Part shown: positions 1-40,588 of the stretch, in pieces
Layout of the letters: every line of letters starts with the position of its first letter
Position numbering within the stretch: position 1 is the stretch's first letter
Assembly (NCBI GenBank): GCA_005883085.1
Contig: VBAY01000047.1
Span: 1-40,588, forward strand
Length of the DNA: 40,588 nucleotides
Reading direction: 5' to 3'
Source of the DNA: Candidatus Bathyarchaeota archaeon
GTDB taxonomy: Archaea; Thermoproteota; Bathyarchaeia; 40CM-2-53-6
Notes under the pieces: generated by a model
What the model was told of the DNA's origin: nothing
Database searches by the model: none
What the model saw: the letters and a program-made list of their open reading frames with translations, nothing else
Position numbers and translations under genes: made by a program

Positions 1-1
1 G

Positions 2-727
2 AAAAATGTCACAAGGGTACTTTTGGAATTGGGCGGGAAGAATCCTCACATTGTCTTCCCTGACGCAGACTTAGCGAAGGCCGCTAAAAGTGTGAGGGAG
101 GGCATTTTCACCAATGCCGGACAGATGTGCTGGGCTGGATCTAGAGCATTCATTCACGAGAGCGTATACGATGCTTTCGTAAAGGACCTCGTCGCCAAGA
201 CCCGAACGATAAAAATCGGGCCCGGCACGGATGAAACCAGCGAGATGGGACCCTTAGCCTCAAAGTCTCGCCAAGATGTAGTTCTGGGGTTTGTCAAGGA
301 CGGCCTCGAGGAAGGGGCGACTCTTCTCTGCGGGGGGAAGAAACCATCTGACCCGAGACTGCAGAAGGGAAATTTCGTCGAGCCCACCGTTTTCGAGAAC
401 GTCAACGGAAAGATGAAAATCGGATGCGACGAGATCTTCGGACCGGTCCTAGGCATTACCAAGTTCAAGACTCTCGACGAGGTTGTTGCCATGGCCAATG
501 AGACAGATTACGGGCTTTACGGGGGAGTCTGGACGAGCAACTTGAAAGTCGCTCATGAACTCGCTGCTCGTCTCCAAGTTGGGGGACTGGCGGTGAACGA
601 GTATCTGGTGACTTTTCCCCAGACTCCGTTCGGTGGCTACAAGGACAGCGGAATAGGACATGAAAATGGTATACGCTCAATAGAGTTCTACACACGAACC
701 AAGAATGTCTCGATAAACCTCTCTTAG
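2..727 (+). CDS. NAD(P)-dependent aldehyde dehydrogenase, C-terminal part (5'-truncated by window edge)
   Basis: Frame open from base 2 (KNVTRVLLELGGKNP). ALDH motifs: LELGGK (catalytic Glu), NAGQMCWA (catalytic Cys), EIFGPV, PFGGYKDSGIG. Confidence 0.95.
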   Translation, partial: KNVTRVLLELGGKNPHIVFPDADLAKAAKSVREGIFTNAGQMCWAGSRAFIHESVYDAFVKDLVAKTRTIKIGPGTDETSEMGPLASKSRQDVVLGFVKDGLEEGATLLCGGKKPSDPRLQKGNFVEPTVFENVNGKMKIGCDEIFGPVLGITKFKTLDEVVAMANETDYGLYGGVWTSNLKVAHELAARLQVGGLAVNEYLVTFPQTPFGGYKDSGIGHENGIRSIEFYTRTKNVSINLS

Positions 728-1059
728 ACACGGTAGCCGGCTCCGGTTCATTGCACCTTGAGGAGGTATGCGAACAGAACTATCGCGAAGAATCGCTCAT
801 TTTCAGCCCTGATCTTGAAAATGGGAGGGGGTTTCTAGATTTCCCTCTAATCATTCGGGGATGACCCGTTAAAATCCTTAGATTTGCCTCCCCATCTAAG
901 CCTGAATCGTGCTCTGACCGGCTTGTCTCGCCCAAAATCATTGCCAGACAAGGAATCGTTCCCGGGGGAGGGGGTCTTGCACAGAGCATCTCGTGACGCA
1001 AGAGTGGTGGAGTCCTCGAAGTCCCTGGCTAATCAAAGGAGAGTAGAGATTCTTTCGAG

Positions 1060-1986
1060 CTAGGTAAGCTCGTCCAGCAACGGCGTAATATCACGGTTGT
1101 AGATATCTTGCTCGACGAAAGGCTTGTCCTTCAAGGCGGGCATTCTGAGAGCCAGTTGATCCTCGAAAGTAGGTACCTCCATCTTGAAGAATACGCCGAT
1201 CGGTATCTTGTCGCCCCACTCGAAAGATTTCAATAGAGCATTTCCCTTCTTAGTGTTAACCTCGTCAGTCGAGGGATCCGCAACCACACCATTGTATCCT
1301 GAGTCCTCCAGCTTGTAGAGCCTTGGTGCCTTGACCGGAAGATCTTCGCCCCCATACCACTCCTTCGTGTTGATGTCGTTATAGGTCGGGCATGTTTGCA
1401 GAACATCTACGAACGCGCTTCCTCGATGTTCTATTGCTGCTCGGAGAGTCTGCTTCAAGTGGCGAACGTCCAGAGCATAGCTTCGCGCAACGAAGGTGTA
1501 GCCCGAGGCGACAGCCATGGCGATCGGGTTCACACGTTCAATAATAGCAGGTGCAGGCATGGACTTTGTCTTGACCCCCTTCGGCAGCGTAGGAGACGCC
1601 TGACCTTTCGTCAACCCATAGACGCCGTTGTCGTAGAGTACGTATGTGAAGTCTAGGTTCCTTCTACCCGTATTAACGAAGTGGCCTGCTCCTATTCCTA
1701 GGCCGTCTCCATCGCCACCCACAGCGACAACGGTCAGTCCAGGATTAGAAAGACGGGCACCGGTAGCGATCGGAAGCACACGACCGTGAAGTGTATGGAA
1801 CCCGTAGGCATTAACAAAGTGCGGAGTCTTGCCTGAACATCCGATACCGGAGAAGATTGCAACCCTGTGAGGTTCCAGCTGCATCTCCAGGAGAGTCATT
1901 TGGATCGCGTTGACGATTCCAAAGTCTCCGCAACCTGGGCACCAATCGTTGTGAACCTGTGTCCGGTATGTTTTCAGCTCAAGCAT
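1060..1986 (-). CDS. korB: 2-oxoacid:ferredoxin oxidoreductase beta subunit (TPP-binding)
   Basis: WCPGCGDFG, SGIGCS, HTLHGR, TPP motif GGDGDG...DNGVYGLTKGQASPT, QTCPTYN. Overlaps the stop of the alpha subunit. Substrate cannot be determined. Confidence 0.93.
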   Translation of the reverse strand: MLELKTYRTQVHNDWCPGCGDFGIVNAIQMTLLEMQLEPHRVAIFSGIGCSGKTPHFVNAYGFHTLHGRVLPIATGARLSNPGLTVVAVGGDGDGLGIGAGHFVNTGRRNLDFTYVLYDNGVYGLTKGQASPTLPKGVKTKSMPAPAIIERVNPIAMAVASGYTFVARSYALDVRHLKQTLRAAIEHRGSAFVDVLQTCPTYNDINTKEWYGGEDLPVKAPRLYKLEDSGYNGVVADPSTDEVNTKKGNALLKSFEWGDKIPIGVFFKMEVPTFEDQLALRMPALKDKPFVEQDIYNRDITPLLDELT

Positions 1987-3835
1987 GAGATACAGTAACC
2001 TCTTTGATTCCGTTCTTTATTATCTCTTTGACACCCTCGTAGATTTCGTTCTGGGAAAACGGTCTTCCATCAAACTTCACAATATTGTTGTCCATTGCAA
2101 TACCAGTTTTCTCACGGATCAGTCCTGCCATCTGTGCCGAGTAATTGTTTTCGATCGCGATTTTTCTCCGGGCTGGGCCGAGTGCCTGCTGGACGAAGTT
2201 TGTTGGGAAAGGGTTGACATATCGCACCTGTAGAAAGTTTGTCTCTATCCCGTCGCTCATGAGGTCTTCCATTCCGTCAAGGATCGCGCCCTTGGATGAT
2301 CCCCAACCGACAAGCGTAATTGGAGCAGACTTGGATCCGTATAGAGTTGCCTTTTTTGAGTCGGGAATTACTTGTCCTGCAAGCTCGATTTTTCTCATTC
2401 TCTTCCTCATCATCTTGATTCGGATATCCGGCGCCTCTGTGATATGACCATACTCGTCATGCTCGTCTCCGGTCGTCCAGAAGATTCCACCTTTCTGACC
2501 CGGAATTGCTCGAGGTGAAATGCCCATTTCTGTCCAGCGATAGCGCCGATAATCGGTGCTTGTGGCCAGATCTGATTCTCGAACCATATCTCCCCGGTCG
2601 ACCTTCAAGTTGTCGCCGTTGAAAGGAGGTATATCCTGGTACGTGCTCGCCAGGAATTTGTCGGTTAGAAGTATTACAGGTACTTGGTAGTGTTCGGCGT
2701 AGTTGAAAGCGTCGAACGTGTCGTAGTAAGTTTCGACCACATCACCCGGTGCAATTATTATCCGGGGAAATTCTCCGTGTGCAGCGTGGAGTGCAAATCT
2801 CAGGTCTGCTTGCTCCGTCCGAGTCGGTAGCCCAGTTGCAGGACCTGCCCGCTGATATAGCACGACAACTGGTCCAGGAGCTTCCGTTATTCCAGCCCAT
2901 CCCAACCCTTCGGCCATAAGAGAAAAGCCCGGGCCAGAGGTAGAGGTAGAAGATCTTAGACCAGCGTGAGCCGCACCGGTGGCCATGTTAATGGCGGAAA
3001 TCTCATCTTCTGCTTGGACGACTATCATGTTGTAGTCTTTCTGGTGGGACTCCAGGTACTCGCTTTCGTCCGTTGCTGGTGTGATGGGGTAGTAGGTTTG
3101 AAATCCACATCCCGCCTTGAGTTTCGCAATAGCCACCGCTTGTACACCTCTGATCATCATTCTCTTTCCAGAGAGCGGTTGCTTTCGCAGCTTTATCGGA
3201 AAAGCATCTTCGCCGAAACTCGTCTTTACATATTCATATCCGCGTTTTGCGGCGCTGACGTTTAGGTCTCCGAGAGCTGCTTTGCGTCCCGTGAATCCTT
3301 CCCTGATCGCCTCGGTTGCGAGGTCAAAGTCGTAATCGGCGAGGCCGAGGGAAGCGCCTAGAGCAATCGTGTTGACCATCACCTGGTATTTGCTAAGTTC
3401 CTTGTCTTTTCCGAACTCTTTCAGAGCCTCGACGAGAAGATCCATGTAGGGAATCGGAAAGAGTCTGATATCATCACGCCCGAAAGAGTCGGGTGTTAGG
3501 TTCAAGCTGCGGTCGTAGATTATTCCACCTCCAGGGCTGACCTCGTGTCTGTGCCCTCGATGGGTAGGGTGAGCCTTGTTCATGTCGCCAAAGAGTGTTT
3601 CCCGGTCGAGGGCCACGAGTAAGTCTACCCAGTCCACATGGGATCGGGGCGCTTTTGACTCTACCCTGAGCCTGTAGTAGCTGTGTTCCCCCTTGATGTT
3701 AGAATGATACTCGATGTTAGCAAAGATATGGAGTCCTCCCCGAATGCATGCTTTTGCAAAGTTCTCGGCAACCGAGTTGATCCCGCTGCCCTGAGGACCG
3801 CCTATCATCCAGGTGAAACTGTTGGTTACTGTCAA
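1979..3835 (-). CDS. korA: 2-oxoacid:ferredoxin oxidoreductase alpha subunit (gamma-alpha fusion)
   Basis: N-terminal GGPQGSGI...IKGEHS gamma domain; YPITPAT, QAEDEISA, TSTSGPGFSLM, QRAGPATGLPT, TGDEHDEYG. TTG start. Confidence 0.93.
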   Translation of the reverse strand: MTVTNSFTWMIGGPQGSGINSVAENFAKACIRGGLHIFANIEYHSNIKGEHSYYRLRVESKAPRSHVDWVDLLVALDRETLFGDMNKAHPTHRGHRHEVSPGGGIIYDRSLNLTPDSFGRDDIRLFPIPYMDLLVEALKEFGKDKELSKYQVMVNTIALGASLGLADYDFDLATEAIREGFTGRKAALGDLNVSAAKRGYEYVKTSFGEDAFPIKLRKQPLSGKRMMIRGVQAVAIAKLKAGCGFQTYYPITPATDESEYLESHQKDYNMIVVQAEDEISAINMATGAAHAGLRSSTSTSGPGFSLMAEGLGWAGITEAPGPVVVLYQRAGPATGLPTRTEQADLRFALHAAHGEFPRIIIAPGDVVETYYDTFDAFNYAEHYQVPVILLTDKFLASTYQDIPPFNGDNLKVDRGDMVRESDLATSTDYRRYRWTEMGISPRAIPGQKGGIFWTTGDEHDEYGHITEAPDIRIKMMRKRMRKIELAGQVIPDSKKATLYGSKSAPITLVGWGSSKGAILDGMEDLMSDGIETNFLQVRYVNPFPTNFVQQALGPARRKIAIENNYSAQMAGLIREKTGIAMDNNIVKFDGRPFSQNEIYEGVKEIIKNGIKEVTVSHA

Positions 3836-3995
3836 CTTCCCGCATAATAGGGATCGTCTAGCATAGAAAATTCTTTGCCCTTCGAGGGTTCGCGGTCTTA
3901 AGGCTGATAGCGAACATTGGTCTATGTTAGACAGCGAGCAGGCCGCTTGAAAACAAGCGCTATATAGGCATAGTCAACCGAGACTTCGTTTCGCC

Positions 3996-4703
3996 ATGAA
4001 TAGGATGGGACGAGCGGCACTGGCTGAGGCCTATGGGACCTTTCTTCTCACCATGATTGGGCCAGGGACAATTATGGCTGTCACGTTGCTCGATGTCGGG
4101 GGAACGAGTGCAGGACTCGGCTTTATCGGGCTCGCCCACGGAGTAGCTCTCTTGTTGGCGGTGTACACTATAGGTCGCTTGACCGGTGCCCACATCAATC
4201 CCGCGGTGACAATAGCTCATTGGGCTACACGGAGGATGGAGACAAAGAAGGTGGCACCGTACGTTCTGGGACAGCTTGCAGGCGCGTCCGTTGCTGGTTT
4301 CATTCAGCTCGCATTGTGGACCTCTAGCAACAGCCCTAGACTCCTGCGGGCGGCTCATTCAACCTTCCTTGGAGATACCGTTCCAAGCCCTGAATTCGGA
4401 ATCGGAGCGGTGCTTCTAGCCGAAGTGATCGGTACTGCCATTCTCGTCTTCACCGTATTCGGGGCCACCGACAAGGCTGCCGACCCAAGCCGGGCAGGTG
4501 TCACCATAGGATTCGCTCTGGCAGCGATCATCTGGATGTTCGGCCCGGTTTCTGGGGCGTCCCTTAACCCTGCTAGAACGTGGGGGCCGACCCTCGCTTC
4601 AGCAGTGTTCAGCCTGACCCCGCTAGGGAATCTATGGATATATGTCGTTGGCCCGGTTCTGGGAGGGTTGCTTGGAGCCTTCCTATACGATGCGTTCAGG
4701 TAG
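3996..4703 (+). CDS. MIP-family channel (aquaporin)
   Basis: Six hydrophobic segments, two NPA boxes (GAHINPAVT, GASLNPART), AE motifs in TM1 and TM4. TATA-like tatata at ~3961-3966. Confidence 0.95.
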   Translation: MNRMGRAALAEAYGTFLLTMIGPGTIMAVTLLDVGGTSAGLGFIGLAHGVALLLAVYTIGRLTGAHINPAVTIAHWATRRMETKKVAPYVLGQLAGASVAGFIQLALWTSSNSPRLLRAAHSTFLGDTVPSPEFGIGAVLLAEVIGTAILVFTVFGATDKAADPSRAGVTIGFALAAIIWMFGPVSGASLNPARTWGPTLASAVFSLTPLGNLWIYVVGPVLGGLLGAFLYDAFR

Positions 4704-4785
4704 AGCCTAGAAGGAAGCATTCCAGAGATTCCTCACGAATATTTCCGGATCGAACATGAACCAGTACGTGGAGGCCTTGACTAGC

Positions 4786-5124
4786 TCAGGCCTTGGTCTG
4801 AGCTGGTGTTGCAGGCTGGACTGGGGGAGGAGTGTAGCCGGGGTTGACTCTCTGATTGATCTCGTTAGCGAGGGCGTGTCCGTGGAGAATAACCGTGACC
4901 TTCTTGACACCCTCAAGTTTCGACGTAAGGTTCCTAATGTTCATTCCAATGTCTTCCGCAAAGATGGGTGGACAGAACGGCGCAGTCAGATGATATTTGA
5001 TCAAAATCTCCCCGTTCTCTTGGATGTTTATCTCGTCAACTAGATGCATCTCGGTGATCGGAAGCCCGAGCTCCGGATCAACAACCTTCTCAAGCTCCTT
5101 TTCGACTGCGTCGACAGTGACCAT
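4786..5124 (-). CDS. DUF59/SufT-like (FeS_assembly_P) metal-sulfur cluster assembly protein
   Basis: LEKVVDPELGLPITEMHLV and LTAPFCP signature. ATG at 5124 is preferred over 5145 because a minus-strand TATAAA lies at 5157-5162. Confidence 0.88.
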   Translation of the reverse strand: MVTVDAVEKELEKVVDPELGLPITEMHLVDEINIQENGEILIKYHLTAPFCPPIFAEDIGMNIRNLTSKLEGVKKVTVILHGHALANEINQRVNPGYTPPPVQPATPAQTKA

Positions 5125-5244
5125 ACTCTTCGTATAGACAAGCATGTCCGTTTTGATTTATAGGTTCCTTGGGGGGTAAGACTGAGTGCTTAGGCTGACT
5201 GCTAATTGTGAGCGATCTCGGACGGAAGGTAAGACTCTTCGGGA

Positions 5245-5269
5245 TTATGACATAAGTTATGTTTAAATA
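5245..5269 (+). promoter_or_regulatory. Palindromic candidate operator abutting the TATA box of the HTH regulator
   Basis: Perfect inverted repeat ACATAA-G-TTATGT (5250-5262), overlapping TTATG-A-CATAA (5245-5255), immediately followed by TTTAAATA (5262-5269). Confidence 0.55.
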
Positions 5270-5301
5270 GATTTTACAAGCTATTTGTCCTCGTCGTCTT
5301 A

Positions 5302-5751
5302 TTGATTATTCCTTGTGAAGTTGCAGCGAAATCGGTCATTCCTGCATTACGAGCAATGATAGCTCGTGAACTGATAGAAGGCTATGGAATGAAGCAGGAA
5401 CTTGTCGCCCAACGGTTGGGAATTACACAAGCTGCAGTCAGCAAATACAGACACCAGGTTCGCGGAGAGGCTGTCGACCTGGGAACTGCGGCAGAAGTCC
5501 GTCAGATGAGCCGGGATATCGCCTCGACTCTTGTCGGTAACCCTGACCCGCTGGATGTGTCCAGAAAGTTCTGTCAAGCGTGTACGGACATTCGTGCCCT
5601 AGGCCTCATGTGCGAGACGTGCAGAAAGGTCGACCCCAGTTGGGACGTTGAGCACTGCACAATCTGTTTCGGCCACCACAGTTGCGCCGAGACTGTTACC
5701 ATCGAGCCGAGCAGCATAGCGAAGTACAGAAAAATCCCGATCCAACACTGA
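5302..5751 (+). CDS. Archaeal HTH transcriptional regulator with Cys-rich C-terminal metal/Fe-S binding region
   Basis: PCEVAAKSVIPALRAMIAREL N-terminus, HTH (QELVAQRLGITQAAVSKY), then CQAC, CETC, CTIC and HHSC. Confidence 0.88.
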   Translation: MIIPCEVAAKSVIPALRAMIARELIEGYGMKQELVAQRLGITQAAVSKYRHQVRGEAVDLGTAAEVRQMSRDIASTLVGNPDPLDVSRKFCQACTDIRALGLMCETCRKVDPSWDVEHCTICFGHHSCAETVTIEPSSIAKYRKIPIQH

Positions 5752-5852
5752 CCACACAAAGGATCGAAGTCCCAGCGGGTCTTCTGGACCAACTACCCAA
5801 ACAAATGAGCCAAACGATGTTCACTCTTGCTACTCTATGTGACCGAAGGATC

Positions 5853-5963
5853 TCAGAATTTGATGACCCTTCCGCTGGAGGATTTTCTGTACGGTCCCCT
5901 CTTTCGTTTGCGAGCCTTATCTTTAGATTCTCTTCTGCGAATCATCTTGTCTTCAACGCTCAT
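5853..5963 (-). CDS. Small highly basic protein (36 aa), below the ORF-track length cutoff
   Basis: ATG at 5963 to TGA at 5853 gives MSVEDKMIRRRESKDKARKRKRGPYRKSSSGRVIKF. It fills an otherwise empty gap; AT-rich TTTAAA at ~6018-6023 upstream. Confidence 0.55.
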   Translation of the reverse strand: MSVEDKMIRRRESKDKARKRKRGPYRKSSSGRVIKF

Positions 5964-6067
5964 TAGTTCTGTTCACTCTGTTTCGCTCCTAGCTATGCTT
6001 CCTAGCAACTCAATCCCTTTAAATTGCTCACTAACGGGGATTGAGGAAGTAGGAGGCTCCGAACACC

Positions 6068-6493
6068 TTGAAGCTCGGCTTTGGAAGGCCGAAACAGAAA
6101 GACCCCTCAATCGAAGGCAGTGCTGAGTCCGCGGCGGGCAACAGATTGAAAGAGCTTTGCGGTGGGGATAGCGATCTATATGGAGCAATGTCCCGCCTCA
6201 TGTTCCTTGATCCGAAAAAAATCACGATGCCCCTAGAGCGGGTGGTAGGGGATGCTCAAGAATACGAGGCGCAGGGAAACAAGCTGAGAGCGGAGGTCGC
6301 TTACAGGATTGCCGGTGGGATCTCTCTCTACAGAAGCGACGTGGACAGCGTGAACAAGTTTTTTTCGAAAGCTGCCTCGTTGGCAGGCGACTCTCACCCC
6401 GAGTATCAAGTCATTCTCAAGCGGAGCAGTGAGGCGGTTGCTATAGCTCGAAAGTACTATGAGGAATTCAGACCCTCGGTGGCACAGACTTGA
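6068..6493 (+). CDS. Hypothetical alpha-helical protein (TPR-like helix pair)
   Basis: Protein-like composition, no overlap with neighbours, GGAGG upstream of the TTG start, helix pattern AQEYEAQGNKLRAEVAYRIA. Confidence 0.7.
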   Translation: MKLGFGRPKQKDPSIEGSAESAAGNRLKELCGGDSDLYGAMSRLMFLDPKKITMPLERVVGDAQEYEAQGNKLRAEVAYRIAGGISLYRSDVDSVNKFFSKAASLAGDSHPEYQVILKRSSEAVAIARKYYEEFRPSVAQT

Positions 6494-6511
6494 ACAGAGA
6501 TACTAGACAGG

Positions 6512-6787
6512 CTATCGGGTTATCCTAAATCCTCGAAACTCGCCTTTGAACTCTAACCAGTCTACCGCAACGCCCCTTACCTTGGCTCCGAGCGGACCGA
6601 CATGACAGAACCTTATGAGCTCGTCTAGCCTTTCTTTGTCACCCTCCGCGACTGCTTCCACCCTTCCATCCGGAAGATTTCTCACCCAGCCTGTAAGTCC
6701 TAGTCGCCCGGCCCGTTCAGTGATCTCTCTTCGGAAGAAGACCCCCTGCACTGTGCCACTAATCAGAATTCGTGTGCGAACTAACAA
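6512..6787 (-). CDS. acyP: Acylphosphatase
   Basis: GTVQGVFFR and GWVRNLPDGRVEAVAEG signatures. Confidence 0.95.
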   Translation of the reverse strand: MLVRTRILISGTVQGVFFRREITERAGRLGLTGWVRNLPDGRVEAVAEGDKERLDELIRFCHVGPLGAKVRGVAVDWLEFKGEFRGFRITR

Positions 6788-6854
6788 TGGTTAAACACGG
6801 TGATAGGCTCAGGTCAGTTGGCAAGTTCCCGAAAGCAGAGAAATCGTATTAGCT

Positions 6855-7301
6855 CTAGGTAGCTGGTGTCGAGGCAAGTTGTGGAACTGGAGGTTGAGGG
6901 ATGGGTTCCTTGGCCACTTCCACAATGTCCAGAACGAGTTTCTCAGTTTTCAGTCCGTTCATAGCGGAGAAGGCGTCGAGGGTCATGTAGATGTCTCCAG
7001 CGTCCTCTGCTTCCAGTCTCAGACCCATTCTGACGAGAACTTCTCTAGTTCGAGGAAATGTCACGAGGAGATCGCCAATTGCGGTGTCGCCCCGGATGGT
7101 TCCGATGGTGATCCTGGGACGTTCCGCAATTGGAGGTTCTAGGCGTGTGGGCGATCGGGTGATTTGTACGGGTGAGGCTGGAGGCCTCTTCGAGTCGACC
7201 TTTTTTGGAATATTTCTAGTCTTCGCGGGTTTGCCCGATTTAGTCCTCCTAGCTAGCCTCTTGGTTGCCTTCCTAGAGGCTCCCCGCTTCTTCGCCGCCA
7301 T
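6855..7301 (-). CDS. Protein with Lys/Arg-rich disordered N-terminus and a Cys-less DUF1858/ScdA_N-like domain
   Basis: MAAKKRGASRKATKRLARR... followed by IRGDTAIGDLLVTFPRTREVLVRMGL...TLDAFSAMNGLKTEKLVLDI, which resembles DUF1858 (IxxDxxIxELLxxYPxxxEVLxxxGL...TLxxAxxxxGID). GAGGAG RBS upstream. Confidence 0.65.
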   Translation of the reverse strand: MAAKKRGASRKATKRLARRTKSGKPAKTRNIPKKVDSKRPPASPVQITRSPTRLEPPIAERPRITIGTIRGDTAIGDLLVTFPRTREVLVRMGLRLEAEDAGDIYMTLDAFSAMNGLKTEKLVLDIVEVAKEPIPQPPVPQLASTPAT

Positions 7302-7393
7302 GAAAACACTCCTCTATCTTAGGTAGTAGGTGGGGACCTGCGTTAAAAGATTCGCGAGAGCACCATAGCCTTGGGGAGGATATTGGAGTGAGG

Positions 7394-8545
7394 TCAAGGT
7401 GCGGGTTCGACGGACCAAGCAATTGGAAGGTTGTAGGGTACCTGTTGGATCTGTTTAGTAGCCCTTATTCGGAGTTCGTCCGCCATGCTGGTGATGATGG
7501 GACTGGAGTAATCCTCTATTCTCCCCTCGTCCGACAGATTGGCAATCCTTGGGTCCAGCGGGACCGCACCTAGAAAGGCTAATCCTAAACCTTGGGCCAG
7601 CTTTTGGCCTTTAGGGTCTCCGAATAGGCTGATTCTCTTACCGCAGTGAGGACAGTCTAGATAGCTCATATTCTCCACAAGTCCAAGGATCGGCGCTTCC
7701 ATCTTCTTGGCCATGTTCACTGCCTTGGACACGATCATGGAAGTAAGGTCCTGTGGGGAAGAAACGATTATGACGCCGTCCAGCGGAAGGGACTGAAAGA
7801 CCGTCAAGGGTGCATCACTGGTTCCAGGTGGAAGATCGACGAGTAAATAATGGAGGTCCCCCCAGTCAACGTCCCAATAGAGCTGGCGGATCACGCTGTT
7901 AACGATTGGACCGCGCCACACAACAGGCATGTTCGGATCCTCTAAGACTAAGTTGATTGACATGACCTTGATCCCGGTTTTCGTCTTGATTGGCACGATC
8001 CCTCCACTGGCCCCCTTGTAGGGCTTACCGGTCACACCAAGAACTTTGGCGATGCTTGGACCTGTGAGGTCGGCGTCCAATACTCCAACCTCATACCCGC
8101 GTCGCCTGAGCTCTGAGGCAAGCATACTTGTGACGAACGATTTTCCGACCCCCCCTTTTCCCGACATCACCGCAATTATGTTGCGAACGCCCCGTTTGCC
8201 CAACCGTTCAATCCCAGCGCCAACGGCGGACCCACTCTTCTGAAAGGTGGATGGGCTTGTCCCTCCTTTCATCATTGCCTTCAATTCTTCAAGCTCCTTC
8301 CGCGTCATGGTCGTCGTCTCAACCATGACGGACCGCACTCCCTCCAGCTTCTGCACGGCGCTCTCTACGTCAGCCTGAAGTGTCTTTGCCAGTGGACAGT
8401 GGGCCACTGTCAGGGCAATCTTGACGTTAACGCGTCCATCGTTTATAGAAATGTCGCGTACCATGTTCAGATCAACAATGCTTCGGCCGATCTCCGGGTC
8501 TAGCACGCTCTTCAGCCCTTCCATGACTAGCTTCTTATCAACCAA
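7394..8545 (-). CDS. apbC: Mrp/NBP35/ApbC Fe-S cluster carrier ATPase with N-terminal DUF59 domain
   Basis: VLDPEIGRSIVDLNMV...LTVAHCPL (DUF59), deviant Walker A SGKGGVGKS, WRGP, DLPPGTSD, ENMSYLDCPHCG. Confidence 0.93.
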   Translation of the reverse strand: MVDKKLVMEGLKSVLDPEIGRSIVDLNMVRDISINDGRVNVKIALTVAHCPLAKTLQADVESAVQKLEGVRSVMVETTTMTRKELEELKAMMKGGTSPSTFQKSGSAVGAGIERLGKRGVRNIIAVMSGKGGVGKSFVTSMLASELRRRGYEVGVLDADLTGPSIAKVLGVTGKPYKGASGGIVPIKTKTGIKVMSINLVLEDPNMPVVWRGPIVNSVIRQLYWDVDWGDLHYLLVDLPPGTSDAPLTVFQSLPLDGVIIVSSPQDLTSMIVSKAVNMAKKMEAPILGLVENMSYLDCPHCGKRISLFGDPKGQKLAQGLGLAFLGAVPLDPRIANLSDEGRIEDYSSPIITSMADELRIRATKQIQQVPYNLPIAWSVEPAP

Positions 8546-8651
8546 AGCACAAATCGCACTCCAAACAGTGATCAGTACGCCTCCGTCGCTATTTACAGTC
8601 TCCTTACGGTAGCCAACAAGGTTGTTATCCTAACTCGCTTGGTTAGATGCA

Positions 8652-9410
8652 ATGACCGTATCTGAGACGACGAAGAAGGCCCTGAAGCATTTTGGACTGA
8701 CTGAATACGAGGTCAAGGCCTACATTGCTCTCGTGGAGGCCGGGCCAGTGCCCGCCAGCCAACTCAGCACGACAGCAGGGATTCCATATTCTAAGATCTA
8801 CGAAATACTGGGAAATCTTGAGCGAAAGGGTTGGGTGGAGACAGAGCAAGGTAGGCCGAGTAAGTATTTTGCCAAACCTCCGTCCACCGCTCTTGAATCC
8901 TCCAGAGTTCGAATGGAGAATACGCTCAAGTCAAGCCAGAGCGATGCGCTGACCGAACTGCAACCTCTTTACGAGAAGAAAGAGGTCCAAGAGAGACCAG
9001 ACATATGGATCGTAAGGGGACAGAACAATATTCTAGACAGGATCAAAGAGACTCTGGGGAGAACGAGGAGGGAACTGCTGGTTGCCATGCCCGTACTTCC
9101 GGACTCACTGATTTCAGTGGCCGCCCCATTGCTCTCCAACATGAACAGTAGGGGGATAAAGGTCTCAATAATGGTTCCAAGTGTTACCGCCAAAGAGGCG
9201 ATCAGGAGGCTGAAGGGCTTGGCGGAGGTCCGAGTTCGAGAGCAAATGTTCGGTGGAGGGATGATCTCAGACAGCAACCAGATAATTATTCTTCTAGGAG
9301 AAGAACCTGAAAAGGGGCTCACCCTAGCGATATCCTCGGAACATGTGGGACTCGTGAAGTTCGGAAAAATATACTTCGAATTTCTTTGGGAGAACTCCAG
9401 GCTTGCTTAA
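8652..9410 (+). CDS. trmB: TrmB-family transcriptional regulator
   Basis: FGLTEYEVKAYIAL...IPYSKIYEILGNLERKGWV...GRPSKYFAKPP winged-HTH signature plus a C-terminal effector domain. Confidence 0.92.
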   Translation: MTVSETTKKALKHFGLTEYEVKAYIALVEAGPVPASQLSTTAGIPYSKIYEILGNLERKGWVETEQGRPSKYFAKPPSTALESSRVRMENTLKSSQSDALTELQPLYEKKEVQERPDIWIVRGQNNILDRIKETLGRTRRELLVAMPVLPDSLISVAAPLLSNMNSRGIKVSIMVPSVTAKEAIRRLKGLAEVRVREQMFGGGMISDSNQIIILLGEEPEKGLTLAISSEHVGLVKFGKIYFEFLWENSRLA

Positions 9411-9462
9411 GCTGTGGACCGGACAAAAGGTAAAAGACCATGAGGAAGTAGCCACGGGCGAT

Positions 9463-9630
9463 GCTCCGGTGGTGTAGCCCGGTTTAGCATAGCGGCCTTA
9501 GCCCAAGAACGAAGGATGGGCGGCGAATCGAGCTCTGGCCGGGTGGCGGCGGAGAATCGAGAACTCCAGAGCCGTTGATCGCGGGTTCAAAAGCGGCCAG
9601 GAGCCGCGGAGAATCCCGCCCGGAGCACCA
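9463..9630 (+). tRNA. tRNA-Glu(UUC) with encoded CCA and four predicted BHB/BHL introns (9500-9527 at 34/35; 9531-9556 and 9557-9569 in tandem at 37/38; 9592-9613 at 59/60)
   Basis: Acceptor GCTCCGG/CCGGAGC+ACCA, D-stem GTGT/GCAT, anticodon stem GCGGC/GCCGT, T-stem GCGGG/CCCGC. Removing the introns gives anticodon loop CT-TTC-GA and T-loop TTCAAAT. Confidence 0.85.
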
Positions 9631-9699
9631 CCAACGAGCTACCACAGGGCTTATTTCGAATCTGGATCCTCAAAACGGCATAGCGCCTCGACAATACGG

Positions 9700-9816
9700 G
9701 CGGGGGTACCATAGCCAGGTCAAATGGGCAGTGGACCTGGATGAGAGCGGGTCCGCCTATGGCTTAGGACCCTGTGGCGAAGGCCTTCGTGGGTTCGAAT
9801 CCCACCCCCCGCACCA
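9700..9816 (+). tRNA. tRNA-Leu(UAG) with a non-canonical 29-nt intron at 29/30 (9732-9760) and encoded CCA
   Basis: Acceptor GCGGGGG/CCCCCGC+ACCA, spliced anticodon arm CAGGG-CTTAGGA-CCCTG, long variable arm, TTCGAAT. Splice motif: helix GGGC/GCCT, bulges AG|T and AT|G, intron stem GGACCTG/CGGGTCC. Confidence 0.92.
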
Positions 9817-10117
9817 GATTCAAAGTTTCTTTCTGATTACAAAGAGGATGTTTCATCAATCGGGTCTGACATGAATTTACGCGAGGGTTGCAATAGAAGA
9901 CAGGCTTCTCAAACTGACTGCCAATTCAAAAGGATTCATTGAATATTCACATAACTTACAAGAGACGATTATTCAACCGACCGCGTGAAATACGACCGGG
10001 CGCCAGGTCTTTGCGGAAGCCAGCAGATCGCACTATCGGCAATCCAGAGAGCGGCGGCCGCCGAAGAGCATTTCTATAACGGGCTACGCCCTGCTACTAT
10101 CAGAGCGGCCTCTCGTA

Positions 10118-11041
10118 ATGCAGCAACGAAAAATCTTCTTCCTCGTCCTTTTGTTACTAACCCTTTTCCCGGTCACCGTTGTTGCCGAGTCAAGGGCAGC
10201 TCCCGTAGACGTGACTGTGACCGCGACGGGGGCAACCTTGAACATGCACCTCTTGCTAATGGAGAATCTCACTTCGCTGCCAAAAATCAGCTTGTACCTG
10301 GGATCCACAAATTCTACAACCATCGCCGGACCAATCGCTAAGGGTATTCAGAAACTACTGCCAGATGCAAGGGTCACGAGCATTGAGCTGCACGCTAAAA
10401 CCCTGAACGCCACCGGAAGATGGGTCCTCCAAGAAAACTACACCATTCAGATCTCAGGCTCAAACGGAGGAACTGGAAGTTTCGTCAGATCAGACCTCAG
10501 TTATCTATCCATGAATGTCAACGACTCGATTAACATCGCTGGGGCAGAGCTGAACACCGTTGGCGCTGAATACCTCCTCGCGCCTCTTAACGCACAGGAC
10601 CCTTCGCAGACTCGGTATTTTATCGACAATACTGAAACCCTCAACACGGTTATCCCCGCTCTGACAACGAAAGTGTTTGCTCTGCTCGACTTTAGCTGGG
10701 TTCCACAAGTTGCCGCCTGGGATCGCCAGAATGATGTTCTCAAACAGACGACAAAATGGACAATAACCCCATCAAGTCCACGATACAACCTTACACTCGG
10801 TAAACGATCTCCGGAGGGTATCTTAAGGGGAGCCCTAGTAGCAGTTTATGATCCGTCCCTAGAGCTTACAGTCAGCCACAACGCATGGGCTCAGGGAACA
10901 CAGATCGTCTTTAGCCTTCCGAACCCCTTTGACGTGTGGATGCCAGGCATCATAGCAATTCCAATCGTAGTGTGGGCTGTCAGCTTCACCTTGGAGAGGA
11001 ACTTCACAGGACGCGCCCCTTCCAAGAGGAAAAAACGATAG
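10118..11041 (+). CDS. Secreted, C-terminally membrane-anchored hypothetical glycoprotein
   Basis: Signal peptide MQQRKIFFLVLLLLTLFPVTVVA, several N-x-S/T sequons, C-terminal hydrophobic helix and basic tail SKRKKR; TATAA at ~10075. Confidence 0.8.
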   Translation: MQQRKIFFLVLLLLTLFPVTVVAESRAAPVDVTVTATGATLNMHLLLMENLTSLPKISLYLGSTNSTTIAGPIAKGIQKLLPDARVTSIELHAKTLNATGRWVLQENYTIQISGSNGGTGSFVRSDLSYLSMNVNDSINIAGAELNTVGAEYLLAPLNAQDPSQTRYFIDNTETLNTVIPALTTKVFALLDFSWVPQVAAWDRQNDVLKQTTKWTITPSSPRYNLTLGKRSPEGILRGALVAVYDPSLELTVSHNAWAQGTQIVFSLPNPFDVWMPGIIAIPIVVWAVSFTLERNFTGRAPSKRKKR

Positions 11042-11249
11042 ACGCCACACCATAGCCTATCTTTCCATGATCCCACGGCTCCGACGCGCAGCTCCCAGTT
11101 AGTAGTAGGAAAAAGGGCCTTGGTTATTGTCAGCCCAGCTCAGGCTCGCATCCATCTTAGATCTAACGGGTGTCGTCTGAGTATTCGGACATCAGAGGAC
11201 TCGATAGCGATTGGAAAGTACGCAGACTCTGGGTTTGAAGGGTTAACGT

Positions 11250-12290
11250 TCAGGTGTAGAGGTGACAGGCCACGAAGTGGTCCTTTTCGAGTTCGACTAG
11301 AGCAGGCTCCTCTTTCACGCATCTCTCGTGGGCGTAGGGACATCTAGTGTGGAACCTACAGCCTGTTGGAGGGTCAATTGGACTAGGAATTTCGCCACTG
11401 ATAACGTCGGTTGCGCGCTTGGATTCAGGGTCGGGAAGAGGTACAGCATCGATCAAGGCTTGTGTATACGGGTGAAGAGGTCGGTCAACAACCTCGGCAG
11501 CTGAGCTCATTTCCATCATCTTGCCGAGATATAGGACGGCAATGCGATCCGAGATGTGCTTCGCCAGGGCAATGTCGTGGGTGATGAAGAGAATCGAAGC
11601 CGAAGTTTTTCTTACGAGCTCGGCCATGAGCATGATGATTTCAGCCCTGATGGATACATCGAGCATGGAAACGGGCTCGTCCGCGACGACGAAGCTTGGG
11701 TTGAGAATGAAGGCTCTGGCCACCGCCACCCTCTGTCGCTGACCGCCGCTCAGTTCGTGAGGGAAGCGGTACATGAACTCCTCAGGTGGGACGAGTTGCA
11801 CTTCAACAAGCATCTTTTTCACCCACTCCTCCAGTTCGGCTTCTCCCTTGGCCATATGTTGGACTCTTAGCGGCTCGGCGATAATCTCTTTGATGATCAT
11901 TCGGGGGTTCAAGGACTCAAAAGGGTCCTGGAAGACGATCTGCATCTCACGTCGAAGTGGCTTGAGCTCTTTGTCTCCGAGTTGAGTAATGTCCCTACCC
12001 TGGAATAATATGCTACCACTGGACGGGCGCACGAGGCGAAGAACTACTTTGCCTAAGGTTGTCTTTCCGCTTCCGCTCTCTCCCGCCAGAGCCAAGATTT
12101 CGCCTTTCTTGAGAGTGAAGCTTACCCCGTCTACCGCCTTCACGTTTAGTTCACCTCTCGAAAGTAGGGTCTCAAAGAAACCTCTACGGAGCGGGTACCA
12201 CTTTCTCAGATTCTCCACGCGGAGAATCTCTTCAAGCCCGGCACCTTCAGGAACTGGCGGGCTTTCCTGACCAGCGGTTTGCGATTCCAT
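11250..12290 (-). CDS. dppF: Oligopeptide/dipeptide ABC transporter ATP-binding subunit
   Basis: GESGSGKTT, LSGGQRQR, VVADEPVSMLD, C-terminal HPYT...CRFHTRCP...ACHL domain. Confidence 0.93.
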   Translation of the reverse strand: MESQTAGQESPPVPEGAGLEEILRVENLRKWYPLRRGFFETLLSRGELNVKAVDGVSFTLKKGEILALAGESGSGKTTLGKVVLRLVRPSSGSILFQGRDITQLGDKELKPLRREMQIVFQDPFESLNPRMIIKEIIAEPLRVQHMAKGEAELEEWVKKMLVEVQLVPPEEFMYRFPHELSGGQRQRVAVARAFILNPSFVVADEPVSMLDVSIRAEIIMLMAELVRKTSASILFITHDIALAKHISDRIAVLYLGKMMEMSSAAEVVDRPLHPYTQALIDAVPLPDPESKRATDVISGEIPSPIDPPTGCRFHTRCPYAHERCVKEEPALVELEKDHFVACHLYT

Positions 12291-12303
12291 CTTGAACCTC
12301 TCT

Positions 12304-13260
12304 TTAATATAGATGGCATGCGGCCCGGTGCAGTTTCTCTCCGTGCTCGAGGAGAAGAGGTTCTTCTATCTTGCATACGTCCATGATATAGGGGCATCTA
12401 GGATGAAATCTGCAAGCAGAGGGGGGATTGAGCAGATCGGGAGGCTGACCGGGTATTGAGGTAAGACGGACCTTCGGCCCCTTGATGCTCGGAAAGGCCT
12501 TGATCAGACCCTGAGTGTATGGATGAAGAGGATTCTTGAAGACAGAAACTGCGTCTCCGTATTCCACTATTTTTCCGGCATACATTATCGCAACCTTCTC
12601 ACACGTCTCTGCGATTATTGATAGGTCGTGACTGATGAGAATCATCGACAGCCCGAGCTTGTCCTTGAGCTCTTTCAGGAGTTTCAGGGTTTGGGCAGCC
12701 ACTATGACGTCGAGTGCTGTTCCCGGCTCGTCGCCTATGAGCAGGGTAGGATTCACCGCCAGAGCCATTGCGATCAGGGCTCGTTGTCTCATTCCTCCGC
12801 TATACTCATGTGGGTAGTTATCGGCACGCGACGGCTCGATCCCCACAGTCTCCAATAATTTCGCAACCCGATCCTTGACATCTGAACCAGAAACATCTTT
12901 CTCGTGTGTCTTGATTGCCTCAGCGATCTGTTCGCCCACCTTGATGACGGGGTTGAGGGCGTTCATAGCTCCTTGGAAGACTATTGAAATCCCCTTCCAG
13001 CGTATCTTTCTCATCTCCTCCTCTGAAAGAGGTACAAGATCTCGCCCTTCGAAGAGGATCTTGCCCTTTCGAATCACGCCTCCTTGAGGCAGGATCTTGA
13101 GAAGCGATAGAGCCACGGTACTTTTGCCGCAACCCGATTCCCCGGCAATGCCCAGGGCCTCACCCTCAGCGACGTCGAAGCTGACGTTCTCGGCGGCCTT
13201 GACCCAGCCCCGCATTGTGCGGTAGTGAGTGGTAAGGCCTTGAACTTGCAGAACTGGCAT
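12304..13260 (-). CDS. dppD: Oligopeptide/dipeptide ABC transporter ATP-binding subunit
   Basis: GESGCGKST, YSGGMRQR, IGDEPGTALD, HPYT...CRFHPRCP...ACHL. Confidence 0.93.
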   Translation of the reverse strand: MPVLQVQGLTTHYRTMRGWVKAAENVSFDVAEGEALGIAGESGCGKSTVALSLLKILPQGGVIRKGKILFEGRDLVPLSEEEMRKIRWKGISIVFQGAMNALNPVIKVGEQIAEAIKTHEKDVSGSDVKDRVAKLLETVGIEPSRADNYPHEYSGGMRQRALIAMALAVNPTLLIGDEPGTALDVIVAAQTLKLLKELKDKLGLSMILISHDLSIIAETCEKVAIMYAGKIVEYGDAVSVFKNPLHPYTQGLIKAFPSIKGPKVRLTSIPGQPPDLLNPPSACRFHPRCPYIMDVCKIEEPLLLEHGEKLHRAACHLY

Positions 13261-13327
13261 ATATCGCGAGGCACTTAATTCTCGATGCTCACCCCGTGAA
13301 ATAAGCTTTGGGGCTTTGCGACTTCAT

Positions 13328-13930
13328 CTAAGCAAGTTGGACCGCTTGTTCCGAGTCGTAAAGAACAAACCCTGTCACTGGATCGAGAAAGGTTGACACG
13401 TCTACCGTGAGAGAACAATGGGCAATCAACGGATAGTTTGTTGCGTTGAAATCGGCTAATTGAGCGGCTTGTTCGGGCGGGGGGATTACCAGCACATCAC
13501 CGCTCATCTGCGAGTGTGGAGGTAGAGGTTTGTTGATAGACTGGGAGCCTGTGAGGGGATAGATTGTGAAAAGCGTTGTATTGGAGGATGACACTGAAGA
13601 TGAAAAATGGATCTTGAGGTCAAACAGCTTCACCGTAAAGCCCGAGTAGTCAGTTGGATTGTCCACGATGATATGTGAAACAATCGACGTCTGGTTTGAC
13701 ACTGCATCGCGCCGATAGACGACGCTTGAGATTTGTTGGTCGATACTGCCGAGAGACGGATAGTAATTCAAATAGTTCGCAGATGCAACAGAAATATAGA
13801 CGACCGAGACCATGCTGAGAATTGTGAATACTAAGACCAAGACTCGTCTGAAACTCCAACGAGGCCTCGCGATAGGTATCCTGAGCCCCGCTTTCTGAGG
13901 AGAAATAGAATTGGTGAAGTGTACAGCCAT
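13328..13930 (-). CDS. Single-pass membrane protein with extracellular beta-sandwich (LEA-2/WHy-like) domain; start uncertain
   Basis: Basic stretch then TM (RRVLVLVFTILSMVSVVYISVAS), IIVDNPTDY motif, sequons NQT, NTT, NAT. The longer 14152 start is rejected because it overlaps the opposite-strand membrane gene. Confidence 0.6.
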   Translation of the reverse strand: MAVHFTNSISPQKAGLRIPIARPRWSFRRVLVLVFTILSMVSVVYISVASANYLNYYPSLGSIDQQISSVVYRRDAVSNQTSIVSHIIVDNPTDYSGFTVKLFDLKIHFSSSVSSSNTTLFTIYPLTGSQSINKPLPPHSQMSGDVLVIPPPEQAAQLADFNATNYPLIAHCSLTVDVSTFLDPVTGFVLYDSEQAVQLA

Positions 13931-14378
13931 ACGACTTGGAGGACTTAGGACAGCACTTGGAACCGTGCTAGTGACACTAGGCTGGGCAACTTCTCTCGCC
14001 GCCATCACCTTGGTAGGCGTATTCAATGGGTTGCTACTCCCAAGGGAATTGGGGGGCCTTCTCCCGGAAGTATTAGGAGGCAGCCAATGGGCGCGATGGA
14101 TCCTATACTTAGCAATGCTCGGGACATCTATCCTCGCCGCGTTACTCATCAATAACCCCGGGATTGCATTTGGATCGTACTTTGTGTCCTACTGTGTTGC
14201 CGGAGCAATTACGTACTTGGTACTCATCCTTCCAGAACTCCTAGGCGCTTACGGTAGTCCCGGGGTTCTAGTGGAGGCGTCGATCAGATTCACTTTCGTA
14301 GCTCTCTTTCCGTTTCCCCTAATTGCGGGTCTTGTGGGGACGATCTTGGGGTCGGCACTCGGAGAGATGCACGGATAG
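13911..14378 (+). CDS. Hypothetical multi-pass membrane protein (about 4 TM), antisense to the transporter operon
   Basis: Four long hydrophobic segments; ends just before the dppC stop (convergent). Confidence 0.6.
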   Translation: MVKCTAIRLGGLRTALGTVLVTLGWATSLAAITLVGVFNGLLLPRELGGLLPEVLGGSQWARWILYLAMLGTSILAALLINNPGIAFGSYFVSYCVAGAITYLVLILPELLGAYGSPGVLVEASIRFTFVALFPFPLIAGLVGTILGSALGEMHG

Positions 14379-14386
14379 TGCACTGA

Positions 14387-15889
14387 CTAGCGCCGGCTTC
14401 GAAGCTTCGGATTGAAAATCTCGTCGAGAGCGTAGCCGATCAGAATGAACGAAAGGGAGATGGCTGCTATGAGGATTCCCGGGGGAATGACCCACCACCA
14501 TGGTGGAGGGTTCAAGCTGAGAGCCCCGGAATGGTTCACGTCCTGGAAAATGTGTCCCCACGAGACTATCGATGCGTCCGAGAGTCCCAGAAAGGCCAAA
14601 GCGGCTTCTGACAAGATCGCGGCCGGAACAGACAAGGCGAGGTTGACGTATGTCAGGGAGACGATGTTTGGAAAGATGTGGCGCGACATTATTCGTAAGG
14701 GTCCGGCTCCTGCGGCTTTCGCAGCTTCAATATACGGTCGTTCTCTTAGGGTCAGTACCTGAGAGCGAATGACCCTAGCGAACCCCATCCATCCGAGAAA
14801 GCCTATGATGATTATCACGTTCCAAATGTTAGTTCCGAGGACCTCGACCAGAACTATCAGAAGGGGGAGCGATGGAATGACGAGCATCATGTCAGTGAAA
14901 CGCATCAAGACCTCATCCACGAACCTTCCGAGAAACCCTGCCATCAGACCTATCAAGAGACCTAGACTGATTCCGATCCCAGCAGCCAGGAGGCCCACCA
15001 GTAGCGAGATCCGAGACCCGTAAATGTTCTTGGACAGGAGATCGTTTCCTGCGTTGTCAGTACCAAGCAAGCCGAACGCTGTTCCATAGAGCTTTAGTTG
15101 CAAACTGTCGATGTTGACTTTCGCAGGCCCGTTGAAGGTCAATTCAATTCCATAGGAGTAGGACTGGATGCTGGAGAAAATAATGGTTGCCGGGTCGAAA
15201 CGCGAATTTTGCGTACCGAGGATCGTCTTTACGGGGACATTATTCCAAGAATCTGCGGTGGAATCCAGCGCGGTTGCACCACCCTGAGGAAGCCACTGTC
15301 CGTTGAACGTCATGTCCTGATCTATCAGATTGAATACCTGATCGCCTATCCTATCGATGAAAACCCTTACGTGAACTGGGCTGGCCTGAGATGCTCCTGA
15401 GATGAGCACTGCGAAGCTTGCGATGAACTTCTTAGGAGGACCATGGTAGGGGAACTGGAAGCTCTGGCTCAGTTTCACGGTTCCCGGAGACGCTCCAGAA
15501 TAAGCTAACTGAATACTTCCTTGAGAGGGTATGGATGAAAACACACCTGGCGCGTAAGACATTTGCACATTGCTAATTGTTGAGCTAGACGCGGTAAAAG
15601 CCCACGCTTGAACGGAAGCTGGCGAGCTGAGCAGTGGATCATTCACCACGACTACATTCTTGCTGAGGTAGTAGCCATCTGGAAAGTTCATGACCCACTC
15701 AGGTTGAGCTAGTGACCCGGAAACTATGTCGGACGTGCTATAAGGAGACAGCAGAGGTGCGGCGAGAGCCGTGGAAGAAAAAAGAATGAGTAGAATCATC
15801 CCTATGAGGGCCATCCTGTTTCTCACCAGAAGTCTGAGGAGGCCCCCCGCCCGTTTGAGCTGAAAGCGCGTCCCCGCCTTCGTAACCAT
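14387..15889 (-). CDS. dppC: Peptide ABC transporter permease DppC/OppC with a large extracytoplasmic insertion
   Basis: OppC_N region (RNRMALIGMILL...AAPLLSPY), LGTDNAGNDL...YGSRISLLVG, EAA motif YIEAAKAAGAG...HIFPN, GYALDEIFNPK. Confidence 0.92.
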   Translation of the reverse strand: MVTKAGTRFQLKRAGGLLRLLVRNRMALIGMILLILFSSTALAAPLLSPYSTSDIVSGSLAQPEWVMNFPDGYYLSKNVVVVNDPLLSSPASVQAWAFTASSSTISNVQMSYAPGVFSSIPSQGSIQLAYSGASPGTVKLSQSFQFPYHGPPKKFIASFAVLISGASQASPVHVRVFIDRIGDQVFNLIDQDMTFNGQWLPQGGATALDSTADSWNNVPVKTILGTQNSRFDPATIIFSSIQSYSYGIELTFNGPAKVNIDSLQLKLYGTAFGLLGTDNAGNDLLSKNIYGSRISLLVGLLAAGIGISLGLLIGLMAGFLGRFVDEVLMRFTDMMLVIPSLPLLIVLVEVLGTNIWNVIIIIGFLGWMGFARVIRSQVLTLRERPYIEAAKAAGAGPLRIMSRHIFPNIVSLTYVNLALSVPAAILSEAALAFLGLSDASIVSWGHIFQDVNHSGALSLNPPPWWWVIPPGILIAAISLSFILIGYALDEIFNPKLRSRR

Positions 15890-15917
15890 ATGTTAACCCG
15901 TCCCTTCTCGAAGGGCT

Positions 15918-16711
15918 CTACTCGTACCTGACACGAGGGTCCACAATACCATAGAGAATGTCAGAGACCAAGTTGGCCGCTATGACGCACAGAGCAATTA
16001 TGTAGAACATGGCTTGCATCACCGGAAAATCCTTGTACAGTACCGCAGTGTACAACCACAATCCCAGTCCATCCCAGTTGAAGACTGTCTCGGTGATAAT
16101 TGCTCCTCCGAGTATGGATCCGAAAGAAAGAGCGCTGGCCGTGATCAGAGGGAGAGAGGCATTCTTGAAAGCGCCCAGAGACTAGGAGTAACGCTACCAG
16201 GAGGAAACCAGTGAAACGTCAGAGCAAATGCAAAGATCAAGAGTATGCCCATGAAGAAAGTAGGAAGCGAGAACGTGGTGAGAGACCCTGTGACCATGAG
16301 ATTATCCAACGAGCTGCCACGTCTTCGAGAAACGACGATACCTAGTAGCGTTCCAATGACAATGGAAAGCACGGTTGAGGTTCCCAGCAATAGCAATGTG
16401 TTGAACAACCGGCCCGAAGAAACTATTAGCTCGCTTACCGGGAGGTTATCCTTATACGAATATCCAAACTGGAAAGTTAGCAAGTTCCGAACGTACGTCA
16501 CAAACCTCGTCCAAGGATCACCGGTTAGCCCGTACAAGGCGATCTGCTGATTACGTTGCTCCGTTGACAATCTTGGATTTGCAAGAACGGTATACAAGCT
16601 TCCTTGATACCCAGGCATGGCTTCGAAAATTACGAAGTTCAAGACAATCACAAAGAACACAAGGACGACTGTGTACACGATTCTCTTGGCCAGAAACCCA
16701 CGTAAAGTCAA
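15918..16711 (-). pseudogene. dppB: Peptide ABC transporter permease DppB/OppB, broken by an internal out-of-frame deletion near 16170 (real lesion or assembly error)
   Basis: N-part 16711 to ~16173 (FLAKRIVY...FQFGYSY...NTLLLLG...SLPTFFMG...WFP) and C-part 16172-15918 in another frame (AFKNASLPLIT...GGAIITETVFNWDGLG...DFPVMQA...DILYGIVDPRVRYE*). The HLxLP segment and EAA-loop segment are missing. Confidence 0.85.
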
Positions 16712-16749
16712 AACCTTACAACCCGAAATGAAAATTTGTTTGGCACTTA

Positions 16750-17296
16750 TTTGAGGCTTGCCGTTGGGTTTAGCAGTCGTATCCGCCTAGCGGATAGGCT
16801 GAACCGCAGCCTGCTGTGCTAGCCGGTGTGAGAGTTGCTGAACCCTCGTGCAGTGTTGGTGGGAACGAGGCTATGCCTGTTGGTGGAGTAGTGGGCCAAG
16901 CGAACGGCTGGACCCAGTTGACGCCCACGAATCTCGACACGATGCCGATCTGTGGAACATCAACCTTTGTAGCTGCTCCGTTAACATCACCGCCTATACC
17001 CTGCTGCCAGTGACCGCAGCCCGTAGAGCCACCTGTCACCGCTTGCCCGACACACCGGGCGACAACGCTGAAGTTGATGAAGTCATGTGTGAAGTCGCCG
17101 TTGTTACCAGACCAGGCCCAGAGAGCCAGAGCACCGTTGCTGTGGAAGTACGAGTCGGTCAAAGACGAGCCCGGCGCATGACCTAGACCATACCGCGCCA
17201 GAGTGTAGCTGCCCCCAATATCAGGGTTCTGAGTTCCATCGGCCTTGGAATCGCATCCAACACCTCTAACTCCGGTGGAAGACTGGCACACCCAAG
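16750..17296. repeat. 547-bp direct repeat, copy 1 (3' end of SBP gene plus ~20 bp downstream)
   Basis: Identical by eye to 19693-20239; the antisense shadow ORFs in two other frames are also identical between copies. Confidence 0.9.
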
Positions 17297-19352
17297 GTCC
17301 CGAGCCTTTCACAATTCCGTTCAGCAGTGGATCATAGCCTGGCTGAATCTTAGCTGGGTCAGCAACATTGCAACTGTTAGGAACGTTACGAGCAGCCACA
17401 AAGCCATCCCAGATAGTGCCAGCGCAACTCGCAGACCAATATCGTCCAGGTATGACCGTTGGAGATGTAAGAGTCAACCTAGTGAACGGCCCCACAGCGT
17501 TGAGGTTGACGTCAAACTGTGTCGGACTCAACACGGTAACATCGGTCATGGGCGCTAGAACAGTACCTTGGAACGCGCCTGTATCTTTTAATGTCCGGAA
17601 GCTAAACTTGACATCCCAGCTTGTGACTTTCGTACCGTCATGCCAGAATAGATCATTTCGAAGACTGAAACGGAATGTCGAAACAGTTCCCGGAGGTGGC
17701 TGATAGGTGAGTTCCGAATTGCTCAATTGCAAACTGTTGACGGTCATCCACTCAATTAGCTGACCGTTTGACGAAGGGTTCGCAATGTTAATGCTGTCGT
17801 AGATGTTGGCGATGATGTAAAAGTCCCAGACCGTATTTGCACGGTAGGGATTGAGACTCTGGGTACTCTGTTTGAAGCCTTGCAAGATCGTGCCCGATTG
17901 TGCTGGGGTAGCCGAGTAGGCACTCAGCCAAGTGTTGAAGTTGGCTATCCCGTTACCTTGATGGTTGACGACTCTCTGCCAGTTGCTCAGATACCCGAAC
18001 TGACTCTTCGGAGTGAACAAGGGCACACTCAGTGCTTTGCTACCTGCTCTGTCTTCTGCTCTATAGCCTGCACTGGTTGACGATGGAGTAGTCGTGCCTG
18101 GACAGTTAGCGAACGTTGGAGTCACCTGACCTGGAGTAGGATCGCCAGGGGCGCTGACGCACGAAGCGAACTCCATCTGAGTAGCTAGAGAATCAAAAGT
18201 CGTATCGCAAATGTACTGATAGTTTCCGGCACCAAAGCTTGGAACAGCTAGGTTCGAACAAGGCCCGCTGGGAGGCTGGATGGAGGGAATTCCCGAAACG
18301 AATCGGCTCTGGTCTTGGAAATAGACGAAATCGAAAGGATAAGCGCCTTGGAAACCCGCGGTATACATGTTCCAGTTCTGATTTACACCCGTTGTGCTAG
18401 TAGTGAAACCGGTGAACCCAGTAATTGGACCAGAAGTCTCTGTAACATAGGGCGCGCAACCTCCGGTGAAAGCGCCTGTGAAGAGGGCACACAAAGCCTC
18501 GACGATACTCTGCCCTGCTTGGTACCGAGGCGGGTCATCTATTCTATCATACATATTCACTGTATGAGCGCTTACAGCAGCGTTGATTCCGGTAAGGATG
18601 CATGTGGTCGGGTTCTTACCTGTTGCAAGATTCGCGTGGATGAAGTGGTCTGCTGCAGCACAAAAGTCAGGTGTACCCAATCCTGGAGTCCAAGCGAAAG
18701 TCGGATGAGAAGGCCCAACTCCCGCGGTCGCAGCTGCAAGATGGTACGCTAGACCCCCAGCGGCACCAACCACACAGGCTGGACCAGACTGAGGAAACAG
18801 CGCATCCCAAGCACACGGATTAGGAGAGACAAGCCCGTCGCTAGGAGGAATACCCACGTCAAGTGGGATAGAAACACCTGCAATGTCAGCTTGAGTTGTG
18901 ACAAATGTGTTCTTGTCAATGAGATGGGCAATTCCTTGCCGAACATCGATACCGCAGGCAGAATTGGTAAAGCTGAAATCACAACCCCAGAAGTTGTTGC
19001 CATTGTGGAACTCTATCTCGTCAAAGTCATGGCTTGAAATCGGGGATGTAACAAAGAAGCCTGGATTACCGCTAAGAGAGGCTGTCAACGTGGGGGGAAG
19101 AGGCCAATCAGTCAGATCGATCGTCTTTGCCTGAATATTGTTGAACTCGGAAGCCTGGTCTGCAAAGATCACAGTTACCAGCGTGTCCATTGAAGGACCT
19201 GATGGATACCAAGGCTCGGTCGGCGCCGCGTTCGCATGCGCTAGCTGAACGGCCGGCAGGTGAAGGGTACTGGACGAGAAGGCTGAAAGCCCAGTTAGAG
19301 AGAACGCGACTGCGAAGAGCGTCAGTAGCCTAAAGGTGGACAAGCTTTTCAA
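16770..19352 (-). CDS. Family-5 (DppA/OppA-like) ABC substrate-binding protein, circularly permuted, Cys-rich, with C-terminal degenerate dockerin-like module
   Basis: Signal peptide ending VQLAHA, DVRQGIAHLIDK, SLNPY...IYDS...FSLRNDLFWHDGTKVTSWDVKFS, GSGPW. 20 Cys, no C-terminal TM, directly upstream of dppB. Confidence 0.88.
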   Translation of the reverse strand: MKSLSTFRLLTLFAVAFSLTGLSAFSSSTLHLPAVQLAHANAAPTEPWYPSGPSMDTLVTVIFADQASEFNNIQAKTIDLTDWPLPPTLTASLSGNPGFFVTSPISSHDFDEIEFHNGNNFWGCDFSFTNSACGIDVRQGIAHLIDKNTFVTTQADIAGVSIPLDVGIPPSDGLVSPNPCAWDALFPQSGPACVVGAAGGLAYHLAAATAGVGPSHPTFAWTPGLGTPDFCAAADHFIHANLATGKNPTTCILTGINAAVSAHTVNMYDRIDDPPRYQAGQSIVEALCALFTGAFTGGCAPYVTETSGPITGFTGFTTSTTGVNQNWNMYTAGFQGAYPFDFVYFQDQSRFVSGIPSIQPPSGPCSNLAVPSFGAGNYQYICDTTFDSLATQMEFASCVSAPGDPTPGQVTPTFANCPGTTTPSSTSAGYRAEDRAGSKALSVPLFTPKSQFGYLSNWQRVVNHQGNGIANFNTWLSAYSATPAQSGTILQGFKQSTQSLNPYRANTVWDFYIIANIYDSINIANPSSNGQLIEWMTVNSLQLSNSELTYQPPPGTVSTFRFSLRNDLFWHDGTKVTSWDVKFSFRTLKDTGAFQGTVLAPMTDVTVLSPTQFDVNLNAVGPFTRLTLTSPTVIPGRYWSASCAGTIWDGFVAARNVPNSCNVADPAKIQPGYDPLLNGIVKGSGPWVCQSSTGVRGVGCDSKADGTQNPDIGGSYTLARYGLGHAPGSSLTDSYFHSNGALALWAWSGNNGDFTHDFINFSVVARCVGQAVTGGSTGCGHWQQGIGGDVNGAATKVDVPQIGIVSRFVGVNWVQPFAWPTTPPTGIASFPPTLHEGSATLTPASTAGCGSAYPLGGYDC

Positions 19353-19671
19353 GCTTATCAGCTAGCGACTCGCAACGTTTGACCGTAAAAAGCTATCTAC
19401 AATTTTCCGCCAGAAATGAATCCCCCGCATGATTGAGATATTCATGGAACGCTTCGAGATTCCATGTATGTCTCGCGGAATCGCTTCAAAATGGCAAGAA
19501 AGAAGGAGCAACCCCATCTGCGGACAAGCTATCTACTGCTCTCGGGGCAATCCTTTGATTCACATCCGCCCGGAAGTTTTGTCTGCCTGGCGTCTACCTT
19601 GAGTAAGTCGGCCGTCGGCAACATGTGAGCCTACAACGTTCGGATCATGCAAGGGCCGAGAGTTGAGTGGG

Positions 19672-19695
19672 TAAGAAAAATAAAAGGGGGTTTTT
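19672..19695 (-). terminator. Pyrimidine/U-rich archaeal terminator candidate after the upstream SBP paralog
   Basis: Minus strand reads AAAAACCCCCTTTTATTTTTCTTA about 20 nt after the stop. It is absent after the SBP copy that runs into dppB. Confidence 0.6.
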
Positions 19696-20239
19696 GAGGC
19701 TTGCCGTTGGGTTTAGCAGTCGTATCCGCCTAGCGGATAGGCTGAACCGCAGCCTGCTGTGCTAGCCGGTGTGAGAGTTGCTGAACCCTCGTGCAGTGTT
19801 GGTGGGAACGAGGCTATGCCTGTTGGTGGAGTAGTGGGCCAAGCGAACGGCTGGACCCAGTTGACGCCCACGAATCTCGACACGATGCCGATCTGTGGAA
19901 CATCAACCTTTGTAGCTGCTCCGTTAACATCACCGCCTATACCCTGCTGCCAGTGACCGCAGCCCGTAGAGCCACCTGTCACCGCTTGCCCGACACACCG
20001 GGCGACAACGCTGAAGTTGATGAAGTCATGTGTGAAGTCGCCGTTGTTACCAGACCAGGCCCAGAGAGCCAGAGCACCGTTGCTGTGGAAGTACGAGTCG
20101 GTCAAAGACGAGCCCGGCGCATGACCTAGACCATACCGCGCCAGAGTGTAGCTGCCCCCAATATCAGGGTTCTGAGTTCCATCGGCCTTGGAATCGCATC
20201 CAACACCTCTAACTCCGGTGGAAGACTGGCACACCCAAG
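19693..20239. repeat. 547-bp direct repeat, copy 2
   Basis: Identical by eye to 16750-17296 (offset 2943). Confidence 0.9.
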
Positions 20240-22304
20240 CGCTTGAGCCTATCACTAGACCGTTCAGTAGCGGGTCATAGCCTGGCTGAATCTTAGCATT
20301 GTCCGCGGTCATGCAGCTGTTCGGTACGCTGCCCGCAGCGATGTCATTGTCCCAGGCCGCGCCTGCACATGTCCCAGACCAATATCGTCCGGGGATGATT
20401 GTTGGTCCGGTGAGGGTCAGCTTGGTGAACGGTCCTACAGCGTTGAGGTTGATGTCGAACTGTGTCAGACTCAACACGGTAACGTCGACCATTGGGGCCA
20501 AGCCGCTACCCTGGAATGAGCCTGTGTCTTTCAATGTTCGATAGCTGAACTTGACGTCGTAGGAAGTCACCTTGCGACCATCTTGCCAGTACATGTCGTT
20601 CCGGAGAGTAAACCGGAATGTAGACACGGTACCAGCAGGAGGCGTGTAGCCTAGTGCGGAGTTGTCGAGCTGCAAGCTGTTCACGGTCATCCATTCGAGA
20701 AGCTGACTGTTGCTGAGCGGGTTGATGGCGTTTATGCTATCATAGACGTTGCCGATCATGAAGAAGTCCCAGATTGTACTGGCTATGTATGGGTTGAGAC
20801 TCCTTGTTGTCTCCTTGAAACCTTGTCGTATGGTTCCTGCCTGAGCAGGGTTCGGACTGTATGCGCTGAGCCAAGTGTAGAAGGTGGGGATGCCGTTACC
20901 TTGATGGTTGACGACTCCCTGCCAGTTGCTCAGATACCCGTACTGCGCCTTTGGCGAGAACCAAGGTATCGTGTACGCTCTACTACCTGCTCTGTCTTCT
21001 GCTCTATAGCCCGCACTGGTTGACGATGGAGTAGTCGTGCCTGGACAGTTCGCGAAGGTTGGAGTCACCTGACCTGGAGTAGGATCGCCTGGCGCACTGA
21101 CGCACGAAGCGAACTCCAGTTGTTGGCCGAAAGTGTCACCCACCGTGTCGCAGATGTACATGTAGTTGCCAGCGCTGAAACTTGGAACAGCTAGCGAGGA
21201 GCATGGTCCGTTGGGAGGCTGGATAGAAGGTACTCCCGAGACGAACTGGCCGTGGTGCTGGAAGTATAGGGCGTCGAATGGGAACACGCTACCGTAACCA
21301 GCAGTGTACTCGTTCCAGTTCTGGTTGACACCAGTTGGACTGGTAGTGAAACCAGTGAAACCAGTAATCGGACCTTGTGTCACTGAAACGAAGCCTGCGC
21401 AACCCTGGCTGAACGTGCCCGTAAAGAGGGCACACTGAGCCTCAGCTATGCTTAGGCCTCCTTGGTATCGGGGCGGGTCGTCGATTCTGGTGTACATGTT
21501 CACAACGTGAGCGCTAACAGCGCCACTGATGCCAGTGAGGACACATGTGGTCGGGTTCTTACCTGTTGCAAGATTCGCGTGGATGAAGTGGTCTGCTGCA
21601 GCACAAAAGTCAGGTGTACCCAATCCTGGAGTCCAAGCGAAAGTCGGATGAGAAGGCCCAACCCCCGCGGTCGCAGCTGCAAGATGGTACGCTAGACCCC
21701 CAGCGGCACCAACCACACAGGCTGGACCAGACTGAGGAAACAGCGCATCCCAAGCACACGGATTAGGAGTAGGCAGTCCGAGACTCGGAGGAAGAGCGTT
21801 GTCGATTGGGAGCGAGACTCCTGCAATGTCAGCTTGAGTGGTCGTCAGAATGTTCTTGTCGAGCAGATGAGCGATTCCCTGTCGAATGTCGATACCGCAG
21901 GCAGAATTGGTGAAGCTGAAATCGCAACCCCAGAAGTTGTTGCCATTGTGGAATTCTAGCTCGTCATAGTCGTGGCTTGCAATTTGCGGCGTGACGAAGA
22001 AGCCATTGTTACCGCCGAGTGATGTGATCAGAGCTGGAGTTAGTGGCCAGTCGCTTACGTCGACCAAACCGGCCTGCATCTGCGTGAACTCAGCGTTTTG
22101 GTCTGCATAGATCGTGCTTACGAGTGTGTCGAAAGCTGGACCTGCCGGTATCCATGGCACGTTCGGGGCCGTGGCTGCGTGGGCTAGCTGAACTGATGGA
22201 AGATGTACGTTGCTAGAAAGTGCACCTGGAAGACTTGCGAAAGAGAAAACGACAGCAAAGACTAGCGTTAGTTTGATTATAGATATGTCTTTCAATTTTT
22301 CCAA
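19713..22304 (-). CDS. Second tandem paralog of the permuted family-5 substrate-binding protein with dockerin-like C-terminus
   Basis: Same architecture and the same 20 Cys as 16770-19352; collinear at an offset of 2943 bp. Confidence 0.88.
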   Translation of the reverse strand: MEKLKDISIIKLTLVFAVVFSFASLPGALSSNVHLPSVQLAHAATAPNVPWIPAGPAFDTLVSTIYADQNAEFTQMQAGLVDVSDWPLTPALITSLGGNNGFFVTPQIASHDYDELEFHNGNNFWGCDFSFTNSACGIDIRQGIAHLLDKNILTTTQADIAGVSLPIDNALPPSLGLPTPNPCAWDALFPQSGPACVVGAAGGLAYHLAAATAGVGPSHPTFAWTPGLGTPDFCAAADHFIHANLATGKNPTTCVLTGISGAVSAHVVNMYTRIDDPPRYQGGLSIAEAQCALFTGTFSQGCAGFVSVTQGPITGFTGFTTSPTGVNQNWNEYTAGYGSVFPFDALYFQHHGQFVSGVPSIQPPNGPCSSLAVPSFSAGNYMYICDTVGDTFGQQLEFASCVSAPGDPTPGQVTPTFANCPGTTTPSSTSAGYRAEDRAGSRAYTIPWFSPKAQYGYLSNWQGVVNHQGNGIPTFYTWLSAYSPNPAQAGTIRQGFKETTRSLNPYIASTIWDFFMIGNVYDSINAINPLSNSQLLEWMTVNSLQLDNSALGYTPPAGTVSTFRFTLRNDMYWQDGRKVTSYDVKFSYRTLKDTGSFQGSGLAPMVDVTVLSLTQFDINLNAVGPFTKLTLTGPTIIPGRYWSGTCAGAAWDNDIAAGSVPNSCMTADNAKIQPGYDPLLNGLVIGSSAWVCQSSTGVRGVGCDSKADGTQNPDIGGSYTLARYGLGHAPGSSLTDSYFHSNGALALWAWSGNNGDFTHDFINFSVVARCVGQAVTGGSTGCGHWQQGIGGDVNGAATKVDVPQIGIVSRFVGVNWVQPFAWPTTPPTGIASFPPTLHEGSATLTPASTAGCGSAYPLGGYDC

Positions 22305-22325
22305 AGGAGGCTTCGGGGTTTTTCC

Positions 22326-22366
22326 CTTAAAAGATTATCCCTGAAACGGTCTCCGAGACTGTTTCA
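22326..22366 (-). promoter_or_regulatory. BRE/TATA promoter of the SBP paralog with an adjacent 25-bp palindrome
   Basis: Minus strand GGGATAATCTTTTAAG (22326-22341) about 25 nt before the TTG, directly preceded by TGAAACGGTCTC-C-GAGACTGTTTCA (22342-22366; 11 of 12 pairs Watson-Crick). Confidence 0.65.
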
Positions 22367-22444
22367 AGGTACATCTAGAGCAGGACTGGGATATTTGTAG
22401 AATACCTTGACATTCCGTGTGTTAACAGCGGTATTCCTCGCCGG

Positions 22445-23806
22445 TTATGGCAGGTCGGTGTCCAAAGGGCGCTTTCTCAAGAAACGGGATCCCGCAATAC
22501 CGGCTCCAACTAAAACAAGAAGTGAGATCCCAGCAGACGGGAGGAGGCTCAAGCTTAGGCCCGCAGGCAACGGAGATACTAGCTGAACAAAGATTGATTT
22601 GAGATTATTAGTTAAGACATCTTCGATGATGTTGCTATAGTTCCCGGGCTTTCTCACGTAATCCACGAAAGCATCAATGCGATAGACTCTCGGGCTGTAT
22701 TTGTCTGTCTTCCACTGGGCCGTGAATTCCTTTCGGTTAGTCGGGAGCAGGCCGTGAAAAGTTGTGTTTCCAATGAGGCGCCCCTCCACGCTTATGGTCA
22801 AATTCGCCTCTTCAGTCCTTGTTCCGTTGTTCAAAACCCGCGCAGTGACCGAAATAATAGTGCCTGGTATGACTCCAGCGTCATCGTTAACTGTCGCCGA
22901 GTCAACGGCCAAATCAATCAGATTGTTGATTACAATGATACGCTTGGTCTTGGATGCTGAAACCCCGTAGCTGTCGTCTGCTCTGACAGTGACGTAATAC
23001 GGTTTCCCAATGCTGTAGACGTGGATTATCGTTGCGTTTGAACCCTGCTGGCTTGGATCCGGGTTTCCCCAAATCCAATAATAGTTACTAATAGATCCGC
23101 CCGAGTTCGTGGATCGAGCGGACGCGTTGAAGATGAGCACTCTACCTTGGAGCAGTTCGTTGCCGGTTATCGCAAGGTCAGCGGGAGTGGGGGATACTGT
23201 AAAGTCAACGATAGGTGGAGTGCATGGTGTGCCTGACGTAGGAGGGCAGTCGATATTGGTGAAATACCCGTCAGAGCTAACGGAAGGCAATTCTGTCTGG
23301 TCTAATCCAGCAGTCAAGGTTGCCGAGCGAAAGTGAATCTCGGAGAACCCGCTTCCGAGAATGTCGAATGTCACGTCGAAAAGTTTTCCGCTGGTTGGTG
23401 GCATTGTCGTTGCGGTGAGCAATACGAGCCCGAGAGCGACTACTCCTGCCTGGTCTTCCCCGCCGCATGCTGGCCCATGAGTATCTACGCAATCTCGCAC
23501 CACTGTTGGCTTGCATGAATCGGCTCCCGATGGGCAGAGAACGTTGCCACCATAATCGAGGCCACCAGGTGGCAGAACAGCGCGAAGCACGAGAATGTTG
23601 TATGTAAGCACGACCGCAAAACCATTGATTGCAGGGGCGTCCGTTACATTCACAGTGAACGTAACCTGTCCTGCGGTCTCTCCTAGGAGGAACTGGTTTG
23701 GAGGATTTATCGCGATTTTAGCAGAATCCGCAGCGTGCGCTTGCGGTGTCCCCGGAAACAAGTGGCCGAGGTATGGGTTGCTAGAGAGTGCTAGAATCAT
23801 GATCAT
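22445..23806 (-). CDS. Membrane-anchored scaffold: signal peptide, cohesin-like domain, PKD, CARDB-like Ig, C-terminal TM
   Basis: PQAHA cleavage site. Cohesin-like FTVNVTDAPAINGFAVVLTYNILVL...SGKLFDVTFDILGSGFSEIHF; PKD FNASARS...ISNYYWIWG...HVYS...YYVTVRADD; CARDB DLAVDS...VTARVLNNG...YRIDAFVD...NNL; TM plus RKRP tail. True start may be slightly upstream. Confidence 0.8.
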   Translation of the reverse strand: MIMILALSSNPYLGHLFPGTPQAHAADSAKIAINPPNQFLLGETAGQVTFTVNVTDAPAINGFAVVLTYNILVLRAVLPPGGLDYGGNVLCPSGADSCKPTVVRDCVDTHGPACGGEDQAGVVALGLVLLTATTMPPTSGKLFDVTFDILGSGFSEIHFRSATLTAGLDQTELPSVSSDGYFTNIDCPPTSGTPCTPPIVDFTVSPTPADLAITGNELLQGRVLIFNASARSTNSGGSISNYYWIWGNPDPSQQGSNATIIHVYSIGKPYYVTVRADDSYGVSASKTKRIIVINNLIDLAVDSATVNDDAGVIPGTIISVTARVLNNGTRTEEANLTISVEGRLIGNTTFHGLLPTNRKEFTAQWKTDKYSPRVYRIDAFVDYVRKPGNYSNIIEDVLTNNLKSIFVQLVSPLPAGLSLSLLPSAGISLLVLVGAGIAGSRFLRKRPLDTDLP

Positions 23807-23905
23807 GAGGGTGATGGAGGCTAGCCTTAGCTCTCTTACGCCAACGCTCGTTTCTGGCTCTCCACCGTCAGCTTTGATGATTCAAGGTCTGCAACGGCCG
23901 GGGGT

Positions 23906-23921
23906 CTTAAAAGTTTATCCC
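23906..23921 (-). promoter_or_regulatory. BRE/TATA promoter nearly identical to the SBP paralog promoter
   Basis: Minus strand GGGATAAACTTTTAAG versus GGGATAATCTTTTAAG at 22326-22341 (15 of 16 identical). Confidence 0.6.
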
Positions 23922-24043
23922 GAAAGAAAACTAGACGGATGAAATATTTTGATGGAGGTTTTCGTTTGACACGGGATTTTTCACGAGTCAATCTTTCCCC
24001 ACGAACTTGTAAGAGCGATTTTTCACAGACTACGGGGCGAGCC

Positions 24044-25729
24044 CTATGTTGTGATTCCGTAGTTCCGAGCCGCGACGCCCGCGTCTACGATGTCAACTAT
24101 GCCGTTACCGTTCAGATCGGCGTACGGGTTCCACCTCGAGCATCCGCAATTATGGCTGAACCCGTAGTCATAGAAGATGACTGATACGTCTATCAGGCTG
24201 ACGAGACCATCCTGGTCTATATCACCCAGGGGCAGGATCCAAACCTGGTTCGTGACACCCAAGGGGTCGTCCCCTCGGTTACCGACACTTTCTATCGGTA
24301 CTGTTACAGTTGCCGATAACGCGTAGCGGCCGGGTTTGAAGCCTGTAGTGTTCCAGCTGAAGACGACGCTTGTCGAGCCGCCGATAGCAACATTCCCGGC
24401 CAGCGTGCCGATACTGGAACTGGTAGTATTCATAGCGGTGAGAGTAACTGAGAACGACTCCACAAAATCTCCGGGGTTGCTCACGGTGACTGTGATATTC
24501 ACAACAGGGTTGGCATACTGAGGTACAGGAGCGTACTTCAACGGTGTAGGATATTTCTTGCATGGCTGCGCGCAATTGAGAGGTGCGACGGTTGAGATCT
24601 TCACGTCATGGACCGGGGAGACAGGACTGGAATTCAGCGCCCAGATATCAAAGTCCACAGCGTTAGGACGATCTGAACGGATGAACACCCAGATAGACTT
24701 GTCAGTTGGGGTATTTGACTGAATCGCGGCGGGATTATCATCGTCAACAGGGTAGGCATCGTTCGTTATCTGTGATTCAGTGGACCAAGTACTGCCATTG
24801 TTAGTAGAAAACTTGCTGTAGATCGCCCAGGCCTCCTGATTCACTGGACCCTGAAGCCTCGCCCAGAACAGCCAGATAGTCCCGTTTCGATCCTGCATGA
24901 TCGACGGATGAGCATCAGGCATTGAAGAAGAGACGACCTGTGATTCCGTCCCCCATATTGCCCCATTGTAGGAGTTGTAGAACAGCTGAGAGTTGCTTTC
25001 CGCAGTCGCGCGCTCTTCCCAGACGAGCCTTAGAATCCCATCCTTGCCAACCATCACAGAGGAGCCGTCGTTCAAACTAGTATTAGTCGTCAGCTTCGTA
25101 TCCGGAGACCAAGCGCCATTCCTGACCGTCTTGTAGTACAGCTGATCTTTGAACGTACATGTTGTGGTGCAAGTTGTGTTCTGCCTACTCCAGAAGAGCC
25201 AGAGTGTACCATCTCTGGCCACAGTGGCTGATGGAGCCGTATCGTTGAGGTTGGTGGAAGTTAGCTGGATCCTATTCGACCAGAACTCGTTACCGTACTT
25301 GTCCACATGGTATTTTTCGTAGACGATCTTGTAGCTGTTCCCGATGAGTGAAGACCAGAACAAGATTACAGTGTCGTTGGCAAACTGGGCCAGCGCTGGG
25401 GAGGCATTGTTACCCGTCGAAAATAGATTCACGTTCGTTAAGTTAACTGGATTATTCCAGAGGCCCCCCGTTCGCGTCTTGTAGAAGATGTCGAATTTTG
25501 GAAAAGACTGGTTGAAACGACTTGACTGCCACGCCATCCAGAGGGTACCGTTCCTTGCTTGGAGAACGCTTGGAAGGAGATCCAGTCCAGGAGACTGATC
25601 GACCCGTGTCGGACCAGTCCACGTGTATGGTGGACTCGCACTAACCATATGGATAGACTCTGGAACAAGCGCTACTGAAAGGATTACGATGCTAATCGCT
25701 AGGAATGATGTCTTGCTGTTAGCTCCCAT
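24044..25729 (-). CDS. Secreted Asp-box (BNR-like) beta-propeller + CARDB-like Ig + C-terminal dockerin
   Basis: ATG 25729 (MGANSKTSFLAISIVILSVALV) downstream of TTATAA at ~25797-25802. Six blade repeats (PS...xxNGTLWxxW), Asp-box STNNGSTW, dockerin GDIDQDGLVSLIDVSVIFYDYG...WNPYADLNGNGIVDIVDAGVAARNYG (24047-24226). Confidence 0.85.
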   Translation of the reverse strand: MGANSKTSFLAISIVILSVALVPESIHMVSASPPYTWTGPTRVDQSPGLDLLPSVLQARNGTLWMAWQSSRFNQSFPKFDIFYKTRTGGLWNNPVNLTNVNLFSTGNNASPALAQFANDTVILFWSSLIGNSYKIVYEKYHVDKYGNEFWSNRIQLTSTNLNDTAPSATVARDGTLWLFWSRQNTTCTTTCTFKDQLYYKTVRNGAWSPDTKLTTNTSLNDGSSVMVGKDGILRLVWEERATAESNSQLFYNSYNGAIWGTESQVVSSSMPDAHPSIMQDRNGTIWLFWARLQGPVNQEAWAIYSKFSTNNGSTWSTESQITNDAYPVDDDNPAAIQSNTPTDKSIWVFIRSDRPNAVDFDIWALNSSPVSPVHDVKISTVAPLNCAQPCKKYPTPLKYAPVPQYANPVVNITVTVSNPGDFVESFSVTLTAMNTTSSSIGTLAGNVAIGGSTSVVFSWNTTGFKPGRYALSATVTVPIESVGNRGDDPLGVTNQVWILPLGDIDQDGLVSLIDVSVIFYDYGFSHNCGCSRWNPYADLNGNGIVDIVDAGVAARNYGITT

Positions 25730-25902
25730 ATTGTGATCACTTCTGTGGGGAAACCTCGCCGATAAGCGCAACCAGCTCAGGATTTCTTTACACAACTTAT
25801 AAGACTTCCTTGAATTGGAGACGCGTCCGGATAGATGTCGTGCTCTCTGGCAGTATGTTTGTTGCTGGAGGTTGAACCGGTTATATCGTGCGGAAACAAC
25901 TC

Positions 25903-25932
25903 TGAGGAGAAGAAAAGAAAGAGGGGATTTGA
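25903..25932 (-). terminator. Pyrimidine-rich terminator candidate
   Basis: Minus strand AAATCCCCTCTTTCTTTTCTTCTCCTC shortly after the stop at 25951. Confidence 0.5.
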
Positions 25933-25950
25933 AACTCGTTACGGGACTTG

Positions 25951-28458
25951 CTAACTCGTGACTGTAAGTGTGCCGCTGCTCGGGACGTTGCCTAGTACGC
26001 TAGAGGCTGTGAGTGCTGTGGCTGTCAAGCCGTACTGAATCATTGCAGAATAGCTGTATCTTGTGCCGAGGGTACTAGCAGGGAGCGCCGCGGAGAACGC
26101 GAGGTTACTGATGGACTGTCCTGGAAGCAACTGTACCACTATCGATGTAGCTGTGAAAGTCTTTGTGCCTGTAGAGTCGATTCCGATGACCTGGATGCTC
26201 ACGAACAGTGTTGTCGCAGTGTCGAAATTCGTGATTCCAGCTTTGGAGGTGTAGATGCCATTATCTCTGCTGAGTGATACCTTGTGCACTGGCACGAACT
26301 GGATGAACTGTGGTGACGCTGGTACGTGGACGGTCGCGGTCGTGGTGTGCGTTATAGGTCCCGCAATCCCAGTGACGCTAGCAATGTAGTCGCCGGCTGG
26401 GGTTTGAGGTGTTACCCGTACAGTGAGGGTCGTGTGGTTGGGGGTGAAGACGTCTATGAATGTTTGACGCACGGGCACTGAAGCGATAGGGCCGTAGACT
26501 CCACAGTCCGCACATGTACGGACACCGTTGGGGAAGATTATGGTCTGTGGTACCCGTGTTCCGTTGGGGAAGTACACTTGGACGAGGCGGAGCTGCGGGT
26601 TACCCGGAAGCTGTGGGACACGTGTTCTCTCTGGATTTGTGGCGCCGAGGTATGCAACTCCGTTGAACCCGATTTGGAAGTTGGTTGCCGCGAAGCCTCC
26701 GAGACTGGCCAAGTTGATCGTTGAGGTCGCGGGAGTTCCAGGTATGACCGTGAGAGCGGTAGTAACTAGGTGTATCGAAAAGTCGCCTAGTGCGATTGTC
26801 AAGAAGACTCGGTGGGTTATGCTACCGCTGGTAACGCTGATGACGACAGTATAGTTGCCTAGCGCTGAGTTGGCGGTCGTCTCGACCGATAATGTCGAGA
26901 ACACGACGCCGCCTGCGGTCAGCGTAGCTGTCGCGGGGTCGAACCTGGTTACAAGTACGGTTGAGCATGGCGAACAATTGGCCGGTGTATTGGTCCCAGT
27001 TGGAATGACTGTTGCGGAGAAGGTTAGTGGGCCTGCGAATGTTGTTGCGCTGGAGACTTTGATTCCGGAACTCGCGCTTAGACTGGCAAAGGTGATAATG
27101 TGATCTGGGATAGCAGCGAGGTTGAAGTCAGTGCCCGTGATGACAAACGTAACGTCAACGGTATTGGTCACGCCTGCGCTTGTGGCGGTGACTGTGATGT
27201 CATAGGCTGCAAAGTCGGCGGTTGTCGGGATGGTGATTGTCAGGGTGGCTGTGGTGGTTCCGTACGCCGAGAGGGTGACGGAGGCAGGGCTGACAGCGCT
27301 TGTGGGACCGTTAATGTTGACCGCAGTGCTGAATGATATAGTGTCTGCGAAAGCGCTTATGCTGGTGAGGGTAAGGGTGGATGTGCTTGATCCTCCGATG
27401 GGTATGATGAGACCGTTCGCGGGGCTCGCGCTAATGGAAAAGTCTTGTGGAGTGTCCTGGACAACGACGTTTTGGCTATGACTTACTCCAACGGAGCTGG
27501 TCCCGGTCGCCGTTATGACGAAGGTGGGGAATAATAGAATGTCGCCGCCGTTCACGTCAAAGCCGGGGGTCGGATCTGGGGCTGGGCCCGCGGTTAGAGT
27601 GGCCGTAGCCATTCCATTAGCGGGGAGGAAGAGGCTTGGCACGCTGAGCGATACTGCGATAGGTGGTACGGTGGTGCTGCCGATTGGATTGCCGTCCGCG
27701 TCGAAGCTTGGCGGATTGGCGCCTACGCCTGACACAGCGTTAAGGCCGATGGTGTCGGTGAAGCCAGCTTGACTAGTGAGTGTGATGGTGAAGGCGAAGC
27801 TGGAACCTGGCGCAACTGTGGTTGAGTCGGGGGTTACTGCAAAGTTGTAGTCCGCGCCGTGCATGAAGGTGGCCTCCTGAATCGAGACGGGAACTGGAGG
27901 GGCCCCGGGGACACCGTTCGCGATTGTCACACAGACATCTGGGCCTACGCTTGTGCCCGAGCAGCCTGTGTTGAAGAAGATCGGTGTACCGTCTGAGCCG
28001 GCTAGGACTTTGAACACTGCAGTGAACAGTAACCCGTTGGTTGGCGGTGTTGTAGTGGCACCTGCCGTATTGACGGCGGCAAGGTGTACTACTCCGTCAG
28101 CGTCTTGTGGAGCGCATGATGAGCCAGCTTGTAGCAAGCCGTTGATGCAAATGACCAGTGCGCTGAAAGGAATGATGCTGCCTGTGAGATCCGCGCTGAC
28201 CCCGGTGAGGATCGTGGGATCGCTTCTAACCTGAATGTCAAACCCGTTAAGGGCGTCTACTCCTGAAGCTCGAACAGCTATTCTGAGCAAGCCTCCAGGG
28301 GCTTGGTCTAGTGTTGGTGGAAGTGCAGGGCATCCGGTTGTTGATGGATCTGCGAGACATATTTGGCCCGCTGCGTGGGCGTTTGGTATTGCTGGTACGA
28401 CGAATAGGCTTGTAAGTAGCATCAATGGTATGAGGATTACTTTTTCAAGTTTTTTCAA
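25951..28458 (-). CDS. Secreted scaffold: cohesin-like domain + about four Ig-like repeats + conserved C-terminal beta-domain, no TM
   Basis: Signal peptide ending PNAHA; cohesin-like DALNGFDIQVRSDPTIL...TNGLLFTAVFKVLAGSDGTPIFF; repeats of D(F/Y)xxxxxP...STxTLTS...F...GxYxxxVTxTSG; C-terminal domain homologous to that of the giant protein. Confidence 0.82.
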   Translation of the reverse strand: MKKLEKVILIPLMLLTSLFVVPAIPNAHAAGQICLADPSTTGCPALPPTLDQAPGGLLRIAVRASGVDALNGFDIQVRSDPTILTGVSADLTGSIIPFSALVICINGLLQAGSSCAPQDADGVVHLAAVNTAGATTTPPTNGLLFTAVFKVLAGSDGTPIFFNTGCSGTSVGPDVCVTIANGVPGAPPVPVSIQEATFMHGADYNFAVTPDSTTVAPGSSFAFTITLTSQAGFTDTIGLNAVSGVGANPPSFDADGNPIGSTTVPPIAVSLSVPSLFLPANGMATATLTAGPAPDPTPGFDVNGGDILLFPTFVITATGTSSVGVSHSQNVVVQDTPQDFSISASPANGLIIPIGGSSTSTLTLTSISAFADTISFSTAVNINGPTSAVSPASVTLSAYGTTTATLTITIPTTADFAAYDITVTATSAGVTNTVDVTFVITGTDFNLAAIPDHIITFASLSASSGIKVSSATTFAGPLTFSATVIPTGTNTPANCSPCSTVLVTRFDPATATLTAGGVVFSTLSVETTANSALGNYTVVISVTSGSITHRVFLTIALGDFSIHLVTTALTVIPGTPATSTINLASLGGFAATNFQIGFNGVAYLGATNPERTRVPQLPGNPQLRLVQVYFPNGTRVPQTIIFPNGVRTCADCGVYGPIASVPVRQTFIDVFTPNHTTLTVRVTPQTPAGDYIASVTGIAGPITHTTTATVHVPASPQFIQFVPVHKVSLSRDNGIYTSKAGITNFDTATTLFVSIQVIGIDSTGTKTFTATSIVVQLLPGQSISNLAFSAALPASTLGTRYSYSAMIQYGLTATALTASSVLGNVPSSGTLTVTS

Positions 28459-28699
28459 TACGTATTACCCGTTTTTCCTGCGTGCTTATCGGCATCCACT
28501 CGATATAAGAGTTTTCGATATGTGTATCCTCGTTTATAGCCATGAGACACTTGAGATTGAGGTAGACTTCCCAAGTATTCTTGAAATATACGATCGGTAA
28601 ACAGGCCTGCCTCGAAACGGGCTTGGATGGGGAATCAAGATCGTTTCCGGTAAGATCGAACAGGGGCTTTGTATCGCCGATCTTTTCATGGTCTGGGGG

Positions 28700-30319
28700 C
28701 TAGGACTTGGTTCCAAATGCTCGGGCCGCTATACTGACGTCGATGATGTCGATGATGCCGTTGTTGTTGATGTCACAGTGAGGGTCCCATCGCGAAGGAG
28801 TGGCGGGTGTGAATCCGAAATCATAGAAGAACACTGCTACATCAATAATGGTGACTGAGCCGTCTTGGTCAATGTCCCCCAAGGGAATTACGTGGGTAAC
28901 CCTGGTGAATGTGACATTATTGTCAGCCTGGTTGGGGACTGTCTCGCCAGGAACTGGACTGACGTAGGCGGCGACCGAGTACCATGCGGGCTTCCAGTTG
29001 GTCGTATTCATGCTGAACGATAGATTGACTGTGCCTCCGGGTACTGCAAGGTTCTGCTTCGTTACAGAGTTGTAGGAGCTAGAGTTGTATACGGTGAGGG
29101 CAGCTGTTACTATTTCGCTCTGGTCGCCACGATTAAGGATGGTCGCGGTGAATGAGACGATGGCGCTTTGGCCGATTGACGCGAGCCCGCCTGGGTATTC
29201 GATCTGCGTCGACGGGGTAACCGATGTAATTGTTACATCGTGTATTGGCTGTATCGGGCTGGATATTAGCGCGTAAATGTCCTCGTTTGAGACGGGGTTC
29301 GTTGTGTAGAAGAGCCAGATGGACTTGTTGTAAGTGGACTGGACGCCATATGGCTGCATACTGTCAACACTGGTCGAAGTGTTTGTCATCTGGATTTCTG
29401 CGGACCAGGTTGTGCCGCTGTTGTAGGAGTATTTGGAGTAGAGGAGGTAGTAGAAGGAGAGGCCACTGTAGTAGTGCTTCCTCGACCAGAAGAGCCACAT
29501 TGTCCCGTTCCGATCCTGCATAATCGCGGCATGCTCGTCGGAATCAGTCGAGGCGACAACCTTGGTCTCCGCACTCCAGCCCGCTCCGTTGTATGTCCTG
29601 TAGTATACCTGGTAATTCTCGAGAGATCCTAATCCTTTCGACCAGACTACTCTTACAATGTTGTCTTTGCCAACCGTTATGCCGGAGCCCCAGTTCTGGT
29701 TCGTGTCCGAGGTCAGCTTCGTTTCTGTGGACCAGACTCCTGCTTTCAAGGTCTTGTAGTAGAGCTGTTTAGCAGGATCAGTACAAGAGCCGCTGCAGGT
29801 CGAGTTATTCCTTGTCCAGACGAGCCAGAGAGTCCCATCCCTACCAACAGCAGCGGAGGGATTCGTATCGTTGAGAGATGTGCTCGACGCTTGTAGAGGA
29901 TTTGACCATCCTCCAGGACTGTTGTACATCTTGTAGTAGATGAGATAGCTGGCTGCAGGCTTGTACGCCCAGAAAAGCAGGATAGTTCCGTTCGATAACT
30001 GCGCTAGCGCTGCACCCGCGTTTATCCCACCAGTTGTTAGCCGCGATACTGTCGACCAGACCCCGTTTGTGTACGTCTTGTAGGAGATATCGTACTGGGA
30101 GTCTCCTCTGTACCTGTTCGTTTGCCAAGCCAGCCACATGGTCCCGTTGCTGGCTTGGAGACCTGCGTTCAAAATATTGATTCCCGCGTTGTTCTCGATC
30201 GCCGTAGGGCTTCCCCAAAGGGTAGTGGCAGTGACAGGGTGGAACACCAGCGGGAGAAAGACTAGTCCGGCCACAGACAATAGGACTAGGCAAAGTCCCC
30301 GAAGCGATCGCTTCGTCAA
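28700..30319 (-). CDS. Second secreted Asp-box beta-propeller + CARDB-like Ig + dockerin protein
   Basis: Paralog of 24044-25729 (LNDTxPSAxVxRDGTLWLxW, QDRNGTxWLFW, SYNSGTTW); dockerin GDIDQDGSVTIIDVAVFFYDFG...WDPHCDINNNGIIDIIDVSIAARAFG (28703-28879). Confidence 0.85.
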   Translation of the reverse strand: MTKRSLRGLCLVLLSVAGLVFLPLVFHPVTATTLWGSPTAIENNAGINILNAGLQASNGTMWLAWQTNRYRGDSQYDISYKTYTNGVWSTVSRLTTGGINAGAALAQLSNGTILLFWAYKPAASYLIYYKMYNSPGGWSNPLQASSTSLNDTNPSAAVGRDGTLWLVWTRNNSTCSGSCTDPAKQLYYKTLKAGVWSTETKLTSDTNQNWGSGITVGKDNIVRVVWSKGLGSLENYQVYYRTYNGAGWSAETKVVASTDSDEHAAIMQDRNGTMWLFWSRKHYYSGLSFYYLLYSKYSYNSGTTWSAEIQMTNTSTSVDSMQPYGVQSTYNKSIWLFYTTNPVSNEDIYALISSPIQPIHDVTITSVTPSTQIEYPGGLASIGQSAIVSFTATILNRGDQSEIVTAALTVYNSSSYNSVTKQNLAVPGGTVNLSFSMNTTNWKPAWYSVAAYVSPVPGETVPNQADNNVTFTRVTHVIPLGDIDQDGSVTIIDVAVFFYDFGFTPATPSRWDPHCDINNNGIIDIIDVSIAARAFGTKS

Positions 30320-30417
30320 GCCTTCGCTAGTCCCCTAGCAAATCTCGGATTGCTTCACTGTGGCAGAATGGAAAAGATCAATGATACGGAGATGGTGCGT
30401 GGAGTATGACATGATTC

Positions 30418-30453
30418 TAATAAAACAAAGAAGGGAGTTGGAGGGGGGTTTTG
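30418..30453 (-). terminator. Pyrimidine-rich terminator candidate after the giant gene
   Basis: Minus strand AAAACCCCCCTCCAACTCCCTTCTTTGTTTTATT just after the stop at 30465. Confidence 0.5.
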
Positions 30454-30464
30454 GCTTTGCCGTT

Positions 30465-33400
30465 CTACGCGAGTATGGTGAAGCTTCCGCTAGTTCGGAC
30501 GAAGCCGATGGCCGCTGTGCTCTGTTGTGTTAGCGATGTCGGGCTGGTGCCCCAGAGTATCACCATCTGGAAACTGAACGACCTGCCAATGTCCGCGTTG
30601 GTGAACGTCTTCGTCAGGATCAGGTTGGTCAGCAATTGATTTGGCGCGAGAGTGATCACTGATGATGTCAGGGTGAAGGGTACAAAGCCGGCTCCGTCGA
30701 CCACGTTGATCTGTACTTGGGCATAGACGGTTGTGCTGGGATCGGTGTTTTGCAGGCCGAATCTCCATTGCTGCTGGAAGTTATTCTTGGAAAGTTGCAG
30801 GCGCTGCTTCCAGTTGCTCTGGCCAAACGCTGGTGCTGACACCTGTGCACCGCTTACCGTCACATTGACGTTGGTGGAGTGCGTTATTGTCCCGCTCGTG
30901 CCTGTCACGGTCACGATGTAGGTGCCGTTTAGTGAACCCATTACGGTGAGGGTGCTTGAGCCAGACATCATTATACTTGTTGGGCTGAGGGAGGCTGTGA
31001 GTCCCGTGGATGGATTGACGGTGGCCGTTAGGCTGACTGTGCCGCTGAATCCGTTGATGGGGGTGATGGTGATCGTTGAGGTTCCGGTTCCGCCGACGGA
31101 TATGGTGAATGAGGCTGGGCTGGCTGTTATGGTGAAGTCGGGTGTCGTGACATGCAGTGTAATTACTGCGGTTGTGTGGGAGAGCAAGCCGCTAGTCCCT
31201 GTTACGGTGACGGTGTAGTCGCCGTTCGCCGCTGCACTGAGGGATAGGGTTGTGCTGTCGAACCCGCTTGAGAGGACGAGGACGCTCTTGCCGAGAGTGG
31301 CGGTTAGGCCGGCTGACGGGCTTGTCGTAAGCGAGACACTGCCTGCAAATCCGTTGACACTACTTGCGGATATCGGTGTCGTGCATGTTACACCTGGAGT
31401 ACAGTTGACTGTTACCGCCGCGGAGGGTGAAATTGTGAAGTCGTTGAAGTTGAACGTCGCCGTCGCGGAGTGGCTGAGGCTTCCACTGGTGGCCGTGATT
31501 GCAACACTGAACGTGCCGGCTGACGTCGACTTGCATGATACGGTCGAGGTCTGCGGGGACGGTGGCAGTGTTACGCTGGAAGGTGTTACTGAGCAGACAA
31601 GCGGTGCTAGAGCTGTGGCAGAGAGTGTTACAGCTCCTGCAAACCCATTGAGACCGGTGACGGTGACCGTGGAGGACGCGGTTGTGGTCCCATCGGCTGG
31701 AGCCGCGGCTGGCGCGGACGCGCTAATCGTGAAGTCGACCACATGGAATAGGATTGCGGAAGTGGTGTGGGTTAGACCGCCGCTTGTTCCTGTTACGGTG
31801 ACGGTGTAGTCACCAGCAGTTGCAGCGGAGCATGAGAGTGTCGAGGTCTGCGGAGATGTTCCGAAGGTCACACTGGTGGGTGTCAAACCGCATAGTAGAC
31901 CTGTTGGTGTTGAGGCGGACACGGAGAGGTTGACTGTTCCTGTGAAGCTTCCGATAGAAGTTACCGTTATTGTTGAGGTGCCAGAGGCGCCTGCAAGTAT
32001 CTGGGAGGGAGTGACTGCGCTAGCTGAGATGCTGAAGTCCTGTCCTCCGGGTGACACTGCGACGATGACCGTTCGGGTCAGAGTTCCGCTTGTGCCAGTG
32101 ATTGTGACGCTGAAGCTGACGGCACCCGTACATCCCGCAGTTAGGGTTGCGGCGTTAGGTGTTGGGAGAGTGACAGAGGCGGGGGATATGGTGGCTGTGC
32201 ATCCAGCTGGAACGACCGATGTGACGGCTAGCGAGATGCTTCCAGTGAATCCGTTGAGGGCGTTCGCGGATATCGTAGAGGTGCCCGTGTTAGGTGCAGT
32301 GTAGCTGATGCTGGAGGGACTTGAGGTTAGAGTGAAATCGGTTACATGGAAGAGAATTGTTGCCGTCATATGAGATAATGTTCCGTCAGTTCCGGTTACG
32401 ATGACAGTGTAGTCACCTGCTGTTGCTGCGGAGCAGCTCAAGGTTGCTGTTTGTGGGGATGTGCCGAAGGTTACGCTAGCTGGCAACGTGCATGTTAATC
32501 CTGCAGGGGTAGATGCGGATACCGCGAGATTGACGGTTCCGGTCAGGCCATTAATCGCCGTTACGGTGATCGTTGAGGTGCCAGACGCTCCGACCAGTAT
32601 CTGGGTTGGCGATACTGCGCCTGAGGCGATTGTGAAGTCAACGACGTGGAAGAGAATCGAGGCGGTGGTGTGACTCAAGGTTCCATCGGTACCAGTTACT
32701 GTAACGGTGTATTGGCCTGCTGTTGTTGCGGAGCAACTAAGCGTAGCAGTCTGAGGCGATGAGCCGAATGTCACACTCGCCGGGAGGGTGCATGTCAAAC
32801 CGGCCGGAGTGGATGCTGATACTGCAAGTATTGGCCTGCCGTTGTGGCGCTGCATGATAGTGTCGCGGTCTGTGGCGAAGTGCCGAATGTTACGCTGGCG
32901 GGTAGAGTGCAGGTTAGACCCGCAGGTGTAGAAGCGGACACTGCAAGATTGACAGTGCCGGTTAGACCGTTGACCGCCGTTACGGTGATGGTTGAGGCGC
33001 CGGACCCGCCTGCGAGTATCTGTGTTGGGGATACGGCTCCTGCTGCGATTGCAAAGTCAACCACATGGAATAGGATTGCGAAAGTAGTCTGGGTTATGCT
33101 GCCGCTTGTTCCTGTTACGGTGACGGTGTAGTCACCAGCAGTTGCAGCGGAGCATGAGAGTGTCGAGGTCTGCGGAGATGTTCCGAAGGTCACACTGGTG
33201 GGTGTCAAACCGCATAGTAGACCTGCAGGTGTTGAGGCAGACACTGACAGATTGACCGTTCCTGTAAAGCCTCCTTGGGCGGTCAGCGTTATTGTCGATG
33301 TTCCAGACGCACCTGCCAGGATCTGGGAGGGAGTAACAGCACTGGCGGCGATAGTGAAGGTCTGTCCTCCGGGTGATACCGAGATAGTGACGGTTCGGGT

Positions 33401-36400
33401 CAGAGTTCCGCTTGTGCCAGTGATTGTGACGCTGAAGCTGATGGCACTCGTACATCCCGCAGTTAGGGTTGCAGTGTTAGGCGTTGGAAGGGTGACGGAG
33501 GCTGGCGAGATCGTGGCTGTGCATCCAGCTGGAACAACCGATGTAACGGCCAACGAGATGCTGCCGGTGAAGCCGTTGAGAGCGTTCGCGGTTATTGTGG
33601 AAGTGCTTGTGTTGGGCGCAGTGTAGGTTATACTGGCTGGACTCGAGGTTAGGTTGAAGTCGGTTACATGGAAGAGGATTGTTGCCGTTGTATGACTGAG
33701 CGTTCCGTCAGTTCCGGCTACGGTGACTGTGTAGTCTCCTGCCGCTGATGCCGTGCACGAGAGTGTCGCAGTCTGCGGAGAAGTTCCGAAGGTGACACTA
33801 GCTGGTAACGTGCATGTCAGACCCGCGGGTGTAGATGCGGACACTGCTAGGTTCACAGTACCAGTCAAACCATTGACCGCGGTTACTGTGACAGTTGAGG
33901 TTCCAGAAGATCCCACTAGGATCTGTGTTGGTGAAACCGCTCCCGCTGCGATCGTGAAGTCTACAACATGGAAGAGAATTGTTCCTGTTGTATGAGTAAG
34001 TGTTCCATCAGTTCCAGTCACTGTTACGGTGTAATCGCCCGCTGACGCTGCGGTGCAGGACAGTGTTGCTGTCTGTGGAGATGTTCCAAATGTGACGCTA
34101 GCCGGGAGGGTGCATGTCAAACCGGCCGGAGTGGATGCTGATACTGCGAGATTGACAGTTCCCGTTAGACCGTTGACTGCTGTGACTGTGATCGTTGAGG
34201 CTCCGGAGCCGCCTGCGAGTATCTGTGTTGGAGATACTGCGCCCGCTGCAATCGTAAAGTCGACAACATGGAACAGTATTGTTCCAGTTGTGTGACTCAA
34301 CGTACCGTCTGTTCCTGTAACAGTTACTGTGTAATCACCTGCGGAGGCCGCACTGCACGACAATGTTGCGGTTTGCGGCGAGGTTCCGAAAGTGACGCTT
34401 GCCGGGAGAGTGCAGGTTAGTCCAGCAGGTGTGGACGCAGATACTGCGAGGTTAACAGTTCCAGTCAGCCCGTTGAGGGCGGTGACGGTTATGGTCGATG
34501 TGCCGGATGCTCCAGCGAATATCTGGGCTGGCAGGACTGCGCCTGCGGCAATTGTGAAGTCGACGACATGGAAGAGTATGGCAGATGTAGTGTGGCTTAG
34601 AGCGCCGCTTGTTCCTGTTACGGTAACAGTGTAATCGCCAGCAGTAGCGCTGCATGATAGTGTCGCGGTCTGTGGAGAAGTTCCGAAAGTGACACTCGTC
34701 GGTGCTAGGGAGCATATTAGACCGGCAGGTGTCGACGCGGACACTGCGAGGTTCACGGTGCCGGTGAATCCGTTCAATGCAGTGAGGGTGATCGTGGAGG
34801 TTCCTGACGAGCCTGCGAGAATCTGGGTTGGGGTGACAGCACTTGCAGCGATGGTGAAGTCGGCTCCTGGACTGACCGGTACAGTTACGGTTCGGGTCAG
34901 AGTTCCGCTTGTGCCAGTGATTGTAACGCTGAAGCTGATGGCACTAGTGCAGCCCGCTGTCAGAGTCGCAGTGTTAGGTGTTGGAAGGGTGACGGAGGCT
35001 GGCGAGATCGTGGCTGTGCATCCAGCTGGAACGACCGATGTGACGGCTAGCGAGATGCTTCCAGTGAATCCGTTCTGAGCATTAGCAGTTATCGTGGAGG
35101 TCCCTGTGTTGGGTGGAGTGTAGGTAATGGTGGTTGGGCTCGCGGTAATGGTGAAGGCGGTCACGTGGAACAGAATCGATGCGGTCGTGTGCGATAATGT
35201 TCCATCTGTTCCTGTGACTGTTACGGTATAATCAGCTGCATTAGCAGCAGAGCAAGACAATGTTGCTGTCTGCGGCGAGGTTCCGAAAGTGACGCTGGCG
35301 GGTAGAGTGCAGGTTAGACCTGCGGGGGTGGAGGCGGAAACTGCGAGACTAACTGTGCCGGTCAAACCATTGACCGCAGTCACAGTGATAGTCGAGGTTC
35401 CGGAGGCCCCGGCGAGGATCTGGGCGGGACTAACAGCTCCGGCAGCAATGGTGAAGTCAACGACGTGGAAGAGAATTGTCGCTGTCGTGTGAGTGAGAGT
35501 TCCATCAGTACCAGTTACTGTGACAGTGTAGTCACCCGCAGCAGTTGCGCTGCATGACAATGTTGCGGTCTGTGGAGATGTTCCGAAGGTGACACTAGCT
35601 GGTAACGTGCATGTTAGACCTGCGGGTGTAGAGGCGGATACCGCAAGGTTGACAGTGCCTGTAAGACCGTTCACAGCGGTCACTGTTATCGTAGAGGTTC
35701 CGGAGGAACCGGCTAGTATCTGGGTTGGCGATACTGCGCCTGCGGCAATTGTGAAGTCAACGACGTGGAAGAGAATCGAGGCGGTGGTGTGACTCAAGGT
35801 TCCATCGGTACCAGTTACTGTAACGGTGTATTGGCCTGCTGTTGTTGCGGAGCAACTAAGCGTAGCAGTCTGAGGCGATGAGCCGAATGTCACACTCGCC
35901 GGGAGGGTGCATGTCAAACCGGCCGGAGTGGATGCTGATACTGCAACGGCGGTGCATGATAGTGTCGCGGTCTGTGGGGAAGTGCCGAATGTTACGCTGG
36001 CAGGGAGAGTGCAGGTTAGTCCCGCTGGGGTCGAAGCGGATACTGCTAGGTTCACGGTGCCTGTGAACCCGTTCACCGCTGTTACGGTAATTGTCGAGGT
36101 TCCTGATGCTCCGGCTAGAATCTGGGAAGGAGCAACTGCTCCAGCGGCGATGGTATAGTCTACTACATGGAATAGGATTGTGCCTGTAGTGTGGGTTAGA
36201 GTGCCGCTTGTACCCGTAGCAGTGACGGTATAGTCACCTGCTGCTGATGCACTGCACGATAGTGTCGAGGTTTGCGGGGAAGTTCCGAAAGTGACACTCG
36301 TCGGTGCTAGGGAGCATGTTAGACCGGCAGGTGTCGACGCGGACACTGCGAGGTTCACGGTGCCGGTGAATCCGTTCAGTGCGGTTAAGGTGATCGTGGA

Positions 36401-39400
36401 GGTTCCAGAAGATCCAGCAAGGATCTGGGCAGGGCTGACAGCGCCTGCAGCTATGCTAAAGTCGGCTTGCGGCGTGAACGTGACGGTGACTGTGCGGGTC
36501 AGACTGCCGCTCGTGCCGCTTACTGTGACCGTGAAGGTGACTGAGCAGCTTCCGGCTGTTAGTGTTGCGGTGTTGGGTGTTGGAAGAGTGACGGTTGACG
36601 GGGATATTGTATTCGTGCAACCAGAGGGTGGAGTCGAGGTGATTGTTAGGGCGATGCTTCCAGTGAAGCCGTTCTGAGCGTTCGCGGTTATAGTGGAAGT
36701 GGAGGTGCCTGGCGGAGTGAAGCTGACTGTTGAGGGGTTGGCAGTAAGGGTGAAGGCAACTACGTGGAATAGAATTGTTGTTGTAGTGTGTGTTAGGGTT
36801 CCATCGGTTCCAGTTACTGTGACAGTATAGTCGCCTGCGTTTGCAGCACTACACGACAGTGTAGCGGTCTGCGGTGAGGTTCCGAAGGTGACACTAGCGG
36901 GTAGAGTGCAGGTTAGTCCTGCGGGTGTGGATACTGATACCGCAAGATTGACAGTTCCTGTCAGGCCGTTGAGAGCTGTTACAGTGATTATCGAGGTTCC
37001 GGAGGCTCCTGCAAATATCTGCGCAGGAGATACCGCGCCTGCTGCAATCGTAAAGTCGACAACATGGAAGAGAATCGTCGCGGTGGTGTGGCTTAGGGTT
37101 CCATCAGTTCCGGTTACCGTAACCGTGTAGTCTCCTGCTGCTGCAGCTGTGCATGAGAGGGTTGCAGTCTGCGGAGAAGTTCCGAATGTGACACTGCCTG
37201 GGAGGGTGCATGTCAAGCCAGCTGGAGTGGAAGCAGATACTGCTAGGTTTACTGTCCCGGTTAGACCGTTCAGCGCGGTTACAGTGATTGTCGAGGTCCC
37301 GGAGCTGCCGGCGAATATCTGGGCTGGGCTAACTGCTCCGGCAGCAATCGAAAAGTCAACAACATGGAATAGTATATTGGCAGTAGTGTGAGAGCGAGTT
37401 CCGACACTCCCAGTGACTGTTACTGTGTAATCACCGGCGGTTGCGGCACTGCATGACAGTGTCGCGGTCTGGGGCGATGTACCGAATGTGACACTCGCGG
37501 GGAGGGTGCAGGTCAATCCGGCTGGAGTGGAGACGGAAACTGCGAGGTTGACAGCGCCAGTCAGTCCATTGACTGCTGTGACTGTGATAGTGGAGGTTCC
37601 AGAAGCACCAGCAAGTATCTGTGTCGGTGATACCGCTCCGGCTGCAATCGTAAAGTCGACAACATGGAAGAGAATCGTCGCGGTGGTGTGGCTTAGGGTT
37701 CCATCAGTTCCAGTTACGGTAACGGTGTAGTCACCCGCTGTCGCGGCGCTACAAGATAGTGTGGCTGTCTGTGGAGACGTGCCAAACGTCACACTTGCTG
37801 GAAGAGTGCATGTCAAACCGGCTGGAGTGGAGGCGGAAACTGCAAGGTTAACTGTACCGGTTAAGCCGTTGACAGCAGTTACTGTAATCGTTGAGGTTCC
37901 TGAAGCAGCCGCTAGTATCTGAGCCGGGGACACTGCTCCCGCAGCGATGGTGAAATCAACAACGTGGAAGAGAATCGTCGCAGTCGTATGAGTGAGAGTT
38001 CCATCGGTTCCAGTTACTGTGACAGTATAGTCGCCTGCAGCAGTTGCAGAGCAACTCAATGTCGCAGTCTGAGGCGAAGTTCCGAAAGTAACGCTAGCAG
38101 GTAAGGTGCACGTAAGACCTGCGGGTGTCGAGGCCGAGACCGCAAGATTCACAGTACCAGTCAGGCCGTTCAGCGCTGTTACGGTGATCGTGGACGTTCC
38201 GGAGCTGCCCGCGAAAATCTGCGCAGGCGAAACTGCTCCTGCGGCGATCGAGAAGTCTACCACGTGGAAGAGGATGGTTGCAGTGGTGTGACTGAGGGTT
38301 CCGTCGGTACCCGTGACAGTGACAGTGTAGTCAGCTGCTGTCGAGGCGCTGCATGATAGTGTCGCTGTTTGTGGGGATGTTCCGAATGTTACGCTGGCAG
38401 GGAGAGTGCAGGTTAGTCCCGCTGGGGTCGAAGCGGATACTGCTAGGTTGACGGTGCCAGTTAGACCGTTGAGAGCTGTAACAGTCACAGTTGAGGTCCC
38501 GGATGAACCAGCTAGTATCGTGGCAGGACTCACTGCACCGGCAGCGATGGTGAAGTCTACTACGTGGAAGAGAATCGCCGCGGTAGTGTGGGTGCGAGCG
38601 CCATCAGTGCCTGTTACAGTTACTGTATAGTCGCCTGCAGCAGTTGCAGAGCAACTCAATGTCGCAGTCTGAGGCGAAGTTCCGAAAGTAACACTGGCAG
38701 GCAGAGTGCATGTCAAGCCAGCTGGAGTGGAAGCTGACACCGACAATCCAACTGCTCCTGTCAGTCCATTGACTGCTGTGACTGTGATAGTGGAGGTTCC
38801 AGAAGCACCAGCAAGTATCTGTGTTGGTGATACCGCGCCTGCTGCAATCGTAAAGTCGACAACATGGAAGAGGATCGTCGCGGTGGTGTGGCTTAGGGTT
38901 CCATCAGTTCCAGTTACCGTTACGGTATAGTCGGCCGCGTTAGCGGCGCTGCAGCTGAGAGTCGCGGTCTGAGGCGATGTACCGAATGTCACACTCGCTG
39001 GAAGGGTGCAGGTTAGGCCTGCGGGTGTGGATGCAGATACTGCTAGGTTGACCGTACCAGTCAAGCCGTTCAACGCAGTTACAGTAATAGTTGACGTGCC
39101 TGAGGATCCTGCGAGAATCTGGGCCGGAGATACTGCTCCAGCAGCGATGCTGAAGTCTACAACATGGAAGAGGATCGTTGCTGTCGTATGACTGAGGGTC
39201 GCGTCTGTTCCCGTAACGGTTACGGTATAATCGGCCGCTGCTGCGGCGCTGCAGGATAATGTCGCTGTCTGTGGGGATGTTCCGAATGTTACGCTGGCAG
39301 GTAGAGTGCATGTCAAGCCAGCAGGGGTGGATGCTGATACCGCGAGATTGACCGTTCCGGTCAGACCATTCAACGCTGTTACAGTAATAGTTGACGTGCC

Positions 39401-40588
39401 TGAAGAGCCCGCTAGTATCTGAGTTGGTGATACTGCCCCGGCTGCGATCGTGAAGTCAACTACATGGAAGAGAATTGCTGCGGTCGTCTTAGTGCGAGCT
39501 CCATCTGTACCGGTGACAGTTACCGTGTAGTCGCCCGCGGTCGCCGCGCTACAGGATAGTGTAGCAGTCTGAGGCGAAGTGCCGAAGGTCACGTTGGGTA
39601 CGGTGCACGTTAGACCTGCAGGAGTGGAGGCAGAAGCCGCGAGGCTTACAGTTCCGGTCAATCCATTGACGGCTGTGACCGTGATCGTGGATGTTCCAGA
39701 TGCTCCAGCTAGTATCTGGGCTGGGGACACGGCGCCCGCAGCGATATTGAAGTCGACTACGTGGAAGAGGATTGTCGCGGTAGTGTGGCTTAGAGTTCCG
39801 TCAGTTCCAGTTACGGTTACGGTGTAGTCAGCTGCTGCGGCTGCACTGCATGACAATGTGGCAGTCTGTGGCGATGTCCCGAATGTAACGCTGGCAGGCA
39901 AGGTGCATGTCAAGCCGGCCGGAGTAGAGACAGACACCGCAAGGTTGACCGTGCCGGTCAAGCCGTTCAACGCTGTAACAGTTATTGTCGAAGTGCCAGA
40001 AGATCCGGCCAGTATCTGGGTAGGTGATACAGCTCCGGCGGAGATGCTGAAGTCTACAACATGGAAGAGAATCGTTGCTGTCGTATGACTAAGGGTCGCG
40101 TCTGTTCCTGTAACAGTCACGGTGTAGTCGCCTGCTGCCGCTGCAGAGCAGCTCAATGTGGCAGTCTGAGGTGAAGTTCCGAAGGTAACACTTGCTGGAA
40201 GAGTGCATGTTAGTCCTGCAGGTGTGGAAACTGATACTGCGAGATTGACAGTTCCGGTCAATCCGTTCAGCGCTGTGACGGTTATTGTGGACGTTCCAGA
40301 GCTGCCCGCGAAAATCTGGGTTGGACTAACCACTCCGGCTGCAATGCTGAAGTCTACAACATGGAACAGGATCGCGGCAGTAGTGTGAGACAACGCAGCA
40401 TTGGTGCCTGTAACCGTGACAGTGTAGTCACCCGCAACCGTCGCGCTGCAGGATAGTGTCGCAGTCTGGGGCGATGTTCCGAATGTTACGCTAGGAGGTA
40501 GAGTGCAGGTTAGACCCGCAGGCGTAGACGCGGAAACCGACAGGTTCACCGTGCCCGAGTAGCCAGTCGCACCCGCTGTAACTGTGAT
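30465..40588 (-). CDS. Giant surface protein of about 33 tandem ~100-aa Ig-like modules plus a C-terminal beta-domain (5'-truncated by window; one frameshift at ~32828, probably an assembly artefact)
   Basis: Frame open from base 40588 (ITVTAGATGYSGTVNLSV...). ORFs 32795-40549 and 30465-32855 carry the same repeat DFTIAAGAVSPTQILAGxSGTSTITVTAxNGLTGTVNLAVSASTPAGLTCTLPASVTFGTSPQTATLSCSAxxAGDYTVTVTGTDGTLSHTTATILFHVV. Confidence 0.88.
31740..40588. repeat. Coding tandem repeat array with ~300-bp period and a higher-order ~1.5-kb unit
   Basis: The FHVVD codon block recurs at 300-bp multiples (e.g. acatggaagag near 37062, 37662, 38862). Variant B modules lie at ~32045-32340, ~33365-33660, ~34864-35160 and ~36467-36758. 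Confidence 0.92.

Follow-up and report, generated by a model that had tools for sequence, protein, structure and literature searches.

In the reviews up to 2021, where they treat intron number, the maximum per archaeal tRNA gene is three introns (PMC4390854, PMC4033280, PMC8450103). Among the multi-intron tRNAs described from Thermoproteales is the Pyrobaculum calidifontis pre-tRNA-Glu(UUC), which carries three. As presented in the relevant sections of that review, the Thermoproteales tRNAs share with the gene analyzed here a combination of strict and relaxed bulge-helix-bulge motifs, a dependence on what is probably here, too, a two-subunit endonuclease, and a tendency to be missed by standard scanners; unlike them, the gene here contains four introns, and two congeners five, with two introns that abut at one position and a copy of the anticodon stem borne on an intron (PMC4390854). 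The tRNAscan-SE 2.0 paper reports that in some genes the introns (two or three) lie so close together that one must leave before its neighbour's motif can form. The principle of a splicing order is already published and is not new; the passages of that paper on this point describe no two introns at one position, no stem copy, no tetrad that is used twice and no RNA intermediate (PMC8450103).

Three systems farther away share single features with this one. The nuclear tRNAs of Cyanidioschyzon merolae, a eukaryotic red alga, contain several motifs whose removal follows a fixed sequence that ends with the anticodon-arm motif, and their intermediates have been seen at the RNA level; in the portion of that study that describes them, the motifs fold independently and the order is tied to stability or position, whereas the last motif here would be unable to form until two others have been removed (PMC3728597). 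The soil Asgard lineages Atabeyarchaeia and Freyarchaeia lie outside Thermoproteales and belong to a phylum different from that of our host; according to the main account, 92-95% of their tRNA genes have introns, over half have several, and many introns are at non-canonical positions, and the supplement may already list genes with at least four introns (PMC11291895). Euglenid plastid twintrons place two introns at one site and remove them sequentially, but the likeness is an analogy only: as far as the source sets them out, they are self-splicing group II and group III introns of protein genes, whereas a protein endonuclease would act here, and the second intron here sits directly on the 3' junction of the first, outside it (PMC3534033). 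Literature searches on four-intron archaeal tRNAs, splicing order, Bathyarchaeota tRNA introns, non-canonical introns in metagenome-assembled genomes and an archaeal twintron returned no report of such a gene.

In the window, by which we mean the whole stretch of 40,588 nt that was analyzed, four introns interrupt one tRNA-Glu(UUC) gene of 168 nt (Table 1). The host is a soil Bathyarchaeia represented by a 78%-complete metagenome-assembled genome; an earlier interpretation of the same DNA, hereafter the sequence-only reading, had described multi-intron tRNAs as known mainly from Thermoproteales, and this host departs from that description. When the four introns are taken out, the four exons, including a 3-nt exon and an encoded CCA, join into a 79-nt product that ARAGORN calls as tRNA-Glu(ttc) with a clean cloverleaf. 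All exons are colinear and on one strand within the 168 nt, and the gene is therefore neither a split nor a permuted tRNA gene. No second tRNA-Glu(UUC) 5' exon was found in the 78%-complete assembly. Upstream of the gene lies an A-rich element that probably acts as a promoter; by eye, it recurs at equal distance from the tRNA in 16 of the 22 distinct regions that precede homologues.

Table 1. Features of the tRNA-Glu(UUC) locus at 9463-9630 and its flanks (slashes mark cut sites)
Feature	Positions	Strand	Description
Promoter-like A-rich element CAAAAGGTAAAAGA	9424-9437	+	ends 26 nt before first tRNA base
Exon 1, tRNA positions 1-34	9463-9499	+	acceptor 5' strand, D arm, anticodon stem 5' strand, C32 U33 U34
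Intron 1, 28 nt	9500-9527	+	at 34/35, within anticodon; cuts TT/A and AA/T
Exon 2, tRNA positions 35-37	9528-9530	+	3-nt micro-exon TCG
Intron 2a, 26 nt	9531-9556	+	at 37/38; 3' end carries the stem copy GGCGGC, then GGAG and AA
Intron 2b, 13 nt	9557-9569	+	at 37/38, abuts 2a; cuts AA/T and AG/A
Exon 3, tRNA positions 38-59	9570-9591	+	anticodon stem 3' strand, variable loop, T stem 5' strand, most of T loop
59/60 intron, 22 nt	9592-9613	+	in T loop; cuts AA/A and AA/T
Exon 4, tRNA positions 60-76	9614-9630	+	T60, T stem 3' strand, acceptor 3' strand, discriminator A, encoded CCA (9628-9630)
3' trailer	9631-9692	+	retained by the 2b-less RNA contig (X19 record 11)

We scored each splice motif by its central-helix pairs (out of 4), its consecutive outer pairs and its consecutive inner pairs, given in that order. 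Intron 1 has a score of (3,0,5), which is a relaxed motif with a central helix, a 5' bulge and an inner helix, while the outer helix is absent; the central helix has a fold probability of 0.52. The same intron is without an outer helix in all 18 genes that share its layout, and in 15 of these 18 its central helix is complete (4/4). The 59/60 intron scores (3,5,5), with its outer helix (the T stem), central helix and inner helix all present, and where a relative's intron ends in TGAA, the A57·G mismatch found here becomes an A-T pair, bringing the central helix to 4/4. Intron 2b scores (4,7,0) in the primary transcript, a bulge-helix-loop that is built on an intron-borne stem copy. The 3' end of intron 2a supplies this copy as GGCGGC (9545-9550), which repeats the 5' strand of the anticodon stem and pairs as the outer stem with GCCGTT (9571-9576); it is followed by GGAG (9551-9554), which pairs as the central helix with CTCC (9564-9567), and then by AA. 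The score of intron 2a depends on what has already left: it starts at (1,0,3) in the intact precursor, becomes (4,0,3) if intron 1 alone is out or (1,6,3) if 2b alone is out, and reaches (4,7,3) once both are out, while 2b drops from (4,7,0) to (2,6,0) if 2a goes first. Each of the four introns thus has a strict or an accepted relaxed bulge-helix-bulge form at its junction pair, 2a after intron 1 and 2b have been removed. The sequence-only reading had proposed an anticodon split at 34/35 that leaves a TCG exon, a bulge-helix-loop at 2b with precisely these two helices, a fourth intron at 59/60, and a motif at 2a that becomes canonical only after intron 1 and 2b are gone, and the scores agree with all four proposals.

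When the intron letters were shuffled in place, the observed score was reached in 4/5000 trials for the 37/38 pair, with the best split allowed, and in 0/5000 trials for both the 34/35 and the 59/60 introns. Scanning all cut-site pairs in the 168 nt by their pair counts yielded 5 candidates under a strict rule, one of which is 2b, 49 under a medium rule, which adds the 59/60 intron, and 404 under a relaxed rule. Pair counts alone are unspecific and were consequently used only jointly with relatives and shuffles; for the same reason, the weight of the four-intron case lies on the relatives and on the RNA.

Matches to the locus occur in 40 of 41 related genomes, the full-length ones in the host's own genus and one sister genus, and the nearest relative found is 89% identical. 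Among 23 distinct homologous genes, 18 have the layout of a 34/35 intron followed by an abutting pair at 37/38, and 21 have the 59/60 intron. Like the gene here, 15 other distinct genes have four introns; the congeners L017 and L018 have five, and the rest have one to three. Across the genus, the introns fall at 34/35, 37/38 (the pair), 53/54, 59/60 and 70/71; in other families (L054, L056), the 34/35 intron occurs alone. The published maximum of three is thereby exceeded, as the sequence-only reading had supposed in calling four at or beyond the usual limit, but four is not the top, which is held by the two congeners with five. With the annotated introns taken out, ARAGORN finds a tRNA-Glu(ttc) cloverleaf in 23 of the 23 homologues, as it does here; with the introns left in, it does so in 2 of 23. 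Every intron number from one to five is represented among congeners with the same exons, a natural series for studying intron gain.

The exons of these genes are conserved and their introns have diverged. Across the 17 relatives with the layout, the first 76 exon positions match those here completely in 15 and with a single difference in the remaining two, while the introns are 40-88% identical; the micro-exon TCG is at its place in 18/18 genes. The central helix of 2b undergoes compensatory change, with 95.6% of cells paired and three of its four pairs changed on both sides (variants GGAG/CTCC, AGAG/CTCT and GGGG/CCCC). Its covariation score was matched by 0/500 shuffles, and sliding the 3' partner lowers the overall pairing of the 2b motif from 89% to 38-56%. 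Changes in the 2b outer stem occur on the intron side only. The covariation count applies to the 2b motif; the other introns were scored gene by gene.

We consider it probable that the locus is a functional tRNA-Glu(UUC) gene with four protein-spliced introns, in which 2b leaves before 2a by means of the stem copy and a shared tetrad. In the proposed mechanism, each strand of the anticodon stem would at first, in the primary transcript, be held by a surrogate borne on an intron: the 5' strand would pair with the 3' end of intron 1, and the 3' strand, GCCGUU, with the GGCGGC copy near the end of 2a. The GGAG on the stem copy and the CUCC of 2b would then create the bulge-helix-loop, the splicing endonuclease would cut between 9556 and 9557 and between 9569 and 9570, and RtcB would reseal the ends. 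Intron 1 and the 59/60 intron would be cut independently on their own motifs. With intron 1 and 2b out of the way, the genuine anticodon stem would be able to form, the same GGAG would pair with C32-U35, and the canonical 37/38 motif would arise, so that 2a would be the last out. Cutting 2a before 2b would be a dead end, in which the partner of the 2b helix is lost. The dependence of 2a on the earlier ligation across intron 1 would also mean that the 3-nt exon is never free, and may thereby protect it. The tetrad is RRRG in 18/18 genes (GGAG in 5, AGAG in 4, GGGG in 7 and GAAG in 2), which, by its letters, can pair with the CUUU of C32-U35 as well, as a double use needs.

The strongest competing explanation is that the 39 nt at 37/38 leave as one unit, through cuts between 9530 and 9531 and between 9569 and 9570 in two half-motifs. 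The ligase would then join G37 to A38 with no resealed intermediate, and cutting between 9556 and 9557 would be a side reaction. Such a route would make use of the fact that the 3' cut of 2b is the same bond as the 3' end of the whole insert; broad-specificity endonucleases, in the treatment the reviews give them, accept single bulges beside a helix, and the motif on which intron 1 is cut is one-sided too. However, the 39 nt as one intron make only 2/4 central pairs in the primary transcript and 0/4 after removal of intron 1, and at most 1/4 in 18/18 genes in the latter state, which agrees with the earlier statement that they lack a single-intron splice motif. As two introns, by comparison, the central helix of 2b is complete in 16 of the 18 genes, with 3/4 and 2/4 pairs in the other two (L015 makes 2/4 only), and 2a reaches (4,7,x) in 18/18 genes with the other introns out. 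L011-L014 lack the outer stem copy and have 1 outer pair. Removal as one unit has no need of the RRRG tetrad and the two bulge letters that follow it, all retained in 18/18 genes, nor does it account for an RNA contig that is a resealed molecule lacking the 13 nt only. We judge this explanation unlikely.

That contig, record 11 of metatranscriptome run X19 (204 nt, depth 2.8), covers 9476-9692, leaves out 13 nt at 9557 and has 0 other letter differences from the locus. There is no repeat at the flanks of the deletion and its placement is therefore unique. The contig fits a splicing intermediate from which 2b has been removed first, and its support consists of one contig from one run; the RNA and DNA evidence here is of contigs and not reads, and contigs cannot rank intermediates. 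In runs X19 and X20, no RNA contig shows intron 1, 2a or the 59/60 intron spliced out, or the mature tRNA, and X20 covers only a relative's 59/60-intron form and a downstream gene, which is uninformative on the gene here. Two other joints in X19, from 9499 to 9569 with TC between and from 9499 to 9570 with 32 letters between, were rejected as splicing products; each belongs to a relative's gene, and the former is also seen in DNA run X2.

The same contig could instead be DNA of a close strain that has lost 2b, in which case it would say nothing of the order, although the gene would still contain multiple introns. RNA libraries can hold DNA, a depth under 5 may be error, the presence and absence of introns differ among relatives, and the two rejected joints demonstrate that relatives' genes do appear in X19. 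Nevertheless, a strain variant would have to match the locus at every other letter over 204 nt, where the nearest relative found is 89% identical. It would also have to have escaped both DNA runs, of which one belongs to the same study; the deletion has 0 of 13.9 depth in X1 and 0 of 22.4 in X2. The flanking protein genes (8800-9447) have no cover in X19, and 0/23 distinct genes have a stem-copy intron of the 2a type without 2b. A strain variant is accordingly an improbable source of the contig. The four-intron structure that the sequence-only reading put forward is upheld overall by the motif scores, the compensatory changes in 18 genes, the identity of the exons against the divergence of the introns, and the RNA contig.

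Folding of the transcript and its intermediates agrees with the proposed mechanism at its first step. The minimum-free-energy fold of the primary transcript holds the 2b motif, with probabilities of 0.74 for the central helix and 0.70 for the outer stem. In contrast, the CUUU/GGAG helix of 2a is never predicted by the nearest-neighbour fold (probability 0.00), and forcing it costs 6.2-8.3 kcal/mol; after removal of 2b, the fold favours the stem copy, and the real anticodon stem has a probability of 0.02. The single, undisputed 37/38 introns of L019, L031 and L039 have central helices that are also unpredicted, at a cost of 4.6-7.6 kcal/mol, though their outer stem does form (0.95-0.98), unlike here. 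Because these three canonical introns fail alike, we did not count the missing CUUU/GGAG helix against the model.

From this model, 2a is predicted to be removed after intron 1 and 2b. Conversely, 2a might be cut before 2b, and the order would then perhaps be kinetic and not obligatory, because 2a with only intron 1 removed is a relaxed motif, (4,0,3), of the same kind as intron 1. For the obligatory order first claimed for this gene, which would follow from the pairing geometry, the RNA contig lacking 2b provides evidence at the first step only.

The enzymes that splicing would require are partly visible in the host genome. A catalytic endonuclease gene is located on contig C133, where it is cut at the contig end; a search of the 78%-complete assembly gave no second endonuclease subunit, and the RtcB ligase is present. 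Two full-length endonuclease paralogues occur in 14 of 15 congeners, one high-scoring and one low-scoring; at the sites that align with Tyr and His of the catalytic paralogue, the low-scoring one carries Phe and Arg. Among solved structures, the catalytic subunit is best matched by 3p1z_B, 3ajv_B, 2cv8_A and 2zyz_B, which we take to be crenarchaeal enzymes. A two-subunit endonuclease of this genus may act on the four introns.

Standard scanners pass over the unspliced gene, in keeping with the expectation that they would mis-call it. ARAGORN calls no tRNA in the whole window and, with its intron option, makes no call at 9463-9630, and Rfam gives no tRNA match there, neither at the gathering score nor at E up to 10. 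Over the whole host genome, ARAGORN with the intron option finds 19 tRNA genes and the Rfam tRNA model 13; tRNA counts, and with them completeness measures, for metagenome-assembled genomes of this kind will therefore come out too low.

The silence of the scanners, a fold z-score of only -1.65 for the whole 168 nt and the many chance candidates by pair count would also suit a gene that is decaying into a pseudogene, or a chimeric assembly of two tRNA-Glu genes, with motifs that are there by chance. This we regard as very improbable. The exons stay the same while the introns diverge over 17 relatives, the motif helices covary, shuffled introns reach the observed scores rarely or never, and no other tRNA-Glu(UUC) copy was found in the assembly. 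DNA contigs of two runs span the region without difference, the relatives' independent assemblies have the same layout, the locus has RNA cover, and the upstream element is conserved. It is more improbable still that TCGAG, which occurs twice (9528-9532 and 9557-9561) and so permits the same mature sequence to be obtained with a 57-nt intron at 34/35 (9500-9556), a TCG exon at 9557-9559 and a 10-nt intron at 9560-9569, is read in this other way, since that parse totals 11, compared with the 31 that the four introns obtain, with (2,0,3) for its 57-nt intron and 0/4 central pairs for its 10-nt intron, the second TCG is TCA in L002 and absent in L005, L006 and L008, and the RNA contig removes 9557-9569 with the second TCG included.

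The four-intron gene and its homologues raise the number of introns per archaeal tRNA gene from the three of the reviews to four or five, and they extend the range of such genes to mesophilic soil archaea that are only distantly related to Thermoproteales. They also provide a concrete, conserved case in which a splicing order appears to be built into the precursor, where one tetrad would serve two successive helices and an intron would carry a decoy of an exon stem, together with a first RNA hint of the predicted intermediate lacking 2b. There is an even chance, in our estimate, that the genus has both the most fragmented colinear tRNA genes on record (4-5 introns in 76 nt, one exon being 3 nt long) and a programmed two-step device at 37/38. 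If this is true, the stem copy would present the inner intron first and the purine tetrad would then be passed to the anticodon loop, where it forms the outer intron's motif; the splicing order would be written into the RNA, and the micro-exon would never be freed. The range from one to five introns, set in identical exons, would then directly record how introns were gained step by step.

Joining 9463-9499, 9528-9530, 9570-9591 and 9614-9630 by coordinate removes four inserts that interrupt the tRNA parts on the plus strand, and yields 79 nt that ARAGORN folds into a clean tRNA-Glu(ttc) cloverleaf. Its acceptor stem is 7 bp and its anticodon stem 5 bp, one pair of the latter being G-U; a T arm is present and CCA is encoded. 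The sequence-only reading had proposed a four-intron tRNA-Glu(UUC) gene in which the first intron, at 34/35, leaves a 3-nt exon TCG (9528-9530), and the product called by ARAGORN contains this trinucleotide. We scored each splice motif by its pairs in a 4-bp central helix between two 3-nt bulges, its consecutive outer pairs and its consecutive inner pairs (Table).

Table. Splice-motif scores (central, outer, inner pairs) of the tRNA-Glu introns in each context, and coordinates of other features. In the primary transcript all introns are present.
Feature	Position	Strand	Context	Score or description
Intron 1 (34/35)	9500-9527	+	any context	(3,0,5)
Intron 2a (37/38)	9531-9556	+	primary transcript	(1,0,3)
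Intron 2a	9531-9556	+	intron 1 alone removed	(4,0,3)
Intron 2a	9531-9556	+	2b alone removed	(1,6,3)
Intron 2a	9531-9556	+	intron 1 and 2b removed	(4,7,3)
Intron 2b (37/38)	9557-9569	+	primary transcript	(4,7,0)
Intron 2b	9557-9569	+	2a removed first	(2,6,0)
39 nt as a single intron	9531-9569	+	primary transcript	2/4 central pairs
39 nt as a single intron	9531-9569	+	intron 1 removed	0/4 central pairs
59/60 intron	9592-9613	+	primary transcript	(3,5,5)
Upstream element CAAAAGGTAAAAGA	3' end 26 nt before tRNA-Glu gene			equal distance in 16/22 distinct upstream regions
tRNA-Leu(tag)	9700-9816	+		88 nt; 29-nt intron just before anticodon loop (ARAGORN with intron option)
Another tRNA-like gene	contig C53 of the same MAG, about 4440-4560	-		starts GCCCCGG, ends CCA

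These scores bear out the proposed layout: the 39 nt at 37/38 make no splice motif as one intron, 2b sits in its own bulge-helix-loop, the full 2a motif forms only after intron 1 and 2b are removed, and a fourth intron lies at 59/60. The 2b motif has the outer stem GGCGGC/GCCGTT and the central helix GGAG/CTCC, with cuts between AA and T and between AG and A; the intron 1 motif is relaxed and one-sided. Pair counting is weak on its own (5, 49 or 404 candidate introns within the 168 nt under a strict, medium or relaxed rule). In-place letter shuffles matched the observed score in 0/5000 cases for the 34/35 intron, 0/5000 for the 59/60 intron and 4/5000 for the 37/38 pair, with the best split allowed.

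A single intron at 37/38 fares no better across the genes compared: in each of the 18 with a long insert, the present one included, it leaves at most 1/4 central pairs after intron 1 removal. The best two-intron split always has its boundary directly after a tetrad of purines and two further letters; the tetrad reads GGGG in seven genes, GGAG in five, AGAG in four and GAAG in two (RRRG in 18/18). It makes 4/4 pairs with the pyrimidine tetrad at the 2b end in 16 genes, 3/4 in L017 and 2/4 in L015, and once 2b and intron 1 are removed it pairs with C32-U35, giving 2a a score of (4,7,x) in all 18. In an end-anchored alignment of the 18 regions, 95.6% of 2b central-helix cells are paired, both sides have changed in three of the four pairs, and the covariation score was equalled in 0/500 shuffles; sliding the partner by 1-3 columns lowers whole-motif pairing from 89% to 38-56%. 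Fourteen of the 18 genes have the outer stem copy (L010, L016 and L018 with a single internal mismatch); L011-L014, which are without it, have an inner helix instead. Beyond the genus, the 37/38 inserts of L061 and L062 likewise work only when split in two: a one-intron reading gives 0/4 and 1/4 central pairs, and the two-intron split gives (4,2,0) with (4,7,3) and (3,2,1) with (4,7,2), respectively.

The window is one contig of a 1.71-Mb MAG (287 contigs, 78% complete); in most 2-kb bins of its last 14 kb (26000-40588), GC skew rises from about 0 to between +0.14 and +0.24 and G+C increases from about 0.52 to 0.56. A first-exon scan of one genome per species matched 21 contigs, several with soil-depth labels in their titles (17 Candidatus Bathyarchaeota or Bathyarchaeia, two Crenarchaeota archaeon, one archaeon, one Dormiibacterota). 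The last, a 76.8-kb contig titled Candidatus Dormiibacterota MAG (DASPWZ010000005.1), has an archaeal tRNA-Glu gene with four introns that is the same as that of L013, and is probably a mis-binned archaeal contig. The 168 nt were matched in 40/41 related genomes, 14 of the matches being full-length or short by the last two bases at most, and 41 loci reduce to 23 distinct homologous genes. All 23 are called tRNA-Glu(ttc) once their annotated introns are removed, against 2/23 before removal. Four introns occur in 16 genes, the present one among them (in L015 a 70/71 intron replaces that at 59/60), three in L039, two in L019 and one in L020, L031 and L041. Five occur in L017 (genome G006) and L018 (genome G004), at 34/35, 37/38 (two), 53/54 and 59/60, over about 190 nt from the gene start. 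In other families of the order, the 34/35 intron is the sole intron of L054 and L056 and therefore looks older than the genus; across other families and genera, the tRNA-Glu(UUC) genes L058, L059, L061 and L062 carry an additional D-loop intron.

An assembly chimera of tRNA genes can be dismissed, since exons are constant and introns diverged across the 17 relatives of the same layout, and contigs of two public DNA runs cross the locus without a difference (X1 record 2, 9474-9729; X2 records 16 and 17, 9470-9593 and 9564-9790). Fifteen of these relatives match the present gene exactly in the first 76 exon positions and two differ there at one position, while intron identity is 40-88%, as would be seen in a functional gene in which structure alone constrains intron drift. 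The four-intron tRNA-Glu gene is real, and the sequence-only reading of the locus is supported.

The expectation that standard scanners would mis-call the gene held for ARAGORN and Rfam. ARAGORN called 0 genes in the whole window and also missed the unspliced locus with its intron option; Rfam gave no match to it at the gathering score and, at E up to 10, eight weak matches within 9300-9950, none a tRNA match at 9463-9630. Across the whole genome, the Rfam tRNA model gives only 13 matches and ARAGORN with the intron option 19 calls, of which five are intron-free and two have implausible introns of 582 and 595 nt. In this lineage, most tRNA genes are probably interrupted by introns and overlooked by standard tools. 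The tRNA-like gene on C53 is interrupted in the anticodon region and at 59/60, and its 59/60 insert is built like that of tRNA-Glu. The tRNA-Leu(tag) gene starts 70 nt downstream of tRNA-Glu and is detected weakly by Rfam, through the tRNA clan; a tRNA-Leu start also lies 3' of tRNA-Glu in L002, L003, L005, L006 and L009. DNA depth has a peak of about 1000 at 9772-9825, a conserved 3' part that many organisms presumably share.

We now consider the order of splicing. Before any splicing, the two strands of the anticodon stem are predicted to pair with intron-borne surrogates: G30-C32 with the end of intron 1, and GCCGUU, the 3' strand, with the stem copy in 2a. The motifs of 2b, intron 1 and the 59/60 intron would all be ready simultaneously. 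The 2a motif would require U35 next to U34, so that intron 1 leaves first, and A38 and the stem next to GGAGAA, so that 2b leaves first. Cutting 2a first would deprive 2b of its partner tetrad and lower its score to (2,6,0), a dead end that removing 2b before 2a would avoid. Because 2a would await ligation across intron 1, the 3-nt exon would never be freed as a trinucleotide. In the five-intron genes there is a second order dependence, of the 59/60 intron on prior 53/54 removal: its motif has 0-1 outer pairs with the 53/54 intron present and five once it is removed.

Nearest-neighbor folding speaks for the 2b motif and against that of 2a. The 2b motif is in the minimum-free-energy fold of the primary transcript (central-helix probability 0.74), but the CUUU/GGAG helix of 2a is never formed (probability 0.00), and forcing the motif costs 6.2-8.3 kcal/mol. 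With 2b removed, the model pairs the stem copy and gives the real anticodon stem a probability of 0.02, or 0.48 when the 59/60 intron is also removed. The central helix also goes unpredicted in L019, L031 and L039, each with one canonical 37/38 intron (cost 4.6-7.6 kcal/mol), although their outer stems do form in the model.

At least part of a 1.6-kb stretch around the gene is contained in 20 public runs, 18 recorded as soil metagenomes (half or more of the sampled words) and two metatranscriptomes (a small share). We compared contigs of the two RNA runs and two DNA runs with 8800-10400. Record 11 of RNA run X19 (204 nt, depth 2.8) spans 9476-9692 and omits 13 nt at 9557 with no other letter changed; the gap accounts for the entire X19 depth there (2.8/2.8), against 0/13.9 in X1 and 0/22.4 in X2. 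Because no repeat is shared by the flanks, 9557-9569 is the only possible placement of the deletion. Intron 1, 2a and the 59/60 intron are all present in the contig, as is a 3' trailer of 62 nt, and X19 has no cover across the upstream protein gene (8800-9447). We read it as a resealed splicing intermediate from which 2b was removed first, albeit from a single contig of depth 2.8, assembled rather than read-level, in an RNA library that may contain DNA. This reading fits 2b being the sole motif of the anticodon region that is complete before any splicing, and its presence in the minimum-free-energy fold. The contig is a thin first RNA observation of the predicted 2b-less intermediate; the remaining X19 joints were rejected as splicing, as they belong to relatives' genes, one also occurring in DNA. 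The obligatory order is deduced from pairing geometry, and the RNA contig speaks to its first step. With intron 1 alone removed, however, 2a already has the relaxed score type that is evidently enough for intron 1, so the order may be kinetic instead of absolute.

The MAG encodes RtcB (537 bits), and the endonuclease catalytic domain is matched once (94.7 bits), by a 146-aa open frame truncated at a contig end. Of 15 congeners, 14 have one full-length match at 86-96 bits and one at 46-52 bits, in frames of about 175-250 aa each; the 15th has the high-scoring one as a fragment only. The solved chains closest to the full-length high-scoring protein of congener G007 (189 aa) are 3p1z_B, 3ajv_B, 2cv8_A and 2zyz_B (E 1.7e-43 to 6.5e-35), which we take to be the catalytic subunits of two-subunit enzymes from Crenarchaeota. 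In the low-scoring paralogue, Phe and Arg occupy the sites of the catalytic one's Tyr and His, as expected of a structural subunit; this paralogue was not found in the present assembly (78% complete).

In their passages on intron number, Kanai (2015; PMC4390854), Fujishima and Kanai (2014; PMC4033280) and the tRNAscan-SE 2.0 paper (PMC8450103) give three introns as the maximum for an archaeal tRNA gene; two of them put such genes mainly in Thermoproteales and the third cites two Pyrobaculum examples. Against these statements, four introns exceed the maximum, in line with the proposal that they lie at or beyond it, and congeners L017 and L018 have five. A passage in PMC8450103 says that close introns may need successive removal, so ordering as such is already known; ordered processing of several motifs has been demonstrated at the RNA level in a red alga (PMC3728597), and in soil Asgard archaea introns are reported in 92-95% of tRNA genes, with several in over half (PMC11291895). 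In open-access full text, we found no report of a four-intron archaeal tRNA gene (the red alga paper uses the phrase for T-loop introns), of four introns with bulge-helix-bulge motifs, of the splicing order for such a gene or of non-canonical tRNA introns in metagenome-assembled genomes, and no relevant one on Bathyarchaeota tRNA introns (one unrelated match). What is new here is an intron number above the recorded three, a new lineage, and a device of abutting introns that combines a shared tetrad with a stem decoy.

Follow-up and report, generated by a model that had tools for sequence, protein, structure and literature searches.

The stretch of DNA analyzed here (the window) is 40,588 nucleotides long and makes up positions 1 to 40,588 of contig VBAY01000047.1 from a Candidatus Bathyarchaeota archaeon. 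Its minus strand carries a cluster of genes in a conserved order: a giant repeat protein, the dockerin-propeller protein P0004, the stalk protein P0001, a second dockerin-propeller protein (P0005), the cohesin protein P0006, and an Opp-type ABC importer. P0001 (25951..28458, minus strand), a region that is largely covered by contigs of two RNA libraries (25923-28376 and 25923-28413), is an 835-aa protein that, from its translation and HMM matches, consists of a signal peptide, an N-terminal cohesin, an Ig-like stalk, and a C-terminal domain (CTD). The cohesin domain lies at 27880..28380 (minus strand), and the cohesin HMM covers residues 27 to 193. Pfam's own cohesin model gave no match on P0001. 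The assignment comes from a profile of three N-terminal domains that matched solved type II cohesins in the PDB (3l8q_A, the type II cohesin of ScaB, E = 3.6e-11; SdbA, 2bm3_A, E = 3.5e-5), and the N-terminal domain also had structural matches to cohesin in the Atlas (TM, 0.64 to 0.70). The N-terminal cohesin found with the PDB profile bears out the term scaffolds, which had been used for these proteins in a preliminary description of the DNA.

The gene for the giant repeat protein is present as two parts, a 5' part of 2597 aa with tandem Ig-like repeats of ~94 aa (32795..40588, minus strand, open at the contig end) and a 3' open reading frame (ORF) of 796 aa, P0002, with Ig-like repeats and the CTD (30465..32855, minus strand). 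Because the frame changes between the parts, which share 61 nt (32795-32855), and the 5' part runs off the contig end, the gene is frame-broken and without its N-terminus in this assembly. The giant amounts to at least 3390 aa here, with near-identical Ig-like repeats. A complete orthologue-like protein of 3870 aa in a relative (G005) consists of a signal peptide, cohesin, repeats, and CTD, and another relative (G017) encodes a 2195-aa protein with three cohesins, which makes it a true multi-cohesin scaffoldin.

P0004 (28700..30319, minus strand), directly downstream of the giant, has a signal peptide, a BNR-like beta-propeller, a CARDB-like domain, and a dockerin according to Pfam and HMMs. 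Its Pfam Dockerin_1 match scored 20.1 bits (E = 7.4e-4) alone and 24.7 bits, over the cut-off, with its neighbours, and it matched the PROP HMM at 1e-130 and the DOCK HMM at 8e-32. P0005 (24044..25795, minus strand; Pfam and HMMs), directly downstream of P0001, has the same architecture (PROP HMM, 5e-132; DOCK HMM, 2e-29; Pfam BNR_2, 5.2e-6, below the curated cut-off). The dockerin HMM matched five frames in the genome, namely P0004, P0005, and three others; the dockerin proteins are themselves secreted and lack transmembrane (TM) helices. P0006 (22445..23806, minus strand; Pfam, cohesin HMM, and hydropathy) combines a cohesin (cohesin HMM, 1.7e-84), PKD and CARDB domains that fall just under the curated Pfam cut-offs, a C-terminal TM helix (highest 19-residue Kyte-Doolittle mean, or KD19, of 2.03 at residue 419), and a basic tail; on these sequence features it is a membrane-anchored cohesin. 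Two 860-aa SBP_bac_5 binding proteins, in which the DOCK HMM found no dockerin, are followed by Opp-type permease and ATPase genes (11250..22304, minus strand; Pfam) in a block whose gene order is the same in relatives, and Pfam placed a TrmB gene near the cluster. With cohesins on the carriers and dockerins on the partners, the cluster has the make-up of a cohesin-dockerin scaffoldin system, in which pairing of the stalks with the propeller proteins is predicted.

The homology of the C-terminal ends of P0001 and the giant, as judged from their sequences, is far beyond chance. In a BLASTP comparison of the terminal ~150 residues of the two proteins, 49 of 149 positions were identical (33%; E = 5e-23), and the domain alone, ~125 residues long in both proteins, was 29% identical over 127 columns. 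In P0001 the CTD takes up residues ~710 to 835 (25954..26331, minus strand; CTD HMM and AF2 model), the CTD HMM itself matching residues 710 to 834 with an E value of 1e-34. The CTD of the giant, also encoded on the minus strand (30468..30848), was found with a two-sequence profile (E = 5.4e-70) and with the CTD HMM (residues 670 to 795 of P0002). A profile of the copies detected a third CTD in the same genome, on contig C58 (G000:C58; E = 1.7e-25), at the end of a 621-aa cohesin protein. The common C-terminal domain of ~120 aa that had been proposed for the two proteins is therefore real and has at least this one further copy.

Both C-termini had also been described as free of a TM helix, a PGF-CTERM motif, and a dockerin, and hydropathy, the end sequences, and the dockerin HMM agree. 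The C-terminal KD19 of the CTD proteins in the window was ≤1.0, with the last residues being ...SGTLTVTS in P0001 and ...SGSFTILA in the giant. Beyond the signal peptide, KD19 peaked at 1.91 in P0001, within the cohesin, and at 1.75 to 1.81 in the parts of the giant. A PGF motif followed by a TM helix and basic tail was absent from the C-termini of P0001 and the giant, and the dockerin HMM, derived from proteins encoded in the neighbourhood, matched no CTD protein.

The CTD is rare. A three-sequence profile matched 148 proteins at E ≤ 1e-3, and 91 at ≤1e-10, among 1,835,955,588 representatives, that is, 148 clusters in 1.84 billion proteins. Among the genomes of one family, 31 matches were found in 16 of 59 genomes and three of five genera, with the CTD present in 14 of the 22 genomes of the archaeon's own genus (its own included). 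Each of the 148 representatives has exactly one CTD; no more than 15 residues follow the aligned end of the domain in 142 of them and no more than 5 in 132, and hydrophobic C-termini are absent throughout (KD19 of 1.6 at most). All 31 genome matches were at the 3' end of the frame (one cut by a contig end, one partial), and no internal copy was detected in the archaeon's own genome, where the next best match had an E value of 0.16. The expectation that a profile would find strictly C-terminal matches on TM-less proteins thus held in 148 of 148 cases. The further expectation that the carriers are secreted held for part of them: a signal-peptide-like N-terminus was seen in 46 of the 148, which therefore look secreted. 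A cohesin is present in 36 of the 46 representatives with a complete, signal-peptide-like N-terminus. The small proteins P0034, P0109, P0115, P0129, and P0137 are made up of a signal peptide and the CTD alone, which indicates that the CTD need not anchor something.

These results, together with structural modeling, establish the CTD as an autonomous Ig-like beta-sandwich that forms a new, lineage-restricted family. The AF2 model of 126 residues, built from a 38-sequence alignment in replacement of an earlier model from 3 sequences (pLDDT, 76.5), is all-beta with 10 strands (pLDDT, 97.3; pTM, 0.87), and this model and its VIA matches to Ig-like domains (Z up to 11.1) identify it as an Ig-like (E-set-like) sandwich. 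The best structural match was 7cwd_A (VIA Z, 11.1; rmsd, 3.8 A; 113 residues aligned), with HAP2 (Z, 10.0 and 9.7), RbmA (9.9), and TRAP (9.7) among the others, and the best Foldseek match was PapD (E = 8.3e-4; TM, 0.41). Altogether 59 of 48,161 chains had a VIA Z of ≥8, with scores that dropped smoothly from 11.1 to 8 and no standout relative; the top 50 structural matches were Ig-like linker domains, with no carbohydrate-binding module (CBM) among them. The CTD is like the Ig-like second domain of GH2 glycosidases, domain III of HAP2, the FnIII domain of RbmA, TRAP-beta, and PapD/MSP-like sandwiches in fold only, with sequence identities of just 7 to 15%. Because this likeness is at the level of a generic fold, no function can be inferred from it. 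The structure search that had been recommended thus returned Ig-like sandwiches but no specific solved relative. The Atlas gave PF28202 (SlaA-like; score, 0.88), which is recorded as a lead only.

The CTD matches no family in Pfam or NCBIfam, as its earlier designation as unrecognised implied. The best match in a PDB sequence profile search had an E value of 1.1, a full-text literature search found no description of the domain, and a search for homologous proteins with residues 705 to 835 of P0001 returned its own cluster, whose members are named only "hypothetical protein," and one weak match. A Streptomyces match of the whole of P0001 in genome contigs was spurious (41 residues). In a Pfam scan, 1 of the 38 members matched CARDB (PF07705) with an E value of 0.013, below significance, and hhalign gave the CTD a probability of 13% against the cluster's own CARDB-like domain and 11% against the Ig repeat. 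With no internal copy and no significant Pfam match to CARDB or Ig, the CTD is not the ordinary internal Ig/CARDB domain that the preliminary description had considered as the alternative. Families for SLH, Por_Secre_tail, CBMs, and lectins were absent among the 25 listed of the 30 Pfam families that matched the 38 members at E ≤ 1. SLH is a helical module of ~55 residues that usually occurs in triplets, whereas the CTD model is all-beta.

Across the 38 CTD sequences there were no invariant columns and no invariant aromatic residue. Conserved residues are structural only (Gly, Pro, Asn, and core hydrophobics), the last strand is conserved as G-S/A-F-x-V, and P0001 itself has other residues at the commonest Trp positions. 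The two CTDs of the window have pI values of 9.2 and 10.4; basic charge as a clue to anchoring was discarded, as it does not hold for the family (pI, 4.1 to 10.5).

Insight into what the CTD might do comes from the alternative ends of cohesin proteins. In the compared loci, the 3' end is complete for 22 cohesin proteins: the CTD stands at the end of 13 (C-terminal KD19 of 1.1 at most), and 7 of the other 9 terminate in a TM-like segment (KD19 ≥ 2.0). P0006 and the CTD protein on contig C58 have cohesin and PKD domains in common (46% identity over 279 aa; E = 2e-71), past which P0006 continues with CARDB and the TM helix and the C58 protein with two Ig domains and the CTD. A TM helix at the end of paralogues that share the N-terminal half is in keeping with an anchoring role for the CTD. 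Long cohesin proteins that end in neither (2101 aa in G006 and 2052 aa in G011) indicate that this system does not strictly require an anchor.

The reading that we favor, with a probability of roughly 40%, is that the CTD is a non-covalent, cell-proximal attachment module of secreted cohesin stalks. The CTD end of both stalks probably holds them on the cell. The stalk protein would be exported by Sec, and its N-terminal cohesin, held out on the stalk of Ig-like repeats, would capture the dockerin-tagged BNR-propeller proteins that are encoded alongside. The CTD, as the last part to leave the membrane, would hold the stalk on the envelope by non-covalent protein-protein binding to a putative receptor, either the S-layer or a membrane-bound receptor, and would thereby stand where paralogous cohesin proteins have a C-terminal TM helix. 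Such an assembly could capture substrates for the Opp-type ABC importer encoded next to it. Binding by the CTD, its partner, and the orientation of the stalk are what we infer; the strict C-terminal position, the cohesin cargo, the TM-ended paralogues, the distinctness of the domain, and the lack of any alternative anchor that could be seen were counted for attachment, and the restriction of conservation to structural residues, the generic fold, and a basic pI that is not a property of the family were counted against it. It would also be odd if the CTDs of P0001 and the giant, ~30% identical in one cell, both docked to one common site. The stalk-dockerin complex may be freely released from the cell. 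The anchors of fibrillar surface proteins are located at the C-terminal end. In the parts of the literature that deal with their architecture, the stalk of such proteins projects a functional domain towards the target (PMC8286594, PMC9210967).

A structural role is conceivable in which the CTD terminates and stabilises the stalk, or joins stalks sideways into bundles, and attaches nothing. Its fold resembles the Ig-like linkers of multidomain glycosidases, HAP2 domain III, and RbmA (Z, 9.7 to 11.1), its conservation is restricted to structural positions, and it evolves fast, with a median terminal branch of 0.67 versus 0.65 for the propeller and three long branches (2.0 to 3.1) in a CTD tree, compared with none above 1.5 in the propeller tree. 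However, there is no need for a cap to form a family of its own, present once and strictly at the end in 148 of 148 proteins whose stalk repeats differ, a CTD alone behind a signal peptide is unexpected for a cap, and the TM-anchored paralogues manage without one, so that this role seems rather unlikely. Carbohydrate binding is common among beta-sandwiches located at scaffoldin ends. If the stalk were held by its cohesin end, the CTD could be presented outward as a distal ligand- or substrate-binding module (a lectin, CBM-like domain, or adhesin), as might suit a locus that looks like one for glycan or peptide uptake (BNR-like propellers, an Opp-type ABC importer, and TrmB nearby) and the existence of secreted stand-alone CTD proteins. 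Because the dockerin proteins that might hold its cohesin end are secreted and TM-less, this orientation would leave the stalk unanchored; with no CBM or lectin among the listed Pfam families, structural matches to Ig-like linkers rather than CBMs, and no conserved aromatic or polar site, outward presentation is unlikely. It is highly improbable that the CTD is a sorting or secretion tag that is cleaved once an export or attachment machinery has recognised it, like the CTD in type IX secretion of Bacteroidota, even though a single, strictly C-terminal beta-sandwich with a conserved last strand on secreted proteins is what such a tag would look like. The cargo is not diverse, given its prevalent cohesins, Por_Secre_tail was not among the listed families, no candidate machinery showed up in the cluster, no match to the exosortase/archaeosortase family (PF09721) was found in the 78% complete genome, and the carriers all have Sec-type signal peptides already.

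The arrangement of the genes allows one more account, in which the dockerin proteins act as adaptors: the downstream dockerin protein would hold the CTD with its propeller (or CARDB-like) part and insert its dockerin into the next cohesin. The chain would start at the TM-anchored cohesin of P0006, into which the dockerin of P0005 would fit; the propeller of P0005 would bind the CTD of P0001, the cohesin of P0001 the dockerin of P0004, and the propeller of P0004 the CTD of the giant, whose cohesin would come last. The gene order of the window (giant, P0004, P0001, P0005, P0006) alternates exactly in this way, and two CTD genes alternate with two dockerin-propeller genes in G005, G008, and G017 and in part in G013 and G019. 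Furthermore, a dockerin-propeller gene directly follows the CTD gene in 16 of 26 assessable cases, there are three cohesin proteins for two dockerin proteins, with each module used once in this account, and trees of the CTDs and of the downstream propellers show the same groups. However, classical cohesin-dockerin pairing of a stalk with its neighbour is a simpler account of adjacency, linked inheritance alone yields congruent trees, and 10 of the 26 CTD genes, including the C58 copy, are without such a neighbour. We regard the adaptor arrangement as quite unlikely. Its fuller form is very unlikely. In that form the CTD would act as the socket for an additional coupling, distinct from cohesin-dockerin, and the five genes would build one defined, membrane-rooted chain (TM-cohesin, propeller, 835-aa stalk, propeller, and a stalk of >3400 aa) with a free cohesin at its tip; if true, it would mean a self-assembling archaeal surface fibre of several hundred nanometres, of a kind not described.

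To our knowledge, few mechanisms retain large non-membrane proteins on the archaeal surface, namely TM helices, archaeosortase/PGF-CTERM lipid anchoring, and S-layer stalks. If the CTD is a non-covalent envelope anchor, as favored here, it would represent an archaeal equivalent of SLH or type II dockerin modules and would account for the display of giant cohesin stalks (>3000 aa) by uncultured soil archaea. Should it do no more than cap the stalk, it is a routine new domain family. The CTD is small, modular, and by prediction confidently folded, and is therefore easy to test; it could serve as a display tag.

In either case the CTD is a new domain family within a known kind of system. As in the scaffoldins of bacterial cellulosomes, a TM-less secreted cohesin scaffold with a dedicated C-terminal module is encoded near its dockerin partners, and the cohesins of the window are closest to solved type II cohesins, including that of SdbA. 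In the cellulosome, the primary scaffoldin carries a type II dockerin, and anchoring scaffoldins such as SdbA bear SLH. In contrast, the CTD is neither a dockerin nor SLH, a TM-anchored cohesin protein provides the cluster's link to the membrane, and the host is an archaeon (TrmB and Alba were found). AmoA gave no match in the host's genome, but gave none in the control genomes either, which makes this negative uninformative. The CTD of type IX secretion (Por_Secre_tail) is likewise a small Ig-like beta-sandwich that is confined to the C-terminal end of surface proteins exported by Sec; the CTD of the stalks differs in having no sequence match to it among the listed families, a narrow cargo, and an archaeal host. 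Fibrillar adhesins are bacterial and are anchored by LPXTG, TM, or secretion-system retention modules. In their described architecture they resemble the stalks in having a head, which is the cohesin here, a separate module at the terminus, and a long Ig-like repeat stalk (PMC8286594, PMC9210967), but P0001 and the giant are without such an anchor motif. The closest archaeal parallel is with Archaeoglobus and ANME, whose cohesin and dockerin proteins, in the passages of PMC9012536 devoted to them, have no obvious link to cellulose and are tied to Opp-type binding proteins and transporters. The same passages state that earlier surveys found no multi-cohesin scaffoldins in archaea and describe scaffoldin-like proteins of ANME with a dockerin and up to 5 cohesins, and they place the dockerins on the binding proteins (PMC9012536). 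Compared with that account of ANME, the stalks of the window carry the CTD in place of a dockerin, and the dockerins are on BNR-like propellers.

The genes at issue are all encoded on the minus strand. P0001 (25951-28458) is an 835-amino-acid stalk protein. Its Sec-type signal peptide and N-terminal domain are followed by several Ig-like domains and by ~125 distinct final residues. The giant repeat protein is in two frames in the present assembly: a 5' part (32795-40588) of 2,597 amino acids, with almost identical ~94-amino-acid repeats and open at the contig end, and a 796-amino-acid 3' ORF, P0002 (30465-32855), which ends in ~125 residues related to the end of P0001. The preliminary description had proposed a shared C-terminal domain on these two proteins, and BLASTP recovered it at 33% identity over 149 positions in the C-terminal ~150 residues (E, 5e-23); the coordinates and peptide strings quoted there were also correct. 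The C-terminal domain proper, here called CTD, is 29% identical over 127 columns. At the frame break in the giant (32795-32855, minus), the upstream frame ends in ...SATTAGQY followed by LQYQHPLRPV and a stop, and the downstream frame reads the identical DNA as AVSASTPAGL..., with a repeat unit joined mid-unit and out of frame. Within near-identical 94-amino-acid repeats, the break looks more like a collapsed assembly than like a genuine pseudogene. Further upstream, the 5' part has an irregular but in-frame junction (...SCTAVAVSASTPAGL...).

When 1,835,955,588 representative proteins were searched with a three-sequence profile, 148 matched at an E value of ≤1e-3, 91 at ≤1e-10, and 11 at ≤1e-30. 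As predicted in the preliminary description, the matches were C-terminal and on proteins lacking a transmembrane (TM) end: all 148 contained exactly one CTD, and none had a hydrophobic C-terminal segment (maximum 19-residue Kyte-Doolittle mean over the last 40 residues, 1.6). The aligned CTD end was followed by ≤5 residues in 132 representatives, 6 to 15 in 10, 16 to 30 in 3, and more than 30 in 3, two of which are partial alignments and one of which (P0123) has a real tail of ~33 residues. Matches to a profile of 38 CTD sequences in genomes were likewise at the 3' end of the frame in 31 of 31 cases, the weaker ones being G020:C45, cut by a contig end, and G012:C62, a partial match in a 303-amino-acid protein.

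The N-terminal domains of P0001, of P0006 (a TM-anchored protein of the same cluster), and of a protein on contig C58 of the window's own genome are cohesins, as determined with a profile of the three domains compared with solved type II cohesins (ScaB 3l8q_A, 3.6e-11; SdbA 2bm3_A, 3.5e-5). An Atlas search agrees with this assignment; Pfam's own cohesin model missed P0001. A cohesin was present in 36 of the 46 CTD representatives (of 148) that looked N-terminally complete, judged by a start codon residue plus a hydrophobic stretch. The other ten include proteins with other passengers and four small signal peptide-CTD proteins (P0034, P0109, P0115, and P0129); these four and P0137, all from short contigs, have 114 to 155 amino acids and consist of a signal-peptide-like N terminus and the CTD alone. 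Another member, P0042 (960 amino acids), has a region of glycine- and asparagine-rich repeats that, by eye only, might be a beta-helix. The complete giant of a relative (G005; 3,870 amino acids) consists of a signal peptide, a cohesin, repeats, and the CTD. That of G017 (2,195 amino acids; G017:C135, L034 10014-16601) has a signal peptide, three cohesins, and the CTD and, to judge from this predicted architecture, is a true multi-cohesin scaffoldin in an archaeon. What is constant about the CTD is solely its place at the end of secreted stalk proteins that lack a TM segment and mostly begin with a cohesin.

The domain had been called unrecognised, and database comparisons upheld this. None of the 38 members had a significant Pfam match (FixG_C in 2 of 38, best 7.4e-4; CARDB in 1 of 38, 0.013), no NCBIfam match fell below 0.002, and the best E value of the CTD profile against PDB sequences was 1.1. 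The CTD is in neither Pfam-A nor NCBIfam in the versions searched, and no description of it was found in a full-text literature search. The AlphaFold2 model built from the 38-sequence alignment is a 10-strand beta-sandwich (mean pLDDT, 97.3; pTM, 0.87; five models alike). Foldseek against the PDB gave a best E value of 8.3e-4; the matches listed (PapD, FaeE, complement C3 domains, HAP2 domain 3, FixG-related, and TRAP) had query TM-scores ranging from 0.38 to 0.62. In an exhaustive VIA-align comparison the top match was a GH2 Ig-like domain (Z, 11.1; root mean square deviation, 3.8 Å; 113 residues), followed by a smooth series (HAP2 domain III, RbmA, TRAP-beta) down to a Z of 8.2 at rank 50, with a Z of ≥8 in 59 of 48,161 chains. 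As modeled, the CTD is a generic Ig-like sandwich without a specific relative. It did not prove to be an ordinary internal Ig or CARDB domain: hhalign gave probabilities of 13% against the neighbors' CARDB-like domain and 11% against the giant's own repeat, and no internal copy was detected in the window's own genome with the 38-sequence HMM and all filters off (next best E, 0.16, in a 95-amino-acid frame). The CTD is a new, autonomous Ig-like domain.

The window's own genome (78% complete, 287 contigs) has exactly three CTD copies, those of P0001 and the giant plus a third on C58 (E, 1.7e-25, two-copy profile), which again ends its protein. With the two-copy profile, the CTD was found in 11 of 36 genomes of the host family and in none of the 24 genomes sampled from nine further families within the order. 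The 38-sequence profile found it in 16 of 59 family genomes (15 of 58 without the window's own): in the host genus (g1) in 13 of 21 plus the window's own, in g4 in 1 of 1, in g2 in 1 of 3, and in g5 and g3 in 0 of 10 and 0 of 23, zero counts that mean not found rather than absent because many family genomes are incomplete. At least one more divergent end was missed by the HMM, the CTD-like C-terminal sequence of a 3,915-amino-acid protein in G006. The CTD is lineage-restricted. The host is an archaeon, since TrmB is encoded in the window and Alba adjoins the C58 copy. Soil metagenomes from 16 coded studies contain the window DNA. Almost all of the P0001 gene, the CTD included, was on one contig (25923-28376 and 25923-28413) in each of two metatranscriptome libraries, both from one coded study. 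Both contigs stop 28 nt beyond the P0001 stop codon, a weak hint of a separate, monocistronic transcript, the contigs being assembled and DNA carry-over possible. A T-rich tract directly behind this stop codon (CTCTTTCTTTTCTTCTCC; 25905-25950, minus), in which they end at 25923, may be an archaeal terminator.

Among 22 cohesin proteins with a complete 3' end in the loci examined, 13 ended in a CTD (maximum C-terminal hydrophobicity, 1.1). Seven of the nine without a CTD had a TM-like end (≥2.0), and the remaining two, at 1.6 and 1.3, were unclear. Counter to a strict rule, cohesin proteins of 2,101 amino acids (G006) and 2,052 amino acids (G011) have neither end. The first 279 residues of P0006 (cohesin, PKD, CARDB, TM, and basic tail) and of the 621-amino-acid C58 protein (N-terminal cohesin, PKD, two Ig-like domains, and CTD) share 46% identity (E, 2e-71), after which the two proteins are unrelated. 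The window's own genome encodes nine or more cohesin proteins: four frames whose 3' end is complete, of which two finish in a CTD and two in a hydrophobic end, and five others that run off contig ends (C53, C127, C153, C171, and C177). It is probable that long repeat stalks interrupt the assembly.

In the direction of transcription, the window encodes the giant with its CTD, P0004, P0001, P0005, P0006, two 860-amino-acid SBP_bac_5 proteins, and Opp-type permeases and ATPases. P0004 and P0005 are dockerin-propellers (signal peptide, BNR-like propeller, CARDB-like domain, and dockerin). The order recurs, whole or partial, in G005, G008, G013, G017, G019, G016, G021, and G011. The alternation of CTD stalk and dockerin-propeller twice, then TM-anchored cohesin, large binding protein, and Opp permeases (22445-32855 in the window) is kept at loci L026-L034, L038, L039, L041, L045, and G011:C176. 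In the two ~860-amino-acid solute-binding proteins (16770-19352 and 19713-22304, minus), the SBP_bac_5 match begins only at residue ~560, the ~550 N-terminal residues have no assigned family, and no dockerin was found. A 188-amino-acid ORF (16145-16711, minus) matches only positions 1 to 63 of 184 in BPD_transp_1, the first third, and is separated by 256 nt from the downstream 500-amino-acid OppC-like gene; it may represent an OppB-like permease shortened by truncation or a frameshift. In G013, a CTD gene and a dockerin-propeller gene are separated by what is probably the remnant of a duplication, a piece of CARDB-dockerin sequence interrupted by two in-frame TAA stops (G013:C174:31010-31516; L026 12679-13035).

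Surface fibers generally have their anchor at the C terminus. Because the CTD ends TM-less stalks that mostly bear a cohesin, paralogues have a TM helix at the equivalent place, a membrane-anchored cohesin lies in the cluster, and fiber anchors are generally C-terminal, we tentatively favor, with a probability of about 0.4, a non-covalent, cell-proximal attachment module. The S-layer, as originally proposed, would be one option for its partner. Against anchoring to one common site are the lack of any invariant position in the 38-sequence alignment, the only ~30% identity of two CTDs of one cell, the occurrence of stand-alone CTD proteins, and the wide charge variation among CTDs. It is unlikely that the CTD is instead a structural cap or bundling domain, and less likely again that it forms a distal ligand-binding tip.

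Rated lower still, and the boldest of the readings, is binding to the neighboring propeller protein as another candidate partner, by which five genes would form a defined chain. A dockerin-propeller gene lies directly downstream of 16 of the 26 CTD genes with a readable neighbor but not of the other 10, and full-length dockerin-propeller genes (24 of 36 family genomes), like cohesins (20 of 36), are commoner than the CTD in the same sample. Trees of 15 CTDs and their downstream propellers give matching groups, which would be expected from linkage alone. That the CTD is a cleaved sorting tag is very improbable. Taken whole, the system is of a familiar type, the cohesin-dockerin surface assembly, which has also been reported from ANME archaea (PMC9012536); the CTD is a new domain in it.
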